This document shows positions 1 to 64,000 of a stretch of 64,000 nucleotides of DNA, piece after piece (position 1 is the first letter of the stretch; every line of letters starts with the position of its first letter). The stretch comes from Candidatus Muiribacteriota bacterium (GTDB lineage Bacteria; Muiribacteriota; Muiribacteriia; Muiribacteriales; Muiribacteriaceae). The DNA lies in NCBI GenBank assembly GCA_051747805.1, contig JBNJGP010000002.1, positions 7,608 through 71,607 of the forward strand. The letters run 5' to 3'. The notes beneath the pieces were generated by a model, which was given only the letters and a program-made list of their open reading frames with translations, searched no databases and was not told where the DNA came from. The translations under genes and the position numbers were made by a program.

Positions 1-1434
1 TCTGAAATTGTTTTTATTATGATTAAAGTTACTTCTCAGGCGCGAGCTTTTATCGCGGGTTTGATGAGCAAAGGCTGATTGGCCAAAAACATCTCTTCTA
101 TCCCATCTGTTTGAAAAACGCGTATTTCTGCCGAAGTTTTTATTCAGGGTTAATCCTGTCTGATATTCTTTTTTATCATTCCCCTTACTATCATTTGAAT
201 GGTCTACACTGCCTGAAAGATTTACCGTACCAATATAGGGTAAATCATAACTCTGAGTAGAGTAACTTATTCTACCTTCGCGTTTTGTTGCATCAACTGG
301 ATCAGGTCCACCTTCATGGTATTTACCAAAAAGAAAGTTGTAATTTAACCTTAGGTTTTTATTAAAAACTTCAAATCTCTGTGAAGAAAATGTGATTTCA
401 GGCACCTTATCAAATGAACGTATTTCCCCCGGACCATCTACTCTCTTTTTCTCATTCCAGTATAAATTCATGTCAGATAATCGAAATATATTATTATCCA
501 TTCTTCTGGAAAAAGAAGCATTATAATCCAAATCCATTACATTATCCGAACCCTCATATTTTTTAGAAAATAAACCAGTATTAATTCTATAGCTTCCCTT
601 TGAAAAATTATCTGATTTTCTGATTCTAATATTATCGGTTTTTCTACTACTATCCGCGCTTTGAAAATGATTTGTATTAATGTTTAACTTTCCTGATTTA
701 TCACTTCCCGTATTAAAATCATGCGAAGTTGATAATGTTTTTGAACCTTTTACAGAATAATCATAGGTAATTGTTCCTTTTGAATTTTCTCTAAGCAAAT
801 AATTATAGGTAAGTTTCAACCATAACCCGCGGGAACTTGAATATCCATATTTATGTTCCAAATCTTCTCTTTCTGGTCTTATATCAATTTTATACTGACT
901 TCCGCTGAACATAGTGCGATCCAGTATTCTATACCTCATATTATAAGCATAGATAATCCTATCCGGAATAACCTCAATTCTTTCTGCCTCCATATAATAA
1001 TGTGGTTCATCAAGATCACAGGTAGTCCATACCACATCCTCGGCCTCTATTTTACGAACCGATATATGAATTTTTTCTGCATAAATAAGGCTCTCATTTC
1101 TTACAAGCAATCCATTTTCAATATAACCTTCTCCTGTTTTATGAGAATATTCAAGATAATCTCCTGTTGTACGGTCGGTTCCCTGCCAGAATATTACATT
1201 ACCAACTGCAAAAACCTTGTCATTTTCAATGTCAAACTGAATATTATCAGCAAAAATTTCATACTCATCATAAAATATATGTGCCCCATCACGTACAAAT
1301 ATAGTTTCATTATCAGTATGATAATCAACTATTCCACCATATATTACTACTTTATTTTCTTCTGACTGACAATATGTAATAATATAAATTAAAAAAAGAC
1401 AAATAAGGCAGAGTTTAACTTTTTTTGTTTTCAT
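1..1434 (-). CDS. lptD: LPS-assembly outer membrane protein LptD/OstA-like, partial. The N-terminus is in the window and the C-terminus lies beyond coordinate 1
   Basis: Manual translation of the minus strand from ATG at 1432-1434 down to position 1 gives an uninterrupted frame. It starts MKTKKVKLCLICLFLIYIITYCQSEENKVVIYGG (signal peptide). An OstA-like N-domain pattern follows (VRDGAHIFYDEYEIFADNIQFDIENDKVFAVGNVIFWQGTDRTTGDYLEY). The remainder is long, Asn/Ser/Tyr-rich and beta-strand-like. It is missing from the ORF track because its stop lies outside the window. Confidence 0.55.
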   Translation of the reverse strand, partial: MKTKKVKLCLICLFLIYIITYCQSEENKVVIYGGIVDYHTDNETIFVRDGAHIFYDEYEIFADNIQFDIENDKVFAVGNVIFWQGTDRTTGDYLEYSHKTGEGYIENGLLVRNESLIYAEKIHISVRKIEAEDVVWTTCDLDEPHYYMEAERIEVIPDRIIYAYNMRYRILDRTMFSGSQYKIDIRPEREDLEHKYGYSSSRGLWLKLTYNYLLRENSKGTITYDYSVKGSKTLSTSHDFNTGSDKSGKLNINTNHFQSADSSRKTDNIRIRKSDNFSKGSYRINTGLFSKKYEGSDNVMDLDYNASFSRRMDNNIFRLSDMNLYWNEKKRVDGPGEIRSFDKVPEITFSSQRFEVFNKNLRLNYNFLFGKYHEGGPDPVDATKREGRISYSTQSYDLPYIGTVNLSGSVDHSNDSKGNDKKEYQTGLTLNKNFGRNTRFSNRWDRRDVFGQSAFAHQTRDKSSRLRSNFNHNKNNFR

Positions 1435-1435
1435 A

Positions 1436-2644
1436 TTAAAAAAATTCACTGTGCAGATTCTCTAATACCTTTCGAAAATTTTCGGCCGGAATGACAAAAC
1501 TGAGTTTTATATCAGAATAATTCATCATATAAATTTTGGCCTCACAATTTTTAACAACTTTCATAATTTTTACTGAAGCATGAGTATTATTTCTTAGTCT
1601 TTCTCCAACCACCGTTATTTTTGCAATATCAAGATTATAATTTATTTCTTTAAAGTCTATATCATCTTTCAGCTTATTCAAAGCAGAAACAGCACTTAAA
1701 ACTTTTGAGCGGGGCATAGTAAAAGAAATATTAAATTTGTCATCTTTTATAACCTCATTAAGCATATCAAATGAAACATTCAAATTATCAAGCAGCGCAA
1801 AAACTTTATACATTGCTTCAGCCGGATTTATTATACCTGTAATTTCTACTCTCGCCTCATCCAGTGTATGTACAATACCTGTTATTTCATAATTTTCCAT
1901 AGAACCTTCTTTGCAGATAACAGTAGCCTCTGTTTTTTTAAAAGTGGATAAACAATTAACTTTAATATTATGTTTTCTTGCTATTTCAACAGCCCTGTGA
2001 TGCAGTACCCTGGCACCACTAAAAGCAAGCTCTTTCATTTCTTCATAACTTAACTTATCAATTTTTAAAGCATTTTTTAAAATTTTGGGGTCACCGGTAT
2101 AAACACCATCAATATCGCTGTATATATCACATTCCTTAATTCCCATTGCTGCAGTAATCGCTAAGGCCGTTGTATCCGTTCCTCCTCTTCCCATAAGCAT
2201 AACTTCATCAAAATTATTTATCCCCTGATACCCAGGAACCACACAGACATTATATTCTTTTAAAAACTGCCTGATTTTTTCTGTTTTAACCTTTTTTATT
2301 CTGCCTTCCAGATAATCATTTTCAAGTTCAAAAATATTATAGGGAAGTAAAACACCAGCCTTTATTTTTATTTTTTTTAACGCCATTGCAAAAAAAGCAG
2401 CACTCTGGATTTCTCCTGTACTCACCAGTAAGGCAAGCTCTCTTGAAGACTCATAATTTTTATAAAAAATTTTCGCCCCGGCAAAAAGCGAGTCTGTTAA
2501 ATTACCCCGCGCCGAAACTGTTACAATAATTTTTAAATCAGGATTATTATTTATTTTTTTTTTTATAGTTTCCGCAATCCTTATCAGAAATCTATTTTCG
2601 GCAAGTGAAGAGCCGCCATATTTCCTTACCTCTATTCTTCCCAT
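1436..2644 (-). CDS. lysC: Aspartate kinase
   Basis: N-terminus VRKYGGSSL is the amino-acid-kinase fold. It contains GRGGTDTTA and has C-terminal ACT-like regulatory repeats. Confidence 0.9.
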   Translation of the reverse strand: MGRIEVRKYGGSSLAENRFLIRIAETIKKKINNNPDLKIIVTVSARGNLTDSLFAGAKIFYKNYESSRELALLVSTGEIQSAAFFAMALKKIKIKAGVLLPYNIFELENDYLEGRIKKVKTEKIRQFLKEYNVCVVPGYQGINNFDEVMLMGRGGTDTTALAITAAMGIKECDIYSDIDGVYTGDPKILKNALKIDKLSYEEMKELAFSGARVLHHRAVEIARKHNIKVNCLSTFKKTEATVICKEGSMENYEITGIVHTLDEARVEITGIINPAEAMYKVFALLDNLNVSFDMLNEVIKDDKFNISFTMPRSKVLSAVSALNKLKDDIDFKEINYNLDIAKITVVGERLRNNTHASVKIMKVVKNCEAKIYMMNYSDIKLSFVIPAENFRKVLENLHSEFF

Positions 2645-3522
2645 ATATTTAACCCGATTGAATCAGCCCTGAAATTATAAGTATCAAAATTTATCTGATT
2701 TTTTAAATAAAGTTTGCAAATTCTTTCCACGCAATTTTTTAATTTTTTTGTTTCTCCAACTATAATTACTCCACAATCATTTTTTAAAAAACCTACTCCG
2801 CTTACCCTGGTAACTTTTCCTATAAGATTAATTTTATCTGCAAATGGAATAATTCCAGAACAACTAGTGTAATTCAGCTTATCCTGAAAACAAGTTGATA
2901 AAAGTTCACTTGAACCTGTATATACAGAACTGACAAAAATTCCTGATTTAGAAACAGAATCAGACACAAAATCTTTAGAAAACTTTTTATGAATTTCAAC
3001 AGGGTAACAGTCAGATTTTTTTCTTATTATACTCACGCCCCATTTTTCAGGCCATTTCAAAGTAAGAAAATTCTTTTTATCTCTGTCCACAAGCCCTAAA
3101 TCACCCATAAGCGAAGAAACTGCACATTCTATGGAATCGGTTATTCTTTTAAAAAATTTTAACATTTTTTCTTCGTCCATATTCAAATTATAGGCAAGGT
3201 CAACAACTTTTATAATTCCCACCATAAATACTTCCATTAAGTTTAAAAACCTAAGACCTTCAAGTTCACACTTAAACTCAATTTCAATACACTTTGAAGA
3301 AAGCATTTTATTTTTTTTTATAAATTTATAAACTCTATCTGCATTAAATTGAAGCTCTGAAATAAAATGAGTGCTTAATTTTTTAGTATAGTAAATTTTA
3401 ATTCCTTCTTCTTTAGTATTTATTTCAAGTATTTTAATATTCACATAATGGTCAAGTGCCAGAGCAAAAGTATCAAAACCTGGTCCTATCATTATAGAGC
3501 ATGGAATAGATATATTAATCAT
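2632..3522 (-). CDS. GHMP-family kinase, homoserine kinase-like
   Basis: N-terminal [18 protein letters not shown] matches the ThrB PxxSANLGPGFD motif. The Gly/Ser-rich ATP motif is degenerate ([12 protein letters not shown]). It sits next to lysC. Confidence 0.5.
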
Positions 3523-4979
3523 TTGAGCCTGAAATCTTTATAAAAATTAACTTTAGGTTTTCTTGCCGCCAGCACATCATTTACTCTTTTCACCGGAGTA
3601 TTTTGAGGGGCATTTTTTACTTTTTCCGGACTATTATAACACTCATGATAAATTTCAATCATCACATCGCAAAATTCATCTATTGTTTCTAAAGTTTCAG
3701 TTTCAGTTGGTTCAATCATTAAGGCTTCCTCAACTATAAGCGGGAAATACATGGTTGGAGCATGGTAACCATAATCCAGCAATCTTTTTGCCATGTCCAT
3801 TGCAGTTACCCCAGTTTCTTTTTTTATTTTTTTAGCTGATATAACGAATTCATGCATACAGCTTCTATCAAATTTCAAATAATAATAATCTTTTAACCTG
3901 TTGAGCATATAATTAGCATTAAGTACGGCCATTTCGGACGTTTTTTTAAGTCCTTCGGCTCCCAGCATCCGGATATATGTATATGCTTTTATATAAACAT
4001 TAAAATTACCATAAAAAGCATGTACTTTCCCTATCGAATCCTCGAGATTATAAAAAAAAGCATATTTATTGTTATCACCTTTTTTAAGGACAGGAACAGG
4101 CAAAAAATTTTTCAACCTTTCCTTTACTGTAACCGGGCCGCTACCGGGTCCACCTCCGCCGTGAGGAGTTGAAAAAGTTTTATGAAGGTTTAAATGCACT
4201 ATATCAAACCCCATATCTCCTGGTTTGACCTTTCCCATAACAGCATTAAGATTAGCCCCATCATAGTATAACAAAGCGTCTTTTTCATGAAATATCTCTG
4301 AGATTTCAACAATATTCTCATCATAAAGCCCGAGCGTATTGGGATTGGTTACCATAAACCCGGCTGTATTATCATCAACAACCTCTTTAAGTTTTTCAAT
4401 ATCAATTCCACCTTTTTTATTCGACGGTACCTCTACAACTTCAAACCCCGCAATTGTAACGCTTGCAGGATTTGTTCCGTGGGCTGAATCCGGAATAATT
4501 ATTTTATTTTTAGCCTTATTACCCTTTTTTTTATGATAATTTCTTATAATATGTAATCCGGTCATCTCCCCGGAAGCCCCGGCCACAGGTTGAAGCGAAA
4601 CATCATCCATTCCGGTAATTTCCTTTAAATATTCTCCAAGCTCAAACATAATTTCTAGATTACCCTGAACAAAGTTTTCAGGAGTTAATGGGTGGGAGTT
4701 GATAAATTCCTCAAAAAGAGCAACTCTTTCGTTAATTTTTGGGTTATATTTCATCGTACATGAGCCAAGGGGATAAAATCCTTCATCAACAGAAAAATTT
4801 TTCTTTGAAAGATTAAAATAATGTCTTACAACTTCGTTTTCTGCTACTTCAGGAAAATCCTTGTTTAAGTCTATTAAGTTCTGGGGAATATTACTTATAT
4901 TATTATTATTTGTTTTTATTCTATAGGTAGATGAGTCAGGGCTATTTTTTTCAAAAATTAATTTATTTTTTTGCTTCAT
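3519..4979 (-). CDS. gcvPB: Glycine dehydrogenase (decarboxylating) subunit 2
   Basis: [10 protein letters not shown] motif and a PLP-dependent fold. It overlaps gcvPA by 4 nt. Confidence 0.9.
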
Positions 4980-6313
4980 TTTAACTCCTTATCAATTTTA
5001 AAATTTAATTTTTTAAGCTTATCGTCGTTTATTTTTTCGGTTGCACAAATAAGGAGACAGTTATTAAATTTATTAAAAAATTTCCAGAGCGGTACTCCTA
5101 AAATTATTTTCTCACTTAAAAGGGTTTCATAAAGCTTTTCCGCCTTTTCATGATAAAGTACAAACTCGTTAAAAAATGGTCCCTCAAAAACCCTTTTAAA
5201 TCCCTTTTTTAAAAACATACCCAATAATTCCTGCCCCTTTTCAATATTAATCAGGGCTAAATTTTGCATTCCCTCTCTGCCAAGAAGGCTCATAAATATA
5301 GTTGCACGGGTAGCACAGAGAGCTTGATTAGAACATATATTTGAAGTGGCCTTTTCTCTTCGTATATGCTGTTCTCTAGTTTGAAGCGTCAGAGAAAATG
5401 TTCTGTTTCCCTCACTATCCTCGGTTAATCCAACAATTCTTCCGGGCATTTTTCTTAAAAATTTTTTTCCTGCAGCCAAAAACCCAAGTGCTGGTCCACC
5501 AAAATTTGGATAATTACCAAGCATCTGACCTTCGCCGGTTATTATATCAAAAGAATAATGTTTTGCATTTTTAAGAATAAACTGACTTACAGGGTTAACA
5601 CATCCAATAAAAATAAATTTTTTTTCTTCTTTTAAGCTACTTATTAAATCCAATTCTGTTTCCAGTTGTCCAAAAAAATTCGGATTCTGAATAACTACAG
5701 CAGCAGCCATTTCAAGCGGTTCATTTTTTAGATATTCAATATCAACTGTACCGTTTTTGTTGAAAGGAATCTTTATGAGATTAACTTCCCAGCTTGATAA
5801 ATAAGTTTTTACAACTTCATAATAATAAGGATTTAAATTTTCAGGAATATAAATACGGTCAGCTTTTTTCCTGGAATTAACTGCCATAATACAAGCCTCG
5901 GCCAGAGAAGAGGCCCCATCATACATAGAAGCATTTGAAGCCTCCAGCCCAGTAAGCTCAGTAATAAAACTCTGAAACTCATAAATTGTCTGTAATGTCC
6001 CCTGACTCACTTCGGCCTGATAAGGTGTGTAGGCTGTATAAAATTCACCTCTTGAAGAAATTTCATCAACCACCGCCGGAACATAGTGATCATATATTCC
6101 AGCCCCTGTTAGAGAAATAATATCTGATAAATTTTTTTTGCTTTTAGATTTCAGAAGGTTAAATACTTCCATTTCGGTTAAAGGAGCCGGAAGTGAATTT
6201 TTTTTATCTGAATTTTGCCTCGCAATCTCCTTGAAAAAAAAATCAACATTTTTTTTCTGGAGTTTATGAAGCATTTTCTGGCTGATTTCCTGTGAATGAG
6301 GAAAAAAGGTCAT
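4976..6313 (-). CDS. gcvPA: Glycine dehydrogenase (decarboxylating) subunit 1
   Basis: [14 protein letters not shown] motif typical of P-protein subunit 1. Confidence 0.9.
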
Positions 6314-6702
6314 TAGTCCTCCTCTTCCTGCAATTTCTCCATATAAAGTTTATAATCAGATTCATCCATCAGCTCTTCTATTTCTTCAGAATCTTTTATT
6401 TTAATTTTATAAATCCAGCCTTCTTTAAAGGCGTCCTCGTTAATAGTTTCAGGAGCATCTTCAAGTTCTTCATTAACTTCCGTTATTTCACCGCTTAAAG
6501 GAGCATAATAGTCAGTTACTGTTTTAACTGATTCAATACTGCCTATTTCTTCACCTTTGCTGAACTCATCCCCTGGTTCAGGAACTTCAACAAAAACAAT
6601 ATCACCAAGTTCATTTTGAGCATAGTCACTTAAACCAACAGTAGCAACATCTCCATTTAATTCAACCCATTCATGTGTTTTAGTAAAATATAACCCTGCC
6701 AT
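6313..6702 (-). CDS. gcvH: Glycine cleavage system H protein
   Basis: [10 protein letters not shown] motif and lipoyl-lysine region [16 protein letters not shown]. The start is reassigned to the MAGLYF ATG at 6702 because an AGGAGG RBS lies 6 nt upstream. The 6750 start given by the ORF track is probably upstream read-through. The C-terminus has an acidic tail. Confidence 0.9.
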
Positions 6703-6781
6703 TTGCACCTCCTGATAATATATGCCGTAAAAAAAACGCTCCCACGGCAAGTTAATAAATTATAACCACCTTTAAATATTT

Positions 6782-7900
6782 TTACAATATATCACAAACG
6801 CTTGTCAACTTAGTTTTTTTCTTAAAGGGAAACTTACGTGTTCTAGCTTTAAGCATTTTTTTTCTTACTTTTACTTCAAAAAAATTTTTAGGTTTTGAAA
6901 ATCCCTTGTCCACATAAGCAAGGGCAAGTGTTTTAGACAAGGTTGGTGATTTTGTTCCAGACGTAACTTCCCCTATTTTTTTCCCTTCCTTGAAAATTTC
7001 ATGCCCTTTTCTTGCCAAACCGCCTTTATCAAGAATTTCTACTGCGCATAACCTCTTTTTTATCCCCTTGATCTTCTGCTTTAAAAGTGCCTCTTTTCCA
7101 TTAAACTCTTTATCAAAGTCAACTGTCCATTTAAGTCTGGCCTCAAGCGGAGTTGTATCTTCATTGAGCTCATTGCCATATAACATCAACCCTGCTTCAA
7201 AGCGCAATGTATCTCTTGCACCAAGTCCCGCCGGTTTTAAGTTAAATTGGGCTCCTGCTTCAAAAATTTTTTTCCAGAGTTCATCAGCCTTATCTAGTTG
7301 AGTAAAATAAATTTCAAATCCATCTTCTCCTGTATATCCAGTTCTGGAAACAACTGCCTCTACTCCTGCAAAGTTTGTTTTTATGAATTTAAAAAAACCT
7401 ATATTATCAACACATATATCCTCTTCTAAAAGCTTATTTACTATAAAAGCGGCATTAGGTCCCTGTATTGCAAGTTGACCATATTTCTCTGTTTCATTTC
7501 TAACTTCTACATCAAATATTTTGCTTATTTTTTTAATATGTTTAAAATCTTTTTCTACATTAGCTGCATTAACAACAAGCAAAAAATTATTTTCAGAAAA
7601 TTTATATACCAGCAAGTCATCTACACAAGTTCCATTTTCTTTACAGATAGGGGTGTACAAAGCCTCATTTTGTTTCATTTTATAAACAGAATTAGTTACT
7701 AAATAATCAGTACATTTCTGGGCCTGTTTTCCCTTAATTGTAATTTCTCCCATATGCGACACATCAAAAACACCCGCACTTTCCCTTACATTATGATGTT
7801 CTTTAATAATTCCTTCATACTGTACAGGAAGCTTCCAACCGTAAAAATTAACAAATTTGCCATTATACTTTTTATGACTTTCATAAAATGGTGTTTTCAT
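6782..7900 (-). CDS. gcvT: Aminomethyltransferase (glycine cleavage T protein)
   Basis: WKLPVQYEGIIKEHHNVRESAGVFDVSHMGEI is a canonical GcvT N-terminus. The C-terminus carries a lysine-rich extension of about 25 aa. Confidence 0.9.
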   Translation of the reverse strand: MKTPFYESHKKYNGKFVNFYGWKLPVQYEGIIKEHHNVRESAGVFDVSHMGEITIKGKQAQKCTDYLVTNSVYKMKQNEALYTPICKENGTCVDDLLVYKFSENNFLLVVNAANVEKDFKHIKKISKIFDVEVRNETEKYGQLAIQGPNAAFIVNKLLEEDICVDNIGFFKFIKTNFAGVEAVVSRTGYTGEDGFEIYFTQLDKADELWKKIFEAGAQFNLKPAGLGARDTLRFEAGLMLYGNELNEDTTPLEARLKWTVDFDKEFNGKEALLKQKIKGIKKRLCAVEILDKGGLARKGHEIFKEGKKIGEVTSGTKSPTLSKTLALAYVDKGFSKPKNFFEVKVRKKMLKARTRKFPFKKKTKLTSVCDIL

Positions 7901-8035
7901 ATTTTCTCCCCTTCAGGCAATTCTAAATAAAATCATAATTATTTACTTAATTCTGATAAATTTATTCTAAAATTTTTAGTGGTCCAGCTTAGAATTGCTC
8001 TTTTAAAATTGTTTTAAGGCTAATAAAGTTGCCAT

Positions 8036-9391
8036 TTAAAATGAATGAACACATTCTTCATTAACATCATGTACAGCTTCCATAATCGCTTCCGACATAG
8101 TTGGATGAGCTTTAACTATTTCTGCCCATTCCTTAATTTTCATCCCGGAGGCCATAGCAGTTACAGGTTCTGCTATAAGCTCTGATACTTTAGCACCGAG
8201 CATATGCACACCAAGTATATTATTATTTATGTCTCCTATAATTTTAACAAACCCTTCTTCTTCACGTCCAGCCAGAGCTTTTCCCAGAGCAGAAAATTTA
8301 AAATAACCTTTTTTAATATTTATATTTTCTTTTACAGCTTCTTCCTCTGTCAGACCACACCATGAAACCTCAGGCAGAGAATAAACACAACTGGGTATAT
8401 GCTTATAAAGAAATTTTTTATCTTCCTTTCCTCTTAAATGGTCAATAAGAAAAGAAGCTTGAGCAGATGCCACATGGGCAAGCTGTTTCCAGCTCACTAA
8501 ATCTCCTATAGCATATATATTCTCAGCTGAAGTTTCAAAACAGTCATTTACTTTAATGAAATTTTTATTTTTTTCCAGACAAATATCAACGCCGTCACAA
8601 GAGGGGATTCTTCCAGCAGCTATAAGCAGTTTTTCTGCATTTATAGTTTTATTACCTTCAATCTGAACATTAACTTTATTATCTTCTTTTTTTACGTTTA
8701 AAACTTTTTTTTTGGTTAATATTTTGATTTTCTTCTTTTTAAGTGAGGTTTTTAATTTTTTCGCCAGCTCTTTATCTGCAAAAGGAATAAGCTCTGAGGC
8801 CATTTCTACAATAGTTACTTTACACCCAAAAGAACTCCAGAGAGAGGCAAATTCAATTCCAATAACACCTCCACCAATTATAACTGCACTTTCTGGTATG
8901 TAATTAAGATTTAAAGCATGATCACTGTTAATTATTTTATCCCCGTCAGTTGAGGCAAAAGGCATCTCCTGGGGAACACTTCCAGTTGCCAGGATTATTT
9001 TTTCCGCCTTAAATTCTTCTCCGCCTTCAGTTATTATTTTTTTTCCTTGTTTTAAAAAAGCCTTTTGAGGAATATATTTAATTTTTCTCTTTTTTATCAA
9101 AAAATGTATTCCTTTTCTCAGTTTATTAACAATTTCATCTTTTTTACTGAACATAGTTTTATAATCTGCACAAAATTTTTCAACATTAATACCAAAATCA
9201 GATGCTTTTTTTATTTTTAAAAAAAGGTCTGCCGATGCCAGTAATGCCTTGGTGGGAATGCAACCCCTGTTTAAACAGGTCCCTCCAATATGTTCTTTTT
9301 CAAAAAGAATTACGTTCATTCCATGTATTGCGGCTTTTATTGCAGCTGTATAACCACCGGGGCCTCCACCTATTACAGCAATATCATACAT
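8036..9391 (-). CDS. lpdA: Dihydrolipoyl dehydrogenase (E3 / L-protein)
   Basis: YDIAVIGGGPGGYTAA FAD motif, GTCLNRGCIPTK redox-active disulfide, and a second NAD-binding GGGVIGIE motif. Confidence 0.9.
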   Translation of the reverse strand: MYDIAVIGGGPGGYTAAIKAAIHGMNVILFEKEHIGGTCLNRGCIPTKALLASADLFLKIKKASDFGINVEKFCADYKTMFSKKDEIVNKLRKGIHFLIKKRKIKYIPQKAFLKQGKKIITEGGEEFKAEKIILATGSVPQEMPFASTDGDKIINSDHALNLNYIPESAVIIGGGVIGIEFASLWSSFGCKVTIVEMASELIPFADKELAKKLKTSLKKKKIKILTKKKVLNVKKEDNKVNVQIEGNKTINAEKLLIAAGRIPSCDGVDICLEKNKNFIKVNDCFETSAENIYAIGDLVSWKQLAHVASAQASFLIDHLRGKEDKKFLYKHIPSCVYSLPEVSWCGLTEEEAVKENINIKKGYFKFSALGKALAGREEEGFVKIIGDINNNILGVHMLGAKVSELIAEPVTAMASGMKIKEWAEIVKAHPTMSEAIMEAVHDVNEECVHSF

Positions 9392-9405
9392 AATAAATTC
9401 TCCTT

Positions 9406-9858
9406 TTACTCGACTAAAATAAGAGCCTGATCCTTTAAAACAGGCGAAGCATTATCAAGTAGTATATCAGAAACTTTTCCGCTGAAACTTGATTTAATTT
9501 CATTCATAACCTTCATGGATTCGATGATACATACAACCTGCCCCTCTTTAATAACATCTCCTATCTCAACAAAAGGTTTTGCCTCAGGACTGGAAGCCCT
9601 GTAGAAATTACCATGTATTGGACTTTTTATTTCTTTATATTTTTTATTTGTATGAGGTTTTTCAGGGACTATTTTCTCTTCAGGCTCCATTTTTTCCAAT
9701 TCTTTTTTCTTTAATAAACCTTCTGAATTTACTTCTTTTAAAATAGTATCTTTTTTTTCAAGATTAATTTCAAAATCTTTATTCTTATAATATAATCTTG
9801 AAAGTCCGTTCTGAGAAAATATATCAAAAAAAGCTTTTAATTTTTTGCTGTCATCCAT
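9406..9858 (-). CDS. Biotin carboxyl carrier protein (biotinyl domain)
   Basis: C-terminal IESMKVMNEI matches the EAMKMMN biotinylation motif. A Pro/Glu-rich linker precedes it. No accC or carboxyltransferase gene is adjacent. Confidence 0.7.
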   Translation of the reverse strand: MDDSKKLKAFFDIFSQNGLSRLYYKNKDFEINLEKKDTILKEVNSEGLLKKKELEKMEPEEKIVPEKPHTNKKYKEIKSPIHGNFYRASSPEAKPFVEIGDVIKEGQVVCIIESMKVMNEIKSSFSGKVSDILLDNASPVLKDQALILVE

Positions 9859-10418
9859 TATTTAATTCCTCCAATTCCTTGATTAAGCTCTACAAAATCT
9901 AAATTTTCAACTCCAAACTCAAGTGCTATATCTACATCAGGAAAACATAAGTCTATTCTATTCCCCTTAATTTGACCGCCAATATCCGCAGCAAAGGCAA
10001 GCCCATAATTTTGCACATAAACAATAGAACCAAGGGCAACATTTGTTGGGTCAACAGCTATAAGACCATATTGGGCAAATAAATCTGTGTAAGTATATCC
10101 ATCTGCCCATACGCCGCAGGATTCCTCGCCTGGAGTATAGGCTGTCGCAAGAACAGTTCTAGTTTCTGAAAATTTCCACGAGTTAAAATCTGAATGAAAT
10201 ACAGCATCTACAAGAATTTTTTTTATTTCATTACCATCATTTTTCACTTTATAATATTCAAATAACTCACCTGAAAGATTTTCACGATCAATTGTCATCT
10301 GTTTTTTAATAAAAAAGGAATTATGTTTTAAATATTCAGACTCAGCCGGTTTTTCTGATAATAGATTAAAATAAATTATTCCGAATGCTATAATAAAAAC
10401 CGAAAACAAAAATTTCAT
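9858..10418 (-). CDS. 3D-domain (MltA-like) cell-wall-associated protein with signal peptide
   Basis: Region TAYTPGEESCGVWADGYTYTD...GLIAVDPTNVALGSIVYV...ADIGGQIKGNRIDLCFPD contains the three conserved Asp residues of the 3D domain. The N-terminus is hydrophobic. Confidence 0.6.
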   Translation of the reverse strand: MKFLFSVFIIAFGIIYFNLLSEKPAESEYLKHNSFFIKKQMTIDRENLSGELFEYYKVKNDGNEIKKILVDAVFHSDFNSWKFSETRTVLATAYTPGEESCGVWADGYTYTDLFAQYGLIAVDPTNVALGSIVYVQNYGLAFAADIGGQIKGNRIDLCFPDVDIALEFGVENLDFVELNQGIGGIK

Positions 10419-10597
10419 TATTAGTCCTCAAAATCAGCAGCAATTCACAATTTACCCGAAATCCTTTATTGATAAGGCCCGCACACTTGGCTTTTTCGCA
10501 AAGTGTTGTTGTCACAGCCCCCTTAAAAAAAAGATTTTTCTCTTTTTTCATTGAGAATTACTGTTCAAAATAATTTTCTTTTAAAGTTATGCGGACA

Positions 10598-10626
10598 ATT
10601 CTATTTTTTTTTTTAATTTTTGTCAA
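10598..10626 (-). promoter_or_regulatory. Near-consensus sigma70-type promoter, TTGACA-17 nt-TAGAAT on the minus strand
   Basis: The minus-strand sequence reads TTGACAaaaattaaaaaaaaaaaTAGAAT. It lies about 170 nt upstream of the 3D-domain gene ATG at 10418. Confidence 0.4.
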
Positions 10627-10641
10627 ATACATGTTTCGAGG

Positions 10642-11589
10642 TCAGCTTTCTCCCGCTAATTTCAGGGCAAGTTTTAATGCCTGAATAAAACTCGAAGGAT
10701 TTGCCTTATTTTGTCCTGCAATATCAAAAGCAACTCCATGATCAGGAGAAGTTCTTATAAAATCTCCTCCCCATGTAATATTTACCCCCGAATCAAAATT
10801 AACCATTTTAAAAGGAATAAGAGCCTGATCATGATACATACATAGCGCAAGATTAAATTCATTTTTTTGATACATTTTATAAAAAAGGGTATCTGCAGCA
10901 TAAATAGTGCGACTGAGAGTTTTTTCCTTTTCAAAAAATTCTAAGGCATTTACTATTTTTTTCTCTTCATCTCCTATATATCCACCCTCACCGGCATGGG
11001 GATTCAGCGAACAAATAGCCATCCTGAAATTTTTTCCATATATTTTCTTCCCAAATATTAAACAGTTATTAATTGATTCTATAATTTTTTTTTCGGTTAT
11101 AAGCTCAGGAACTTTTTTAATACTTTCATGAACGGTCACAAGACCAACAGAAAAATAATTTCCTTTCATCAGCATGTTAAAATTATTATTTTCACACATT
11201 TCACCAAATATTTCTGTATGACCGGGATATTTTATACCGGCACAGTACCAGCTTTCTTTACATATTGGTAGAGTAACAACTGAGCTAACTCTTTTATTTT
11301 TTAATAATTTTATACTTTTTATTACACTTTCATAACTCAGTCTTCCGGATTGGGCCGATATTTTTCCAAAGTCCGGAGTAAAAGAAGGCTCTATATTAAA
11401 AAAATCTAAATTATTTAAAAAATTATCCCCGATTTTTGAAAGCTGACAGTATTTTAACAAGGATTTTTTATTTCCAATAATCAGGACATTATCAAACAGA
11501 GAAGGTTCTTTTAAAAATGCCTTAGAAAGTATTTCTATTCCAATGCCATTAAGATCTCCAGTTGTTATAGCTGTTTTGTATTTTTTCAA
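10642..11589 (-). CDS. pdxA: 4-hydroxythreonine-4-phosphate dehydrogenase
   Basis: ITTGDLNGIGIEI near the N-terminus, and GHTEIFGEM and NPHAGEGG motifs. Confidence 0.85.
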   Translation of the reverse strand: MKKYKTAITTGDLNGIGIEILSKAFLKEPSLFDNVLIIGNKKSLLKYCQLSKIGDNFLNNLDFFNIEPSFTPDFGKISAQSGRLSYESVIKSIKLLKNKRVSSVVTLPICKESWYCAGIKYPGHTEIFGEMCENNNFNMLMKGNYFSVGLVTVHESIKKVPELITEKKIIESINNCLIFGKKIYGKNFRMAICSLNPHAGEGGYIGDEEKKIVNALEFFEKEKTLSRTIYAADTLFYKMYQKNEFNLALCMYHDQALIPFKMVNFDSGVNITWGGDFIRTSPDHGVAFDIAGQNKANPSSFIQALKLALKLAGES

Positions 11590-12589
11590 CTAATTTCTCA
11601 CCCCCTTCAATAAATGTATTTACTTTTAAATAAAATATTCTATTAAAATAATTTTTAATTTTCCAGTAATCTTTTTCGGTGGTGATTATTGTTGAAATTT
11701 TTTTTTCTTTCATTATTTTTTTTATGTTAGAAATAATCTTACTGGTATATATCTGATGATCTTCAAACGGAATTTTATAAAAAGTTATATTTTTTAATTC
11801 TTCAATCTTTTCAACACAGGAAAAGAAAGATTCGGGCTTGGCAATTCCAGCCAGTAGAAGAATTTTTTTTTCATACTCAATCTTTTTATTTAAAGTAAAA
11901 AAATAATTCATTAAAAAAAATCGTTTATTTTGAGTAAATAAGTTAAGATATTTTTCGGTTTTAATATTTTCTGAAACTCTTCCATCATTTTTTAAAACAA
12001 CGTAATCTGCCCTTTTTATATTATTAAGAGGTTCACGCAGTATTCCAGAAGGAAGTATTTTTTTGTTATAAAAAAGTTCTTTACCATCTACACAGACAAT
12101 ATCAATATTTCTTTCAAGTCGCCAGTATTGAAATCCATCATCAAGTAAAATAAAATCAGGATTATATTTTTTCTCTATTGTTTTTAAAATTTTTACTCTT
12201 TTTTTTGCAATAAAAACAGGAACATCTGTGTTTAAGGCCATTAAATATGGTTCATCTCCACATTCTTTAACAGTCATTAAAAAGTTTCTGCCATCAAAAA
12301 CTTCCCCATACTTTTTATCTGATTTATAGGCGCGTTGAAGCACAACAACTGAGAAATTTCTCTGTTTTAATTTTTTTACAGCATAAATTACAAATGGAGT
12401 TTTCCCAGTTCCTCCCGCGGTAATATTTCCAACACTTATAATAAAAGAAGAGCTTCTGGTTTTAGGTAATATATTAAAATAATATAAATTGTATTTAATT
12501 TTATGAAGAAAATAATACAAAAAAGACAAAAGTCTCAAAAAAAGATTTAAAAATAATCCTTTATCCTTATATATAAAATCTCTCTTCAT
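11549..12589 (-). CDS. lpxK: Tetraacyldisaccharide 4'-kinase
   Basis: GNITAGGTGKTPFV P-loop characteristic of LpxK. It overlaps pdxA by 41 nt. Confidence 0.8.
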   Translation of the reverse strand: MKRDFIYKDKGLFLNLFLRLLSFLYYFLHKIKYNLYYFNILPKTRSSSFIISVGNITAGGTGKTPFVIYAVKKLKQRNFSVVVLQRAYKSDKKYGEVFDGRNFLMTVKECGDEPYLMALNTDVPVFIAKKRVKILKTIEKKYNPDFILLDDGFQYWRLERNIDIVCVDGKELFYNKKILPSGILREPLNNIKRADYVVLKNDGRVSENIKTEKYLNLFTQNKRFFLMNYFFTLNKKIEYEKKILLLAGIAKPESFFSCVEKIEELKNITFYKIPFEDHQIYTSKIISNIKKIMKEKKISTIITTEKDYWKIKNYFNRIFYLKVNTFIEGGEKLVEKIQNSYNNWRS

Positions 12590-12612
12590 AAATATTTTTA
12601 CCTTGTATAATC

Positions 12613-13815
12613 TCAGACAACTATCTTAAAATCCTCTTTTAATATATTAATTATTTTACCCCGGACATCATTATTTTTTTTATAAATTTTTTCTAAAGCA
12701 GAAGATGCTTTTTTTAGTTTATCCTGATGTTTGTAAAAATATGTCACAAGGGCCGGAATTTTTTTAATGTTTCCAATTTTAAAAACAGCCCGACTTTTTA
12801 AAAAAGGAATTATTTCACTTTCAAAATTTTTTAAATTTTTACCACATATAACGGGAACACCATATTCTGCGGCCTCAAAAAAGTTATGAATTCCTGATTT
12901 TTCAAACCCGCCTCCAATATATGCTAGATCCGCTATTTTATAAAGCTTATTAAGCACACCAAAAACATCTATTAAAACGATATCACCAGTTAGTTTTGTT
13001 TTTGAATAAAGATTCACTTTTTTATTTCTTTTTTTTAAATCATTTTTTATTTTTTCCAGGTTTTTCATCTTTCTTGGTGCAATTATGATTTTAATATTAT
13101 TAGAATATGAAAGTATATCAAGTATAAACTTTTCTTCAGGCCAATGTGTGGAACCAGCAACAAATATAAATTCTTTTTTGTTTATTTTGTCAATTTTTTT
13201 AAAATTTCCATATTTTAAATTACCGGAAACATAAATTTTACACGCAGGCATAAATTTTTTAAAATTCTCTTTTTCCTTGTTATTCTGAGCAAAAACCGCC
13301 TTTATATTTTTAAAAATTAAACTCCTTAAAAAATAGTTTTTTTTATAAAACTTAAGTGTTTTAGAAGACAACCTTCCATTTATTATTATAACTGGTATAT
13401 CAAGATTTTTTGCGCTTTTTATCAGTCCTGGCCAGTAATCAATTTCACTTATAAATACAATTTTTATTTTACGTTTTTTTAAAATTTTTTTTAAAATAAA
13501 TGAAAAATCTAATGGATATATTAAAACTTCCAAATCAGGCTTATTTTTCTTTATATAACTTAAAGTATCGGGACAAGTTGTTGTAAAAATCGCATCTAAT
13601 TTAAACTTTTCATGAAGTTTTAATGCACATTCAGCCTCTCCAACAGAAACACAGTGAAAAAGAACTTTTTTGCTATTTGATTTTTTTTTTTTTAGATAAC
13701 CAAAGTAAAAAAAGAAATATTTCAGTTTATTCTGATAGAATAAATAAATAAAAACAGGGATAAAAAATATTGAGGCAAGAAAATATATTAAAAAATTATA
13801 AATTAATAAAGCCAT
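12613..13815 (-). CDS. waaA: 3-deoxy-D-manno-octulosonic acid (Kdo) transferase
   Basis: N-terminal TM segment, HCVSVGEAE (as in WaaA xASVGE) and a C-terminal GT-B fold with an EPxxxG-like region. Confidence 0.7.
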   Translation of the reverse strand: MALLIYNFLIYFLASIFFIPVFIYLFYQNKLKYFFFYFGYLKKKKSNSKKVLFHCVSVGEAECALKLHEKFKLDAIFTTTCPDTLSYIKKNKPDLEVLIYPLDFSFILKKILKKRKIKIVFISEIDYWPGLIKSAKNLDIPVIIINGRLSSKTLKFYKKNYFLRSLIFKNIKAVFAQNNKEKENFKKFMPACKIYVSGNLKYGNFKKIDKINKKEFIFVAGSTHWPEEKFILDILSYSNNIKIIIAPRKMKNLEKIKNDLKKRNKKVNLYSKTKLTGDIVLIDVFGVLNKLYKIADLAYIGGGFEKSGIHNFFEAAEYGVPVICGKNLKNFESEIIPFLKSRAVFKIGNIKKIPALVTYFYKHQDKLKKASSALEKIYKKNNDVRGKIINILKEDFKIVV

Positions 13816-13839
13816 AATTGTTTACCGAATTTTCCCTCG

Positions 13840-14658
13840 TTAACCGAACTTTTTTTTCAAAAAATCATAATGTCTTCTATGTACCCATATATTATAAAAA
13901 AGAAGCCAGTTTTCAGGTGACCTTTTTATCATTTTTTCAAAAAGATTAATTGATTTTCGCGTAAATTCCAATTTTTTTTCCATAATTTCTGTTTTAGAAG
14001 AAGATATTTTGTCAAAAAAAATAATTTCATGTTTTAAGAAAGCTTTTCTTTTTATAAAAACAGGAATAAAATCCATATCGCGCAAAGCATAAAAAGAGGC
14101 TGGTCCAGATGGGAAAGAAACCTTTTTTCCAAAAAAATCTGTGAAAATTCCAGTTTTACCTCCATCCTGATCAGAAATAAATCCTAATATTTTGTTTTTA
14201 TCTGCCATGCCTTTAAAAATTTCTTTTTTATTAGAATTATTAATCGTCTGTATATTATGTTTTTCTCTGATAAAGTTAAAAATTTTAGAAACAAGTTTAT
14301 TTTTTGGGGGAAGCATAACAGATATAATATCAATATTGTTTTTAACAAGCCAAGCTCCCATAAACTCCCAGTTTCCAAAATGCATTGATATGAAAGAAAT
14401 ATTTGAATTTTTATTTTTTAAAAAATTTTCAAACCCTTTTACTCTTACTTTAAAAATATGAAACATTCCAAAAAACATCAAAATAAATTCAATTAAATTA
14501 AAAATCTGAAACTTATAAAATTTAAGGGCTATTTTTTTTTTATTTTTAAAAGAAATATTATTTTTATATATTACATCAAGATTTTTAAAAATAATTTTTC
14601 TTGTACCAGGAAAAAACCTGTATATAAACAAGCATAAGCAATTTACAATTAAATTCAT
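13840..14658 (-). CDS. lpxL: Lipid A biosynthesis late acyltransferase (LpxL/HtrB family)
   Basis: HFGNWE matches the HX4D/E acyltransferase motif of LpxL/LpxM. It lies next to waaA and lpxK. Confidence 0.6.
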   Translation of the reverse strand: MNLIVNCLCLFIYRFFPGTRKIIFKNLDVIYKNNISFKNKKKIALKFYKFQIFNLIEFILMFFGMFHIFKVRVKGFENFLKNKNSNISFISMHFGNWEFMGAWLVKNNIDIISVMLPPKNKLVSKIFNFIREKHNIQTINNSNKKEIFKGMADKNKILGFISDQDGGKTGIFTDFFGKKVSFPSGPASFYALRDMDFIPVFIKRKAFLKHEIIFFDKISSSKTEIMEKKLEFTRKSINLFEKMIKRSPENWLLFYNIWVHRRHYDFLKKKFG

Positions 14659-14670
14659 TTAAAAAACCTT

Positions 14671-17600
14671 TTATGCTCCCTGAGGTTTCAGCATTTCCTG
14701 AGCCTGTTTTGCCTCTTCGCTGTCTATTGGTGCAATATTAATAACTTTAATTGCCTCAGAAATAGCCTCATCAATTTTTCCAAGAATATGATAAACTCTT
14801 GCCAGTTCCAGCCTGTAAGACGGGTTATCAGAGTTAAGTCCCGAAAGCTTCTGTAATACTTCAAGTGCCTTTTCATATTCTTTTCGTCTTGAATAAATCT
14901 TGGAAATCTTATAATAGCCCTCTTGGGAATCAGGAATTAAATTAAGCATTTTTTCATATAAAACAACTGAGTCGCCAGCCATTCCCTGCCTGGTATAAAT
15001 ATCGGCTAGATTATGATATGCAGGCTCAAATTTAGCATTTATTTTAATTGTTTCTTTATAGTAATTTATTGCCTTGTCAATAATCTGCTTATCTTCAAAA
15101 ACCTGGGCAATTCTATAACATATCGCAGCAGTAGGTCCTGCGTATTTAGAAGCTTCCCTGTAATAAACAAGAGATTTATCCAGATATCCTTTTCTGAAAT
15201 AAATATCTCCCATTGACACGTAGGAGTTCCATCTGGCTTTATCTTTTTCGGTAATTTCCTGATACATTTTCAGACTTTGTTCAAACTTGGAACTTTTTTC
15301 ATAGCAGTAGGCAAGTTTCTCAAGGAATTCCAGAGATTCAGGTTCGTATTCAATTAATTTTTTTAATTCTTTTTCTGCTCCATTAAAATTTTCAAGTGCC
15401 ATGAAAATATCTGAAAGAAGGAGCCTTGCTTTTATTTCTAACTGTTTATCAAGCTTTTTATCAATTATCTTTCCTAGCTGTTCAATAGCTTTTTTATACT
15501 CTTTCATTCTAAACATAATTCTTGCCATCTCAAAGCAGGACTCGATATTTTCAGGTTCAGACCTGATTACTTTAGAAAGATATTCAGATGCCTGAGAGAA
15601 TTTTTCCATTTTTTCAGATAAACCGGCTGCTCTTAAAAGCATTTTATTGTTTGCAGGTTGATATGTAAGTATGTTTTCAACAATACTTAAGGCCTCCTCA
15701 TACATTCCCTCTTTTTCATAACATTTAGCAAGTCCTGCATACCCTTCCCAGTATTCGGGATCATATTGAATAGTTTTTTTATAATATTTAATTGCCTCAC
15801 TGTTATTTTGAAGCTTAAAATAACATTCTGCAATTTTTTTGTTAGTTTGTATTCTCTTTGAATAGTCAAAATCTAAAAGTTTTTTATATGCTTCAAGAGC
15901 CTCTGGGTAGTTTCCAAACTTAAACTGAATATCTCCTGAAAGCTCCCAGCTTTCAGGTTCAGATCCCATTTCAAATGCCTGATTTATAAAATTTAACGCT
16001 TCTTTAAGTTTGAAACTCCGATAATAAACTTTAGAAAGAAGAAAACAGTTATCATAGTTTAAATCATCTTTATTTTTTAAAATATCAGCAAGTTCAAGAG
16101 CCTCTCTTTCAAGGTTTAACTTATAAAGGATTTCCAAATAATAAAAGTTTACTTCTTTATCACCATTCACATAAGCTCTATATTTTTCAAGCATCTCTTT
16201 TTTTGTACCCTCATCTACCACTAAAAAGGCTAAATATTTATATGCCATAAAACATGCCGGATTATTTTCAACTGTTTTTTCATAAAATTCAATTGCTTCA
16301 CCGTTTAAGTCCTGTTTTCTTTTCAGCTCACCCATGAGAAAAAGAGCCTTGTAATCTTCCGGATAGGAAACAAGAAATTCGTTTAATTCTTGCTGTGCCT
16401 CATCAAATTTTTTGGTTTTTATAAAAAGCTCAGCAAGCTCATAACGATAATTCCTGACGGTAAATTTATCAGAATCTACATTTTTTAGATATTTTAAAGC
16501 TTTTTCGGGGTCATTTCCCTTGCATAAAACACTTAGATTATAAAGAGTTTCATTATCCTTTATATCATCTTCTAAAAGTTCTTCAAAAAGCTCAACAGCC
16601 TTATCATTTATATTTAACTCCATATATATTTTACCAAGCTCTCTTTTAACTGTATTTCCAATTTTCTTATTTCCCGAAAGCTGCTGCATTTTGGAAATAG
16701 CCTCATTAAAGCGTTTTAGTTTTTTATAATTAATTGCCAGTGAAAATTGTATTTGTGGATCATCTGCCCTCATAAGTACAGCTTTTTCAAAATATTGAGA
16801 GGCCTCCTGATACTGTTTTTTATTCTGCAGCGTTAAACCAATATAATAATACGCCTCTCCAAAGTTAGGATTTTCTGAAAGAGCTTTTTTTAGTTTTTCA
16901 AGAGCCTGTACATAATTTCCTTTAAAATAAAGAGCTTTTCCATAATTAAACAGATTCTGCCAATCAAGTTTAACAGTTTTTAAAACAAAATCTATTAGAT
17001 TTATTATTGAATCATACTTCTCTTTGTTAAAATAAATTTTAGACATATAATTAACAACAGAAAGATTTGAACTTTCCTGTTTGATATAAGTTCTGAACAT
17101 ATCCAGGGCCCCATCAAAATCTTCTGTTAAGTATAAAACCTCACCCATTTCATATAAATATTCTTTTTCTCCGGTATTTTTAATTTTACTCAGATAATCT
17201 CTGGCTTTATTTATTTCACCTTTAGTTTTATACAACTTAGCGTATGTTTTATTAAGCTCATCATACTCCTGTTTTTCAGGAAATTTTTCCTTATATTCAT
17301 CTAAATATTCAAGACTTTCATCAAATAAACCTCTCCTTGCAAGAATATCAGAAAGTTTAAGATAAACATTTTCTGAGAGCGGATTTATGGAAAGCGCCTT
17401 CTTCAAGGAAAATTCAGCCTCTTCAAGCCTGTTATTTTCTTCGGATATATCGGCTATTATAATATAGGCATCATTACAGTTTTTGTCTTCGGAAGCAGTT
17501 TTTTTGGCATAATTAACGGCCTCTTCATTATTGCCCAAATTCATATAGGCTTTTGCCATCATTAAATGAATTCTGCTTTCTGGCTGCAAATTCTTTAAAA

Positions 17601-20600
17601 GTAAGATAGCCTCTGAATTCCTTTCTGTGGACATATATACCTCGGCCAGCTTTTCATAGGCCTGATGGAAATCGGGCGTTTGTTCAATAAGTTGTTTTAG
17701 AAGCTTTTCTGCCTCTTTATAATTTTTTAATCTAAAAGATATTTGTGCAAGTTCAAACAAAGCCCCTGCATTATCAGGATCTTTTTGAAGAACTTTTTTA
17801 TAATTTTTTTCTGCCATTTCAAAATTATTTTTCCTACTGTAAAGAGAGGCCAGCTTAAAATAACCCTCTACATTGCTATCATCAATTTCAACCATTTTCA
17901 AATAATTATTAATAGCATTTTCTGTATCCTCAAGTATTTCATAAACTGTTCCCGTTAAAGACCAGATAGAAGCTTTTTCGGGATATTTCTGCCCTACCTG
18001 CTTTAAGATTTCCAGAGATTTTTCATACTGTCCCATTTCTTTATAAATAATTGACATAAAACATAAAGTATCAAAGTCATCTGGATCTTTAAGCAGAATT
18101 TTTTCAAAATAATATAATGCTTTTTCATAATTATGCATCTTTGTATAAATGCTTCCAAGTTTAAACCAGTTATCCGATAGTTCATAGGCTTTTATTGAAT
18201 TTTCATACATTTCCTGTTTCTCATAAATAAGTCCTTTCAGATTAAGTGCTTCCTGACAATCAGGCATAATTCTAAGTACTCTAGTAACGTTTTCAAGAGA
18301 CTCTTCATACATTCCTCTTTTGAAATATAAATAGGCCAGTTTAAGTGCAATTCTATCATCATTAAGCGGAGCAGCTTTTTCAAGCACAAAAATCGCCTTA
18401 TCTATATTAGATGTTTTTTCAAATGCCTGAGCATATTCAATAACAAGTTCAGCATCATTAATAATTTCACCCTCGATTATTTCATAATATGAAATTGCTT
18501 TCTGAAACATTTCTTTTTTTAAATAAATTCTTGCAGCAAGAAGAAAAACATTAAAATCTTTTACTCCATTTGATAATAACTTGTTTATATAAGAGAGCGC
18601 CTCATTGTAATTTTCTTTTAAAAACTCAGAAAGGGCCTGATGATATAAAAATTCTGCGTCAGTTTTATTTTCATAGGAATCTTTAAGCTCTTCAAATAAA
18701 TTTGAGGCCTCTTTTACTCTGCCAGTTTTCTGAAGCATAATAGCCAGTTCCTTTTTAAAAATCGACTCCTGGCTTAACTCAATACATCTTCTAAAGGCAG
18801 ATATTGCCCTGTTATAATTTTCCATTTCTTTTTCTGCAATTCCCAGAATTTCAAAATAGGCCAGATTTTCTGAATCCTGTTCGGTTAAAATTTCTGCAAG
18901 TTCTGCCACTTTAATAAATTCTTTTTTTGCAAAATATAATCTGGCCTTAAAAAATCTAAGCTCATTATTTTCAGGTTCAACTTTTAATGCATTATTTATA
19001 TATTCTAAGGCCTGATCATAGTCTTCCTTTTCTTCATAAAGTTTAGCAGTATGAACTAAAAAATCAATATCTCTGCTTAAATCACCTTCACGGGAGGCTT
19101 TCAACGAAAATGAAAGCGCCCTGTCAACTTCACCATTTATTTTATAAATTTTTGAAAGATACTTATAACAAAAGGCTGTATTATATGAGGCTAGTATAGA
19201 TTTTTCAAAAGATTTTACTGCTGGCTCATATTTTTTAAGCTTGAAGTTAAGCATAGCAGATTCAAATACAAACCTTGAGTTCTGAGGATATTTATCACAC
19301 ATATCTTCTAGGCGCACACGTGCTTCATCAAATCTTTCAATAGATATGAGAGCTTTTATATAGGCATAATTAAGTTTTTCATTATATTCTGAGTAATCCT
19401 TTGATGATAATAGTGAGGGAAGTTTATTTAAAGCATAGTCCCGCGAAACTAGTGAATTATAATAAATATATTCAATATTTGCGCTGTCTTTCATAAGAAG
19501 CTCTTTAAAAATAGCTCCTGATTCTTCAATCATTTCATTATTATACATCCATTTAGCTAAATTAAACTTCTGCGGATTTTCAAGAGCAGAAAAATCTATA
19601 TTTTTAATAGATTTGCGGGCATTTTTAATTTCATTTTTATTAAAATAAATGCATGTCAGCTTATAAATCCAGTAATTATGGTCTGGATAAGTATCAAGTA
19701 ACCCTTTTAAAAATTTTTCGGCCTCTCTCCATCTTCCCTGCTTTTCATAATAATAAAGCATTGTTTCATGATAATTATAACTTTCAGGATAATCATCAGA
19801 AACTTCATTTAATAAAAGATTTGCCTCTTCATAAATACCGCGGTCAATATAAATTTTAGCAAGTCCAAGAAGACTTTCAGGATTCTTTTTTTCAATATCC
19901 ATACTTCTTTTAAAACATGTTAAACTTTCAGATATATTACCCTTTGAATAGTAAATTTTACCAAGAAGCATATAAGACTCATGAGAATCAGGAAACTTTG
20001 CAACATTTTTCTCAATTATCTGAGAGGCTTTCTGAAGCTCATCTACTTTAATATACAAATTGGCGAGTTTAATTTCGTACTCATGTTTACCAGTTTTTTC
20101 AGCCAGGTCTGCATATTGCTTTGAAGCCTCGCCATGATTACCAGTTTTTTCAAAACAGAGAGCCAGTTTTTCAAGCTGCCAGGTAGATAATAAATTATAA
20201 ACTTTTTTATAAAGATTTTGAGATTTAGAATAATTTCTTTTTAAAAACTCAAAATCAGCTTCCTTCATAATAAGCTGATTATTATCAACACCAAATCTTT
20301 CTTTAGCCCGTTGAAGATATTTTTCAAAAAGAACAAAATCTTTTCTGTCTAAAAAAATATCGAGAAGATATTTATTAAAATCTATATTATTCCAGTGCTT
20401 TTCAGGTGCGCTTTTAAAAAAATCAAGCCATTTAGAAAAATCAACAACATTATAGAGAGTATCAAGGATTAGCTGAAATTTCTGTACATTTACGTAATCT
20501 TTTAATATTTCTGCAGTTTCCACAGCCCTGCTAACTTTCTTATTGGAAACAAGAAACTCATAAAGCTTCATTAAATACTCAGTATTATTTTCGGCAAGCC

Positions 20601-22623
20601 AGTTCAAGTCGGTTTTTTTATAGTAATATTCAAATTCACTATCAAGGTCATTTTTTAAATAAAACAGAAGATAATAAACATAAACATCTGGACCGCCTTT
20701 TGAATTTTCTTCAAGTTTTCTGCATACATTCATACAATTTTCATAATCTTCATTATTAAAATAAATATTTGCAGCTTTAAGGTACACTTCCCTGTTAATA
20801 ATATTATTGTTCATTATTGTTTTAAAGTGTTCAAGGGCCAGAGAAGGATTCTGCACTTCTTCCTGATAAAAAAGAAACTCGGCAGCCTCTGAATTTCCAG
20901 GTGAGATTTCTTCTGCCTTTGTATAAAAATAATATGCTTTTTCAGTTTTTTTAATTTCTTTATGCAGCTGGGCCAGTAAAATATAAACTTCATGGTCATT
21001 TTTATTTTTAATAATAAACTTCTCAAGAAGTGACAGCGCCTTGTCGTTGTTACCTAAGGCTTTTTCAACTTTAGCAGCTGTTTTCAGGACTTCGCCAGAT
21101 ATATTGTTTTTTAATACAAGCCTTGAGTATATTTTTGAGGCCTCTTTAAGCTGCCCAGTTTGATAAAGGGAATAAGCTTTAATTTCTGCCAGTTCTTCCT
21201 CAAAATCTATCCCTTTTATCTTTTTTACACATTCAAGTGCTTCTTTATACCTTCCCTCATGAAAATAAGCTTTAGCAGCTTCTGTATAATGCTCAAAATT
21301 AAGCAGGTTATTATTTTTAAGCACTTTTGCACTCTGCTCTCTTATAGTAGGGTCTTCGTCCTTTAATAAAACTGTAAGTTCTTCAAGATATTTTATATTT
21401 CCTATTTTATCTATAGCACCTATTACAGCTTTTTTAATAAAAGATTCACATTCTGAACATATAAGCTCCAGAAGAGACTCCGCACTTTTTTCAGAAGAAA
21501 TGTTTCCTAAAGCCTCAATAGCAGCAACTCTAACATCATTATTAGAGTCATTAAGAAATTCAACAAGATTTGTAATAACACTTTCTGACCCCACAGAACT
21601 ATAATAGGCCACAACAAGAGCCCTTACATCTTTATTTTCATCATGTATAAGCTTTTCGACCACATTTATATATCTTTCATCTCTGGAAGAAACAAGAAAT
21701 TTCAAAAAAGCCTTTCTTACCTCAGGGTTCATATCATTAATACATTTTTGGGAAATTTGATCAATTACATCGTACATTCCAGTTTTTTCAAGCGCCTCAA
21801 TTACACTCAGCCTTACTTTCCAGTTTGTATCATTAATCTGTTCAAGCAGCGGTTGAATACTTCTTTGATCATTTATAGCAGCAAGAGCTTCAATTGCGGC
21901 TTTCTTCACTTCCGAAACAGGGTCCTCAAGCATTTCTGTAAAAAAGTCTATAGTTCTGTCGTCTCCGATAACCTCTGCAGTTTTTAAAGCTTCCATTCTC
22001 ACCTTAGGATTATTGTCCTTGAACAAATCAAGAATTTTATTTATAGAGCGACTATCCCCTATGTTTCTCAAAGCTTTTATAACCTGCACTTTTACTTCAG
22101 AAGAATTATCATCTAAAAGCTGACCTAATGGCTCTATAGCTCTTTCGTCACCTAAAGCCCCAAGTATTTCAACAACTTTCAGCCTCACATATTTATTATC
22201 ATCATTCAACGCCTTTATTAAAGGTTCCACAGCCCTTTCGTCACCAAGCTTTCCAAGCGCGGAAACCACTTCTTTTCTTATCTGTCCTCTTGGGTCGTCC
22301 AGAAGTTCAAGAACTGGTTCGACTGCAGATTTATCTCTGAGTTCACCAAGTACATAAATAACTCTTTTTTTCACTTCTTTGTTATTATCATCAAGGGTTT
22401 CAAGTAGTTGAGGAACACTTCTTCTGTCTTTATATTTAATTAGAGCCTCTGCAGCTTTTATCTGAACTTCACTACTTGAATCGGTAAGCATTCTGATAAA
22501 ATACTCCACCACCTCTGGCTCATCGAATTTTTTCAAATCTTCAAGAGCTTTAAGTCTTTCATCAAGAGAATTACTGTCCAGTTTATTAACTATGTTTTCA
22601 AAATCTTTTCTACCCTCAATCAT
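14671..22623 (-). CDS. Giant (2650 aa) HEAT-repeat + TPR-repeat protein
   Basis: The first 400 aa or so hold about 12 PBS-lyase-type HEAT repeats (e.g. VRKEVVSALGKLGDERAVEPLIKALNDDN). The remaining roughly 2200 aa are continuous 34-aa TPR-like repeats (A/Y/L/F periodicity). It is one uninterrupted ORF. Confidence 0.85.
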   Translation of the reverse strand: MIEGRKDFENIVNKLDSNSLDERLKALEDLKKFDEPEVVEYFIRMLTDSSSEVQIKAAEALIKYKDRRSVPQLLETLDDNNKEVKKRVIYVLGELRDKSAVEPVLELLDDPRGQIRKEVVSALGKLGDERAVEPLIKALNDDNKYVRLKVVEILGALGDERAIEPLGQLLDDNSSEVKVQVIKALRNIGDSRSINKILDLFKDNNPKVRMEALKTAEVIGDDRTIDFFTEMLEDPVSEVKKAAIEALAAINDQRSIQPLLEQINDTNWKVRLSVIEALEKTGMYDVIDQISQKCINDMNPEVRKAFLKFLVSSRDERYINVVEKLIHDENKDVRALVVAYYSSVGSESVITNLVEFLNDSNNDVRVAAIEALGNISSEKSAESLLELICSECESFIKKAVIGAIDKIGNIKYLEELTVLLKDEDPTIREQSAKVLKNNNLLNFEHYTEAAKAYFHEGRYKEALECVKKIKGIDFEEELAEIKAYSLYQTGQLKEASKIYSRLVLKNNISGEVLKTAAKVEKALGNNDKALSLLEKFIIKNKNDHEVYILLAQLHKEIKKTEKAYYFYTKAEEISPGNSEAAEFLFYQEEVQNPSLALEHFKTIMNNNIINREVYLKAANIYFNNEDYENCMNVCRKLEENSKGGPDVYVYYLLFYLKNDLDSEFEYYYKKTDLNWLAENNTEYLMKLYEFLVSNKKVSRAVETAEILKDYVNVQKFQLILDTLYNVVDFSKWLDFFKSAPEKHWNNIDFNKYLLDIFLDRKDFVLFEKYLQRAKERFGVDNNQLIMKEADFEFLKRNYSKSQNLYKKVYNLLSTWQLEKLALCFEKTGNHGEASKQYADLAEKTGKHEYEIKLANLYIKVDELQKASQIIEKNVAKFPDSHESYMLLGKIYYSKGNISESLTCFKRSMDIEKKNPESLLGLAKIYIDRGIYEEANLLLNEVSDDYPESYNYHETMLYYYEKQGRWREAEKFLKGLLDTYPDHNYWIYKLTCIYFNKNEIKNARKSIKNIDFSALENPQKFNLAKWMYNNEMIEESGAIFKELLMKDSANIEYIYYNSLVSRDYALNKLPSLLSSKDYSEYNEKLNYAYIKALISIERFDEARVRLEDMCDKYPQNSRFVFESAMLNFKLKKYEPAVKSFEKSILASYNTAFCYKYLSKIYKINGEVDRALSFSLKASREGDLSRDIDFLVHTAKLYEEKEDYDQALEYINNALKVEPENNELRFFKARLYFAKKEFIKVAELAEILTEQDSENLAYFEILGIAEKEMENYNRAISAFRRCIELSQESIFKKELAIMLQKTGRVKEASNLFEELKDSYENKTDAEFLYHQALSEFLKENYNEALSYINKLLSNGVKDFNVFLLAARIYLKKEMFQKAISYYEIIEGEIINDAELVIEYAQAFEKTSNIDKAIFVLEKAAPLNDDRIALKLAYLYFKRGMYEESLENVTRVLRIMPDCQEALNLKGLIYEKQEMYENSIKAYELSDNWFKLGSIYTKMHNYEKALYYFEKILLKDPDDFDTLCFMSIIYKEMGQYEKSLEILKQVGQKYPEKASIWSLTGTVYEILEDTENAINNYLKMVEIDDSNVEGYFKLASLYSRKNNFEMAEKNYKKVLQKDPDNAGALFELAQISFRLKNYKEAEKLLKQLIEQTPDFHQAYEKLAEVYMSTERNSEAILLLKNLQPESRIHLMMAKAYMNLGNNEEAVNYAKKTASEDKNCNDAYIIIADISEENNRLEEAEFSLKKALSINPLSENVYLKLSDILARRGLFDESLEYLDEYKEKFPEKQEYDELNKTYAKLYKTKGEINKARDYLSKIKNTGEKEYLYEMGEVLYLTEDFDGALDMFRTYIKQESSNLSVVNYMSKIYFNKEKYDSIINLIDFVLKTVKLDWQNLFNYGKALYFKGNYVQALEKLKKALSENPNFGEAYYYIGLTLQNKKQYQEASQYFEKAVLMRADDPQIQFSLAINYKKLKRFNEAISKMQQLSGNKKIGNTVKRELGKIYMELNINDKAVELFEELLEDDIKDNETLYNLSVLCKGNDPEKALKYLKNVDSDKFTVRNYRYELAELFIKTKKFDEAQQELNEFLVSYPEDYKALFLMGELKRKQDLNGEAIEFYEKTVENNPACFMAYKYLAFLVVDEGTKKEMLEKYRAYVNGDKEVNFYYLEILYKLNLEREALELADILKNKDDLNYDNCFLLSKVYYRSFKLKEALNFINQAFEMGSEPESWELSGDIQFKFGNYPEALEAYKKLLDFDYSKRIQTNKKIAECYFKLQNNSEAIKYYKKTIQYDPEYWEGYAGLAKCYEKEGMYEEALSIVENILTYQPANNKMLLRAAGLSEKMEKFSQASEYLSKVIRSEPENIESCFEMARIMFRMKEYKKAIEQLGKIIDKKLDKQLEIKARLLLSDIFMALENFNGAEKELKKLIEYEPESLEFLEKLAYCYEKSSKFEQSLKMYQEITEKDKARWNSYVSMGDIYFRKGYLDKSLVYYREASKYAGPTAAICYRIAQVFEDKQIIDKAINYYKETIKINAKFEPAYHNLADIYTRQGMAGDSVVLYEKMLNLIPDSQEGYYKISKIYSRRKEYEKALEVLQKLSGLNSDNPSYRLELARVYHILGKIDEAISEAIKVINIAPIDSEEAKQAQEMLKPQGA

Positions 22624-22702
22624 AATACCCTCTCCAGTTAATTATTATATTTAAAACAATTTATCAATTCTAAGTTTTATCAAATTTTATTTAGAATTGA
22701 TG

Positions 22703-23215
22703 TTAAACTACCATAGTTTTTGCCATTCTATCCGAAAAATGCTGCCCTTTTTCATCCATCCATATATATATAGTTTCCAGGGCAACAAAAATAAAAAAAA
22801 GTGCCATTACTGCATATCTTAAAATTAAAAACAAAAGTCCCACTAACGGAATAATCTCAAAAAAAGCTATAATTAAAAGAAATAAAAAGCCACATGCAAG
22901 AAAAAAATTCCTGGCAATTCTCTGCTTTTTATCTGCAATAATTCTTTTATTTATATCAACAATATTCAGCCTGAAAACCAACTTACCAAGGCTTCCATTT
23001 CTAGTAATATTATCACGAAAAAGCAAATAAACTGCCCCGAAAATTGCAGTAAATGCATGAAAATAAACACAAATAAAAACTATGGTCGCATCAATCAGGG
23101 CTGCGCCATATCTTTTTTTTATATCAGCTTTTGAAAGCACCTGATAATAATCCTTACAGGCAGGACAAATTTTGGTATTATCATCAAATACATTACCGCA
23201 TCGTGGACAGTTCAT
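22703..23215 (-). CDS. Zinc-ribbon + RDD-family membrane protein
   Basis: N-terminal CPRCGNVFDDNTKICPACK (CxxC...CxxC). RYGAALIDATIVFI plus downstream Arg/Asp residues and 2-3 TM helices fit the RDD family. Confidence 0.45.
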   Translation of the reverse strand: MNCPRCGNVFDDNTKICPACKDYYQVLSKADIKKRYGAALIDATIVFICVYFHAFTAIFGAVYLLFRDNITRNGSLGKLVFRLNIVDINKRIIADKKQRIARNFFLACGFLFLLIIAFFEIIPLVGLLFLILRYAVMALFFIFVALETIYIWMDEKGQHFSDRMAKTMVV

Positions 23216-23286
23216 AATCGAAATTATATCACAAAATGAACTGTGTTTGAAAAATTACCGCTCACCTTATACAAAGCTGACTTTTA

Positions 23287-23649
23287 TCAAAATTCAACTC
23301 TTTCTTTTATAAACTCTCTTACATTTTCATCTTTTTCTTTTTCAAATAATTCTTTTATTAACTCAAAATACTTTGTTGAGTCTGCGTCAAGCAGATTCTG
23401 AACCGCCTGACAGCGGACAAACCATATCTCATCTTCTATCATTGCCTCTGCGTAAAAAGAATATTTTTGAGGCGCTTTTTCTCCAAGAATCTTTAAAGCC
23501 CAGTATCTGATATCCTCGTTTTCGCTTGTAAGAGCCATTACAAGCTCTGTTTCAGACTTTTTATCTGACTCAAGCAAAGTGGCCGCAATTTTAAACTTTT
23601 CAGACCAGGTACCGGAAGCAATTTTTTCTAACTTTTTTCTGGCATTCAT
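23287..23649 (-). CDS. Small HEAT-like hypothetical protein. The real start may be the internal Met at about 23538
   Basis: Short helical repeats (DIRYWALKILGEK, VRCQAVQNLL). The 5' end overlaps the nnr stop by 50 nt when read from 23649. Confidence 0.3.
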   Translation of the reverse strand: MNARKKLEKIASGTWSEKFKIAATLLESDKKSETELVMALTSENEDIRYWALKILGEKAPQKYSFYAEAMIEDEIWFVRCQAVQNLLDADSTKYFELIKELFEKEKDENVREFIKERVEF

Positions 23650-25138
23650 AAATAATATCCCCCATATTAGAAATAATATCGGTCGGTGTGATAGAACCAG
23701 TAAATTTTTTTAAAGAAAGCTGGGCCGCCGTATATACATGTATATAAACTGCGGCATTAATCAATCCTGTATTAACTTCTTTTCCCTGACTTAAGAATCC
23801 TCCAGCAATACCTGCAAGAACATCGCCGGTCCCACCAGTGGCAAGAGCCGAGCAGACATAAGGCACAATATTTTTTTTATTTTTATAAGAGGTAAAAGTT
23901 GCGGGTTTTTTTAGTATAATGGCAAGTTCTGGATGTTTAAAGCAAAAGTTTTCAAATTGTTTAAAAATATTTGAACCTTTTATATTAAAATTAGAAACAA
24001 TTTTTTTAAATTCTCCTGGATGAGGTGTTAATACAAATTTATTCTGCCTGCTTTTTTTTAGAATATCCGGGGTTATAAATTTCAAAATATCTGCATCAAC
24101 AATTATTATTTTATTTTTAATTTTTTTAAATAAAATTTCCCATTCTTCTGTCAAACTATCTATACCACTTCCGGGCCCCATTACAACAACATCAATATTT
24201 TTATTAATCCAGGGTGCAATCTCCTCAATATTTTTTTTATTTCTGAATTTAAAAATAAGCTCAGAAGGTCTCGAAAAAGCAACCTTCTTAATTTCCTCCG
24301 GCATTATACAGTAAACAAGACCCGCACCGCTTTTAAGGGCAGCCTGCGCTGTCAGCAGAGGGGCTCCATGGTATTTATAACTTCCACCAATAACTGCAAC
24401 CCTTCCGGCCATTCCTTTATGATGAAAATTTTTTCTTGAAGGTATATTATCGCCTATTTCATTAAAAATTTTATATTCATTATCAATATTATAATCATCT
24501 GGAATTATTCCAATATCAATAAGTTTTAATTTATTGCAATGTTTTATAGCATCCTGACTGAAATAACCTTTTTTATAACCACCGATTGCATATGTTTCAT
24601 CAAATTCAAGGGCATTCTCATCTACCTCGCCCGTTTCAAGATTAAGCCCGGAAGGAACGTCAATCGCAATTTTAGAAACATTTTTGTTTTTTCTTATTTT
24701 TTTAAATAATTTTTCAAGCTCCTCTGGAAGTTTTCCTCTGAAATTACTTCCAAAAACAGCATCAATAATAATATTAAATTCCTGAAGCTCTCTTTCTTTT
24801 ATTTTTTTTATAGAAATAATATTAATGTCAAGTTCTAAGCAGGCGTTGTAATTTATTTTACAATCCTGACTCGCCGGGGTTCCACATTGCACAATTACAA
24901 CATAATAGCCGGCCGTATTAAGATTTCTGGCCAGAGCATATCCGTCACCTCCATTATTTCCTTTACCGCAGAGCAGAAGAATTTTATTATTATTAGAATA
25001 ATTTTTTTGGATTAAATTAAAACAGTTCGAAGCTGCATTTTCCATTATTGCAATAGAGGGAATACCAGTTTTTTTAAAAAAAAGTTTTTCAAGTTCCTTT
25101 AAATCATTATTTCCAAAAACAAATTTCTGACATTTCAT
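23600..25138 (-). CDS. nnr: Bifunctional NAD(P)H-hydrate repair enzyme (epimerase + ADP-dependent dehydratase)
   Basis: YjeF-N LLLCGKGNNGGDGYALARNL, and YjeF-C GMAGRVAVIGGS...GGTGDVLAGI. Confidence 0.85.
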   Translation of the reverse strand: MKCQKFVFGNNDLKELEKLFFKKTGIPSIAIMENAASNCFNLIQKNYSNNNKILLLCGKGNNGGDGYALARNLNTAGYYVVIVQCGTPASQDCKINYNACLELDINIISIKKIKERELQEFNIIIDAVFGSNFRGKLPEELEKLFKKIRKNKNVSKIAIDVPSGLNLETGEVDENALEFDETYAIGGYKKGYFSQDAIKHCNKLKLIDIGIIPDDYNIDNEYKIFNEIGDNIPSRKNFHHKGMAGRVAVIGGSYKYHGAPLLTAQAALKSGAGLVYCIMPEEIKKVAFSRPSELIFKFRNKKNIEEIAPWINKNIDVVVMGPGSGIDSLTEEWEILFKKIKNKIIIVDADILKFITPDILKKSRQNKFVLTPHPGEFKKIVSNFNIKGSNIFKQFENFCFKHPELAIILKKPATFTSYKNKKNIVPYVCSALATGGTGDVLAGIAGGFLSQGKEVNTGLINAAVYIHVYTAAQLSLKKFTGSITPTDIISNMGDIIYECQKKVRKNCFRYLV

Positions 25139-25455
25139 TTTTTTACTACCATCGCTACCGAATATTTTTTCTCATGACTTATTGAAAGGGCATAATTATT
25201 ATAATCCTTAAAAAAAGGAGCTCCCTGAGGAGTATTTAAAATTATAATTTTATTCATTGCTATATTCTTCATTCCCGACGCTTTAATAAAAGCCTCTTTT
25301 GCAGCAAATCTGGCCGAAAGAAATACTGTACCCTTTTCCTTTTTATTGAAAATATCAACCTCTTCTTCTGAGAGTATTCTTGAAATAAATTTAAAACCAT
25401 ACTGAGAATAAAGTTTTTTAATTCTGATATTTTCAACAATATCTATTCCAATCAT
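25135..25455 (-). CDS. acpS: Holo-[acyl-carrier-protein] synthase
   Basis: MIGIDIVEN and FAAKEAFIKA motifs; about 105 aa. Confidence 0.85.
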   Translation of the reverse strand: MIGIDIVENIRIKKLYSQYGFKFISRILSEEEVDIFNKKEKGTVFLSARFAAKEAFIKASGMKNIAMNKIIILNTPQGAPFFKDYNNYALSISHEKKYSVAMVVKK

Positions 25456-27113
25456 GACACGTTTTCTTCTACCTTTTTCTGTAACTTCTGATTTTCACTC
25501 CAAACTTGAGTGACGTTTTCTTTGTTAACCACCTTCATAAAAGCTTCTACCACTCTCGGATCAAACTGCGTTCCCGAATTCTTTTCTATTTCCCCAATTG
25601 CAACTTCCTTATCCAGAGCTTTACGATAGGAACGGGTTGAGGTCATAGCATCAAACGTATCGGCAAGAGCAACAATTCTAGCTTCAAGAGGAATTCCTTC
25701 ACCTTTTAATTTATCTGGATATCCTCCGCCATCCCAGCGTTCATGATGATATCTTATTGCGGCAAATTTATCCTCAAGGAATTTTACAGGTTTAATAATT
25801 TCATGTCCCTGAAAAGGATGATTTTTTATAATTTCATACTCTTCATCTGTTAGTCTTCCCGGTTTATTTAATATTCCGATATCAACGCCAACTTTTCCGA
25901 TATCATGCAGCAGAGCACCAAATTTTATATTTTTAATATCTTTATCAGTAAGGCCTAACTTAACAGCTATTGCAACAGAATATTCCATAACTCTTTCTGA
26001 ATGTCCATGTGTGTATGGATCTTTAGCGTCAAGCACATTTGCAAGCACTTTAATTGAGGCTAGATAAGAATCCTCAAGCTCAGAAAAAACTCTTACTCTT
26101 TCGTAGGTTAAAGAGCAGTAGTTAACATAACTTTCAAAGAACTTCTGATCAGTTAATGAAAATTTACTGTCTTCTTTCTGTTTATCAATATATATAACAC
26201 CGATAATTGAATCTTTATATTTAAGAGGAGCCGCTATTACAGAATTGATATGGAAATTAATCAGGCTCTGACCAGAATTAATCCTTGAATCCTGAGCAGG
26301 TGAATTTGATATATAGGTTTTCTTGTTTTCCAGCACAAATCTGGCTATGTTATTGCTGAAACTACTAACATTTTTTATTTCCTGATCCATTCCTCTTGCT
26401 ATCTTAACTTCGAACTTCCCGGTTTCTTTTGAATAAAAAAGCAGAAAACCTCTCTGAGCACCAAAAATTGTTAAAATAATATCAAGAGATGATGTGAAAA
26501 AATCCTTTGTTTCGACTATATTTCCGATTGACTGTGAAATTTTATTTAAAAAAAGCAGAGTTGAATAATCCTTTTGAAAACCTGAAATTTCTTTTTTTAA
26601 ATTATTTGTGAAGGCCGCATATTTTTTTACCTGTGCTGCAATAGATTTATGGTCTGGTTTTTTTTCTTCAACATATTTTGAAAAGTTAATCATATTCCCT
26701 ATTAAAGAGTTGAATTTTTTTAAAATATCTACTTCTGTACCGTCTATACGTTGTATTTTACCAAGGTTCTTTTTTAATTCTTTTATTTCAGAAATGACAG
26801 CACTTATTTTATTATCTTTATTAAACCTTATGAAATTATCGCCTATTCTAATCTCGTCTTCTGGCTCAAGCATCTTTAACTTAACGTGTCTACCATTTAC
26901 AAATAATCCGTTTGAGCTTCCTAGATCCTCTATAACAAGGGCGCCTTTACCATCGCCACTTATTTTGGCATGTACACGGGATACTTTTGCATCATCAAAA
27001 ATAATATCGTTTGTAGCGACTCTGCCTATATGAAGTACATCTCCTTTTTTTTCAGAGTCCAGCCTGTACTCATATTCATTTGAATTAACATCTTTTATTA
27101 AGAGTTTTGCCAT
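25452..27113 (-). CDS. FHA-GAF-HD-GYP signalling protein (probable c-di-GMP phosphodiesterase)
   Basis: FHA region (RVATNDIIFDDAKVSRVHAKI...GSSNGLFVNG), a central GAF-like region, and C-terminal HD-GYP (HSERVMEY...LHDIGKVGV...HHERWDGGGYPD). Confidence 0.8.
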   Translation of the reverse strand: MAKLLIKDVNSNEYEYRLDSEKKGDVLHIGRVATNDIIFDDAKVSRVHAKISGDGKGALVIEDLGSSNGLFVNGRHVKLKMLEPEDEIRIGDNFIRFNKDNKISAVISEIKELKKNLGKIQRIDGTEVDILKKFNSLIGNMINFSKYVEEKKPDHKSIAAQVKKYAAFTNNLKKEISGFQKDYSTLLFLNKISQSIGNIVETKDFFTSSLDIILTIFGAQRGFLLFYSKETGKFEVKIARGMDQEIKNVSSFSNNIARFVLENKKTYISNSPAQDSRINSGQSLINFHINSVIAAPLKYKDSIIGVIYIDKQKEDSKFSLTDQKFFESYVNYCSLTYERVRVFSELEDSYLASIKVLANVLDAKDPYTHGHSERVMEYSVAIAVKLGLTDKDIKNIKFGALLHDIGKVGVDIGILNKPGRLTDEEYEIIKNHPFQGHEIIKPVKFLEDKFAAIRYHHERWDGGGYPDKLKGEGIPLEARIVALADTFDAMTSTRSYRKALDKEVAIGEIEKNSGTQFDPRVVEAFMKVVNKENVTQVWSENQKLQKKVEENVS

Positions 27114-28511
27114 TTAATCCTCAAATTCCATTTTAATTAAAGATTTCACGTTGCCTTTTCGTGGCATTGTTGCCTCTATTATAATATCAATAGTTCTACC
27201 TGTAAACTCCTCCCTGTTAAATCTGAATTTTGTATTTTCAACGGGACGTAAATTATTATCATTAATTTTTATACTGTAATAAGCCGAATCTTCACTTTCA
27301 TCCACCATTATTTCAATAAAATCTTGGGCAAAAAATATAAAATTATTCTGCTCATGAAATTCCGGGTTAATTTTCAAAAAAGTATAAAGAGAAAAAAAAC
27401 CGTTTTTTTCATCAAAGAAATCTTTTTCTTCATATTTTTTTCTATAGTATTCTGTCAACTCGAAAAAAGCAACTTCGTGAAAGTCCCCCTTCAGATAATT
27501 ATTTTGAGCTGTCTGATTAATTCCAAGCATATCCTGAATTAATTCAATTTCATTATTTTCTGTCAAGATTACTTTATATAATTTTTTTTCTTCTTCTGTT
27601 AAAAAAGTAAATATTTCCTCAACTGAAAACCTTAACTTCAACTCAGTTTTAGCGGCGACAACTTCAGCCTCAGATTTTTTTTCAAGTTCTTCATAACAAT
27701 TTGAAAGCAAAGTGAGAGCATAATCTTTCAGACCAAAATCCCTGTAAACAGGAAATCTGAAATGTTTTAAATATTTCTCAGCTTTATTATAAAGATTTGC
27801 CCTTAAAAAAAACTCTCCTGCCGCAAGTAAAATAATCGGTTCCACCTGATTTTTATCAAGCTCTGTTTTAAAAAGGCCCTCTGCCTTTGCAAAATAATAA
27901 TTCTGAGCTAAAGTCATACTTACTATATAATTTATAAATTTATAATCTATCTTTTCTCCTGCAAATAAAAATGGAAATTCATAATCCGGCCTTTTTTCAA
28001 AAAAACTGTATAAAGAGTAGAGGTTGATAATATCCAGAGAAGTATTTTTTTCCCATGAAAAACTTTCAATATAGATTAACAAAAGCCTTAAAAGATAATA
28101 ATCGCTGCCTTTCTGGCTATAAATATTATTTTTTATTTTTTTTATATTATCAGAATCTGGTCGATTACCTCTTCCAATTATCTTTGAATACTCCCTTATG
28201 ATTTTTAAAAAATTAATCATTAAATCTATATCATCTCTCACAGATGAACCTTCTGATGGTTTATTATCATCAATATTATTAATCACAGATTTTATTTTAG
28301 ACCTATCATAAATAAACTGGCTTTCTCTTAAGTATCTTTTTGCATCATTAAGATACTGCTCCCCAGTTACGCTTAAAACCTGTAGGCCCGGGGAAGACCC
28401 TCCAAAACACCCAGTCTGAAAAAAAGAAATTAATAATAAAAGCAAAAAAAAACTTAATTTAAAACTAAAAATTAATTGTTGGCTTTTCTTTCCCAACATC
28501 TCCTGCACCAT
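27114..28511 (-). CDS. Hypothetical lipoprotein
   Basis: Signal peptide with lipobox (LLISFFQTGCFGG) and no recognisable catalytic motif. It is translationally coupled to its neighbours. Confidence 0.45.
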   Translation of the reverse strand: MVQEMLGKKSQQLIFSFKLSFFLLLLLISFFQTGCFGGSSPGLQVLSVTGEQYLNDAKRYLRESQFIYDRSKIKSVINNIDDNKPSEGSSVRDDIDLMINFLKIIREYSKIIGRGNRPDSDNIKKIKNNIYSQKGSDYYLLRLLLIYIESFSWEKNTSLDIINLYSLYSFFEKRPDYEFPFLFAGEKIDYKFINYIVSMTLAQNYYFAKAEGLFKTELDKNQVEPIILLAAGEFFLRANLYNKAEKYLKHFRFPVYRDFGLKDYALTLLSNCYEELEKKSEAEVVAAKTELKLRFSVEEIFTFLTEEEKKLYKVILTENNEIELIQDMLGINQTAQNNYLKGDFHEVAFFELTEYYRKKYEEKDFFDEKNGFFSLYTFLKINPEFHEQNNFIFFAQDFIEIMVDESEDSAYYSIKINDNNLRPVENTKFRFNREEFTGRTIDIIIEATMPRKGNVKSLIKMEFED

Positions 28512-30126
28512 CCCTGAATTTAATATATCCTTCCTCGAAAAGATTTTTTAATATTTTTTCTATTTTTTTAAACCTGAAATTATCACTTTCTATTTTAAAA
28601 CCAAGCTCAACAAATTTGTTTGCCTCAATTAAAAATAAATACTGAACAATCGAAGAAATTCCCTCTGGAGCATCTCTGTTCTTATCTAAATAAACATTTA
28701 CTATGTCCACTTTTGGAAGAAAATCAATATTTTTACCAAGACTGTGGGCAAGATTTTTCATCTGCTGATCAAGTTCTTTAGTATCCTCCCAGTCTTTTGA
28801 CATCATCATGGCGGCATCAAGATCATACTCTATATCGCCAGACCCTTTACAATGATAAATCCCAGGTCTATCTTTAGATTTTTCATTATCAATATTACAT
28901 CCCTCTTTGTTTAACGAGGAAATAACTATAACTGGACAGTTCAGCTCAAGACTGAGAAGCTTAAGCTGAGTTGAAATTTCTTCAACCTTGAACTTCTCAT
29001 CCATATACTGTCCGGACATAGGCATTTTCTGAAGGTAATCAAAAAACAGAACTATTTCATTAGTGTTAAGCTCCTGCATTGAGTTATAGGCATATGACTT
29101 TATTCTTTCAAGAGTATCTTTTTTAGAACCTTCTATAACATAAAGTCTTTCCATATAATTTTCCATTTTACGCCAGCCTTTTGCAAGATTAACCTCTAAC
29201 TGCGGATTTTTGGCAATCTGTTTTCTCTGAAGTGTATCAGGATTTATTTGACTCTCTTTGGCAAGAAGTCTGTAAATAAGATTTTTCTTAGTCTGTTCCC
29301 AGCTGACAAAAAGCACTGGAATATTATTCCTTGTTGCAAGATTTGTTGCAATTTCAAGTGTAAACGTTGTTTTTCCTCTACGTGGAGCCCCTCCTATACC
29401 ATAAAGAAATCCCTTCCTCAGTCCAGAGAGACTGGAGTTTAAATCATTAAAAGGTCTTATATCATATCCTATTGTAAGTAATTCTCCTTCTTTATTTCTT
29501 TTTTCAATATCCTGTGCAATTTCTATTAACTCATCCTTTATTTTAGTAATTCCTCTGTCAATATGTTGTTTTTGGACGGCGCTTAAGTTCTTTGTTAAAT
29601 CAGCAATATAATCTACAATATGTTTGTTTTTCCTTTCTTCCTTATTCTCAACATATTTAATCATGTCAAGACCCATGTTTTTTAAAGTTTCATAGGCTTT
29701 TTTTTCTTTTAATAAATCAATATAGAGTTTTACCTGAGAAAATTTTATATCTTTAATTGTCTGAAGTTTATTTAACAGCTCAGAGGATTTAATTTTTCCC
29801 TGAGATTTTAATTTCTGTTTTAATACATTAATATCAAGATAATCAGGTTTTTCGGCATAACCCTCTTCAATTAAATTGAAAATATCAATAATATATGGAT
29901 TAGTAAAAATTTTACTATTAATTCCAATTTGAAAACATTTATTTAAAATAAAAGAATCATTTAATAAACCTGCTACAATTATTTCTTCAATTTCATTATT
30001 TACAACTGCTGTATCTGTTTCTGAGGCAATTTCTTTTTTAAGAATATTATAGCTTTCTTTTAAACAGTTCTGACACAATCCAAGTTCGTTTAATTCAGCC
30101 TCTTTATTACATTTTTTACACTTCAT
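28465..30126 (-). CDS. DnaB-family hexameric helicase with an N-terminal zinc ribbon
   Basis: N-terminus MKCKKCNKEAELNELGLCQNCLKE (CxxC-x11-CxxC). The RecA-like core has Walker A GIGGAPRRGKTTFTLEIA and a DnaB-like downstream pattern (VLFVSWEQTKKNLIYRLLAKESQI). Confidence 0.55.
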   Translation of the reverse strand: MKCKKCNKEAELNELGLCQNCLKESYNILKKEIASETDTAVVNNEIEEIIVAGLLNDSFILNKCFQIGINSKIFTNPYIIDIFNLIEEGYAEKPDYLDINVLKQKLKSQGKIKSSELLNKLQTIKDIKFSQVKLYIDLLKEKKAYETLKNMGLDMIKYVENKEERKNKHIVDYIADLTKNLSAVQKQHIDRGITKIKDELIEIAQDIEKRNKEGELLTIGYDIRPFNDLNSSLSGLRKGFLYGIGGAPRRGKTTFTLEIATNLATRNNIPVLFVSWEQTKKNLIYRLLAKESQINPDTLQRKQIAKNPQLEVNLAKGWRKMENYMERLYVIEGSKKDTLERIKSYAYNSMQELNTNEIVLFFDYLQKMPMSGQYMDEKFKVEEISTQLKLLSLELNCPVIVISSLNKEGCNIDNEKSKDRPGIYHCKGSGDIEYDLDAAMMMSKDWEDTKELDQQMKNLAHSLGKNIDFLPKVDIVNVYLDKNRDAPEGISSIVQYLFLIEANKFVELGFKIESDNFRFKKIEKILKNLFEEGYIKFRDGAGDVGKEKPTINF

Positions 30127-30307
30127 TTATAATTCTCCCGGAATTTTTTCAGGAGTTAATCCTATAATAATTATTGTTTTTTTTCAAATTTTTTACATAT
30201 TAAACAGAAATTCTCAATGAAAAAAGAGGAAATTCTTGTTTTGATGAGGTCTGTGCCAACTTAACTTTATGAAAAAATAATGACAATATTAAATGCTTAG
30301 GACAGGA

Positions 30308-31390
30308 TTAAAAAACATCGTCATCTGAAAGCTGCCCTGATACATCCATCCATATTCCCTCTTTTGATTTATCGCGGGGAGCTTTTTCCGGGCTGTCTGA
30401 ATTTAACGGCTCATCTTTTTGTATTAAATCTTTTTGAATTTTTGGTGTAAGAAAAATAACAATTTCCCTTCTTCTCTTTACCTTCCGTCTTCTCTGAAAT
30501 GCTCTTCCCAGCAGAGGCAAATCACCCAGTATCGGAACTTTCATAAAACTCTCTGTATTATCTACTTTAATAAGTCCGCCAATTGCAACAACACTGTTAT
30601 CCTTTACAAGAACCTCTGTATTGGCTTTTATTGTATCAATAATTGGCCCATTTTCAGGAGACCATCCTGCAAAAGAACTTATTTCCGGACTTATTTTCAG
30701 CTTAATTATACTTTCTTCACCAGCAACTATTTCAGCCTCTACATTTAATTTAATTCCGGCCTCTAAAAATTCGGTGTTTTCTGATACTTTCCCGTCAGAA
30801 GTTATACTTTCCTTATAGGGTATTCTCTGCCCAATTAAAATATCTGACTTTTTTCCATCCATAAGAAAAAGTTTTGGATTTGAAATTATGCTGATATTTT
30901 CCCGTTCTATCATCTTGTTTATAATTGTATCAAAATCATCGGCGTTTATTGTAGAAAGCTTTAAATTACCTCCAGTATTATAGGTTGAAGGTGGCAGATT
31001 AACATCCAGGCCAGCACCGTAGGTTGTATTTGAATCCAAAACAGAAAAAGTTCGGTTAAGCTCCCACTCAAAACCAAAATCATTGTCCTGATTCATACCT
31101 ATTTCAACAATTCTTGCCTCTATCATCATCTGACGGGCACCTTTCTTTAAAACCACACTATCGTAAATTTGAGAAAGTTTTTTTATATTTTCAGAAGAAT
31201 CATTAATAATAATTTTTCCGCTTTTAGAATCTGCATGAAAAGAAGCTTTTTCAGAAACAAAATCTTTTAATATTTCAGCAACATTTTCAGTATCCTGAGG
31301 ATTCAACTCAAAAATTTTAAGCTCCATACCATAAACACCCACAGAGCATGTAATAATCAAAAACACTATAAATAATTTAAAATTTTTCAT
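30308..31390 (-). CDS. Secretin (GspD/PilQ family), short form
   Basis: Signal peptide, N0-like domain, MMIEARIVEI, ISNPKL, and C-terminal VPILGDLPLLGRAFQ...EIVIFLTPKI secretin signature. Confidence 0.75.
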   Translation of the reverse strand: MKNFKLFIVFLIITCSVGVYGMELKIFELNPQDTENVAEILKDFVSEKASFHADSKSGKIIINDSSENIKKLSQIYDSVVLKKGARQMMIEARIVEIGMNQDNDFGFEWELNRTFSVLDSNTTYGAGLDVNLPPSTYNTGGNLKLSTINADDFDTIINKMIERENISIISNPKLFLMDGKKSDILIGQRIPYKESITSDGKVSENTEFLEAGIKLNVEAEIVAGEESIIKLKISPEISSFAGWSPENGPIIDTIKANTEVLVKDNSVVAIGGLIKVDNTESFMKVPILGDLPLLGRAFQRRRKVKRRREIVIFLTPKIQKDLIQKDEPLNSDSPEKAPRDKSKEGIWMDVSGQLSDDDVF

Positions 31391-31391
31391 A

Positions 31392-31667
31392 TCAATTTAT
31401 TTCCCTTGGATTTTTTTTAACATGTTCAATCGCCTTTATCACCTGAGTAATAATATCCACTTTATACTGAAGCTTTAAAAATTCCAGTTTAATATATGCT
31501 TCTCCCTCGAGTGTAACAACATATTTTACTGGAAGATTATTAAGAGAAATTGCGATAATATCCAGAATATCCTTTTGTGAGAAAGAATGTTCCTTATCAT
31601 TTTTAACAAGTTCCCTTACCTTTTCATCCACAAGTATTTCCATTACATTTTTTAATTTATGTTTCAA
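31392..31667 (-). CDS. ComFB-like (late competence development) small protein
   Basis: 91 aa. DILDIIAISLNNLPVKYVVT resembles the ComFB core (ALNxLPPxYV). It is translationally adjacent to the secretin. Confidence 0.35.
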   Translation of the reverse strand: MKHKLKNVMEILVDEKVRELVKNDKEHSFSQKDILDIIAISLNNLPVKYVVTLEGEAYIKLEFLKLQYKVDIITQVIKAIEHVKKNPREIN

Positions 31668-31681
31668 AAAACCTCCAACTA

Positions 31682-32644
31682 TTAAAAAAGCATTGAGCCG
31701 CCTATAAAATGTTGATCCACATCGCTGTCATAATCACCCATATATGCATAATCCATTCTGAAATTCGGAGTTACATTCATGGAAAATCCCATATTGAAAT
31801 TTGCATTTTTTGAACCAAAACGGAACGTAAGATTATTTTCAATAAACTTTTTTTCAAGCCCTATCCTGAATTCAGCCTCATCTCCTTCCGCACCCTCAAC
31901 TTCAGAACTTGAAATAATATTATAACCATCAAGAGCTACAAACGTAGTTTCATCAATATGCATTGATACTCCAAGGGAAAAAACTGTAGGCAAGTCATAA
32001 GGAGAATCTTTAAACAAGTTATCTATTGTTAAACCAATATCAAGAAACTCCGAAAATTCGTAAATGGCACCAAAACCCATTGTTGTTTCTGAAAAATCCT
32101 TTAACTTTCCTTCTGAATCAAGATAGTTTGTGTAATTATCAAATCCAAGCTTTACTCCAGTCAGCACAGCAGCACCCGGCTGACCAAATAAATGCATTTT
32201 TCTTGCCACTCCAAGTCTGAATGAATCTTTTTCGAAATTATTACCATCAGCCGAAAAAAGCATTCCTATTCCAAAATTATATGCAACTGTTTTTTCATTA
32301 ACAGGTGGTTGCAATCTCCTTTCAAGGTATTCACTTATTGTAAACCTGACCTCCCGGTCATTATCCAGCGACTGGGAGGTAAAAGCCGCCCCGTCATAGG
32401 CTAAATCATTTCTTAAATTAGCCTTAATCATAAAATTCCCCTCCCTTACGCCGGAGGGAATTTTAGCCAGTCCTGCCGGATTATAAAAAACTCCGGCAGC
32501 ATCATCAGACACTGCAACATAAGCCTCGCCAAGTCCTATTGGTCTAACACCAAAATCACCAAAACCAAGATTACGTACTCCTACAGTTGAATAACTTGTA
32601 ATAATAGAAAATGTTAGTAATAAAATTAAAAATATTTTCTTCAT
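31682..32644 (-). CDS. Outer-membrane beta-barrel protein, FadL/PorV-like
   Basis: Signal peptide, N-terminal GLGEAYVAVSDDAAGVFYNPAGLA (FadL/Toluene_X-type motif), alternating beta-strand pattern, and C-terminal Phe. Confidence 0.45.
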   Translation of the reverse strand: MKKIFLILLLTFSIITSYSTVGVRNLGFGDFGVRPIGLGEAYVAVSDDAAGVFYNPAGLAKIPSGVREGNFMIKANLRNDLAYDGAAFTSQSLDNDREVRFTISEYLERRLQPPVNEKTVAYNFGIGMLFSADGNNFEKDSFRLGVARKMHLFGQPGAAVLTGVKLGFDNYTNYLDSEGKLKDFSETTMGFGAIYEFSEFLDIGLTIDNLFKDSPYDLPTVFSLGVSMHIDETTFVALDGYNIISSSEVEGAEGDEAEFRIGLEKKFIENNLTFRFGSKNANFNMGFSMNVTPNFRMDYAYMGDYDSDVDQHFIGGSMLF

Positions 32645-32662
32645 TTTATTTTTTTCCTCCCT

Positions 32663-33880
32663 TTACTCTACAAAACCATGCAGAATATTACCTTCCCTGT
32701 CTATACATTTTACTTTAATGCTGTTTTCTTCACCATGCTCTATTCTGTACATTCCGCCGTTGCTGCATTTAATCTCCTCAGTAACAAAGCCCGCGAGAAG
32801 CAAATCAAAAAATGTAAAATTACTGTCAATTGGATTTTCCTTTTTATATTCTTCGGCAGCATCTTTAATTTTCTCCATATTTTTTCTGCAATTTTCCTTA
32901 TTATCAACATCTTTATCTGATATTAATTCTTGGTTTAATTTTTTTTCCTGCTCTTTTAAAAAGTTTTCTGCCTGTACATCAACATCAATATCTATGATTT
33001 CTTTGCCGTCAATTTTTTTTGAATATATCATAGGCAATTTCACAAATTTTGCATTCTCTCTATTTGGACTAATTTTATAATTAGATAAAATATCTTTTTG
33101 AATGAAGTTTTTTCCATCATCTAAAATATCCAGCACATTTGGATTTCCATAATAATTTGAGCCTCCACCAAAATATTTTGACCCGGCACTTGCAGAAACC
33201 GGTTTAACATAAAGATTCTTTCTAGTTAAATTATCTTCTGAAAAACCCATTACAAGAACCTGATAACCCCACCAGTCTCTGGGTTCCCCAACATGTTTTT
33301 TTGGCACTTTTGCAGTTATTGTTTTATGCGAAGTTACATAAAACTCAGGAAGGGCAATTTTACCACTTTTATACCATAGTTTTGTCTGAATATTATCATA
33401 ATCATATTCAAGAAACTTTTTTATTTTTTCTGACCCTAAAGGAGTTACAAGCACTACTGATTCCCAGCCCTGATTATGTTTAAACTCAACATCTCTTCCA
33501 GGTAAAGATTTAGTTTCACCAGAGTAGGGTTGCTGATCACGGTCAATATATACATCTATCATTATCTGATCAAATCTGCCAAAATATGAATTATTTCTAT
33601 TAACTGGTTCATGAAACTCAAATTTCATATAAACAAAATCATTCACATCCTCAACAGTAAAGCTTTTTAAATCAAAAGCCTCTCTACTTATTTCTGGATT
33701 TCTCGGATAAACATAATACCCCGGTCCATAACCGTCTCCCTCAACATCCTCATGATAAAAAAAAGCATCCCGGTTAACTGCTCTTGCAACACTTTTTTCA
33801 ACAGGATTCATACCACAGCTTATATTTAGAATTGCCAGTATAATAATTTTTAAAAAAATAAAAAATTTTACCTTTTTCAT
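32663..33880 (-). CDS. Lipoprotein with glucodextranase-C-like surface domain
   Basis: Lipobox ILNISCGM. DVEGDGYGPGYYVYPRNPEISREAFDLKSFTVED resembles the DPxGDDxGPGxYxYPT motif of glucodextranase-like C-terminal domains. Confidence 0.4.
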   Translation of the reverse strand: MKKVKFFIFLKIIILAILNISCGMNPVEKSVARAVNRDAFFYHEDVEGDGYGPGYYVYPRNPEISREAFDLKSFTVEDVNDFVYMKFEFHEPVNRNNSYFGRFDQIMIDVYIDRDQQPYSGETKSLPGRDVEFKHNQGWESVVLVTPLGSEKIKKFLEYDYDNIQTKLWYKSGKIALPEFYVTSHKTITAKVPKKHVGEPRDWWGYQVLVMGFSEDNLTRKNLYVKPVSASAGSKYFGGGSNYYGNPNVLDILDDGKNFIQKDILSNYKISPNRENAKFVKLPMIYSKKIDGKEIIDIDVDVQAENFLKEQEKKLNQELISDKDVDNKENCRKNMEKIKDAAEEYKKENPIDSNFTFFDLLLAGFVTEEIKCSNGGMYRIEHGEENSIKVKCIDREGNILHGFVE

Positions 33881-33889
33881 TTAAACTCC

Positions 33890-36067
33890 CTAAAAATTGC
33901 TTGAAATCTGAAGTCTTAACCTTTTAAAAGTTTCAGTATTTAAACTATGAACATTAGTATTATCAAAAGCATTATCCCCATTCGACCAGGAAGGCGAATA
34001 AACAAGGCTCAGACTAGTTCCATCAGCTCCAGAATAACTTATATCAGCATGTGTATGCTGTTTAAAACTGCCGGAGTCTTCTTCTCTCCACCAGTAACCG
34101 AACCTGCCTCTCAGGTTAGGCGAAAACGAGGCCGAAAGAACAGTTTTTATAAATTTTGTTCTTTCTAAATCCTGATTATAAGCACCCGCATTTTTAATAT
34201 AAAAAGAGTTTTCCATCACATAATTTTCAGAAATATCTGTTGTTGTTTCAAAAGTCCACCACCACTCTTTTGCCTCCACATCATCTGGTGAAGGCGAGTT
34301 TATATCATCCCAGCCATGGGCTTCTTTTTTATAATTATATCCAAGATTCATAAATATTGTATCTGTAGCATCAAAACCCATATTTGTCCAGAATTCATTT
34401 TCTCTTCTTGCGCTTCCTTCCAGGTTTTTCCGATCATTATTTTTTTCTGAGGCTACCCCGAGATTAAAATCTGCACCATTTAGCGACGAAAGTGTTGTAA
34501 ATATCTTCAGCTCATTTTTATATCGACCCTTTACATCAGGAGCAGGATTTTTCCAGAACCTGTTTAAAATTTCAGCTTTGAAATTATTTGAAAAAGTTGG
34601 ATATAAATCAAGATTATATCTGGAAGCATCAAAGTTAAACCATTCATCTGAGCCATCATTCTCCTTCCACCACAATCTTAAATATCCCATATTTACATGG
34701 ACATTCTGTCCGCTTCCAAGCGAAAAATCATATGTATTAGTTAAATCAAAAAATCTCTCTCCAAACTGATTAGCATTTCCCCAGGTATAATACCACTCAC
34801 TTCTTCCAGAAAATTCTGTATTCCTGAAAGAATAATTATAATCCGGTATAAAATGAAGTCCAAATCCAGAATCATAATTATAATAGGTAATATTCGAGGA
34901 TAACGGACCTTTTTTATAACTCGTTGTCATTCTGAAACCTTTATATTCATCTACATCATCGGGAGTTGACGTACCCACATTATTTCTGGTTTCCATCAAC
35001 GCTGCATTTGTAGTCAGGGAATAATCCCCTGATTTTGAAAATTCAACATCCATTCCAGTTACATTATGAAATCTTGCCCTGGGGTTTTCGGGGTCATGTG
35101 GCAGATAACCTTCTACCAGAGAGGCCCCTATATTAATTGATGCTTCGGGCATAATATGTTCTGGCACTGTATATCTTGTTCTGGCTCCAAGATAATCATT
35201 ATATGTTTCGCCGGGAGAAGATTTTAATCTGAAGGCTGTAAGAAAATAACTTGTATCTCCATCAAGATTTCCACTTGCCTCCATTCCAGATCCAGTATCT
35301 ATACCTATTCCTGAATGCCACGGTGCCGATAAAAGACTTACTGGATCATCAAGGCCCGAGAACCCTTCTCTGAAAAAAAATCTCATATTCGCTTTTGGAG
35401 CATTAAAACTATAATTGGCCGAATCAATTGCCAGTTTATTCTGATCATTATAGCTTATTTCATCTGTTCCCACCAGTTCTGGTGGCGAACCTATATCTGT
35501 CATCGAATTTTCCATTTTCATATAAAACTGAGACTGCTCAGAAGGTTTTGAAAGCATTTCAAGAGTCACTTTATGAAATGGGTCGGTAAATCCTCTGTTT
35601 GAATCATTAAATCCAGATTCCTGAACATCATAATTCTGCTCATAAAAATAAGAACCATATATTCTAAACTGTCCTGCCTCCTGCTGTATTTCCTTTTGTT
35701 TTTCTTCCAGTGTGCTCACCCGGTCCTCAAGATTTCCCACCCTGATGCCAAGTGAGTCCAGCTCATCGCGATATTCAGTTGAAAGTTTCCGTAATGTTGC
35801 AGCCTCTCTAGCATCAATAAATCCACCCGAACTTTGAACATCACGAACTTTATCAAGCATTTTTGCAACTGTAACAGCCATTTCATATCTGGTAACAGTA
35901 TTCTGTCCCTTAAAAGAACCATCAGGATAATTTCCAAGATATCCAAGAGAAATCAGCTCTCTAACAGCTTCGTAAGCCCAGTGGTCTTCAGGAACATCTG
36001 AAAAGGGATTTGAATATGAACATATAAACAATATTAAAAAAACAAGTAATACTATAACTTTTTTCAA
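33890..36067 (-). CDS. SLH-domain outer membrane protein (OmpM/Omp-alpha-like: SLH + coiled coil + beta-barrel)
   Basis: After the signal peptide: FSDVPEDHWAYEAVRELISLGYLGNYPDGSFKGQNTVTRYEMAVTVAKML (SLH). A heptad coiled-coil segment follows (LEDRVSTLEEKQKEIQQEAGQ). The long C-terminal region is Gly/Asn/Tyr/Ser-rich and beta-barrel-like and ends in F. Confidence 0.7.
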   Translation of the reverse strand: MKKVIVLLVFLILFICSYSNPFSDVPEDHWAYEAVRELISLGYLGNYPDGSFKGQNTVTRYEMAVTVAKMLDKVRDVQSSGGFIDAREAATLRKLSTEYRDELDSLGIRVGNLEDRVSTLEEKQKEIQQEAGQFRIYGSYFYEQNYDVQESGFNDSNRGFTDPFHKVTLEMLSKPSEQSQFYMKMENSMTDIGSPPELVGTDEISYNDQNKLAIDSANYSFNAPKANMRFFFREGFSGLDDPVSLLSAPWHSGIGIDTGSGMEASGNLDGDTSYFLTAFRLKSSPGETYNDYLGARTRYTVPEHIMPEASINIGASLVEGYLPHDPENPRARFHNVTGMDVEFSKSGDYSLTTNAALMETRNNVGTSTPDDVDEYKGFRMTTSYKKGPLSSNITYYNYDSGFGLHFIPDYNYSFRNTEFSGRSEWYYTWGNANQFGERFFDLTNTYDFSLGSGQNVHVNMGYLRLWWKENDGSDEWFNFDASRYNLDLYPTFSNNFKAEILNRFWKNPAPDVKGRYKNELKIFTTLSSLNGADFNLGVASEKNNDRKNLEGSARRENEFWTNMGFDATDTIFMNLGYNYKKEAHGWDDINSPSPDDVEAKEWWWTFETTTDISENYVMENSFYIKNAGAYNQDLERTKFIKTVLSASFSPNLRGRFGYWWREEDSGSFKQHTHADISYSGADGTSLSLVYSPSWSNGDNAFDNTNVHSLNTETFKRLRLQISSNF

Positions 36068-36152
36068 ATTTATCTCCCGATTATTTTTAATACCTGATTG
36101 TTTGAACTATCGGAAAATAAATAAAATTGAATTAAAACTTGAGGTTTTGAAT

Positions 36153-36815
36153 TTACCGCTGACCATTTACTTCAATAAATGAATTCATTCCTCCGTAACC
36201 GTCATCCTTTAAAATCTCAGCCTCAGTATCTGAATACCAATATTTTTCATCAACAACAAACATGTACATATATCTACCTGAATCAAGGAAAAACTCCCCA
36301 GTCCATACCCCGTCACCATCATAATCACTTAATTCATGCTTACCAGGCTGCCAGTTGTTGAAATCTCCCACAACAGAAACCGATTCAGCCTCATGATTAG
36401 TATAAGAAAAAATTATTATATTTTCATTTGTTTCCTCTTTAATTATGTCATTTTCTGAGCTCTTAATTTCTTCATCTTTTTCAACTTCTACAACTTCAAT
36501 ATAGGAATTTTCAAAGTTCCCGTCTTTTACAATTGATGGATTATCCGGGTCTAAAATCCAATCAGTATTATTTATCACAAATTTATACTGATAATTTCCT
36601 GTTTGCAGGGGGATAAATATCTCCCATCTCCCATCAACTTTTTCCATAATATGTGTAGTATCTGACCAGTCGTTAAAAGTTGCGGTCAGGGAAACACTTT
36701 CATAATTATTATTTTCTATATAAAAAAGCACTCCGTCCTGTTTTATAAGGTAACCAGAATAAATATTTATAAAAAATAATAAAAAAATAATAATAACAGG
36801 AATTTTTTTCTTCAT
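36153..36815 (-). CDS. Secreted protein with two tandem CBM48/AMPK-beta-like glycogen-binding-type domains
   Basis: Signal peptide. Two repeats of the F-NDW...W...L..G.Y.YKFVVD..W pattern (ATFNDWSDTTHIMEKVDGRWEIFIPLQTGNYQYKFVINNTDW and VVGDFNNWQPGKHELSDYDGDGVWTGEFFLDSGRYMYMFVVDEKYW). Confidence 0.5.
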   Translation of the reverse strand: MKKKIPVIIIFLLFFINIYSGYLIKQDGVLFYIENNNYESVSLTATFNDWSDTTHIMEKVDGRWEIFIPLQTGNYQYKFVINNTDWILDPDNPSIVKDGNFENSYIEVVEVEKDEEIKSSENDIIKEETNENIIIFSYTNHEAESVSVVGDFNNWQPGKHELSDYDGDGVWTGEFFLDSGRYMYMFVVDEKYWYSDTEAEILKDDGYGGMNSFIEVNGQR

Positions 36816-36832
36816 TTTCAGATTAAGCCTCC

Positions 36833-37984
36833 TTACTTTTTCCAGATGTCATCTAAATAATTTTTAAGCTCATTATATCTGTTTATACTTTTTAAATAAC
36901 TTTTTAAATGATTTTCTGTCATACAGCCAAAAGGTTGTCCAAAACAGTACTTGCATATTTTAATCAAGTTAAAGTTATCAGTTATATGATACATACGGAG
37001 TTTTTTTAATTTCTCTCCCTGCCAAATATCAAAAAAAGGAGTTTCCTTTACATTTCCAAGACTCATATTTGCCCTGAAATCTCTGCAACAGGCAGAAGTT
37101 TCACCATCATATCTTATACCAAAATGCTGCCAAAGTCCTACACAGGGCTGTCTTCTTTTATTTTTATCTTTTTTATCTTCCTCGGAGTATTCCCCTGACA
37201 CAAACGATTTTTTTCCTTTAGTTTCTTTTTTTAATAATCCCTCTTTAATTAAAACATTTTTATGTAATTCATCATAATAAGACTGTTTTTTATTATCTTC
37301 AGCAATCAGTCTTCTTAAAAAAATACTATCCTGCTCGAGTCCGGCAGAATCGTCCCAGATAACAGGCGGGTCTATCCCATATTTTTCAAATTCAGTTTTC
37401 CAGAAATCAATAAAATCTCCCGCCTCCTCAAAATTTTCATCCATTATAATAAACTGTAATATAAGGCTGGGGAATTCTCTCTTTTTACTAAAACGGAGTT
37501 TAATAAAATTTTTAATATTTTGAACTGTTTTATTAAAATCTCCCCCTCTTCTGATTTTTCTATAGGTTTCATAGGAATTAGAGTCAATTGATACAGTGAT
37601 GGGTCCAAATAAATCCGATTCAATTATTGTTTCTGCAACTTCTTCATCAATAAGGGTAAAGTTTGAATGAAGTGACCATACTTCCCAACATTCTGGAAAC
37701 ATTTTCTTTTTTTCTGTCGCGTATTCAACAGCCTTTTTAAATTCAGGGTAAAGTGCGGGTTCTCCATTCCAGAAAGGTATAATTACGCGGGCTTTCTGTG
37801 GCGGTGTGCATAATTCATCAATAATTTTTTTATATAAACCAAAATCCATAACACCCCTGAATTTTTCATTTCTGTTTATTTTCGACTGAGGACACATAAT
37901 ACAGTTAAGATTGCAGTAGGAAATTAAATCCAGGATCAAAACAGGTATTGGTTCATTATGCTTTTTTAAAATAAAATCTGTCAT
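36833..37984 (-). CDS. Radical SAM enzyme with C-terminal SPASM/twitch auxiliary-cluster domain (paralog 1)
   Basis: CNLNCIMC (CX3CX2C) 16 aa from the start. GGE-like FWNGEPALYPEF. KIRRGG. C-terminal PCVGLWQHFGIRYDGETSACC (C-x13-G-x4-C) and CKYCFGQPFGC. Confidence 0.8.
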   Translation of the reverse strand: MTDFILKKHNEPIPVLILDLISYCNLNCIMCPQSKINRNEKFRGVMDFGLYKKIIDELCTPPQKARVIIPFWNGEPALYPEFKKAVEYATEKKKMFPECWEVWSLHSNFTLIDEEVAETIIESDLFGPITVSIDSNSYETYRKIRRGGDFNKTVQNIKNFIKLRFSKKREFPSLILQFIIMDENFEEAGDFIDFWKTEFEKYGIDPPVIWDDSAGLEQDSIFLRRLIAEDNKKQSYYDELHKNVLIKEGLLKKETKGKKSFVSGEYSEEDKKDKNKRRQPCVGLWQHFGIRYDGETSACCRDFRANMSLGNVKETPFFDIWQGEKLKKLRMYHITDNFNLIKICKYCFGQPFGCMTENHLKSYLKSINRYNELKNYLDDIWKK

Positions 37985-38058
37985 TTATAATCCTTCTTAA
38001 GCTTATCAAAATAAGTAACTGCCGCCATTCAACTAAGGATTTTCGGGCAAATTGAGAA

Positions 38059-40215
38059 TTACTGGCAATTCTCAACAATAGTAATCGGTTTTTCCCTGAT
38101 TTCTGCTGAATTTTCAAGCGCTTTATACATAATACTTAGACCGTTGGCAAATCCTGATTTTTCCTTTATTTCAAATTTAAGCTCATTGACTCCCTCATTT
38201 AATTTTAAACTTTCTGTTTTTTTTCTTCCTGAAAAAATCTTATAAACAAATCCGTAACAATCTTTTTTGCCAATCGTAAGTCTGCAGAAAAAAACAGAGT
38301 TAATATATATATATAATTCCGATTTTTTTTCTGTATGCTGTGAACATGCGCTAAAGGACAGTTCAAACTTTTCTGGTATTTTATCAAGCTTAAAGTTATA
38401 AGTTATATAACCATAATCGGCCCCTAAAACATGAGTATAACCTTTAAAAAAATCAGTTTCACCTTTCCAGTAAAAAGCAGGTAATCTATTCCACATAGCC
38501 TCTTCCCACATATCTACAGGTATAAAAATATTTCTTCCTTCTTTTTCAGAAAAAGACAACTTATCTTTATTTGAAAGACGAATTGGTCTTTTTGTCACTT
38601 TTTTACATATTTTCACAAACTCTTTTTCAGAAAAATCTTCAGGAATATAAGTTATATTATCAGAAAAATACTCATCCCAGTCATCTGTTAATATTTTTCC
38701 GCCAAAAAAATCAATTTTTTTTCTGAGAGTTGTTCCAGGATGAGGCTGCATAATCTGAAAATCCCATCCAGCCTCAGGCTTAAGTTCTTCTATTAAGTTA
38801 AGGCTGTCTTGAATTGAGGAGGGAGTTTCGCCTGGACTGCCTATAATCATTAGCATTCCTGCAGGAAGCTTTATTTTTTCATGTAATTTTAAGGCCTTTT
38901 TCACATCTTCAACAGTAAAATTCTTGTTTAATTTTTTCAAAATCTCATCATTTCCAGATTCAACTCCATAAGTAACTTTAACGCAACCAGCTTTTTTCAT
39001 TAAAGTTAAAAGTTTTAAATCAACCATGTTTACCCTGGTATTGCACCTCCATTTAATATTAATATTCTTTTTTATAAGGGTTTTACAGAATTCAACAACC
39101 TTATCTTTAAAAACAGTAAAAGCATCATCATCAATAACAAAATTATAAATATTATATTTTTCAATTATATAAGTTATTTCTTTTATAATTCTTTCGATAG
39201 ACATTATTCTGACCCGTCTTTTCCACATATGGGGAGATTCACAGAATATACAATTTGAAGGACATCCTCTTGAAAACATTACAACTGCCGATACAAGGCT
39301 TCCCGTATCCTCAAAGGTAATATCATCAAAAATATACCCCCGGGTCGGCATAATACTTCTATTTATTAATGGTATTTTATCTGCCTCAAGAAACTCTGCC
39401 TCAGAATTTTTAATAATCTTTTTACCTTTTCTATAAATCAGGGAGGGAATTTTACAAAATTCAACATTATTATTTTCTATACTTTTTAATAATTTCAAAA
39501 AGGGAATCTCGCCCTCACCGCTGATAATAAAATCCATTTTTGAGTTATTCATTATATAATCATAGTTCATTGTGGCAAAAACACCACCCATTACAGTAAG
39601 GCACTCAGGATATAATTCTCTGAAGAGATTGGCAAGATTCATAGCTCCCTTTGCCTGATAAGTCATTCCCGTAATTCCTAATATATTAAATTTATTTTTT
39701 CTGGCATACTCAACAACTTCGTAATTATCAAATCCTGAGTAATTCATGTTGATAATTTCAACATCGTAATAATCCTCAATAATAGAGGCAATACAGCCAA
39801 GACCAAGAGTTACGGTTGTTTTAAAAGGGGCTTTCTCAGATACTCTTGGATTAACAAGCAGCACTCTGGGTCTGGAGATTGATTTCACTATATATTCTAA
39901 AACTCTGTGCTTGGCCTCTTTTTCTAAATAGTTGACAGTTTCAGAGGGACTTAAATAAAAATCAGGTCTACATTTAACACATTTTTTTGGCAGATCTTTT
40001 TTCAAAATATGATTCAACCTGAATTTTTTCATAGAATCACTTTCCCATAATTTGAAAATATTATTATCTATATCTCCAATTTTTAAATCAAGTGTTAAAT
40101 CATAATTACATACAGTTACTGAACCGTCAGCTCTTAAAACAGGGGATTTAAAAACTGCACCGCAGGGAAGTTTATGTTTTAGATAATATGTCAATTTTTC
40201 CTCCTCCTTGGGCAA
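38059..40215 (-). CDS. Cobalamin-binding (class B) radical SAM enzyme preceded by a detached SPASM-like segment. The start is a TTG, and it may be the 3' part of a frameshifted gene
   Basis: aa 15-90 (LPCGAVFKSPVLRADGSVTVCNYD...CVKCRPDF) aligns with the C-terminal SPASM segment of the neighbouring paralogs. A B12-binding Rossmann-like region follows (ILGITGMTYQAK...VMGGVFAT). The radical SAM core is SRGCPSNCIFCESP, and about 200 aa of unknown C-terminal domain follow. Confidence 0.75.
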   Translation of the reverse strand: MPKEEEKLTYYLKHKLPCGAVFKSPVLRADGSVTVCNYDLTLDLKIGDIDNNIFKLWESDSMKKFRLNHILKKDLPKKCVKCRPDFYLSPSETVNYLEKEAKHRVLEYIVKSISRPRVLLVNPRVSEKAPFKTTVTLGLGCIASIIEDYYDVEIINMNYSGFDNYEVVEYARKNKFNILGITGMTYQAKGAMNLANLFRELYPECLTVMGGVFATMNYDYIMNNSKMDFIISGEGEIPFLKLLKSIENNNVEFCKIPSLIYRKGKKIIKNSEAEFLEADKIPLINRSIMPTRGYIFDDITFEDTGSLVSAVVMFSRGCPSNCIFCESPHMWKRRVRIMSIERIIKEITYIIEKYNIYNFVIDDDAFTVFKDKVVEFCKTLIKKNINIKWRCNTRVNMVDLKLLTLMKKAGCVKVTYGVESGNDEILKKLNKNFTVEDVKKALKLHEKIKLPAGMLMIIGSPGETPSSIQDSLNLIEELKPEAGWDFQIMQPHPGTTLRKKIDFFGGKILTDDWDEYFSDNITYIPEDFSEKEFVKICKKVTKRPIRLSNKDKLSFSEKEGRNIFIPVDMWEEAMWNRLPAFYWKGETDFFKGYTHVLGADYGYITYNFKLDKIPEKFELSFSACSQHTEKKSELYIYINSVFFCRLTIGKKDCYGFVYKIFSGRKKTESLKLNEGVNELKFEIKEKSGFANGLSIMYKALENSAEIREKPITIVENCQ

Positions 40216-40948
40216 TATTTTTCAAAAACTCGGTATTCTTTAGAATTCCTGCCTGTTTTAATGCTTTTTCATAAAGATTATTAGCCTCTGCCTGATTTAT
40301 TTGCAGTTTATCACTTTGAACAGTTAAGGGTCTTATATTTACGCCATTTTCGAGTGCCATACTGCAGTTTAAACTAATTTCAAAATCAAGTTTATTTTCT
40401 GTAAACACTTTTTTCCAGAAAGAAATAAAATAACTAAGTTCATTATAATTTTCATTTTGAACAATAAACTGAATCATAGTTTTTATATTATTGTTTTCTC
40501 TAACCTTTTTTAAGAAATTTTTAATATTCTCTATAACTTTTTCAAAATTTCCACCCACTCTTATTTTATTATAAGCTCCCTCACAAAAGGCATCAACAGA
40601 AAATATCACGCTGAGTTTTTTATCCCTGGCCGCGTCCATTATTGCCTCGACTTTTTTAGAGTTCAACAGTTCCCCGTTAGTATCAAAACAAATGTGATTG
40701 ATTTTTTTGCTTTCAGATAATTTATACATTATTTTTTCAAAATCAGGATGCATGAGAGATTCTCCCGCCCAGAAAGTTCTCAGTACGTTTATTTTATAAC
40801 TTGAGCTTTCTAATTGAAAAAGAAATTTTTCAACTGTATCAAGTTCCATAAAAAGTGGCGGAAGCACATCTCTATTTTTAAGAAAACACATTCTGCAACG
40901 ATAATTACATTTATTTGTAAGTTCTAAAGTTAAATCAATAGTGTTCAA
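40172..40948 (-). CDS. Radical SAM core domain protein lacking the SPASM tail (paralog 2, probably the 5' part of a split gene)
   Basis: CNYRCRMC, FWAGESLMHPDF, DTNGELL and KIRVGGNFEKVIENIKNF are all collinear with the other paralogs. The ORF ends before the Cys-rich C-terminal domain. Its 3' end overlaps the next ORF (40172-40215) in the +1 frame. Confidence 0.7.
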   Translation of the reverse strand: MNTIDLTLELTNKCNYRCRMCFLKNRDVLPPLFMELDTVEKFLFQLESSSYKINVLRTFWAGESLMHPDFEKIMYKLSESKKINHICFDTNGELLNSKKVEAIMDAARDKKLSVIFSVDAFCEGAYNKIRVGGNFEKVIENIKNFLKKVRENNNIKTMIQFIVQNENYNELSYFISFWKKVFTENKLDFEISLNCSMALENGVNIRPLTVQSDKLQINQAEANNLYEKALKQAGILKNTEFLKNIAQGGGKIDILSKT

Positions 40949-42126
40949 CTTTCTAATTCCCTTTTGTAAATGTTTAATTCTTCTTCTGATATATAGGGAG
41001 TATCAAGGCCTGAACAGTTTAAACATTTTTTATCCCCGTTATGAGTCAAAACTTTGTCAAAATCTCCATTTAAATGATTTTTTCTCATCTCGGTTAATTT
41101 ATCGCCAAACCATAGATCTGAGAAAGTATAATCTTTCAGGTTTCCCAAAGCAAGTTCCATTGAAGGGTCAAAACAACATACAGTAAGCGAACCGTCCCAC
41201 TTTATAGAGGGAGTTTTCCATAAGCCCGAGCAAGGTCTTCTTATTGTTTTGTCTTTTTCCTCATTTTTTTGTTTATCCTGCTCTGGATTCCAGAGATTAA
41301 AACTTGAAACAATAATTTCTGCCTCTTCAAGAACCTCTGATTTAAGGTTGAACTTTTCCATAGTATCCATATATATTTTCTGGGCCTCAAAAATTCTGTC
41401 AGTATCAAGTCTTTTAAACCATATAACATCATCAGGCGGAGTTATATTTATTTTTTTGCCTATTTTACGACCCAGTGAATATCCGGACAGGCCGGTGATT
41501 TTATTTAAATATTTTGCTTTAGAACCTGTACTGTATTTCTGTAATTTTTTAAGCCAGGATTTTTTAAACTCCAGGGCCTCATCTTTGTTTTCTTCCATAA
41601 CAATAAACTGAAAAATTAAACCAGGTTTTTTCTTTTTAAGCGCGGCCCTTTTTTTTAAAAAATTTTCTATATTTTCAACCGCCCTGTTTAAGTCTCCGCC
41701 CCTTCTTATTTTTTTATAAGTGTCTGGTTTCACAGCATCCAGACTTAAAGTTATTCTGGGTATCCGCTGAGAATACTCTAAAAGAAGCTCAATAATCTCA
41801 TCAGAAAGAAAATAAGCATTTGTATGAAGGTCTATGTAATAATTGCCCTTATTCTCTGAATTTAAAATATTATTACACTCTTTAAGCATATCAGCAAAAA
41901 CAGGATTTAAAAAAGGTTCTCCCAGCCAGAAAAGTTTCAGACCACAGGCAGCATTCATTTCAGGAAGTTCTTTTATGATTTTTTTAAAGAGTTTTTTATC
42001 CATAAATCCCTGTTTAGAAGAGTGTGGTCCCTCAGGCCTGTCATGACAGCACATTATACAGTTATAATTACAAAAATCGGTTAGTTCTACAAGAATATAT
42101 TGATCCAGAAAGTTTTGCATCCACAT
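40945..42126 (-). CDS. Radical SAM / SPASM-twitch enzyme (paralog 3)
   Basis: CNYNCIMCC, FWLGEPFLNPVF, KIRRGGDLNRAVENIENF, C-terminal PCSGLWKTPSIKWDGSLTVCC and CLNC. Confidence 0.8.
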   Translation of the reverse strand: MWMQNFLDQYILVELTDFCNYNCIMCCHDRPEGPHSSKQGFMDKKLFKKIIKELPEMNAACGLKLFWLGEPFLNPVFADMLKECNNILNSENKGNYYIDLHTNAYFLSDEIIELLLEYSQRIPRITLSLDAVKPDTYKKIRRGGDLNRAVENIENFLKKRAALKKKKPGLIFQFIVMEENKDEALEFKKSWLKKLQKYSTGSKAKYLNKITGLSGYSLGRKIGKKINITPPDDVIWFKRLDTDRIFEAQKIYMDTMEKFNLKSEVLEEAEIIVSSFNLWNPEQDKQKNEEKDKTIRRPCSGLWKTPSIKWDGSLTVCCFDPSMELALGNLKDYTFSDLWFGDKLTEMRKNHLNGDFDKVLTHNGDKKCLNCSGLDTPYISEEELNIYKRELES

Positions 42127-43236
42127 TTAAAAATCCTCTAAATATTTTAAATACTCATCAAACCCGTATTTTTTCAAATATTTTTCCAGTTCTTTTTTAT
42201 TTATCTCAGGAGAATCAAGGTTATTACATTTTATACATTTGGGCATTGTCTCAAGCTCGCCTTTAATATGCGCAAGTCTGTAATTATGACATTTTTTTGA
42301 ATGCCATAAATCCTCAAGTGAAACGTTTTTAATATTCCCGAGAGACAGCTCCCTCAAAGTATCTATACAACAGACTGTCACCTCTCCCTCCCAGTTAACC
42401 ATAACATATTTAAACGGCCCGGAACACGGATAACGCCTTTTTTCTCCTCTGTATTCACGGCTTTCAACAGCTCTTTCTTCTCTGTTTGATTTATTTTTTA
42501 TTAATCCCAGTTCTACCATTTTATCAAAATGAAGCTTTTCAGATTTCGCCAGATTTTCATGTTTAATTGGATTCAGTCTTTTAAAAAAAATTGTATCTTT
42601 AATCATAGGAGGGTGCCAGTCATAATTTGTCTGAAAATCTATACGATTTTTTTTTAAAAAATTTTTCCAGTAATTATAAAAACTTAAAACTTCATGTTTA
42701 TTTTCTTCCATAATTATAAATTGAAGAGTTATACGTGGAACCCCTGTTTTTTTCCGTCTTTTAAATAATTTTTCTATATTATTTACTACTTTATCAAATG
42801 AACGATTTTTTCTTATATTATAATAAGTTTCAGAAGAGGCAGCATCCAGGGAGAAACTTAAGGTAAACGGAACACTTGCCTTATTTGAAATTAATTCTAT
42901 CACTTCTTCATTAATACCTGTACCATTAGTATGCAAGTCTATTGTTTTAAAGTATCTTCCAGTTTCATTTATTCTGAATATTTCCGCAAGAAAATCATTA
43001 AATTCAGGATGAAGCGTGGACTCTCCAAGACCAAACGGGATTAATTTATCAAAATACATATCTTTTTGAACAATTTCATCTATAAGCTTAGAAAAAATTT
43101 TTTTATCCATAAAACCTTTCTTGGCAACATTTTGTGATTGTGTACACATAATGCAGGAACAGTTACAGAAATTTGTAACCTCAAGCCCTAAAACAGTATT
43201 ATCAAAAAAATTTTTTAACATTTTAACTTCTTCCAA
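42127..43236 (-). CDS. Radical SAM / SPASM-twitch enzyme (paralog 4)
   Basis: CNCSCIMC, FGLGESTLHPEF, C-terminal PCSGPFKYVMVNWEGEVTVCC and CIKC. Confidence 0.8.
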   Translation of the reverse strand: MEEVKMLKNFFDNTVLGLEVTNFCNCSCIMCTQSQNVAKKGFMDKKIFSKLIDEIVQKDMYFDKLIPFGLGESTLHPEFNDFLAEIFRINETGRYFKTIDLHTNGTGINEEVIELISNKASVPFTLSFSLDAASSETYYNIRKNRSFDKVVNNIEKLFKRRKKTGVPRITLQFIIMEENKHEVLSFYNYWKNFLKKNRIDFQTNYDWHPPMIKDTIFFKRLNPIKHENLAKSEKLHFDKMVELGLIKNKSNREERAVESREYRGEKRRYPCSGPFKYVMVNWEGEVTVCCIDTLRELSLGNIKNVSLEDLWHSKKCHNYRLAHIKGELETMPKCIKCNNLDSPEINKKELEKYLKKYGFDEYLKYLEDF

Positions 43237-46200
43237 ACCTATTTTTATATATTTTTATTAATTTTTCCTCTCCAACACTGTAAAGCCAGCTTTCAACCTC
43301 TTCATCCTTAAGAGGATATTTGACCCAGTTTAAACAATCCCTGCATTTTGGAAGCTTATCAAATTCTCCAAGCACATGGGCTAGCCTGAGCTCTTTTAAA
43401 GCGTCTCCATACCATACACTTTCAAGCCCCTCTTCAATAACATTTCCAATAGGCATTTTCACCTGATCATCACGACAGCATGCTGTAGCCCAACCATCCC
43501 ATGTAATAGAACACATCTGCCAGAGTGAACGACAGGGTCTTCTTTTAACTCCTTTTTTTACAGAAGAAATTATTTCTCTGTGTTTCTGAGCTTTTGTAAG
43601 AGCATTAGGTTCCAACGACTTAATAAAAACAACGTCTTTATCTATCTGAGGAAAAAGAAGGTTAGGCTTTGTGGGAAGATTATACTTATTATCTTCTTTT
43701 CTTCCAGCATAAATAACCTCATCTATACCAATTTTCCTTCCAAGTTCAACAAAAGACATAATTTCATCTACATTTTCATCCATAACTATAAACTGTAAAA
43801 TTACAGCAGGTCTCAAAACATTAGCCTCTTTCCTTTTTAACATTAATCTTTTAATATTCTCAATTACAACATTAAGCTCGCCGTTAACTCTTATTTTTTG
43901 GTATGTTTCTTCAGTTGCCGCATCTATAGAAAATAAGATTGAATCAAGCTCAGAATTAATAAGGGTTTCTATATGTTCATCAGTTAACACATTTCCATTT
44001 GTATGAATATTATAATGCTGTATATTTCCTGGAATTCTTCTAATCTGAGATAAAAGCTCTATAAATTCATTTATCTGAGGATGAATAAACGATTCTCCAA
44101 GCCAGTATGGAACAACTTCCCAGATATTGAGCTTTTTACTTTTTATTTCATCAGTAATTTTTTTAAAATCCTTAAGTTTCATGACTCCGAGGCTGCGCTC
44201 GAAAGAATTATCTCCGTGATTACACATAATACATGATAAATTACATAAATTTGTCGGCTCTATAAAAAGTGCGGCACCGGATAATCCCCATTTTTTAGAT
44301 TTTCTGGTTTCTTCAATCCGTATATCTTTAAGAGAAAAACTATTTTTTCCTTTTTTAATATTTTTTTCCATCAGATAAGAAATATCTTTATAATCATAAA
44401 GCGTACCAGAAATATTTATTTTAGGCGAAGAGGTTGAAATTTTATTTTCAAGATTCTCTATGAATGTATTTTCTTTCTTTATGTTTGAAATTTTACTTAA
44501 CTTTTGTGATTTACCTCTCATTAAACTCACCGGACTCCAAGTTGCAAAGTAAACTCTACCCTGAACAGGAACTTTCTGCCATTCAAGGCCAATATAAAAT
44601 TCATAATTTATCACTTTTTGAAGTGAAGCTTTTCCTTCAAGTTTATTCAAAGGAATGTTTACCTTGGTAAAAACACTGCTTTCAGTTAATGATGTCCATT
44701 CATAAGAAGAAATATTATTGTCAGTATCTCTGATAGAAAAACGAACTTTAAATCCAGGTTTATCAGATAAAAAATTAAAAGTAATAAATTTTTTACCTTT
44801 AAAAGAAACAGGCTGACCAAAATCATTTCTTTTTAAAATAATCCAGTTCTCAAGACTGTTTTCAGTATTTATACCAAAATCAACTTTCAGGCAGGGATAA
44901 TTCAGCATAGGGTGTTTCCAGGCACCATTAATATTAATAAATGAATCTTTACCACTTGATACCCAGTAATTTTTCAACTCAGAATCTCCGAAAAAATTGA
45001 AATCCTCAAGATTATAATATAAATCAGAGCTTATTTTATTTCCAGCAATACGTGGTAATGTAAAATTAATAATTCCTTTTTTGCTTTTTTCTGAGCTTAT
45101 ATTGTTGAAATGAAATTCAACATATTTAATATGCGCGAAATTAAAAGAAAGATTTTTTTCAACGTTAAAATCCGATTTTTTAAATATTATATTTGAAAGA
45201 TTCCCGCCCCGAATAATATCTGCTTTAGAGCTTATTTCATTATTTTCTATGTCAGTTAAAACAAATTTAACCGTAGCATTAAGGCTCGAGTTTATAATAG
45301 AACTAATCTGATTGAATCCAGAAAAATCCGTTGTTTCTGAAAAAAGCATATTAAATCTTATAATCAAAAAATTTTCACCATTATCAACAATTCTGAAACT
45401 AACTTCATTTTGTGATAATTTTTTACTGTTTGAAATAATGTTGTTGCTCTCAACCAGAGAAATAAAATTTTCATTAATCTTATAATCCGGGGTATCGTAC
45501 AAAACTTCATTTTTCTGTTTTGTATTCTGAACAACTTTTTCAATATCTGCAGCATAAAAAACAATTTTATACAATTTTATATTTTCGTATTCTTCCCCAT
45601 TTATATACAAGTTTAATGATTTTAAAAATTTTGCGTCCCCGGAAGCATCCTGCCATACAGGAAAGAAAAAATCTTTTATCTTAAAATAATAAAAACACGA
45701 ATTTACTGGAACTCCCCTTACAGGATTTGACCACTTTTCCAACCCGTTATCTGTTTCAAGAATCAACCTTAAATCGTTTCGGGGATATTTAGTTAAATAT
45801 AAACCTATTCCTTCTATTTCTTCGAGTATGAGATTAACTAATTCTGAATGGGTAATTTTTACTATAGAATAGGCAGATTTATCAACTTCTGAACCCGAAT
45901 AGTCTATCTCAAGAGAGTTACTTTCAAGATTTAAGTTAATTTCTGAGTCTTTTGACTCAGTCCTCAAATTCAGCTTTCTGAGCTCTGACGCCTCAATAGA
46001 AGAGACTTCATAACCTGCCGGTATTTCTTCAGTCTGCTGCGATTGAATAAAAAAGCCGTTAATAACCGCATTTATTTTTGAAGCAGCTTTTATTAAAAAG
46101 TTGACACCAGTTAATTTAAACTTTTTAAAAGAAACAGGTTTTTTCAAAACAAACTCACTACTGTTTCTAATTTCAGGCAAAAAAGTGTTTTTTCCACCTT

Positions 46201-46954
46201 CAAATTCAAGTTCCACTAGTATGCGCGCTTTTTCCAGGAAATCTATTTTTAAGAGAATTCCACAAAAATCTTTCGAGGCTCTATTTTTAAAAAAAGAAAA
46301 ATCTATTTTATTCCAGCCTGAGTTTTGATTAAAGTCTCCTTTAATTATTAGTTTATTATTTTCTAAATAGCAACTATCTTTATTTAAATAACTTCTTTTT
46401 GTTTCTACTTTCCCATTAAAATATTCAAAAAAAGGAGTTTTATACATCTCAACTCCAAACATTGGAGGAACCTCAATATAATATAAATCCAAAAACTCTA
46501 ATTCTATCTTTTTAGTTTTATTATTTAAATAAAATCCAACAGATAAAATATCCCCGAATAATTTAATATTTTTATCGCTCCATTTAGGCGCTGAAAAATC
46601 ACTAAACAAAAAGTGTATTTTATTTTTACCTTTCTTTAATTTAGTGAATTTTGTAAAAAATTCATTTTGAGCGGAATCTTTTAGAACTAAGGCAAAATAA
46701 CATTTATCACTGGCTTTAATTTCAAGTTCAAACCCCCTTAAACTTGCACTGTCTATAAAAACAGGCTGAAAATATTCACACCAGATGACTTCTTCTGTTT
46801 TTTTTAAAGTCTGTTTAGAATCGTCCAGATAAGTCTCAAAAAAATCAACAGGCCCCTTTTCTGTGATATAAACACCATTATAGGCATTGATGAAAATTTT
46901 TCTTTTTTTTATATTCTCATGGGCAAATAAAATATTTTCCATCTTTTTTACCAA
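43223..46954 (-). CDS. 1243-aa fusion: about 880-aa N-terminal domain of unknown function plus a C-terminal radical SAM / SPASM-twitch module (paralog 5)
   Basis: The last 360 aa or so carry CNLSCIMCNH, YWLGESFIHPQI, HTNGNVL, KIRVNGELNVVIENIKRL, PCRSLWQMCSITWDGWATACC and CRDC. The N-terminal region has no signal peptide or TM and looks beta-rich by composition. Confidence 0.75.
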   Translation of the reverse strand: MVKKMENILFAHENIKKRKIFINAYNGVYITEKGPVDFFETYLDDSKQTLKKTEEVIWCEYFQPVFIDSASLRGFELEIKASDKCYFALVLKDSAQNEFFTKFTKLKKGKNKIHFLFSDFSAPKWSDKNIKLFGDILSVGFYLNNKTKKIELEFLDLYYIEVPPMFGVEMYKTPFFEYFNGKVETKRSYLNKDSCYLENNKLIIKGDFNQNSGWNKIDFSFFKNRASKDFCGILLKIDFLEKARILVELEFEGGKNTFLPEIRNSSEFVLKKPVSFKKFKLTGVNFLIKAASKINAVINGFFIQSQQTEEIPAGYEVSSIEASELRKLNLRTESKDSEINLNLESNSLEIDYSGSEVDKSAYSIVKITHSELVNLILEEIEGIGLYLTKYPRNDLRLILETDNGLEKWSNPVRGVPVNSCFYYFKIKDFFFPVWQDASGDAKFLKSLNLYINGEEYENIKLYKIVFYAADIEKVVQNTKQKNEVLYDTPDYKINENFISLVESNNIISNSKKLSQNEVSFRIVDNGENFLIIRFNMLFSETTDFSGFNQISSIINSSLNATVKFVLTDIENNEISSKADIIRGGNLSNIIFKKSDFNVEKNLSFNFAHIKYVEFHFNNISSEKSKKGIINFTLPRIAGNKISSDLYYNLEDFNFFGDSELKNYWVSSGKDSFININGAWKHPMLNYPCLKVDFGINTENSLENWIILKRNDFGQPVSFKGKKFITFNFLSDKPGFKVRFSIRDTDNNISSYEWTSLTESSVFTKVNIPLNKLEGKASLQKVINYEFYIGLEWQKVPVQGRVYFATWSPVSLMRGKSQKLSKISNIKKENTFIENLENKISTSSPKINISGTLYDYKDISYLMEKNIKKGKNSFSLKDIRIEETRKSKKWGLSGAALFIEPTNLCNLSCIMCNHGDNSFERSLGVMKLKDFKKITDEIKSKKLNIWEVVPYWLGESFIHPQINEFIELLSQIRRIPGNIQHYNIHTNGNVLTDEHIETLINSELDSILFSIDAATEETYQKIRVNGELNVVIENIKRLMLKRKEANVLRPAVILQFIVMDENVDEIMSFVELGRKIGIDEVIYAGRKEDNKYNLPTKPNLLFPQIDKDVVFIKSLEPNALTKAQKHREIISSVKKGVKRRPCRSLWQMCSITWDGWATACCRDDQVKMPIGNVIEEGLESVWYGDALKELRLAHVLGEFDKLPKCRDCLNWVKYPLKDEEVESWLYSVGEEKLIKIYKNRFGRS

Positions 46955-49034
46955 AGCAAAGCTTATCCTTTTTCTTTTTTACAATAAATAAATTATCTTT
47001 ATTAATACTTTCTATACTAACATAATCATTTTCTGTTTTGAACTCTGAAATAAATAAATGAAAGTTTATATTATTCTGTTTTGAAATTTTATCAAAAAAT
47101 TTTATTTTTTCCTCATCTAAAATATTTATCTTAACAGGAATTACCGTGTTAAAGAATTTTAAAAATTTTTTTTCCTTAAAACTAATTTCATCTAATATTT
47201 CTGTTTGAAATAATTCTGAATAAAAGAACTCAAAATCTTCATTGCACTCAATTAAGGTGGTTTTAGAAGATAAAATTTTCAAAAGTTTTATTTTTATTAA
47301 AATTTTATTAATCCAGCTTAATATATTTTTTAAACTTTTTTCTAAAAAACTTAGTTTTATAAAAACAAGCAGACTTATAAAAACTAAAATTAATAAAAGT
47401 GATAATAGATTTTTTTTATTTTCTTCGCCGTTTCCCCTGTAATTAAATTCAAATTCTATATTTTTATTTAAATCAATATTTTCCTGCATTATTTTTTTAT
47501 AAATTTTTTTTTGGGAGTTTAATCCCCATATCTGAAAAAAACCTTCTTTAGCAGTTGCTGTATCTTCATAAAAATATTTACCCTCGTCAAAAATAAGTTT
47601 GTTTTTTTGAAAGCTTTCAAAATTTTTCTCCTCTTTATTAAAATTATGTACTATAAAAAACTCTTCAAAAAATTCAACAGGCAAATTATTAAAAGCAAGA
47701 TTATAATTAACCATATTTTTTCTTTTTTTATCGAAATTAAGCTTAAGTTGAATTTGCTGTGCTTCAAATACCGGTATCTCAAAAAATTTACTTTCCTTAC
47801 CATCTTCTGATATGAATTTTACTCTTATAAAATCTGGTGTTTTTTCTTTATCAGATAAGGGAACAAAAAAACTTAAAAAAAACTTATCCTGTTTTTTTTT
47901 CATCTGAAAAAATTCCGGAATATAATGAAACTCTCCATTTATAAAATAATTTTTTTTTAAAAAAACCTGGTTTTTATCCCAGGTAACTTCAGCAAAAACC
48001 TCTGCATGTCCTTCTTTAATTAAAGTATTATCCTCATGAAGTTCTAAAAGAACCTGCTTATGGATTAATTCATTATTTTGAAAAAAAGATATTTCTGGTT
48101 TTTCCATAGTAAAAATCGGAGCTTTTATTGAATCACTTTTTAATTTAATTTTTGAAAACATATTTTTAAATTTCCAGTATATCCCTTTTTTATAAGTGTT
48201 TTCCGGAACAAATGTTATTTTTTCAGTCCTCAATTTTTTAAGCGGATAATCATTTTCTGTTATTTCAAAATTATAAATTTCTTCCTCATTATCTGAGAAA
48301 ATTCTACAGACATAAAATCCTGTTTTTTTAATATTAAAACTATAAGACTTCGGACCGGTAACTTTTCTTCCGTAAAGAACATTTGAACTTTCTAAGTTAT
48401 AAATTAAAAGGGTGGTCTCTTTTTCGGAGGGAATAAATATATTTACCTCTCCTTTAAATGGAGATATTCTAGAGAAATTTTTAAAATCAAGATTTAATTG
48501 AGAGTTATGTTTTTTTAAAGAATTTACATTAATATATCCTTTATAATATCTTTTATTATCCGTAATTTTTATTTTTTTGGTTTTAAAAGGATTTATAGTC
48601 AGGGATTTTAATAAACTGTTTTTTTCGACCTTTTCTGAGCCAAGCAACTTGGAATTATCATCTATTATATTTAATTTATCTACATAATCATATATGTTTT
48701 CAATTTTTATATTTAAATTAATAAAACTGACATTCAAGTTTAACTTCACTGTTTTATCTTTATAAGTTTGAAAGTTAAATACATGCCAAATTCTGTCGTT
48801 TTTGAACAACTTTATTTCATAATCATAATCAGTTGCAAGATAAATTTTTTTTTCAAACTGATTATTTTCAAACTCCAGAGGAAATACCCTTTTAGCTCCC
48901 CAGTCTGTTCTAAGTTCATAATTATTTTCATCTTCTGCAATCTTTTCCAGAGAAACAAAAAAAACTCCACTTTCCTGAGAAAAAGAGCTCAAAACACATA
49001 AAATAAAAAAGATAGAAAAAAAAAATTTTTTCAT
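46917..49034 (-). CDS. 705-aa bitopic membrane protein: signal peptide, about 520-aa extracytoplasmic domain, one TM helix, about 140-aa cytoplasmic tail
   Basis: N-terminus MKKFFFSIFFILCVLSSFSQE. The single hydrophobic helix is LLSLLLILVFISLLVFI at about aa 545-565. The tail is Lys-rich and ends CFGKKDGKYFICP. It is translationally coupled to rSAM genes on both sides. Confidence 0.5.
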   Translation of the reverse strand: MKKFFFSIFFILCVLSSFSQESGVFFVSLEKIAEDENNYELRTDWGAKRVFPLEFENNQFEKKIYLATDYDYEIKLFKNDRIWHVFNFQTYKDKTVKLNLNVSFINLNIKIENIYDYVDKLNIIDDNSKLLGSEKVEKNSLLKSLTINPFKTKKIKITDNKRYYKGYINVNSLKKHNSQLNLDFKNFSRISPFKGEVNIFIPSEKETTLLIYNLESSNVLYGRKVTGPKSYSFNIKKTGFYVCRIFSDNEEEIYNFEITENDYPLKKLRTEKITFVPENTYKKGIYWKFKNMFSKIKLKSDSIKAPIFTMEKPEISFFQNNELIHKQVLLELHEDNTLIKEGHAEVFAEVTWDKNQVFLKKNYFINGEFHYIPEFFQMKKKQDKFFLSFFVPLSDKEKTPDFIRVKFISEDGKESKFFEIPVFEAQQIQLKLNFDKKRKNMVNYNLAFNNLPVEFFEEFFIVHNFNKEEKNFESFQKNKLIFDEGKYFYEDTATAKEGFFQIWGLNSQKKIYKKIMQENIDLNKNIEFEFNYRGNGEENKKNLLSLLLILVFISLLVFIKLSFLEKSLKNILSWINKILIKIKLLKILSSKTTLIECNEDFEFFYSELFQTEILDEISFKEKKFLKFFNTVIPVKINILDEEKIKFFDKISKQNNINFHLFISEFKTENDYVSIESINKDNLFIVKKKKDKLCFGKKDGKYFICP

Positions 49035-50050
49035 ATTAATTTTTTTAAAAAATCAAGCTCCTCCTGACAGAACTTCGGGTAAACCTGTCCCATACATTTC
49101 CTGCAGGCTTTAAGGGTGCTTTTTTGCCTATTAATATGCTTTTTTTTATAATTTAAAAACTCTCTGCCGTTTATTATATCAGAAATTTTCATATTATGGA
49201 TATTCCCAACTTTTGCCTCACCACCCGTATCAACACAACAGGGAAAAACATCCCCATTTACACCCACAGTTATATGAGTAAACGGTCCAGAACAAATAAC
49301 AGGCTCAGAAAGAAATGAATAATCTGGATTATTAAAAAATTTTTTTACTGTTTTTTTAAAAATTTCATCATACCTGCTCTGCTTTTTTTTATTATACGGG
49401 AAAAGACATCTTCTAATAAAAATACTATCTCCGGCTTGAGCTTCAGAAGGTTTGTTATAATCATACTTCAGATTTAATTTCATACCTTTTTTGTTAAATA
49501 CCTGCTTCCAGTATGAAATAAACTGAGGAAGCTCTTCATAGTTTTCTTCCATTACAATATACTGTAAAACTATATGAGGTAAAGAGTTCATCTTATGCTT
49601 TCTTTTTTCCAAAAGTAATTTTACTGATTTTTCCAGTTTGCTTTTTTTACCACCACATCTTATTTTTTCATAACTTTCTTTTAAAAAAGCGTCGCATGAA
49701 ATTGTTATTACTGAAAAAATACCTGTTCCTGAAATAAAAGAACAGGTACTATTATCTAGAAGCATTCCGTTAGTATCAACTGCGACTCCATTTGCAATTA
49801 AGTTATTTTTATTTTCAAAAGAAAAAAACTCCATAATTTTTTTAAACTCAGGATGAAGCAAACTTTCACCCCGCCAGAAAGGTAGCATTACATTAAAGCT
49901 TAATTCTGCCTCTTTAACCTGAGAAATAATTTTTTTAAAAGTTTTAAATTTCATAAACTCGGGTTTTCTTCTTATCACAGGACACATTTTACAGTTGAGA
50001 TTACAGAAATTCGTAAGTTCAATTATTAATGTTGAATATTTATCAATCAT
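49031..50050 (-). CDS. Radical SAM / SPASM-twitch enzyme (paralog 6)
   Basis: CNLNCKMC, FWRGESLLHPEF, DTNGMLL, KIRCGG, C-terminal ICSGPFTHITVGVNGDVFPCC and CRKCMGQVYPKFC. Confidence 0.8.
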   Translation of the reverse strand: MIDKYSTLIIELTNFCNLNCKMCPVIRRKPEFMKFKTFKKIISQVKEAELSFNVMLPFWRGESLLHPEFKKIMEFFSFENKNNLIANGVAVDTNGMLLDNSTCSFISGTGIFSVITISCDAFLKESYEKIRCGGKKSKLEKSVKLLLEKRKHKMNSLPHIVLQYIVMEENYEELPQFISYWKQVFNKKGMKLNLKYDYNKPSEAQAGDSIFIRRCLFPYNKKKQSRYDEIFKKTVKKFFNNPDYSFLSEPVICSGPFTHITVGVNGDVFPCCVDTGGEAKVGNIHNMKISDIINGREFLNYKKKHINRQKSTLKACRKCMGQVYPKFCQEELDFLKKLI

Positions 50051-50063
50051 ATATAAAAAAACC

Positions 50064-51104
50064 TTATTTTATTTTTGAATATATTATGCAGGCTTCTTTA
50101 TCAGTCAACTGTGAAATATTATCTTTCACCATATTTTCAACAGTATCGTATTCACTAGTAATTTTAAAATCCTCGAGCAAGGCATAAGGTTTATTAAAAT
50201 AATAATCCCATATATAATTTAACATATCTTTGGCCTCTATACTCCCTTTAGATTTATCTGCCTGTTTATAAACTTCCTCAAACATGAATTTTCTCAACTT
50301 ATTTACGGAGTCAAGAACTTCTGATTTAAGGCTAATTGTTTTATTTTTTAAAGAATTTTCAATTAATGATTTAACCATTGTATCAACTCTTTTTCCGTGG
50401 GTTTTTCCAAGAATCTCCATACAATCTGATGGAAAATCCTCAAATTTTATATAATTCATATTAAGCGAATCTTCAATATCATGGTTTAAATAGGCAATTC
50501 CATCAGAATATCTCACAATATAGGCCTCATTAGTCACAGGAGGGCCACAGTCAAGAGCAAATGAATCAATCTCAGCAGAATCTTTGGAATGTTTTAAAAT
50601 ACCGTCTCTCACCTCGGCAGTAAGATTTAACCCTTTATCTTTTTTTGCAAGCTTATCTACAATTCTGAGAGAGTTTCTTGAATGATGAAACCCATTTTCT
50701 GAACGTTGATTCAACACTTTTTCACCTAAATGTCCAAACGGAGTATGTCCAATATCATGTCCTAGAGCAATTGCTTCTACAAGGTCCTCATTCATTTTCA
50801 GTGCCCTGGCTATTGTACGTGCGATCTGTGCCACTTCAAGAGTATGAGTAAGCCTTGTTCGCGGATGAATAAAATCCCCTATAATAAAAACTTGTGTTTT
50901 ATCTTTCAACCTTCTGAAAGGAGCGCAGTGAATTATTCTATCCCTGTCCCTCTGATAACAAGTTCTAAGTTCACTTTCTTTTTCGGTGACAACTCTTCCC
51001 CTGCTTTGAGAAGAAGTTTGTGCGAGTTCTTTATCTAGAAAAATATTCTCAAATTCTTCAATTTTCTTCCTTATTATCATCGTTAACATCCTCTTGGCCG
51101 CCAT
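50064..51104 (-). CDS. dGTP triphosphohydrolase-like HD-domain protein
   Basis: HSLEVAQIARTIA...GHDIGHTPFGH HD motif of the dGTPase family. Confidence 0.75.
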   Translation of the reverse strand: MAAKRMLTMIIRKKIEEFENIFLDKELAQTSSQSRGRVVTEKESELRTCYQRDRDRIIHCAPFRRLKDKTQVFIIGDFIHPRTRLTHTLEVAQIARTIARALKMNEDLVEAIALGHDIGHTPFGHLGEKVLNQRSENGFHHSRNSLRIVDKLAKKDKGLNLTAEVRDGILKHSKDSAEIDSFALDCGPPVTNEAYIVRYSDGIAYLNHDIEDSLNMNYIKFEDFPSDCMEILGKTHGKRVDTMVKSLIENSLKNKTISLKSEVLDSVNKLRKFMFEEVYKQADKSKGSIEAKDMLNYIWDYYFNKPYALLEDFKITSEYDTVENMVKDNISQLTDKEACIIYSKIK

Positions 51105-51450
51105 CTCCCTTAATTATTTTTTTTATTACCTTATTTAACTTCTCATAATTTTCAGCATCAAGCAGTTTATCCATCCATTTTTCTTTTTTAGAAAGAGGAA
51201 GTACTTTAACATCATTTTCGCTAATTGAAATAAAAGCAACAGGTTCTATTGAGGCCCCGCCGCCTGTACCGGCACCAAATCCAGGAAGCTTTTTCTTTTC
51301 TCCGCCGCCTGCTCCAAAACCAAACGTAACTTTGCTGACCGGGATAAGAGTTACTTTTCCAGCCTTAATTGGTTCACCTATTACTGTCTGACACTGAATT
51401 GAATTTTTAAGCTCATCTATTAGAGTTTTTACTACATTATCAAAAGCCAT
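51058..51450 (-). CDS. GerW/YtfJ-family protein
   Basis: VIGEPIKAGKVTLIPVSKVTFGFGAGGGE...GAGTGGGASIEPVAFISI matches the GerW/YtfJ glycine-rich core. Confidence 0.5.
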   Translation of the reverse strand: MAFDNVVKTLIDELKNSIQCQTVIGEPIKAGKVTLIPVSKVTFGFGAGGGEKKKLPGFGAGTGGGASIEPVAFISISENDVKVLPLSKKEKWMDKLLDAENYEKLNKVIKKIIKGDGGQEDVNDDNKEEN

Positions 51451-51451
51451 C

Positions 51452-54253
51452 TTAACCTCCCGGTTTTGTTTTTCTTAACTTATTAATCTTTTCATGTCTT
51501 AATATTTTCATTTTTTTAATTCTTATTTTTCTTCCAGCAACATTCAAAAAAGCCTTGACTACTTTAGGATCAAACTGACTTCCAGAGCATCTCTTAATTT
51601 CTTCAATCGCAACTTCATCTGGCAGGGCCTTTCTGTAAGAACGATTAGAAGTCATTGCATCGTATGTATCTGCCACAGATAAAATTCTTGAACCAATAGG
51701 AATATCATCGCCTTTTAATCCCGAAGGATAGCCCTTTCCATCCCATCTTTCGTGATGATGATATGTAAGTGAGCTTACCGACTTTAAAAAGTTGATTTTT
51801 TCAACAATTAAAGTTCCATACACAGGATGTTTTTCAATCTCTGTTCTTTCCTCCGAGCTCAGACGTCCAGGTTTTTTTAAAATATTATCATCAACTCCAA
51901 TTTTTCCTATATCATGTAAAAGTCCTGCAAATTTTATTGCTGTAATAGTTTCCTCGGAAAGGTTCATATCTTCAGCAATTGCAATACTGTATTCCATAAC
52001 CTGTTCAGAATGCCCGTGTGTATAATGGTCTTTTGCATCAATGGCAGCTGCAAGGGCTGCTATAGTATCAAAATAAGTTTTTTCAAGATTGCTGAAAAGC
52101 CTTGAATTTTCAAGTGCAATAGCCGCCTGAGCGCATAAATTCTGAATTATTTCAAGCTCTTCTGCATTATATCCTATATCCTCTTTCATATAACAGTTTA
52201 AAACGCCGACAGCCTTTCCTCGTATTATTAACGGGACAGAAAAAAGTGTATTAAGCTCATTTCTAATAAGCCATTGTATGTTCCGCACACCATGTTTTTC
52301 AATAAGTTTCCCAGTATAAACTGGCTTATGTTTCATAAAAGCTTCCCGGGAAAAAGAAAGTTCGATACTGTCAAGCACCTCAGCCTTTAACATAACACTT
52401 TCATCACTGCCATTCCACTCAATTTTATCAATTTCAAGCTGACTTTCTTCCTCGTTAAAAATTCTTAAAACTACAAGCTTTGAATTAAGAATTCTTGCCG
52501 CAGTTTCAGTTAACTCACTTGAAACTTGATTATAATCAAGTTTTTCAGCAATATTTTTAGTAACTTCAAATATTGTTGAAAGAGAACTTACTTTTTTTTC
52601 AATTCGGTCATACACAAGGTTATTTTCAAGAGCTATTGAAAAAGCGGAGGCTATTGTTGATAAAAATCTTATATTGTAGTCTGTTTTTTTACCTTTACTT
52701 TGAATAATACTTAAAAATCCATGAATTTTTTTCTTAATTACAATTGGCACAGACATAAAGTCAAACTTTTTATTATGGGTGAATCTTTTATTTCCTTTTT
52801 TTACTATTTTTCTGAAAATATCATAGGCATAAAGTTTATTCGGCAGAAGTTCTTGAACGTCCTGTAAAATTTCTTTTTCTATTTTTTCAACATTATTAGA
52901 ATTTATATTATATTCTGAATAATAATTAACATGCAGAGAATTTCCTCTGTCTAAAATTATACAGGCTGTTTTAAAATCAAAAGTTTCGGTAATGATTCCA
53001 AAAACTTTATTAATTATATCATTTAAATCAGTATTAACATTAACCTGTTTCATAAGCTGATTAACAATTTCAAGCTCATCAATCCGTCCAGATAAATCTT
53101 TATATAGAAGCTGATTTTTTGTAACATAGGCAATATTTGAACAGAAGACTTCCAGAAGTTTAAGGTCTTCTTCATTATAAATATGATTATCACTGGTTAT
53201 TGAAACAACTCCCAGAATTTCCTTATTGAATTTAACCGGAGCAGATATTGCAGATATTACATTTTTTCTTATATCATCATATTCCTTTTTAAAATCCCAG
53301 AAAAAAGTATTTACCCCTTTAATTTTTTTAACCGCTTTTTTAAACTTTTGATCTATAATTATTAGAGGTTTTCCGTCGTGTGCAATTTTTCCGACAATAC
53401 CATTTCCTATTTTCATTTTAAACTTTTTGGCCAGTTTATTTTGAAGACCTATATAAGCTTTAACATAAAGCTCATCCTTTTCATCATCAATAAAAAGAAT
53501 AGAACCGCCTTTACCATAAAACTCATTAACCATAGCCTTTAAAATTTTCTTTAAAAGAGTTTTCAGTTTTTTCCCGGCAGGCTGAACTCTTGAAAGGTCA
53601 TAAAGCGTGGAAAAAGCAGAAAGTTTTTTTCTAAGTTCATCTGCTGTCGCAATATGCTTTTGAAACATTATCGCATTTTCAATAAGAGTGGAAACATGTG
53701 GCATAAAAAGTTTAATTAAATTACTTTTCTGCAGAATATTTGTGCTTTTACTCATATAAAAACAGATTAAACCATGACTTTTGCCGTGTCTTGAAATTTT
53801 ATGAACAATATTTGAAAAAACACTTTCTTTTTCCTCTTCAAATTCTCCTTCTCTTCCTATTGAATCTATATAAAAATCTTTTCTGACAAAATGTCTGGTT
53901 TTCTTTTTATTTTCTTTTAATATATTTAAAAAATTTTTTTCAATTTGAGAAAAATTCATTCTTTTTTCTCTACAGTAATGAGCAAAATAAATATATTTAT
54001 TTTCAAAAAGTGATAAGGCTATATAATCAACCTCTATTATATCTTCAAGTGTTTTAAACAAATTATAAAGAAGGTCTTCTATATTATCTATAAACTCATC
54101 TAGTTTAATAAATTCATTTATAATAATCTGATTATAATAATCTTTCTGAAGAAGCTCATTATCCTGCTTAAGAAGCTCACATTCTTTTTTTAACTTTTTA
54201 TTTTCTTCAATTAATTTTTTAATTTCTTTTTTTTCTCCCATTTTATTTATCAT
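51452..54253 (-). CDS. Multi-GAF + HD-GYP c-di-GMP phosphodiesterase (933 aa) with an N-terminal coiled coil
   Basis: Three or more GAF-like blocks. C-terminal HSEQVMEYSIAIAEDMNL...LHDIGKIGV...HHERWDGKGYPSGL. Confidence 0.8.
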   Translation of the reverse strand: MINKMGEKKEIKKLIEENKKLKKECELLKQDNELLQKDYYNQIIINEFIKLDEFIDNIEDLLYNLFKTLEDIIEVDYIALSLFENKYIYFAHYCREKRMNFSQIEKNFLNILKENKKKTRHFVRKDFYIDSIGREGEFEEEKESVFSNIVHKISRHGKSHGLICFYMSKSTNILQKSNLIKLFMPHVSTLIENAIMFQKHIATADELRKKLSAFSTLYDLSRVQPAGKKLKTLLKKILKAMVNEFYGKGGSILFIDDEKDELYVKAYIGLQNKLAKKFKMKIGNGIVGKIAHDGKPLIIIDQKFKKAVKKIKGVNTFFWDFKKEYDDIRKNVISAISAPVKFNKEILGVVSITSDNHIYNEEDLKLLEVFCSNIAYVTKNQLLYKDLSGRIDELEIVNQLMKQVNVNTDLNDIINKVFGIITETFDFKTACIILDRGNSLHVNYYSEYNINSNNVEKIEKEILQDVQELLPNKLYAYDIFRKIVKKGNKRFTHNKKFDFMSVPIVIKKKIHGFLSIIQSKGKKTDYNIRFLSTIASAFSIALENNLVYDRIEKKVSSLSTIFEVTKNIAEKLDYNQVSSELTETAARILNSKLVVLRIFNEEESQLEIDKIEWNGSDESVMLKAEVLDSIELSFSREAFMKHKPVYTGKLIEKHGVRNIQWLIRNELNTLFSVPLIIRGKAVGVLNCYMKEDIGYNAEELEIIQNLCAQAAIALENSRLFSNLEKTYFDTIAALAAAIDAKDHYTHGHSEQVMEYSIAIAEDMNLSEETITAIKFAGLLHDIGKIGVDDNILKKPGRLSSEERTEIEKHPVYGTLIVEKINFLKSVSSLTYHHHERWDGKGYPSGLKGDDIPIGSRILSVADTYDAMTSNRSYRKALPDEVAIEEIKRCSGSQFDPKVVKAFLNVAGRKIRIKKMKILRHEKINKLRKTKPGG

Positions 54254-54659
54254 TCCCCAGTATTGATTCTATTTTTTTTAATAATTCATCAGGAGAAAAG
54301 GGTTTAACAAAGAAACCCTCAACCCCAACATGTTTTGCAAAAAAACTGTTTTTTTTATCACTTAAAGCTGTTATAACAATAACAGGAAGATTCTTTAATT
54401 TTTTATGGTTTTTTATCAGTCTTAATAGCTGCCAGCCGTTAAGCTGAGGCATCATTATATCAATTATTAGAAGATCATATATGTTTTTTTCAAGCTCATT
54501 CATAAGATTAACTGAATCATTTAAAGCTTTTACTTCATAGTTCTCAAGAGAAAGTAAAATATGAATAAAATCTGTAACATCTTTCTCATCATCAAGAATC
54601 AGTATTTTTTTCTTCCCGGTATTGTTTTCCATCATAATAACAAACTCTATTTCTCCCAT
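54243..54659 (-). CDS. Single-domain response regulator (REC/CheY-like). The start is uncertain; candidates are at 54659, 54635 and 54707
   Basis: KKILILDDEKDV...LLIIDIMMPQLNGWQLL...LPVIVITAL places the phospho-acceptor Asp and Lys in the expected positions. The ORF-track start at 54707 overlaps the upstream GGDEF gene. Confidence 0.7.
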   Translation of the reverse strand: MGEIEFVIMMENNTGKKKILILDDEKDVTDFIHILLSLENYEVKALNDSVNLMNELEKNIYDLLIIDIMMPQLNGWQLLRLIKNHKKLKNLPVIVITALSDKKNSFFAKHVGVEGFFVKPFSPDELLKKIESILGNDK

Positions 54660-56607
54660 TATTTTTCGCCCTGTAAAGACAGGCATCAGCAAAATCAATA
54701 AAATCACTCATATTTTTCATATCTTCATTTAAAGAAGTAAGTCCAATACTAGCAGTAATATGAAGAGTCTTTTTATTTAAAGTTATATTTTCAAACTCAT
54801 AACCTTCAATTTTTTTTCTTATTCTTTCAGCAATAATCGAGGCCGACTGCATATCAGTTTCAGGATAAATTATAACAAATTCTTCGCCTCCATACCTTGC
54901 CACAACGTCAATTGTTCTAACACTTTCCTTTAATATCATAGAAACTTCTCTTAAAACAAAATCACCCTGCTGATGTCCAAAATTATCATTGAAATACTTA
55001 AAAAAGTCAATATCTAATATTAATAAAGTTAAGGGGGTATTATATCTCCTTGCCCGTTCAAACTCTTCCTTTAATTTATTTTTAAAGTATCTGTAATTAT
55101 AAGTATCTGTCATTGAATCAGTAAATGCAAGTTTTTCGTTTTCCTTAAAAAGATGAGTTTTTTTAAGCGTAACAGCAATATAGTTTCCAACTATTGAGAA
55201 TAACTCAAGGTCTTCATTTATGGTAATAGCCTCTGAGTTTGAGGCCCCTATTAAAAAAGCTCCAATAATTTCATCTTTTTCTATAAGAGGCATAATAAGA
55301 TGGGATTCCAGAGATAAATTTATTCTGTTTTTAATTTCCTCCGGATAGATTCCGTTTAAGACAATTTTGCTTTCATCGATCTTATTAATTTTAAGCTTAA
55401 GAAAATCTATCATAACTTCATAAGAATTTTTTATTAAATTCCTGCTTTTTTCTGAATAAAGATCAAAAAACATATAAGAGCCTGAGAATTCAGGTTTAAA
55501 AACTACAAGTATTGAAATATCATAATTAAATAAAAAATGAAGATTTTCTTCAATAATTTCCTCTATTTTTTTCATTTCAAGACAGGCAGATAATTCTTTT
55601 CCAATATTATTTAAAATTCTGAACTTTTCCTTTTCAATCCTTAATTTTTCAAGTAAAATTTCCTTCCCCAGTATAACAGCAACCTGAGAGGCAATTATAC
55701 TCAGAAACTTAATATCATAGTCTTTTGAATTTAAATCAGAAGGATCGGATTTTGAAATAATAAGCTGTCCAATAGTTTTTTTCTCATGTCTGAGAGGTAG
55801 AAAATAAAAATTTTTTCCAAAAACATTTATTTTTTTATAATTATCCTCCATTTCAAGAAATTCTTCTCTATCTTCCTTTAATATACTATTAATACATTTA
55901 ATCGTTTTACTAGACATATTAAAGTCTTTTTTATGATTAAACCCTCTTATGTTTTCATTAAATATATAAATAGCTATCTCAGAAATCCCGAGAAGAGTGG
56001 CTAAAATATCAATAAAAGATTCGAGAGTATCTTCAATTTCAATAAAAGAATTAAGAGTTTTACTTATTTCAAAAAGAGTTACAGCCTGCTGAATTTTTGT
56101 CTTCTGAAATTGAAGAAGTTTAAGCCTTTCAATCGCAAGAGCAATATGCCTTGAAAAATCCTTAATTAAATCTTTGTCTCTATCTCTAATTTTTTCAATT
56201 TTTTCTAACTCAGTCACGTTCAGGGCACCTACAAGTTTTTCGCCCAGAAACAGCGGAATAACAAGTAATAACGAAGATTTAATATTTCTTTTTCTTTTTA
56301 CACCAAGCTTTTTTGAAACTTTGGCTATATCTTCAAGAAAAAAAAACTTCTTTTCCTTTAGTGCTTTTCCCGCTATATGTTCCCCAAGCTTCAGCTGTGT
56401 TTCCTTTACTACTTTTTCTGAAATACCCCTGCTTGCAACAATTTTCATAGTTTCCTCTTCTGAATTATAAAGCATAAGAGAAACACGCCGGGCGTTGAAT
56501 ATACTGGAAGTTTTCTCAACTATTGTATTAAGGATTTGAGATAAATCATCTATTGTATAAAGTTCATGAATAATATCAAAAAGAAATTTGAATCTTTTAG
56601 TCAGCAT
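54592..56607 (-). CDS. GAF-GAF-GGDEF diguanylate cyclase
   Basis: C-terminal DSMTDTYNYRYF...LLILDIDFFKYFNDNFGHQQGD...RYGGEEFVII (GGEEF active site). Confidence 0.8.
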   Translation of the reverse strand: MLTKRFKFLFDIIHELYTIDDLSQILNTIVEKTSSIFNARRVSLMLYNSEEETMKIVASRGISEKVVKETQLKLGEHIAGKALKEKKFFFLEDIAKVSKKLGVKRKRNIKSSLLLVIPLFLGEKLVGALNVTELEKIEKIRDRDKDLIKDFSRHIALAIERLKLLQFQKTKIQQAVTLFEISKTLNSFIEIEDTLESFIDILATLLGISEIAIYIFNENIRGFNHKKDFNMSSKTIKCINSILKEDREEFLEMEDNYKKINVFGKNFYFLPLRHEKKTIGQLIISKSDPSDLNSKDYDIKFLSIIASQVAVILGKEILLEKLRIEKEKFRILNNIGKELSACLEMKKIEEIIEENLHFLFNYDISILVVFKPEFSGSYMFFDLYSEKSRNLIKNSYEVMIDFLKLKINKIDESKIVLNGIYPEEIKNRINLSLESHLIMPLIEKDEIIGAFLIGASNSEAITINEDLELFSIVGNYIAVTLKKTHLFKENEKLAFTDSMTDTYNYRYFKNKLKEEFERARRYNTPLTLLILDIDFFKYFNDNFGHQQGDFVLREVSMILKESVRTIDVVARYGGEEFVIIYPETDMQSASIIAERIRKKIEGYEFENITLNKKTLHITASIGLTSLNEDMKNMSDFIDFADACLYRAKNNGRNRVCYYDGKQYREEKNTDS

Positions 56608-56614
56608 TAGGCTC

Positions 56615-57808
56615 TCATTTCTCCAGTATAACTTTTCCTGCCATTATGGTTAAATCATCGCGACAGTCAATATCATAAAATTTAGAATACAGAAGATTGG
56701 CAATATTGTCAAACGAAAGATAACTGTATTCCTTTATAAAACTGATTATTTCCTTGAAATTATCGGGGTCTGCCATAAGACCATCAGTAAATAAAAGAAA
56801 TTGCCTGATATTATTAATTTTTATGTTATCAATTTTAAATTCATTTATAACGTCTATTCCCAGAGGAGGATTACTTTTTTCCGGAGAAAAAACTTTTTCA
56901 TCTTTAATGAAAACCGGGGAATATAAACCACAATTACATATTTCGGCACTATCTTTTTCAATATCAAAAAAGATAAAAAGTGTAGCTATAAAATGAAACT
57001 TATCAATTGAATCGCATAAAAAATTATTAATATTTGAAACTATTTTTTGTAAATCAAATACTTTTTCAGTTAATAAAATATATCTTAAAATAACATGAAA
57101 CATATTACTTATTAAAGCTCCAGAAAGACCTTTACCAGCCGCATCTGCCAGAACAGCCATATACTTTTTGTCAGAAATTTTAAAAAAATTATAATAATCG
57201 CCCCCTATAATTTTAAAAGGTTTATAAATAACTTTAACCTTAAACTGATTATAGTCGAAATAATCTCTGGGAATAATTTTTTTATGCAGCATAAAAGCAG
57301 TTTCAAGCTCATGTTTATATTCGTTTTCCAGATTTTTATATTTTTTTTCTTTTTCATAACTACATACTTTTTCAAAAAGAATAGTTCCAAGATCAATTAA
57401 TAATTTTGATAATTCTTCAAGTTTTTCTTCATCTAATTTCTTTGAAAAATAAACTCCCGCCAATCCCCTCGAAACATTTTCTGAAATAACAGGAATAAAA
57501 AAAGCTGGAGTAGAAGAATTTTTTTTAAAATTATCTTTAAAATCTATTTGTTTATTAAAATCTGGAAATAGATTCCTGGAAATCAACTGACACTCCTGAG
57601 CCTCATTGAAACTTAATTTCCCGCCCTTTTTACGTATTATGTATGAAGATTTCTCTATTTTAAATATAAAAATAATCGCCCTGATCTCAGGAAAATTTCC
57701 GCTGATAAAATCACCACAAATCTTTATTGAATTTTCAAAATCCTCAGAGTTCAAATTAAAAATAAGCTCCGAAAAATCATAAAAACAACTAATTTCTGAC
57801 ATAAACAA
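56615..57808 (-). CDS. PP2C-type (SpoIIE/RsbU-like) serine phosphatase with N-terminal sensory domain
   Basis: GGDYYNFFKISDKKYMAVLADAAGKGLSGALIS...LLFTDGL are PPM metal-binding motifs. Confidence 0.65.
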   Translation of the reverse strand: MFMSEISCFYDFSELIFNLNSEDFENSIKICGDFISGNFPEIRAIIFIFKIEKSSYIIRKKGGKLSFNEAQECQLISRNLFPDFNKQIDFKDNFKKNSSTPAFFIPVISENVSRGLAGVYFSKKLDEEKLEELSKLLIDLGTILFEKVCSYEKEKKYKNLENEYKHELETAFMLHKKIIPRDYFDYNQFKVKVIYKPFKIIGGDYYNFFKISDKKYMAVLADAAGKGLSGALISNMFHVILRYILLTEKVFDLQKIVSNINNFLCDSIDKFHFIATLFIFFDIEKDSAEICNCGLYSPVFIKDEKVFSPEKSNPPLGIDVINEFKIDNIKINNIRQFLLFTDGLMADPDNFKEIISFIKEYSYLSFDNIANLLYSKFYDIDCRDDLTIMAGKVILEK

Positions 57809-57918
57809 TCCTGATTATAAGGCAATTATAATTTTTTTAAACAAAACTTTAAACGCTCACCTTTAGTTAAATTAAAAGCATGGATTTTATTTAACCATAT
57901 TTTTTTAGAAAAATAAAC

Positions 57919-57947
57919 TTGATTTTAAAAAAAATTTATGCTACTAT
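57919..57947 (+). promoter_or_regulatory. Sigma70-like promoter for rpsT: TTGATT-17 nt-TACTAT
   Basis: -35 TTGATT at 57919-57924, a 17-nt spacer, and -10 TACTAT at 57942-57947. An AGGAGG RBS sits at 57977-57982 and the ATG at 57990. Confidence 0.5.
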
Positions 57948-57989
57948 TTTTCAATAAATAAACTGATATATATTTCCAGGAGGATTAAA

Positions 57990-58271
57990 ATGGCAGAAGA
58001 AAAAAGAAAAAAAAGACATACACCCGAAGAAAAAAGAATTATTCAGAGTAAAAAAAGAGCTTTAAGAAATAAATCTTTAAAAAGTTCTTTAAATACTGTA
58101 TTAAAACAATCAATTAAAGCTATAAAACAAAAAGATGCAGAAGAAGCTCCGGTTTTATACAAAAAAGCCTCAAGAAAACTAGATAAAATGGTAACAAAAG
58201 GCATTATTCATAAAAATGCAGCAGCAAGGAAAAAATCACAGCTCTCAAAAAAACTTAAAGCTATAGCGTAA
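57990..58271 (+). CDS. rpsT: 30S ribosomal protein S20 (bS20)
   Basis: 93 aa, highly basic. KKRALRNKS...IKAI......KMVTKGIIHKNAAARKKSQLSKKLKAIA matches the bS20 C-terminal consensus (GxIHKNxAARxKSxL). Confidence 0.9.
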   Translation: MAEEKRKKRHTPEEKRIIQSKKRALRNKSLKSSLNTVLKQSIKAIKQKDAEEAPVLYKKASRKLDKMVTKGIIHKNAAARKKSQLSKKLKAIA

Positions 58272-58283
58272 GTTTTTAATAAA

Positions 58284-58880
58284 TTACATATTTTCTTTTG
58301 AATATTTATAATATTCAAAAAGACTTTTATATACTGCGGGATGAACAACAGTAATTAAAAGGAATTGCATTAGTTTTATTAAAGATAATGTCAATTTTCC
58401 TCTGCCATAAAATATTATTTTTTCTTCTGCTTCAAAATCAGGTTCAAAATATGTATAAACTCCGTCCGGAAGAATATTATTAATCATAATATTAAATATA
58501 TTTAGCTGAGATAGAAGATATTTGTTATCTAATCCTATACATATATCAACCCCTAATTTTTTTATATTAACAACTTTTATAAAACGGTATATATGTTTTA
58601 AAAAAAAGTTAATGATATAATATAACCTTTCAATATTTAGACTATAATTTTTTTCTTTTACTGAATTTTTTTTACTTTTTTTTAAATTTTTTTTAAATAG
58701 ACCAAAAAACTTCAAAAAAAAGCGTTCTCCTGAATTATCATTTATATAAAAAAAATCAAAAACAAACAAATCCAGCTTAATAAATACAATATTATAATTT
58801 ACCAGAAAAACTAAGGTATAAGGATAAAATAATATTAAACTCATTCCTGATAAAAACAAAAAAATTATAAGATAAATCAA
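58284..58880 (-). CDS. Hypothetical hydrophobic/low-complexity protein
   Basis: ORF only, with an N-terminal TM-like segment. The composition is extremely AT-biased, so it may be partly spurious. Confidence 0.25.
   Translation of the reverse strand: MIYLIIFLFLSGMSLILFYPYTLVFLVNYNIVFIKLDLFVFDFFYINDNSGERFFLKFFGLFKKNLKKSKKNSVKEKNYSLNIERLYYIINFFLKHIYRFIKVVNIKKLGVDICIGLDNKYLLSQLNIFNIMINNILPDGVYTYFEPDFEAEEKIIFYGRGKLTLSLIKLMQFLLITVVHPAVYKSLFEYYKYSKENM
58296..58320. terminator. Hairpin TTTTGAATATT-TAT-AATATTCAAAA with flanking T/A runs, a candidate bidirectional terminator downstream of rpsT
   Basis: Perfect 9-bp stem with U-tracts on either strand. It lies within the last roughly 10 codons of the convergent hypothetical ORF 58284..58880. 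Confidence 0.4.
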
Positions 58881-59485
58881 AATAAAAACTCCGCCGTATC
58901 TATAATTTCTGAAGACTTTAAATTAAAAAAATATATATTCTGACTCCATCTTTTATCTGGCTCAATTAAAAAACTGGAAGCGGGAAAAATATTTTCTGTA
59001 ATTTTTTCTCCTGCCGAATCCTTCAAAATAACCCGGAACTCAAAATCCTCAAGCAATTCTTTGGAAGAATTAATAAAATCAGCCTTAATTTTAAGAGAAC
59101 TTGAGGAAACAGGTATTAACTCATAATTTAAAACTTGAATCTTTTTTTCATCATCTGCTTTTTGGTCGTCATTAATTAGCTGTTTAATTTGCTCAATTAA
59201 ACTATAAGCTTTTTTGTAGTCTTCTTCCTTTATCGAATTAATAATATCATTTATTTTTGAATAAAAATGTAATTTATTAACTTCATTTTCTAATTCCTCT
59301 GGTAAAAAATCATCTTGTAAAATTTTATCTTTTGTTTCTTGGCCAAGTTCCTGAACCTTTTCTAAAAAAAGCTCCACCTCTTCTGTACTATTTTCTGCAT
59401 AAGTTAACAGGCATAATATTAAAAGAATTAATAAAAAAAAACTTCTTTTATTTAAACTCAGGAGTTTTTTTATTAATAAAGGCAC
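58877..59485 (-). CDS. Hypothetical secreted protein
   Basis: Signal peptide (FFLLILLILCLLTYAEN) followed by an acidic, coiled-coil-like region. The 5' end overlaps the crt 3' end. Confidence 0.3.
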   Translation of the reverse strand: MPLLIKKLLSLNKRSFFLLILLILCLLTYAENSTEEVELFLEKVQELGQETKDKILQDDFLPEELENEVNKLHFYSKINDIINSIKEEDYKKAYSLIEQIKQLINDDQKADDEKKIQVLNYELIPVSSSSLKIKADFINSSKELLEDFEFRVILKDSAGEKITENIFPASSFLIEPDKRWSQNIYFFNLKSSEIIDTAEFLF

Positions 59486-60221
59486 TCATACCCTCCTTCT
59501 GATCGGAATGTTGAAAACATGTGCCAAATATATCCTGTTCCATCTCTAAAGCCTTATCAAGCTCTTTGTCATAACCAGTATTAATTGAAATTTTAGCCAG
59601 CTTAAGGGCATTGAAAGATTTTGAAAGTATAGTTTTCGCTATTTTTAAAACCTTCTCTATTAACTCCTCTGATTCAAAAATATCATTTACAATTCCCATT
59701 TCAAAAGCCTGCTGACTTTTAATTATTTTACCCGTAAAAATCAGCTCACGTGCTTTTAACAGACCACATAAACGTGAAATTCTCTGAGTTGCTCCAAAAC
59801 CCGGTATAATTCCAAGACCAGTCTCAGGCTGACCAAATTTCGCGTTTGTTGAAGCATATATTAAATCACAGGCACAGGCAAGCTCCATACCTCCTCCTAA
59901 AGCAAAACCATTAACAGCCGCTATAGAAATAAAAGGAGCGTTTTGCAGCTTCGAAAAAGCTTTATGACCAATACGGCTGAATTCTACAGCCTGCTCTTTA
60001 TTCATATCTTTCATTTCAGATATATCTGCACCGGCTACAAAAGCTTTTTTGACCCCTGTTATAATAAGTACTCTACATTTATTATTTTTATATAGAGAAT
60101 CAAGGACAAAATAAAATTCTTTCAACACTTCTGTAGATAGAGAATTAAGAGTATCGGGTTTATTAATTGTCAAAATAAAAAGGTTACCTTTTTCTTCTAA
60201 TAAAAAATTTTTTAATTCCAT
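59448..60221 (-). CDS. crt: Short-chain enoyl-CoA hydratase (crotonase)
   Basis: MELKNFLLEEKGNLFILTINKPDTLNSL...AFVAGADISEM is near-canonical clostridial Crt. The start is reassigned to the ATG at 60221, which has a GAGGTG RBS 5 nt upstream. The 60242 ATG lies inside the upstream palindrome. Confidence 0.85.
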   Translation of the reverse strand: MELKNFLLEEKGNLFILTINKPDTLNSLSTEVLKEFYFVLDSLYKNNKCRVLIITGVKKAFVAGADISEMKDMNKEQAVEFSRIGHKAFSKLQNAPFISIAAVNGFALGGGMELACACDLIYASTNAKFGQPETGLGIIPGFGATQRISRLCGLLKARELIFTGKIIKSQQAFEMGIVNDIFESEELIEKVLKIAKTILSKSFNALKLAKISINTGYDKELDKALEMEQDIFGTCFQHSDQKEGMSAFINKKTPEFK

Positions 60222-60236
60222 TTTCACCTCTTTTAT

Positions 60237-60267
60237 CAGCAATTCTAAATAAAATTTAGAATTGCTG
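60237..60267. repeat. Perfect 14-bp inverted repeat CAGCAATTCTAAAT-aaa-ATTTAGAATTGCTG in the hbd-crt intergenic spacer
   Basis: Read directly from the sequence. It sits 8 nt after the hbd stop and 16 nt before the crt ATG. The same core (GCAATTCTAAATAAAAT) is present upstream of gcvT. Confidence 0.5.
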
Positions 60268-60275
60268 AACCATTT

Positions 60276-61136
60276 TTAATAATCATAAAAACCTTTTTTA
60301 GTTTTTCTTCCCAGATGTCCCGCTTTTACTTTTTTAACAAGCAGAGGACATGGTCTGTATTTTGTATCTTTAAAACCCTCAAATAAAACTTCCATTATTG
60401 AAAGACATACATCGTTTCCTATTAAATCTGCAAGAGCAAGAGGACCTATTGGATGAGAGGCACCAAGTTTCATAACTTTATCAATGCTTTCAACATCAGC
60501 TACTCCCTCCATCAAAACATAACAGGCTTCATTTATCATAGGTATTAAAAGTCTATTAACTACAAAACCAGGATAATCAGAAACTTCAACCGGTGTTTTG
60601 CCTAATTTAAAAGCAAAATCCTTTACTAAAAAAGCACTTTCATCAGAAGTAGCTATTCCCTTTATTACTTCAACAAGTTTCATAACTACTACAGGATTCA
60701 TAAAATGCAGCCCTATAACTTTCTGAGGTCTATTGGTTACCCCCCCTAATTCTGTTATTGAAATAGAGGAAGTATTAGTAGCCAAAATGACATGCTCCGG
60801 CATAATTTTATCAAGTCTTGAAAAAATTTCCTTTTTCAAACGTTTATCTTCAGTAGCTGCTTCAATCACTATTGAACAATCATTAATTTCTTCAAGTTTT
60901 TTTATAAAAGTAATTTTTTTTAAAAAATCTTCAGTTTCTCCGTTCAAAATACCTTTGTTAATAAGCTTATTTATATTTTTAGTTATAACCGCCTTTCCTT
61001 TTTCAATGTTTTCTTGATTGATTTCGAAAATCTTTACATCAAACTCAGCTCCAATACATACAGAGGCTATTCCAGTTCCCATTGTTCCAAAGCCAATTAC
61101 TCCAACTTTTCTTAATTCCATAAAAAACCCCCTCAT
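60276..61136 (-). CDS. hbd: 3-hydroxybutyryl-CoA dehydrogenase
   Basis: [15 protein letters not shown] Rossmann motif and 3HCDH-family collinearity. Confidence 0.85.
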
Positions 61137-61138
61137 TT

Positions 61139-62320
61139 TTATATAAGTTCAACACACACTGCTACACCCATTCCGCCACCAACACATAAAGTTGCAAGAC
61201 CTTTTTTCAAATTTCTTCTTTTCATTTCATGAATTAAAGTTACAAGAATTCTGGTTCCACTTGCTCCTATAGGATGACCAAGAGCTATTGCTCCTCCATT
61301 TACATTCACTTTCGAAACATCCCATCCAAGTTCTTTATTAACAGCAAGTGCCTGCACGGCAAAAGCCTCATTAGCCTCAATAAGATCGAGTTCGTCAATA
61401 GTCCAGCCAGCTTTACTCAAAGCTTTTTTAACAGCCTCAACAGGACCAATTCCCATGATTTCAGGCTTACATCCATGCCATGAGTATGATACAACCTTTG
61501 CAAGTTTATTTAATTTATACTGATTCACAGCTTTATCAGAGGCTAGCAAAACAGCCGCTCCACCGTCATTTATTCCCGAAGCGTTTCCCGGTGTAACAGA
61601 CCCATCTTTTTTAAAAGCTGGTCTTAATTTTGATAAAGCTTCAGCTGTAACTCCTTTTTTTATATATTCATCTTGTTCAAATTTAACAGGCTCTTTTTTT
61701 CTCTGCGGAATCATAACCGGAGTAATCTCTTCCTTAAATTTTCCTTCATTTAAAGCATTCTCGGCTTTATTCTGAGAAGAGGCAGCAAATTCATCCTGTT
61801 CCTGTCGCGAGATATTATATTTTTCAGCAAGGTTCTCGGCAGTCATACCCATATGATATCCATTAAAAACATCAGTTAATCCATCAAAAATCATAGAATC
61901 AAATATCTGACCATGACCCATTTTAAATCCGTTTCTCGCCTTTTGAAGAAAGTAAGGAGCCTGAGACATATTTTCAGAACCGCCAGCCACTATTAATTCT
62001 GCATCACCACATAAGATTGACTGTGTTCCCATGCCAACAGTTCTAAGGCCTGAACCACATACCATATTAATTGTTAAAGCTGTTTTTTCAACAGGTATCC
62101 CCGCTTTGACAGCAGCCTGTCTTGCAGGATTCTGACCAAGTCCTGCCTGAAGAATACAACCTATCATTACTTCATCAACTTCATTTCCTTTGAGATTATT
62201 TTTTTTCATTAAAGAACTAATAACTTCTGCTCCAATATCGGAGGCAGATATTCTCGAAAGCGTCCCTCCAAAACTTCCTATCGCAGTTCTTGTTGCATCG
62301 CAAATAAAAACATCTTTCAT
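61139..62320 (-). CDS. Acetyl-CoA C-acetyltransferase (thiolase II)
   Basis: [25 protein letters not shown] (active-site Cys), and C-terminal CVGGGMGVA. Confidence 0.9.
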
Positions 62321-62410
62321 GATTAACTCTCCTTTTATATTTTTATTTATATATTATATTATAACAGGCTTTAAAAAGCAATTAATGCATTTTGCGCCGC
62401 AACACTTTTT

Positions 62411-62806
62411 TTATCTGCGCTGCAAACCAACTGGTACAACACAAGTTCCATGAGCCCTGCAAACAATTATGGGTTTTTTCAGGAAGTCGCATGCTGAAGG
62501 CTGATTTTTTATTTTTGACGATGCAATCACCTTTTTAGCATCAAAACACATTGTTCTCGAAGATTTTCCTTTTTTTTGGATATAACCACTTGCCTCTATA
62601 TAGTCTCCAGCATAGACAGGAGCCAGAAATTCAACATTATCATATGCTACAAACAAACCTTCATCTCCATCATTTCTAATAAGCAGTTCAGTAGCAACAT
62701 CTCCAAAAAGTTGAAGCATACGTGCACCATCCACAAGACCGCCTGCATAATGGGCATCATTAGCGCCCATTCTTAATCTAATTAAAACAGAATTTTTTTC
62801 TGACAT
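62411..62806 (-). CDS. kal: Hotdog-fold protein, probably 3-aminobutyryl-CoA ammonia-lyase
   Basis: 131 aa. [23 protein letters not shown]...[14 protein letters not shown] has a hotdog-fold pattern. Its position directly downstream of kamDE and upstream of thiolase matches lysine-fermentation operons. Confidence 0.5.
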
Positions 62807-62918
62807 AATCTACCCCCTGAAAAAATATTATTATACTCTGATTCTTCTATTTGGCAAAAAGCTTAGGTGGTTATTCCAATCCAAAAAAAAAATTTCATAA
62901 TATCTAAAAAATATTTTT

Positions 62919-63656
62919 TTATTTTTTACCAAACTGTAGCTCAGTTAATTTTTTAGCAATAAAAGTTGCAACATGTTCTGCAAAAGTACCCTTACCAAAA
63001 CCACAGTCAAAACCTAATTCCATTGCAAGCTTATTATTTATTCTGGGACCACCTGTAATGATAATCATTTTATCTCTAAGCTCTTCAGCTTCCATAAGTT
63101 CAACAAATTCTGTAAGGTTCTGTATATGTATATCTTTCTGAGTTACAACCTGAGAAACTAATATAGCATCTGCATTAACTTTTTTTGCGAAATCAACAAG
63201 ATATTCATTTGAAATTTGGGCTCCAAGATTATAGGCTTCCACCATTGGATATCTTTCAAGTCCATAATGATGATCATATCCTTTCATATTCATTATAGCA
63301 TCTATCCCTACTGTATGTGCATCAAAACCAGTACAGGCACCGACAACCACAATTTTTTTACCCAGCTTTTTCTTAATAAAGTCGTTCACTTCATAAAAAT
63401 CCATAAACTCTTCCTGATTATCTTCAACTTCAATTTTATCATAATCCACACTATTGTTAATTTTCCCATATACAACAAAAAAAGTGAATTTCTCAGACAA
63501 GGGGGTTGAATAAACTATTTCACAGTTAGAAAAACCCGCCCCTTCAATCAGCTGCTTGGCAGCCTCTTCTGCCTTTTTACCCCCGGAAACCGGCAGGGTA
63601 AAAGATAATTGAACTGAACCATCATTAAGGGTATCTCCATAAGGTTTAACAATCAT
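62919..63656 (-). CDS. kamE: Lysine 5,6-aminomutase beta subunit (B12-binding)
   Basis: PYGDTLNDGSVQLSFTLPV near the N-terminus. Cobalamin-binding DxHxxG appears as GACTGFDAHTVGIDAI, followed by a Rossmann-like ILVSQVVTQ...IIITGGPRI. Confidence 0.7.
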   Translation of the reverse strand: MIVKPYGDTLNDGSVQLSFTLPVSGGKKAEEAAKQLIEGAGFSNCEIVYSTPLSEKFTFFVVYGKINNSVDYDKIEVEDNQEEFMDFYEVNDFIKKKLGKKIVVVGACTGFDAHTVGIDAIMNMKGYDHHYGLERYPMVEAYNLGAQISNEYLVDFAKKVNADAILVSQVVTQKDIHIQNLTEFVELMEAEELRDKMIIITGGPRINNKLAMELGFDCGFGKGTFAEHVATFIAKKLTELQFGKK

Positions 63657-63674
63657 TTTTATACTCCTGTTTTT

Positions 63675-64000
63675 TCAGCGGTCAAGATTTAACTCTTTTT
63701 TTAAAAAATTTTCTGCGGGATTCCAGTATTCATCAGTTTTTTCAAAAACACCTTCAAACCCTTTTCCACCATCTTTTTTCCTTGAAATTTCAGCAAAGCT
63801 TTTATTCTCAATAGCACTAAACAGACCTTCCTGATTTATATCTTCAAGAAACTCAACCGTCTCTTCCAATACTTTCTGGGCACGCTTTTTTATAACTCCG
63901 CCTTCTTTAAAATAAACCTCTTCACCCAGAGATTTTATATTGTTCATTACATAAGAAGCATTTTCTAAAGCAAGATATCTGTCATGCATATGAGGAGTAT
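63675..64000 (-). CDS. kamD: Lysine 5,6-aminomutase alpha subunit, C-terminal fragment (the gene continues beyond the window end)
   Basis: The ORF is open to the window edge. It is translationally coupled 18 nt upstream of kamE. The call rests mainly on context, and the track's Met start is internal. Confidence 0.5.
   Translation of the reverse strand, partial: TPHMHDRYLALENASYVMNNIKSLGEEVYFKEGGVIKKRAQKVLEETVEFLEDINQEGLFSAIENKSFAEISRKKDGGKGFEGVFEKTDEYWNPAENFLKKELNLDR

Follow-up and report, generated by a model that had tools for sequence, protein, structure and literature searches.

A conserved operon on the minus strand of the window (the whole 64,000-nucleotide stretch of DNA from an uncultured Candidatus Muiribacteriota bacterium analyzed here) encodes seven radical SAM active sites. 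Six of these sites lie in paralogs of ancient divergence that have a twitch-type (single-cluster) auxiliary domain, and the seventh is of class-B type. We tentatively propose, with confidence a little short of even, that the operon encodes a cytoplasmic multi-enzyme radical SAM complex tailoring a carbohydrate, in which substrate and chemistry are both putative. The most likely substrate would not be a peptide but an oligosaccharide, a polysaccharide or the precursor of a glycoconjugate. Sugar-binding-like modules and the gene neighbors of relatives suggest such carbohydrate editing, which, if true, would be a job so far undescribed for such a radical SAM array.

The open reading frame (ORF) list and Pfam placed eight tightly coupled genes with seven radical SAM domains at 36833-50050 (minus strand), with the following features:

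49031-50050, minus: R1, radical SAM with a twitch-type C-terminal domain, 339 aa (Pfam Radical_SAM and SPASM)
46917-49034, minus: 705-aa bitopic membrane protein (signal peptide and one TM segment)
43223-46954, minus: R2, whole ORF, 1243 aa
44315-46954, minus: R2 N-terminal extension, about 880 aa, 4-5 tandem CBM11/CIA30-like beta-sandwich modules (iterated HMM)
43223-44314, minus: R2 catalytic part, residues about 881-1243, radical SAM and twitch-type domain (Pfam Radical_SAM 898-1066, SPASM 1141-1207; orthogroup R2)
42127-43236, minus: R3, radical SAM and twitch-type domain, 369 aa (364 aa from the annotated start; Pfam)
40945-42126, minus: R4, radical SAM and twitch-type domain, 393 aa (Pfam, paralog alignment, orthogroup)
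40172-40948, minus: R5 core, 258 aa, without its own twitch domain (Pfam Radical_SAM only)
38059-40215, minus: B12-type enzyme, whole ORF, 718 aa (Pfam SPASM, B12-binding, Radical_SAM)
39970-40194, minus: R5 twitch domain, the N-terminus of the B12-type protein (Pfam SPASM, residues 18-82 of the 718-aa ORF)
38581-39969, minus: class-B type part of the 718-aa protein, B12-binding domain and radical SAM core with CPSNCIFC (Pfam B12-binding 135-242, Radical_SAM 313-475)
38059-38580, minus: C-terminal all-beta domain of the B12-type enzyme, about 175 aa, a family-specific accessory domain
36833-37984, minus: R6, radical SAM and twitch-type domain, 383 aa, last gene of the conserved core (Pfam, orthogroup)

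All ORFs named in the original prediction were present at their positions on the minus strand, and its account of overlapping or abutting genes (about -44 to +75 nt) agreed with the measured junctions, which range from a 44-nt overlap to a 74-nt gap (37985-38058); R1 and the 705-aa gene overlap by 4 nt. Above the Pfam gathering scores, seven proteins matched Radical_SAM, six matched SPASM and the 718-aa protein matched B12-binding. R1 is the first gene of the conserved core and forms its own orthogroup with Muiribacteriota and Wallbacteria members, and R3 is 100% identical to a protein of a Muiribacteriota MAG (P0001). The double-CBM48 protein and SLH porin reported downstream were also found by Pfam; they fall outside the conserved unit, because ABC transporter genes occupy their place in other Muiribacteriota.

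The six radical SAM proteins are mutual paralogs that align collinearly at 27-37% identity and share the motifs CNxxCxMC, GE(S/P)xxHP, (D/H)TNG, S-DA..Y..IR, QFI-MEEN and PC..G-x4-C(C)...CxxC. Pfam, the alignment and the recovery of all listed motifs thus confirmed the predicted set of six SPASM/twitch paralogs and one B12-dependent enzyme. The alignment showed only four invariant Cys in the twitch-type auxiliary domain. That each paralog ends in a twitch domain was correct for five of them; the 258-aa gene encodes the core only, and its twitch domain lies in the next gene. The paralogs belong to no characterized subfamily. No cluster gene reached the cut-off of any curated NCBIfam subfamily (best matches 87-119 bits against cut-offs of 250-400), and the anSME, AhbD, NirJ, PqqE and sactisynthase models were all far under cut-off, so the HMM check for a characterized subfamily returned none. 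The top-scoring curated families for all six paralogs were TIGR04317, TIGR04311 and TIGR04321, with near full-length alignment. An AF2 model of R3 (pLDDT 87) was compared with solved structures by Foldseek, and the closest folds were anSMEcpe, BtrN, SkfB, CteB, SuiB, BlsE and DesII, among which BtrN, BlsE and DesII act on sugars.

Muiribacteriota and Wallbacteria share the array as 1:1 orthologs, and this conserved gene order agrees with the earlier view of a coherent multi-radical-SAM unit. Each of the six orthogroups has members from both phyla; therefore, six distinct functions have been kept for a long time. R5 is genuinely split into a 258-aa core gene and a twitch domain fused to the N-terminus of the B12-type enzyme, and the core-only architecture is kept in every orthologous cluster. 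The split is not a sequencing frameshift, because it is present in all related genomes, where the overlaps are only 4 and 11 nt, and because a Shine-Dalgarno sequence (GGAGGAGG) lies 5 nt upstream of an internal TTG start (40194). This TTG is probably the true start of the 718-aa ORF, giving 711 aa, in agreement with a 711-aa database protein (P0070). The R5 twitch domain aligns with those of the other paralogs and retains the four Cys. In Wallbacteria, R6 is fused to the C-terminus of the B12-type enzyme, and the archaeal cluster L041 forms a fully staggered chain: core-twitch, core, twitch-core, twitch-core, twitch.

For the class-B part, the best NCBIfam matches (BchE, ApyD, PhpK, HpnJ and AprD4) were all far under cut-off, and the closest solved sequence was AprD4 (6fd2, E 6.6e-23), followed by TokK. 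The C-terminal beta domain of this enzyme is kept in Muiribacteriota and Wallbacteria, has no significant Pfam match and gave just 17 matches among 1.84 billion representative proteins; all ten matches that were scanned carry radical SAM domains. Its single-sequence AF2 model was unusable (pLDDT 32).

Iterated HMM searches located the modules of the R2 extension at residues 55-146, 346-454, 517-618 and 687-791, and found 2-5 modules in each R2 ortholog. The R2-type modules resemble two families weakly but consistently: of 21 modules, 6 match CBM_11 (best E 9.5e-5) and 5 match CIA30 (best E 2.8e-5). The best PDB profile match of a module was the CBM11 structure 1v0a (E 0.029). The module HMM also matched an archaeal protein (L041:825-2003, E 1.7e-7), which passes the Pfam cut-offs for both CBM_11 and CIA30 and is encoded directly upstream of the archaeal array. 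The R2 extension has no signal peptide, which predicts a cytoplasmic location, and by its sequence it looks more like a binding or scaffold part than a substrate.

The neighborhoods of relatives also point to glycans. One relative (P0063) is a fusion of GT2 with a radical SAM core carrying the family motifs, another lies within a Wzy-type polysaccharide locus with GT2, GT4, PMT_2 and B12-type radical SAM genes, and relatives on two contigs overlap a sugar-1-phosphate nucleotidyltransferase gene. In loci rich in GT genes, one relative and a DegT-family aminotransferase gene overlap by 4 nt, a coupling that parallels the BtrN/BtrS logic. Archaeal clusters contain GT2, PMT-type GT-C and polysaccharide deacetylase genes, and the reduced cluster L088 has a coupled gene with a carbamoyltransferase domain.

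In the carbohydrate reading, all enzymes would act as one physical assembly, because the R5 twitch domain is carried on the B12-type protein, R6 shares that polypeptide in Wallbacteria and the archaeal chains are staggered. To recover its auxiliary cluster, the R5 core would have to bind the B12-type protein. A sugar chain could be held by the CBM-like modules and the C-terminal beta domain, and each paralog would take a different C-H of this chain via a 5'-deoxyadenosyl radical. The auxiliary cluster would take or give an electron, as in the alcohol-oxidizing twitch/SPASM enzymes BtrN and anSME, with oxidation, epimerization or deoxygenation as the possible outcome. The class-B enzyme may add a C-methyl group or perform an AprD4-like dehydration, and the 705-aa protein is a probable inner-membrane tether of the complex in Muiribacteriota.

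Several points count against the carbohydrate reading. No glycosyltransferase, nucleotide-sugar enzyme, flippase or polymerase gene was found in or adjoining the cluster in Muiribacteriota or Wallbacteria, so substrate synthesis would have to be encoded elsewhere. The relatives linked to glycans share only 24-40% identity with the window's enzymes, and their function may not transfer. The CBM11/CIA30 assignment of single modules is weak (E 1e-4 to 1e-5), protein-assembly factors also use the CIA30 fold, and the archaeal CBM-like protein has a lipoprotein signal and is extracellular, unlike the predicted cytoplasmic R2 extension. Finally, the best-ranked solved structure belongs to anSME, an enzyme that modifies proteins.

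The first competing explanation is a small-molecule pathway, in which the seven enzymes would act in series on a soluble intermediate of a cofactor or natural product (for example, a modified nucleotide, a cyclitol or an aminoglycoside-like compound). Small-molecule chemistry is typical for twitch-type enzymes (BtrN and MoaA are both among the structural matches), the cluster has an AprD4-like class-B enzyme, and in Muiribacteriota the gene coupled upstream is HD dGTPase-like, overlapping by 4 nt in L001 and L090. However, we regard it as unlikely: Wallbacteria have a glyoxalase-like gene in place of this upstream gene, the cluster has no accompanying non-radical enzymes (aminotransferases, kinases or ligases), a soluble pathway would not usually include tandem CBM-like modules and a membrane anchor, and six same-fold paralogs in series are unprecedented among known cofactor routes.

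Protein or peptide maturation would have the paralogs install cross-links, epimerizations, oxidations and methylation, in an anSME- or RiPP-like manner, on a protein encoded in the cluster or elsewhere. The Foldseek ranking (anSMEcpe at E 1.8e-12, then SkfB, CteB and SuiB), the putative "metalloenzyme maturase" families TIGR04317 and TIGR04311 as best NCBIfam matches and the existence of multi-radical-SAM RiPP clusters all favor it. However, the predicted absence of a precursor-peptide gene held on inspection of ORFs, gaps and Pfam matches: no precursor ORF fits any intergenic space, and the cluster contains no RRE domain, PqqD match, peptidase or exporter. About 20 residues precede the CX3CX2C motif in five of the six paralogs, too little room for an RRE, and R2 has its CBM-like modules there. 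Every maturase model is far under cut-off, the four invariant auxiliary Cys differ from the 7-Cys SPASM usual for peptide maturases, and the sulfatase beside archaeal L041 lacks a C/S-x-P-x-R motif.

The original prediction had offered one of the embedded large proteins as substrate, notably through a Cys-containing tail of the 705-aa protein. This protein is bitopic as described, with a signal peptide, a large outside domain, a single TM segment (residues 540-566) and a cytoplasmic tail about 140 residues long, and has no match in Pfam or NCBIfam. Its identity between Muiribacteriota genera is 22-27%, with topology kept, compared with 57-69% for the cluster enzymes; no Cys is conserved in the tail among the Muiribacteriota orthologs compared, and the protein is missing from the Wallbacteria cluster L012, where R1 abuts R2, and from L088. 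As a fast-evolving protein without conserved tail Cys and absent from Wallbacteria, it is unlikely to be the substrate; it is possibly a membrane anchor, as a lineage-specific accessory. With the 880-aa extension being CBM-like, the embedded-substrate proposal is not supported, and we judge peptide maturation overall to be improbable.

Membrane lipid modification, that is, C-C coupling, cyclization or methylation of acyl or isoprenoid chains as by Tes, GrsA/B, Mss and HpnP/R, seems more doubtful still. The cluster embeds a bitopic membrane protein, weak matches to Tes and ladderane-B12 models were obtained, and lipid-modifying radical SAM sets combine SPASM and B12 enzymes (PMC13459092). However, scores reach just 24-37 bits for the Tes model (cut-off 450) and 118 bits for the lipid-B12 model (cut-off 360), no fatty-acid, isoprenoid or ACP genes lie near the cluster, the membrane protein is not conserved, and relatives occur in glycan loci, not lipid loci. 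The earlier suggestion of an envelope lipid or glycan receives comparative support in its glycan form, through the relatives' neighborhoods and fusions; only one CMAS-type methyltransferase gene, a lineage-specific neighbor following the Wallbacteria cluster, speaks for its lipid form. A viperin-like anti-phage system modifying nucleotides together with the adjacent dGTPase is very improbable: PADLOC pVip models match five of the six paralogs, not R2 (E 1e-8 to 1e-16), and the HD protein matches a dGTPase model (229 bits), but the pVip matches extend only over profile positions of about 4-160 of 257, which correspond to the generic radical SAM core, and scores with the NCBIfam viperin model do not exceed 50 bits (cut-off 180). 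Moreover, the cluster shows vertical conservation and housekeeping synteny instead of lying on a defense island, and the dGTPase gene is unlinked in Wallbacteria.

Among known systems, multi-radical-SAM RiPP cassettes (SynChlorMet ScmE/ScmF and His-Xaa-Ser HxsB/HxsC) also have several radical SAM/SPASM paralogs per operon, but they include a precursor peptide gene, and their models score at most 39 bits against cut-offs of 268-400. TIGR04317, TIGR04311 and TIGR04321, the top families for the paralogs, denote a putative tungsten-enzyme maturase, a Geobacter-type metalloenzyme maturase and a spiro-SPASM protein. However, 57-119 bits against cut-offs of 250-400 gives no membership, and no aldehyde:ferredoxin oxidoreductase gene lies near the cluster; to our knowledge, these families are likewise uncharacterized. 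The best Foldseek match, anSME (4k36, TM 0.57), has no RRE and oxidizes a C-H beside a heteroatom, but it carries a pair of auxiliary clusters (7-8 Cys), matches to TIGR03942 stay at 21-41 bits (cut-off 349), and the window has no sulfatase gene. AprD4 (an aminoglycoside sugar diol-dehydratase), TokK, BchE, HpnJ and PhpK share the B12-binding and radical SAM domains of the 718-aa protein, which differs in its foreign N-terminal twitch and rare C-terminal beta domain.

BtrN is the twitch-domain radical SAM 2-deoxy-scyllo-inosamine dehydrogenase of butirosin biosynthesis, with the aminotransferase BtrS as partner. It is among the best structural matches (4m7t, E 1.6e-11, TM 0.67 on target length) and resembles the paralogs in its short N-terminus, its radical SAM core and its one auxiliary cluster with C...C...CxxC; distant relatives are translationally coupled to a DegT-family aminotransferase gene. 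However, BtrN is a single 250-aa enzyme, 13-15% identical, acting on a soluble aminocyclitol, whereas the cluster has six paralogs with a class-B enzyme, CBM-like modules and a split gene, and no aminotransferase gene. The alginate C5-epimerases AlgE1-7 are secreted, calcium-dependent enzymes built of A and R modules. Their folds and chemistry are unrelated to those of the cytoplasmic, radical-based cluster, but as a working analogy only, they likewise combine catalytic domains with tandem non-catalytic modules that hold the sugar chain during multi-residue editing.

Eight genes lie between 50050 and 36833, and all genes of this region are on the minus strand.

Genes of the radical SAM array (window coordinates)
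49031–50050, minus strand: R1, 339 aa, radical SAM core and twitch-type domain
46917–49034, minus strand: membrane protein, 705 aa, signal peptide, one transmembrane (TM) segment and cytoplasmic tail
43223–46954, minus strand: R2, 1243 aa, extension of ~880 aa, radical SAM core and twitch-type domain
42127–43236, minus strand: R3, 369 aa, radical SAM core and twitch-type domain
40945–42126, minus strand: R4, 393 aa, radical SAM core and twitch-type domain
40172–40948, minus strand: R5 core, 258 aa, radical SAM core only
38059–40215, minus strand: B12-type (class-B) protein, 718 aa, twitch-type, B12-binding, radical SAM and beta domains
36833–37984, minus strand: R6, 383 aa, radical SAM core and twitch-type domain

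The original prediction of a seven-enzyme radical SAM array with overlapping or abutting genes was confirmed. Pfam matches above the gathering scores were obtained for Radical_SAM in seven proteins (PF04055; seven domains at 42.8–82.5 bits, cut-off 29.5), for SPASM in six and for B12-binding in one, and neighbouring genes overlap by up to 44 nt or are separated by up to 74 nt. The six paralogs R1 to R6 align collinearly with pairwise identities of 27–37%, and every motif listed for them was found, with CNxxCxMC present in 6/6. The class-B enzyme carries CPSNCIFC and combines a B12-binding domain (PF02310, 47.6 bits; cut-off 32.1) with a radical SAM core (PF04055, 82.5 bits). R3 is 100% identical to a protein of a Muiribacteriota MAG at NCBI. 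Promoter and terminator scans gave counts equal to those of shuffled sequence, and Rfam and tRNA scans gave no matches.

The full array has 1:1 orthologs in Muiribacteriota (loci L001/L011, L002, L009, L010 and L090) and in Wallbacteria (L003/L004 and L012). A neighbour-joining tree resolved six orthogroups, each with both Muiribacteriota and Wallbacteria members; the six-fold duplication is therefore older than the split of the two lineages, and six distinct functions have been retained. A reduced cluster (L088) contains R2 with two modules in its extension, R3, R4 and a gene for a carbamoyltransferase C-terminal domain. In the searchable literature on radical SAM/SPASM enzymes with glycans or carbohydrate-binding modules (CBMs), on Muiribacteriota and on Wallbacteria, no account of this cluster was found.

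Genes flanking the array (window coordinates)
50064–51450, minus strand: HD dGTPase-like and YtfJ-family genes, mutually overlapping (PADLOC dGTPase model, 229 bits)
36153–36815, minus strand: secreted protein with two CBM48 domains
33890–36067, minus strand: OmpM-type SLH-porin
32663–33880, minus strand: lipoprotein with a Glucodextran_C SLH-like binding module

The upstream YtfJ and HD genes are found in Muiribacteriota only, and in Wallbacteria a glyoxalase-like gene is coupled to R1 in their place. The HD gene and R1 share 4 nt in two other Muiribacteriota, and transcription of the unit may therefore begin ahead of the radical SAM genes. The three genes just downstream (32663–36815, minus strand) encode envelope glycan-binding proteins in a row. 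They were considered as parts of the system and rejected because they are not conserved in other Muiribacteriota, where PilZ and ABC transporter genes occupy this position; the PilZ gene of M. halophilum lies at L001:16750–17142. OmpM-type outer-membrane tethers are known from diderm Terrabacteria, Wallbacteria included (bioRxiv 10.1101/2021.05.31.446380).

Cyclic-di-GMP-type signalling genes stand on both flanks of the cluster (51452–57808 and 25452–27113, both minus strand) and may hint at exopolysaccharide-linked regulation. Immediately upstream is a multi-GAF HD-GYP protein of 933 aa, conserved in Muiribacteriota; the others are a response regulator, a GAF-GGDEF protein, a SpoIIE-type phosphatase and a second, FHA-GAF-HD-GYP protein. 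Elsewhere in the window, a small HEAT-repeat ORF and the gene of an RDD-family protein lie downstream of a 2650-aa protein of HEAT and TPR repeats (14671–22623, minus strand). The genes for a lipid A acyltransferase, a Kdo transferase and LpxK (10642–14658, minus strand) indicate that the organism makes LPS and is diderm. A butyrate-type fermentation block (59448–63656, minus strand; crotonase, 3-hydroxyacyl-CoA dehydrogenase, thiolase, thioesterase) adjoins a B12-binding aminomutase subunit (OAM_dimer and B12-binding), so cobalamin is presumably used in other pathways of this organism too.

The enzymes come from known superfamilies, and the cluster itself is covered by no curated model. No characterised subfamily claims the paralogs: no NCBIfam model reached its cut-off for any cluster protein. 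The best matches of the paralogs were TIGR04317, TIGR04321 and TIGR04311 (57–119 bits; cut-offs 250–400), with TIGR04317, the radical SAM maturase of tungsten cofactor oxidoreductase, at 78.5–118.6 bits where membership needs at least 380. The anSME model TIGR03942 scored 21–41 bits against 349 and the AhbC/AhbD/NirJ models at most 49 bits against 500–650, and the PqqE and sactisynthase models fell far below the three best. Among the window ORFs scanned there is no sulfatase gene. A sulfatase gene beside the archaeal array L041 was considered as a sign of an anSME role and rejected, as its product is a sulfatase-family lipoprotein that lacks C/S-x-P-x-R. None of the NCBIfam models nearest to the class-B enzyme (BchE, ApyD, PhpK, HpnJ and AprD4) came close to its cut-off. 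Among solved sequences, AprD4 is the closest to this enzyme and TokK the next; AprD4 has the class-B fold and is not known to use cobalamin.

The full SPASM motif has seven Cys residues (CX9-15GX4C, gap, CX2CX5CX3C, gap, C) for two auxiliary [4Fe-4S] clusters. The seven-Cys pattern was not found in the paralogs, despite matches to Pfam SPASM in 6/6; their C-terminal domain has only four invariant Cys (C..Gx4C...CxxC), the CX5CX3C part being absent. The auxiliary domains are therefore probably twitch-like, judging from the Cys pattern, with one auxiliary cluster each. The twitch pattern of three or four Cys in a truncated SPASM-like domain fits the paralogs, and the top structural matches include the twitch enzymes BtrN and SkfB. 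The AF2 model of R3 (pLDDT 87) was nearest to anSMEcpe, BtrN, SkfB, CteB, SuiB, BlsE, DesII, viperin and MoaA at TM-scores of ~0.5–0.6, and its predicted fold is a generic SPASM/twitch fold without a close relative.

The claim that each paralog ends in a twitch domain holds for five of them and fails for R5, a 258-aa core without an auxiliary domain. The absent domain (PCG...VCN...CVKC) forms the N-terminus of the next protein, before its B12-binding domain. A sequencing frameshift or pseudogene at this 258/718-aa junction was rejected because the split is present in all orthologous clusters, because a strong Shine-Dalgarno sequence, GGAGGAGG, lies 5 nt upstream of an internal TTG at 40194, and because this start agrees with a 711-aa database protein. 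Candidatus Muiribacterium halophilum shows the same split with an overlap of 4 nt, three other Muiribacteriota loci share it, and so do Wallbacteria with an overlap of 11 nt; in the latter, R6 is additionally fused at the C-terminus of the twitch-B12 polypeptide to give 1086 aa in total. The core/twitch split was found in 31/91 sources. One example is the following DPANN-type relative.

L041:2021–6865: archaeal staggered array

Its gene order is core-twitch, core, twitch-core, twitch-core, twitch, and variants of this staggered pattern occur in L005, L014, L015, L017, L021, L023, L053 and L064. The DPANN-type archaeal arrays have a core-only gene followed by genes that open with the twitch/SPASM domain of the preceding enzyme and continue with the next core; free-standing twitch genes of ~100 aa are also found. 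The core/twitch boundary thus looks like a recurrent point of fission and fusion. From the conserved split and the fusions we infer a multi-enzyme complex. The conserved split suggests that the enzymes act as obligate hetero-complexes, in which the R5 core would regain an auxiliary-cluster domain only by docking onto the class-B enzyme, and electrons or substrates may move from one active site to another.

The R2 extension consists of 4–5 tandem modules of ~170 aa each, putative beta-sandwiches of the CBM11/CIA30 type. Single modules are below the Pfam cut-offs, with weak but consistent matches (best E-values 9.5e-5 for CBM_11 and 2.8e-5 for CIA30), and the top structure match of the module profile is the CBM11 domain 1v0a. 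A custom HMM of the modules matches (E 1.7e-7) the product of the gene that immediately precedes a related radical SAM array in archaea; this protein exceeds both the CBM_11 and the CIA30 cut-off of Pfam and is a lipoprotein, hence extracellular. When homologs of the R2 extension (839 aa) were sought, low-complexity words swamped the candidates and the query alone was recovered; a search from the R2 catalytic part recovered no full-length orthologs. The C-terminal beta domain of the class-B enzyme (~175 aa) is very rare, with 17 matches among 1.84 billion representative proteins; those scanned with Pfam were radical SAM proteins in 10/10 cases. Its single-sequence AF2 model had a pLDDT of 32, too low for use.

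Relatives were sought in species-representative genomes; archaea, both DPANN and others, and a large clade of Myxococcota type proved to have related multi-paralog clusters. Neighbours and fusions of the family members point repeatedly to sugars. Genes for GT2, PMT-type GT-C and polysaccharide deacetylase proteins are near the clusters L017, L005 and L041, and in L093 a family member lies within a Wzy-type locus with four GT2, three GT4, acyltransferase, PMT_2 and B12-type radical SAM genes. Family members overlap a sugar-1-phosphate nucleotidyltransferase gene on two contigs, and within GT-rich loci one member overlaps a DegT-family aminotransferase gene by 4 nt, which is the same pairing as that of BtrN and BtrS, the radical SAM enzyme and aminotransferase of 2-deoxystreptamine synthesis. 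In the database protein P0063, a GT2 domain is fused to a family core with its signature motifs kept.

The large clade, apparently Myxococcota or 'Deltaproteobacteria' (L019, L032, L040 and ~50 more loci within L018–L087), has a conserved gene set of its own: one full-length family member, a weakly related radical SAM gene on the divergent strand, a 257-aa core-only gene, two uncharacterised proteins, a lone SPASM gene of ~115 aa and another radical SAM gene. Several of these MAGs are labelled Klebsiella, Bifidobacterium or Enterobacterales, seemingly wrongly for DNA of 61–73% GC.

In the best-supported reading, to which we give slightly less than even odds, several radical enzymes form a complex in the cytoplasm and tailor a carbohydrate, which is most likely a chain bound by the CBM-like modules. 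By analogy with alcohol-oxidising twitch/SPASM enzymes, H-abstraction would lead to oxidation, epimerisation or deoxygenation, and the step of the class-B enzyme would be C-methylation or a dehydration like that of AprD4. A more elaborate form of this reading, a new kind of machine for editing glycans, is rather unlikely yet has a real chance: a cytoplasmic complex, tethered to the membrane in some lineages, in which six twitch-type enzymes and one class-B enzyme are wired by staggered fusions, each enzyme's auxiliary-cluster domain being borne by its neighbour, while tandem CBM-like modules grip the sugar chain and several radical edits are made at the level of the polysaccharide polymer. The carbohydrate reading has its weak points. 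No sugar-pathway gene adjoins the cluster in the bacteria with the full array, the glycan-linked relatives are distant (24–40% identity), the CBM assignment is weak for each module, and the top structural match acts on proteins.

Among the alternatives, a soluble small-molecule pathway is unlikely. Protein or peptide maturation comes next and is likewise improbable. It is favoured by the protein-acting top structural match, and against it stand the lack of a precursor gene and of an RRE in the cluster. The absence of a precursor-peptide gene had been predicted and was borne out, as no free-standing small ORF exists in the cluster (largest intergenic gap, 74 nt) and no precursor ORF is conserved in orthologous loci. 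A PqqD scan likewise gave no RRE match in any cluster protein; five of the six paralogs have only ~20 residues before CX3CX2C, where R2 has its CBM-like extension. A small two-TM protein of 66–70 aa, convergent with and just past R6, is conserved in two other Muiribacteriota and has no counterpart at that window position.

L001:16440–16640, minus strand: small two-TM protein
L090:15243–15455, minus strand: small two-TM protein

This small protein is an unlikely precursor peptide. The 705-aa membrane protein, with its Cys-containing tail, had been proposed as an embedded substrate, and this proposal is disfavoured. Its topology is kept (signal peptide, large outside domain, one TM segment and a cytoplasmic tail of ~140 aa), and it shows 22–27% identity between genera, no conserved Cys in the tail and no family match, and is absent in Wallbacteria and L088. 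These features make it a lineage-specific accessory that may serve as an anchor, rather than a conserved substrate.

The original prediction had also offered an envelope lipid or glycan as the substrate. The glycan form is supported by the sugar-linked neighbours and fusions of the relatives, and the only hint of a lipid is a gene after the Wallbacteria cluster.

L003:10228–11163, on the array's strand: CMAS-type (cyclopropane-fatty-acyl-phospholipid-synthase-like) methyltransferase gene

Lipid modification is less probable still, with the Tes model NF045702 at only 24–37 bits against 450. A viperin-like nucleotide or defence role is very improbable, as NF038283 scored at most 50 bits against 180 and the PADLOC pVip matches span only profile positions ~4–160 of 257.

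To our knowledge, no other pool of uncharacterised radical chemistry is as large as that of the radical SAM/SPASM-twitch enzymes, and the multi-enzyme arrays studied so far act almost all on peptides or lipids. The seven-enzyme operon is conserved since before two candidate phyla parted, and ordinary polysaccharide loci as well as DPANN archaea harbour its relatives. A sugar-directed function, if true, would establish a new class of glycan modification by radical epimerisation, oxidation, deoxygenation and C-methylation, and would give a role to many unannotated radical SAM genes of capsule and O-antigen loci. The complex proposed for editing polysaccharide chains would then be the carbohydrate counterpart of the radical tailoring that peptides such as the proteusins undergo at multiple sites.

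Follow-up and report, generated by a model that had tools for sequence, protein, structure and literature searches.

The protein encoded at 43223–46942 (minus strand) joins an N-terminal arm of four homologous ~150-aa beta-sandwich modules to a C-terminal radical SAM domain that resembles BtrN, and is best read as a carbohydrate- or polymer-targeted radical enzyme. Its gene lies in the window, the 64,000-nt stretch of Muiribacteriota DNA analysed here, within a conserved operon that encodes seven radical SAM enzymes (the fusion protein, five paralogs and one B12-dependent protein). Judged from the sequences compared, the fusion protein is the central and best-conserved member of this operon.

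Gene and N-terminal arm

The preliminary description placed a 1,243-aa open reading frame at 43223–46954, and this frame is present on the minus strand, with 1,243 codons opening at a TTG at 46954. The ATG at 46942 is the likelier start; the resulting CDS encodes 1,239 aa and has a 26-nt overlap with the gene upstream. Its product is identical to P0001, an NCBI protein of a Candidatus Muiribacteriota MAG. The frame is real: chance is ruled out for 3.7 kb of open sequence because the window has only ~30% GC, and orthologs occur on independent contigs. The window DNA does derive from a MAG, yet an artefact in which misassembly or a frameshift glued an unrelated gene onto a radical SAM gene has a vanishingly small probability and is ruled out by conservation of the architecture across members. 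The same arrangement, in every case including the conserved linker, recurs in two candidate phyla, on contigs that are independent of one another and derive from different samples.

The architecture is rare. Searches spanning billions of proteins recovered seven further members (eight in all), from Muiribacteriota, Wallbacteria and unassigned contigs, and every complete member combines two to six modules with the catalytic domain. The catalytic domain is 54–69% identical among orthologs and the arm 16–33%, and module number varies; within Muiribacteriota there are four modules in the window and in L010, and five in L001 and L008. A fast-diverging, number-variable arm beside a conserved catalytic domain is typical of binding-module arrays. 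Protein P0006, the one candidate for a stand-alone catalytic domain, was rejected as a fragment whose frame is open to the contig edge. A general protein-homolog search with the N-terminal region or with alignment A4 returned only the query itself, low-complexity words having probably swamped other candidates, and an exact-sequence look-up of contigs with P0001 gave no match.

Much of what had been said of the ~880 aa preceding the radical SAM domain was borne out. This region has no transmembrane helix (highest 19-residue Kyte–Doolittle mean 1.17), no signal peptide (the N-terminus is charged) and zero Pfam or NCBIfam matches in the fusion protein. The protein is most likely cytoplasmic. The residue bias is also evident, at 11.0% K, 9.4% S, 9.3% N, 9.3% I and 8.4% F, compared with 3.3% F, 6.4% N and 5.8% S in the C-terminal part, and the suggested beta-strand character finds support in two AF2 models, both of them almost entirely beta. 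The region is not, however, the single large uncharacterized domain that had been described, and instead comprises four recognizable repeats and one ~160-aa stretch outside them.

Module 1 (aa 15–165; 46448–46900, minus strand, as are all features below) ends in the motif SDFSAPKW and matches the last-module profile at a jackhmmer E of 9e-15; by hhalign, its probability is 99.9% with the module profile of the family and 95% with module 2. Module 2 (aa 326–465; 45548–45967; jackhmmer E 5e-22, hhalign 99.3%) ends in KDFFFPVW, and AF2 predicts an all-beta block around it at aa 310–465. Module 3 (aa 488–635; 45038–45481; jackhmmer E 4.5e-25, hhalign 99.6%) likewise coincides with an all-beta block at aa 494–633. 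The best conserved is module 4 (aa 638–805; 44528–45031), with the motifs NWIILK and FYIGLEWQKVPVQG. With a family profile drawn from 33 instances of the module, each of modules 1–4 of the window is matched at a probability of at least 99% (hhalign). The repeats emerged only with ortholog-based profiles: self-BLAST of the N-terminal region did not detect them, and phmmer with this region as query revealed no paralog anywhere among the window ORFs. An aromatic motif, [DE]F..P.W, recurs at many module ends, followed by a variable residue (D, R, K, S or E), and the arm has no conserved cysteine.

The ~160-aa region between modules 1 and 2 (aa 166–325; 45968–46447) occurs in Muiribacteriota members only. 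It is alignable among four Muiribacteriota orthologs and beta-rich by eye, has an AF2 pLDDT <30 and shows no similarity to the module profiles (hhalign probability 0.1–0.4%); it may be a degenerate module. Between module 4 and the catalytic domain lies a linker (aa 806–884; 44291–44527) in which a small alpha/beta element comes after a long helix and which ends in a conserved KKWGL. The linker is alignable across all orthologs and, scanned alone against Pfam, gave no match.

Structure prediction places the modules in a known fold group. An AF2 model of module 4 built from 16 module sequences has a core pLDDT >90, and the Foldseek search that had been proposed for the N-terminal region gave as its top PDB matches 7zkq_A (1e-6), a chain from a complex I assembly intermediate that we take to be the CIA30 factor, and the CBM11 structure 1v0a (3e-6), the latter with a TM score of 0.45–0.61 (TMt 0.61) over 174 aligned columns. 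The module profile searched against PDB sequences also has 1v0a as its best match, at a marginal E of 0.039. Pfam matches are found in the orthologs P0003 and P0004, the strongest to CIA30/NDUFAF1 (PF08547; 49.2 bits in P0003, cut-off 24) and others to CBM_11 (34.5–37.3 bits, cut-off 27). CBM_11 (PF03425) had no match in the window protein or its last module, and CIA30 reached E ≤0.1 in 5/16 isolated modules, with the full window protein below threshold. An AF2 model of the whole arm, made from five sequences, is poor (mean pLDDT 49.9), and its Foldseek matches (Cry protoxins, SGBP-B) indicate only the presence of many beta-sandwiches. By the Pfam matches of the orthologs and the module 4 model, the arm modules are non-catalytic members of the CBM11/CIA30 jelly-roll group; the N-terminal region is a beta-sandwich array of this type and not a glycosyltransferase or methyltransferase, the outcome that would have made the protein an ordinary bifunctional enzyme.

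Both namesakes of the group work in other settings. CBM11 is a secreted module on glycoside hydrolases that binds beta-1,3-1,4-glucans via an aromatic-lined cleft. The predicted fold of module 4 is like that of the CBM11 of Clostridium thermocellum Lic26A-Cel5E (1v0a), although the window modules score below the Pfam threshold; unlike this secreted hydrolase module, they are predicted to be cytoplasmic, stand in tandem (two to six copies across members) and are joined to a radical SAM enzyme. CIA30 is a single-domain mitochondrial chaperone for complex I assembly, whereas the fusion gene has no complex I context.

Catalytic domain and its nearest relatives

The last ~355 aa form a radical SAM domain that is 26–33% identical to five neighbouring paralogs (E 1e-26 to 1e-56). 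It contains a radical SAM core (aa 894–1062; 43757–44263; PF04055, 57.6 bits, cut-off 29.5) and an auxiliary Fe–S domain (aa 1137–1203; 43334–43534; PF13186 (SPASM), 44.9 bits, cut-off 21.5). The core carries the CxxxCxxC motif as CNLSCIMC (C900/C904/C907), whose three cysteines are invariant in 10 aligned sequences and are predicted to bind one SAM-ligating [4Fe-4S] cluster. The preliminary view of the C-terminal part as a complete paralog of the neighbouring radical SAM/SPASM enzymes therefore stands for the paralogy and for both domains, which exceed their Pfam gathering cut-offs, but not for the completeness of the SPASM domain. Canonical SPASM domains have a seven-cysteine motif, CX9-15GX4C ... 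CX2CX5CX3C ... C, and two auxiliary [4Fe-4S] clusters. Neither the fusion protein nor any paralog has the CX5CX3C element or the terminal cysteine, and only five cysteines are conserved (C1137, C1155, C1156, C1200 and C1203), together with G1150. This is the Twitch pattern of BtrN, with the C-x17-C ... C-x2-C spacing present (hmmsearch, profile A2 against 4m7s). One auxiliary cluster at most is expected, because the SPASM cysteine set is incomplete and the BtrN-type cysteines alone are kept.

BtrN is the 2-deoxy-scyllo-inosamine dehydrogenase of butirosin biosynthesis, a Twitch-domain enzyme whose substrate is a carbohydrate-derived aminocyclitol. Its structures (4m7s/4m7t) are, by sequence, the closest PDB relatives of the family of catalytic domains (E 2.5e-19 with the profile); both have the CxxxCxxC core, and C1137/C1155/C1200/C1203 of the fusion protein align with C169/C187/C232/C235 of BtrN, although overall identity is low. 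BtrN is a 250-aa, single-domain protein of an aminoglycoside cluster, whereas the fusion protein adds the 880-aa arm, C1156 and six further radical SAM enzymes. Peptide-modifying SPASM maturases are also related: the radical SAM core aligns with CteB (5wgg, E 5.6e-15) and the full-length domain with anSME (4k36, E 4e-9). Unlike these maturases, the fusion protein has no complete seven-cysteine motif, no RRE detectable with Pfam (a divergent RRE is possible) and no precursor gene. The best NCBIfam matches of the catalytic domain and its paralogs are TIGR04317 (tungsten cofactor oxidoreductase radical SAM maturase; aligned nearly full length, 118.6 bits, cut-off 380) and TIGR04321 (spiro-SPASM protein; 56.7–92.8 bits, cut-off 250). 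Because these scores are below the cut-offs, the catalytic domain and paralogs fall outside both families, in neither of which do we know of CBM-like modules.

The operon and its seven radical SAM enzymes

Gene order and 1:1 paralog orthology are retained in Muiribacteriota, Wallbacteria and an unassigned contig. The conserved order is a radical SAM gene, a membrane protein gene (not in all lineages), the fusion gene, two radical SAM genes, a radical SAM gene without Twitch domain, a Twitch plus B12-type radical SAM gene and a last radical SAM gene. The first of the set, the radical SAM/Twitch paralog r1 (49031–50050), has orthologs in L001 and L004 at 36–37% identity. Between r1 and the fusion gene, at 46917–49034, lies the gene for a membrane protein of 705 aa, which has a signal peptide and, at ~aa 543–565, a transmembrane helix; it is found in Muiribacteriota only, is 24% identical to a 732-aa protein in L001 and has no Pfam match. 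The radical SAM/Twitch paralog r3 (42127–43236) always follows the fusion gene, with 1:1 orthologs 44–59% identical in four compared loci (L001, L004, L006 and L007) and the same ORF order in L008 and L010. It is always followed by r4 (40945–42126), also radical SAM/Twitch, whose 1:1 orthologs are 44–61% identical. The operon ends with r5 (40172–40948), the B12 protein (38059–40215) and the last radical SAM/Twitch paralog, r7 (36833–37984).

Paralog r5, with orthologs in L001 and L006, has a radical SAM core but no auxiliary domain, which is instead carried by the next protein in 5/5 loci that extend this far (the window, L001, L006, L008 and L010). A frameshift error at the boundary between r5 and the B12 protein was considered and rejected, as the split is kept in all five. 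The B12 protein combines a Twitch/SPASM domain, a B12-binding domain and a class-B radical SAM domain with a conserved ~175-aa C-terminal domain. A fold search with the latter yielded no assignment, and its identity as a further beta-sandwich module was rejected (hhalign probability 0.2%). In the Wallbacteria locus L006, r7 is fused to the B12 protein.

No intergenic gap across the operon exceeds 74 nt, and a search for ORFs of 25–100 aa starting with ATG found none in it outside annotated genes, which makes a dedicated precursor peptide unlikely. No non-radical-SAM gene is common to all loci compared, which points to a general cellular substrate. Conservation of so rare an architecture with a fixed partner set in Muiribacteriota and Wallbacteria implies an old, selected pathway in uncultured lineages. 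A role in defence was considered and rejected, since PADLOC gave only a generic radical SAM-core likeness to pVip and an adjoining housekeeping-type dGTPase.

Candidate substrates and the role of the arm

Three roles had been proposed for the arm: it could be a substrate built into the enzyme, serve as a scaffold, or target the enzyme by binding carbohydrate or protein. Of these, the fold speaks for targeting, and a built-in substrate finds no positive support. We tentatively prefer, at somewhat less than even confidence, a cytoplasmic BtrN-like radical SAM enzyme held by a CBM-type arm on a sugar polymer. In this scheme, four or five CBM11/CIA30-type modules would carry a BtrN-like catalytic domain with one Twitch-type auxiliary cluster, and the seven operon enzymes would work one after another on a single large substrate that is not a peptide. 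This substrate, which the modules would hold, is probably a glycan or glycoconjugate whose synthesis takes place in the cytoplasm or at the inner membrane face; the catalytic domain would then remove a hydrogen atom from one of its sugar carbons, and oxidation, epimerization or a similar step would follow. It is an inference that the modules bind a ligand, that the ligand is a carbohydrate, and what type of reaction might follow. The more ambitious version, in which the seven enzymes of the operon form a cytoplasmic 'radical tailoring line' making successive C–H functionalizations on a CBM-held polysaccharide or glycoconjugate, is a speculative proposal to which we give perhaps one chance in a few.

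The CBM11/CIA30 fold also serves protein–protein contacts, and the arm might accordingly bind proteins rather than substrate, docking the operon's radical SAM paralogs together as a multi-enzyme complex. The complex I assembly intermediate that is the best structural match and the CIA30 matches of the orthologs are in keeping with such a scaffold, as are the displaced auxiliary domain of r5 in five loci and the Wallbacteria fusion of the B12 protein to r7, gene fusions and splits from which it can be argued that the operon enzymes associate physically. Moreover, the two-module ortholog P0005 has only two partner radical SAM genes, whereas versions with four to six modules have five or six partners. 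A rule of one module per partner fails, however, because Muiribacteriota members share one set of six partner genes and yet module counts there are four or five, and the modules evolve faster than the partners (16–33% versus 44–61% identity), which is unexpected for specific docking surfaces. We regard a scaffold as a serious but minority possibility. Less probable still is a pathway in which a membrane lipid or secondary metabolite is tailored by the seven enzymes, with the arm localizing or stabilizing the machinery, for example via the 705-aa membrane protein. The NCBIfam matches of the B12-dependent radical SAM protein include HpnJ, the lipid 'ladder' B12 radical SAM enzyme and AprD4, the paralogs weakly match the tetraether synthase Tes, and GDGT-MAS is among the PDB matches; a CMAS-like methyltransferase gene follows the operon in L006, LPG_synthase_TM proteins adjoin relatives of the catalytic domain, and the Muiribacteriota operon itself encodes a membrane protein. 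These NCBIfam likenesses are nevertheless all far below family cut-offs, neither the membrane protein nor the CMAS gene extends beyond its own lineage, and the need for tandem CBM-type modules is left unexplained.

A built-in substrate, with the modules as targets of the attached radical SAM domain and its neighbours (cross-linked or methylated at a recurring motif such as [DE]F..P.W, for instance), appears quite improbable. The operon has no separate precursor gene, the short aromatic motif recurs at the ends of many modules, and there is the weak NCBIfam likeness to peptide-modifying maturases, all compatible with a built-in substrate. Radical SAM/SPASM maturases act on extended peptides, however, whereas the AF2-predicted modules are compact, folded beta-sandwiches; the residue after the motif tryptophan varies, the arm has no conserved cysteine, the best maturase match is far below cut-off (118.6 versus 380 bits), and no RRE or PqqD-type domain was found with Pfam in aa 1–890 or in the linker alone.

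The carbohydrate reading has its own difficulties besides the dual use of the fold: the window modules themselves fall below every Pfam threshold, and the conserved operon core contains no glycosyltransferase or sugar-nucleotide gene in the compared loci. In its favour are the surroundings of single-domain relatives, which are 27–33% identical to the fusion catalytic domain and often adjoin GT2 glycosyltransferases. Across 35 other loci, the family found most often (19 proteins) among the 128 closest neighbours of relatives is Glycos_transf_2, and LPG_synthase_TM, Wzi, DegT, NTP_transferase and Epimerase proteins also occur there. By a local GT2 profile, GT2 proteins account for 7% of genes in the relatives' loci, and the association extends to ~40% of these loci. 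In locus L053, a tandem array of single-domain relatives is embedded in a cluster with GT4, Wzx, GT2 and GFO.

Twitch/SPASM radical SAM enzymes are known as single-domain proteins or with peptide-recognition domains, and a literature search found no description of one fused to tandem CBM-type modules. If the modules bind a glycan, the CBM concept would widen from hydrolases to radical chemistry and new polysaccharide modifications would be indicated; if the tailoring line is true, these would be the first CBMs recruited to radical SAM chemistry, with a new glycan modification in uncultured candidate phyla. If the modules instead dock partner enzymes, they would represent a new way to build a multi-enzyme radical SAM complex. 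Either way, the operon provides a concrete gene set for heterologous expression. We note that the Carbam_trans_C family O-carbamoylates sugars, and that the short operon in L007 runs on into a gene of this family.

Gene structure and catalytic domain of the fusion protein

The fusion protein is cytoplasmic and joins a BtrN-like radical SAM (rSAM)/Twitch domain to an N-terminal arm of carbohydrate-binding-module (CBM) type within a fixed operon of seven rSAM genes. Its catalytic type is known; the architecture and operon are new, conserved and very rare. A full-text literature search found no paper combining radical SAM/SPASM with carbohydrate-binding modules and no description of this seven-rSAM operon. 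We regard the protein as a real and unusual enzymology target, the function of which we infer.

The open reading frame at 43223..46954 (-) is real and, as the preliminary description listed, has 1,243 codons from a TTG start. An ATG at 46942, four codons inside the TTG, yields a 1,239-aa product identical to the NCBI protein P0001 (43223..46942, -), the version used here for residue numbering. The window has ~30% GC and all long open reading frames are on its minus strand; a 3.7-kb open frame here is not due to chance. An assembly artefact is excluded by the conserved architecture.

The last ~350 residues match Pfam Radical_SAM and SPASM, both above gathering cut-offs, and the paralogy reported for this part held in BLASTP comparisons with five neighbouring rSAM genes (26–33% identity, E = 1e-26 to 1e-56). 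The CxxxCxxC motif (C900/C904/C907) is invariant in the aligned sequences, and in the Pfam SPASM region the conserved cysteines number just five (C1137, C1155, C1156, C1200 and C1203). When the PDB was searched with a profile built from the catalytic domains of the fusion protein and its paralogs, BtrN scored best (E = 2.5e-19), with conserved cysteines falling on BtrN C169, C187, C232 and C235, the ligands of its single auxiliary cluster. The catalytic domain is therefore assigned to the Twitch type, with one predicted auxiliary cluster versus the two of a full SPASM domain. The fusion protein belongs to the radical SAM superfamily and, judged by its cysteines, would work like a Twitch-type enzyme. 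It falls outside the canonical SPASM maturases, as the 7-Cys motif is incomplete, and outside the curated NCBIfam families, as every score was far under the cut-off (best TIGR04317, 118.6 versus 380 bits).

Modular composition of the N-terminal arm

K, S, N, I and F are over-represented in the ~880-aa arm, which lacks a transmembrane helix (highest 19-residue hydropathy mean, 1.17), both in agreement with the preliminary description; its N-terminus is charged. Neither Pfam nor NCBIfam matched the first ~890 residues, self-BLAST detected no repeats, no paralog of the arm was present within the window, and a word-indexed protein search returned only P0001 itself. From 1.84 billion cluster representatives, an exhaustive phmmer search recovered no more than four relatives (P0002–P0005, E = 2e-65 to 1e-6), all with a C-terminal radical SAM/SPASM domain. 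In two of the four, P0003 and P0004, Pfam recognizes the N-terminal repeats as CIA30 (PF08547; 49.2 bits, cut-off 24) and CBM_11 (PF03425; 34.5–37.3 bits, cut-off 27).

Jackhmmer seeded with the last, and later the first, module of the window protein recovered all repeats in eight family members, and a family profile of 33 module instances matched four regions of the fusion protein by hhalign (aa 15-165, 326-465, 488-635 and 638-805, each with ≥99% probability). The stretch at aa 166-325 has no detectable relation to this profile (hhalign probability 0.4%) and occurs only in Muiribacteriota members. Modelled with AF2 from a module alignment of 16 sequences, aa 630-870 form a beta-sandwich with core pLDDT above 90; the best PDB matches to this model are 7zkq chain A, a complex I assembly intermediate (E = 1e-6), and 1v0a, a family-11 carbohydrate-binding module (E = 3e-6, TM up to 0.61), followed by many other CBMs. 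In a comparison of the module profile with PDB sequences, 1v0a was also the best hit, at a marginal E of 0.039. For the arm as a whole, AF2 gave a poor model (mean pLDDT 49.9) that is nearly all-beta, with blocks that coincide with the modules, and that places a long helix at aa 808-835 after the last beta block. What had been described as one large uncharacterised domain is therefore, by profile and AF2 fold, a tandem array of four CBM11/CIA30-type jelly-roll modules containing no enzyme domain. We place them in the CBM11/CIA30 fold group, but as the fusion protein's own sequence misses the Pfam cut-offs, they are not filed as CBM11 proper.

Family members and operon context

Eight members of the fusion family were found: P0001 from a Ca. 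Muiribacteriota MAG (1,239 aa), the L010 protein from Ca. Muiribacteriota (1,232 aa), the L008 protein and P0002 (L001 = L009) from Ca. Muiribacterium halophilum (1,444 and 1,396 aa), P0004 (L004) from Ca. Wallbacteria (1,404 aa), P0003 (L006) from MAG GCA_028687545.1 (at least 1,229 aa, cut by the contig end), P0005 (L007) from a metagenome contig (869 aa) and the partial P0012 (L013) from an unclassified bacterium. No additional fusion protein emerged from 241 million JGI metagenome records, which yielded 351 single-domain relatives at ~27–33% identity. P0006 was rejected as a stand-alone catalytic domain, being a fragment with its frame open to the contig edge. Orthologs share 54–69% identity in the catalytic domain versus 16–33% in the arm, which carries 2 to 6 modules. 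In P0003 (L006:1-3692), the 42-residue segment FRRAPWSSTAGGKLCEIVSLRFSFAADSGAKLPLRNTVLIAP is present twice, identically, at aa 1-42 and about aa 394-436, which indicates that a two-module unit was duplicated in tandem very recently or that the repeat led to an assembly error at the contig end.

Each operon paralog has 1:1 orthologs in the compared loci, in the order r1, (membrane protein), fusion, r3, r4, r5, Twitch+B12-rSAM, r7. The fusion-r3-r4 triad is found in every locus extending far enough, and the only genes shared by all loci encode rSAM proteins. Window operon genes overlap or have gaps of ≤74 nt with no small ORF between them, and therefore no precursor peptide is encoded there. The r5 gene (40172-40948, -; 258 aa) stops at the point where a Twitch/SPASM domain would be expected; this domain is instead encoded in the 5' part of the gene that follows and overlaps it (38059-40215, -), fused to a B12-binding class-B rSAM. 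This split, in a different reading frame, recurs in L001, L006, L008 and L010 (5/5 loci reaching that operon part, window included), which excludes a frameshift from sequencing error; the arrangement suggests that r5 and the B12 protein may form an obligate complex. In L006, r7 and the B12 protein form a single fused polypeptide. The ~175-aa C-terminal domain of the B12-rSAM protein (38062-38598, -) is 50–58% identical among Muiribacteriota, appears beta-rich by eye and has no Pfam, PDB or module-profile match.

The membrane-protein gene (46917-49034, -), restricted to Muiribacteriota and absent from the other loci examined (L004 and L007), overlaps both adjacent genes. Its 705-aa product has a signal peptide and one strong transmembrane helix (~aa 543-565), matches no known family and is fast-evolving (24% identity to its L001 counterpart). 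Upstream of the operon, a c-di-GMP signalling block (50064-57808, -) encodes a dGTPase-like HD protein, a YtfJ-like protein, a GAF-HD-GYP-type protein, a GAF-GGDEF cyclase and a SpoIIE-type phosphatase; it is syntenic with L001 and absent from Wallbacteria loci. Downstream, a gap of just 17 nt separates the last rSAM gene from a cell-surface gene run (30308-36815, -). This run encodes a secreted protein carrying two modules of the CBM48/AMPK glycogen-binding type, a 725-aa SLH-domain protein, a Glucodextran_C (SLH-like) protein, an uncharacterised 320-aa protein and a secretin; it is not conserved beside the operon in L001 or L008. Farther along, 14671-22623 (-) encodes a giant 2,650-aa protein consisting almost wholly of HEAT and TPR repeats.

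Possible roles of the arm

In the reading that we favour, though tentatively, the modules would have no catalytic role and would keep a large substrate bound for the catalytic domain, and this substrate could be a carbohydrate polymer or glycoconjugate. Support for the carbohydrate link comes from context: BtrN, the nearest relative with a solved structure, uses a substrate derived from a carbohydrate; the L007 operon runs from the fusion-r3-r4 triad alone into a carbamoyltransferase-family (Carbam_trans_C) gene; and in the metagenome locus L053, tandem relatives (five confirmed by Pfam; the family HMM counts eight over the whole locus) lie within a cluster that also has GT4, Wzx, GT2 and GFO genes. 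In 35 other loci, the family seen most often among the 128 nearest neighbours of relatives is GT2 (19 proteins); LPG_synthase_TM, Wzi, DegT, NTP_transferase and Epimerase are represented too. By a local profile, GT2 lies within three genes in 14/36 loci (the 35 plus L052) and makes up 7% of all genes in them. However, the conserved operon core lacks a glycosyltransferase, the GT2 association concerns distant relatives only, and about 40% of them, and the CBM11/CIA30 fold also serves protein–protein contacts.

Such contacts would be the role of the modules if they dock the operon's enzymes together, which we consider rather doubtful. The CIA30 similarity fits docking, and the operon enzymes show clear signs of association, including the r5 Twitch domain, which opens the following protein in all five loci that extend so far, and the B12 protein–r7 fusion in L006; yet module number is 4 versus 5 among Muiribacteriota with identical partner sets, so a one-to-one docking rule fails. 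A lipid or small-molecule pathway is unlikely, the points in its favour being just sub-threshold similarities and lineage-specific neighbours. The preliminary description had also suggested a built-in substrate, in which the arm modules are themselves modified; this gained no positive support and is very improbable, as the modules are predicted to be folded, evolve fast and have no conserved cysteine.

At L007:11087-12858, which has the short two-module version, the product of the next gene is a NodU/CmcH carbamoyltransferase C-terminal domain alone, followed by a 286-aa protein without family assignment; this extension of the operon may hint at the chemistry. L052/L053 (Ga0210122/Ga0210064) is a multi-rSAM polysaccharide cluster that may merit its own study, with eight radical SAM/SPASM paralogs belonging to the same broad family (L053, ~8500-17200) interleaved with genes for GT4, a Wzx-type flippase, GT2 and a GFO/IDH/MocA oxidoreductase.
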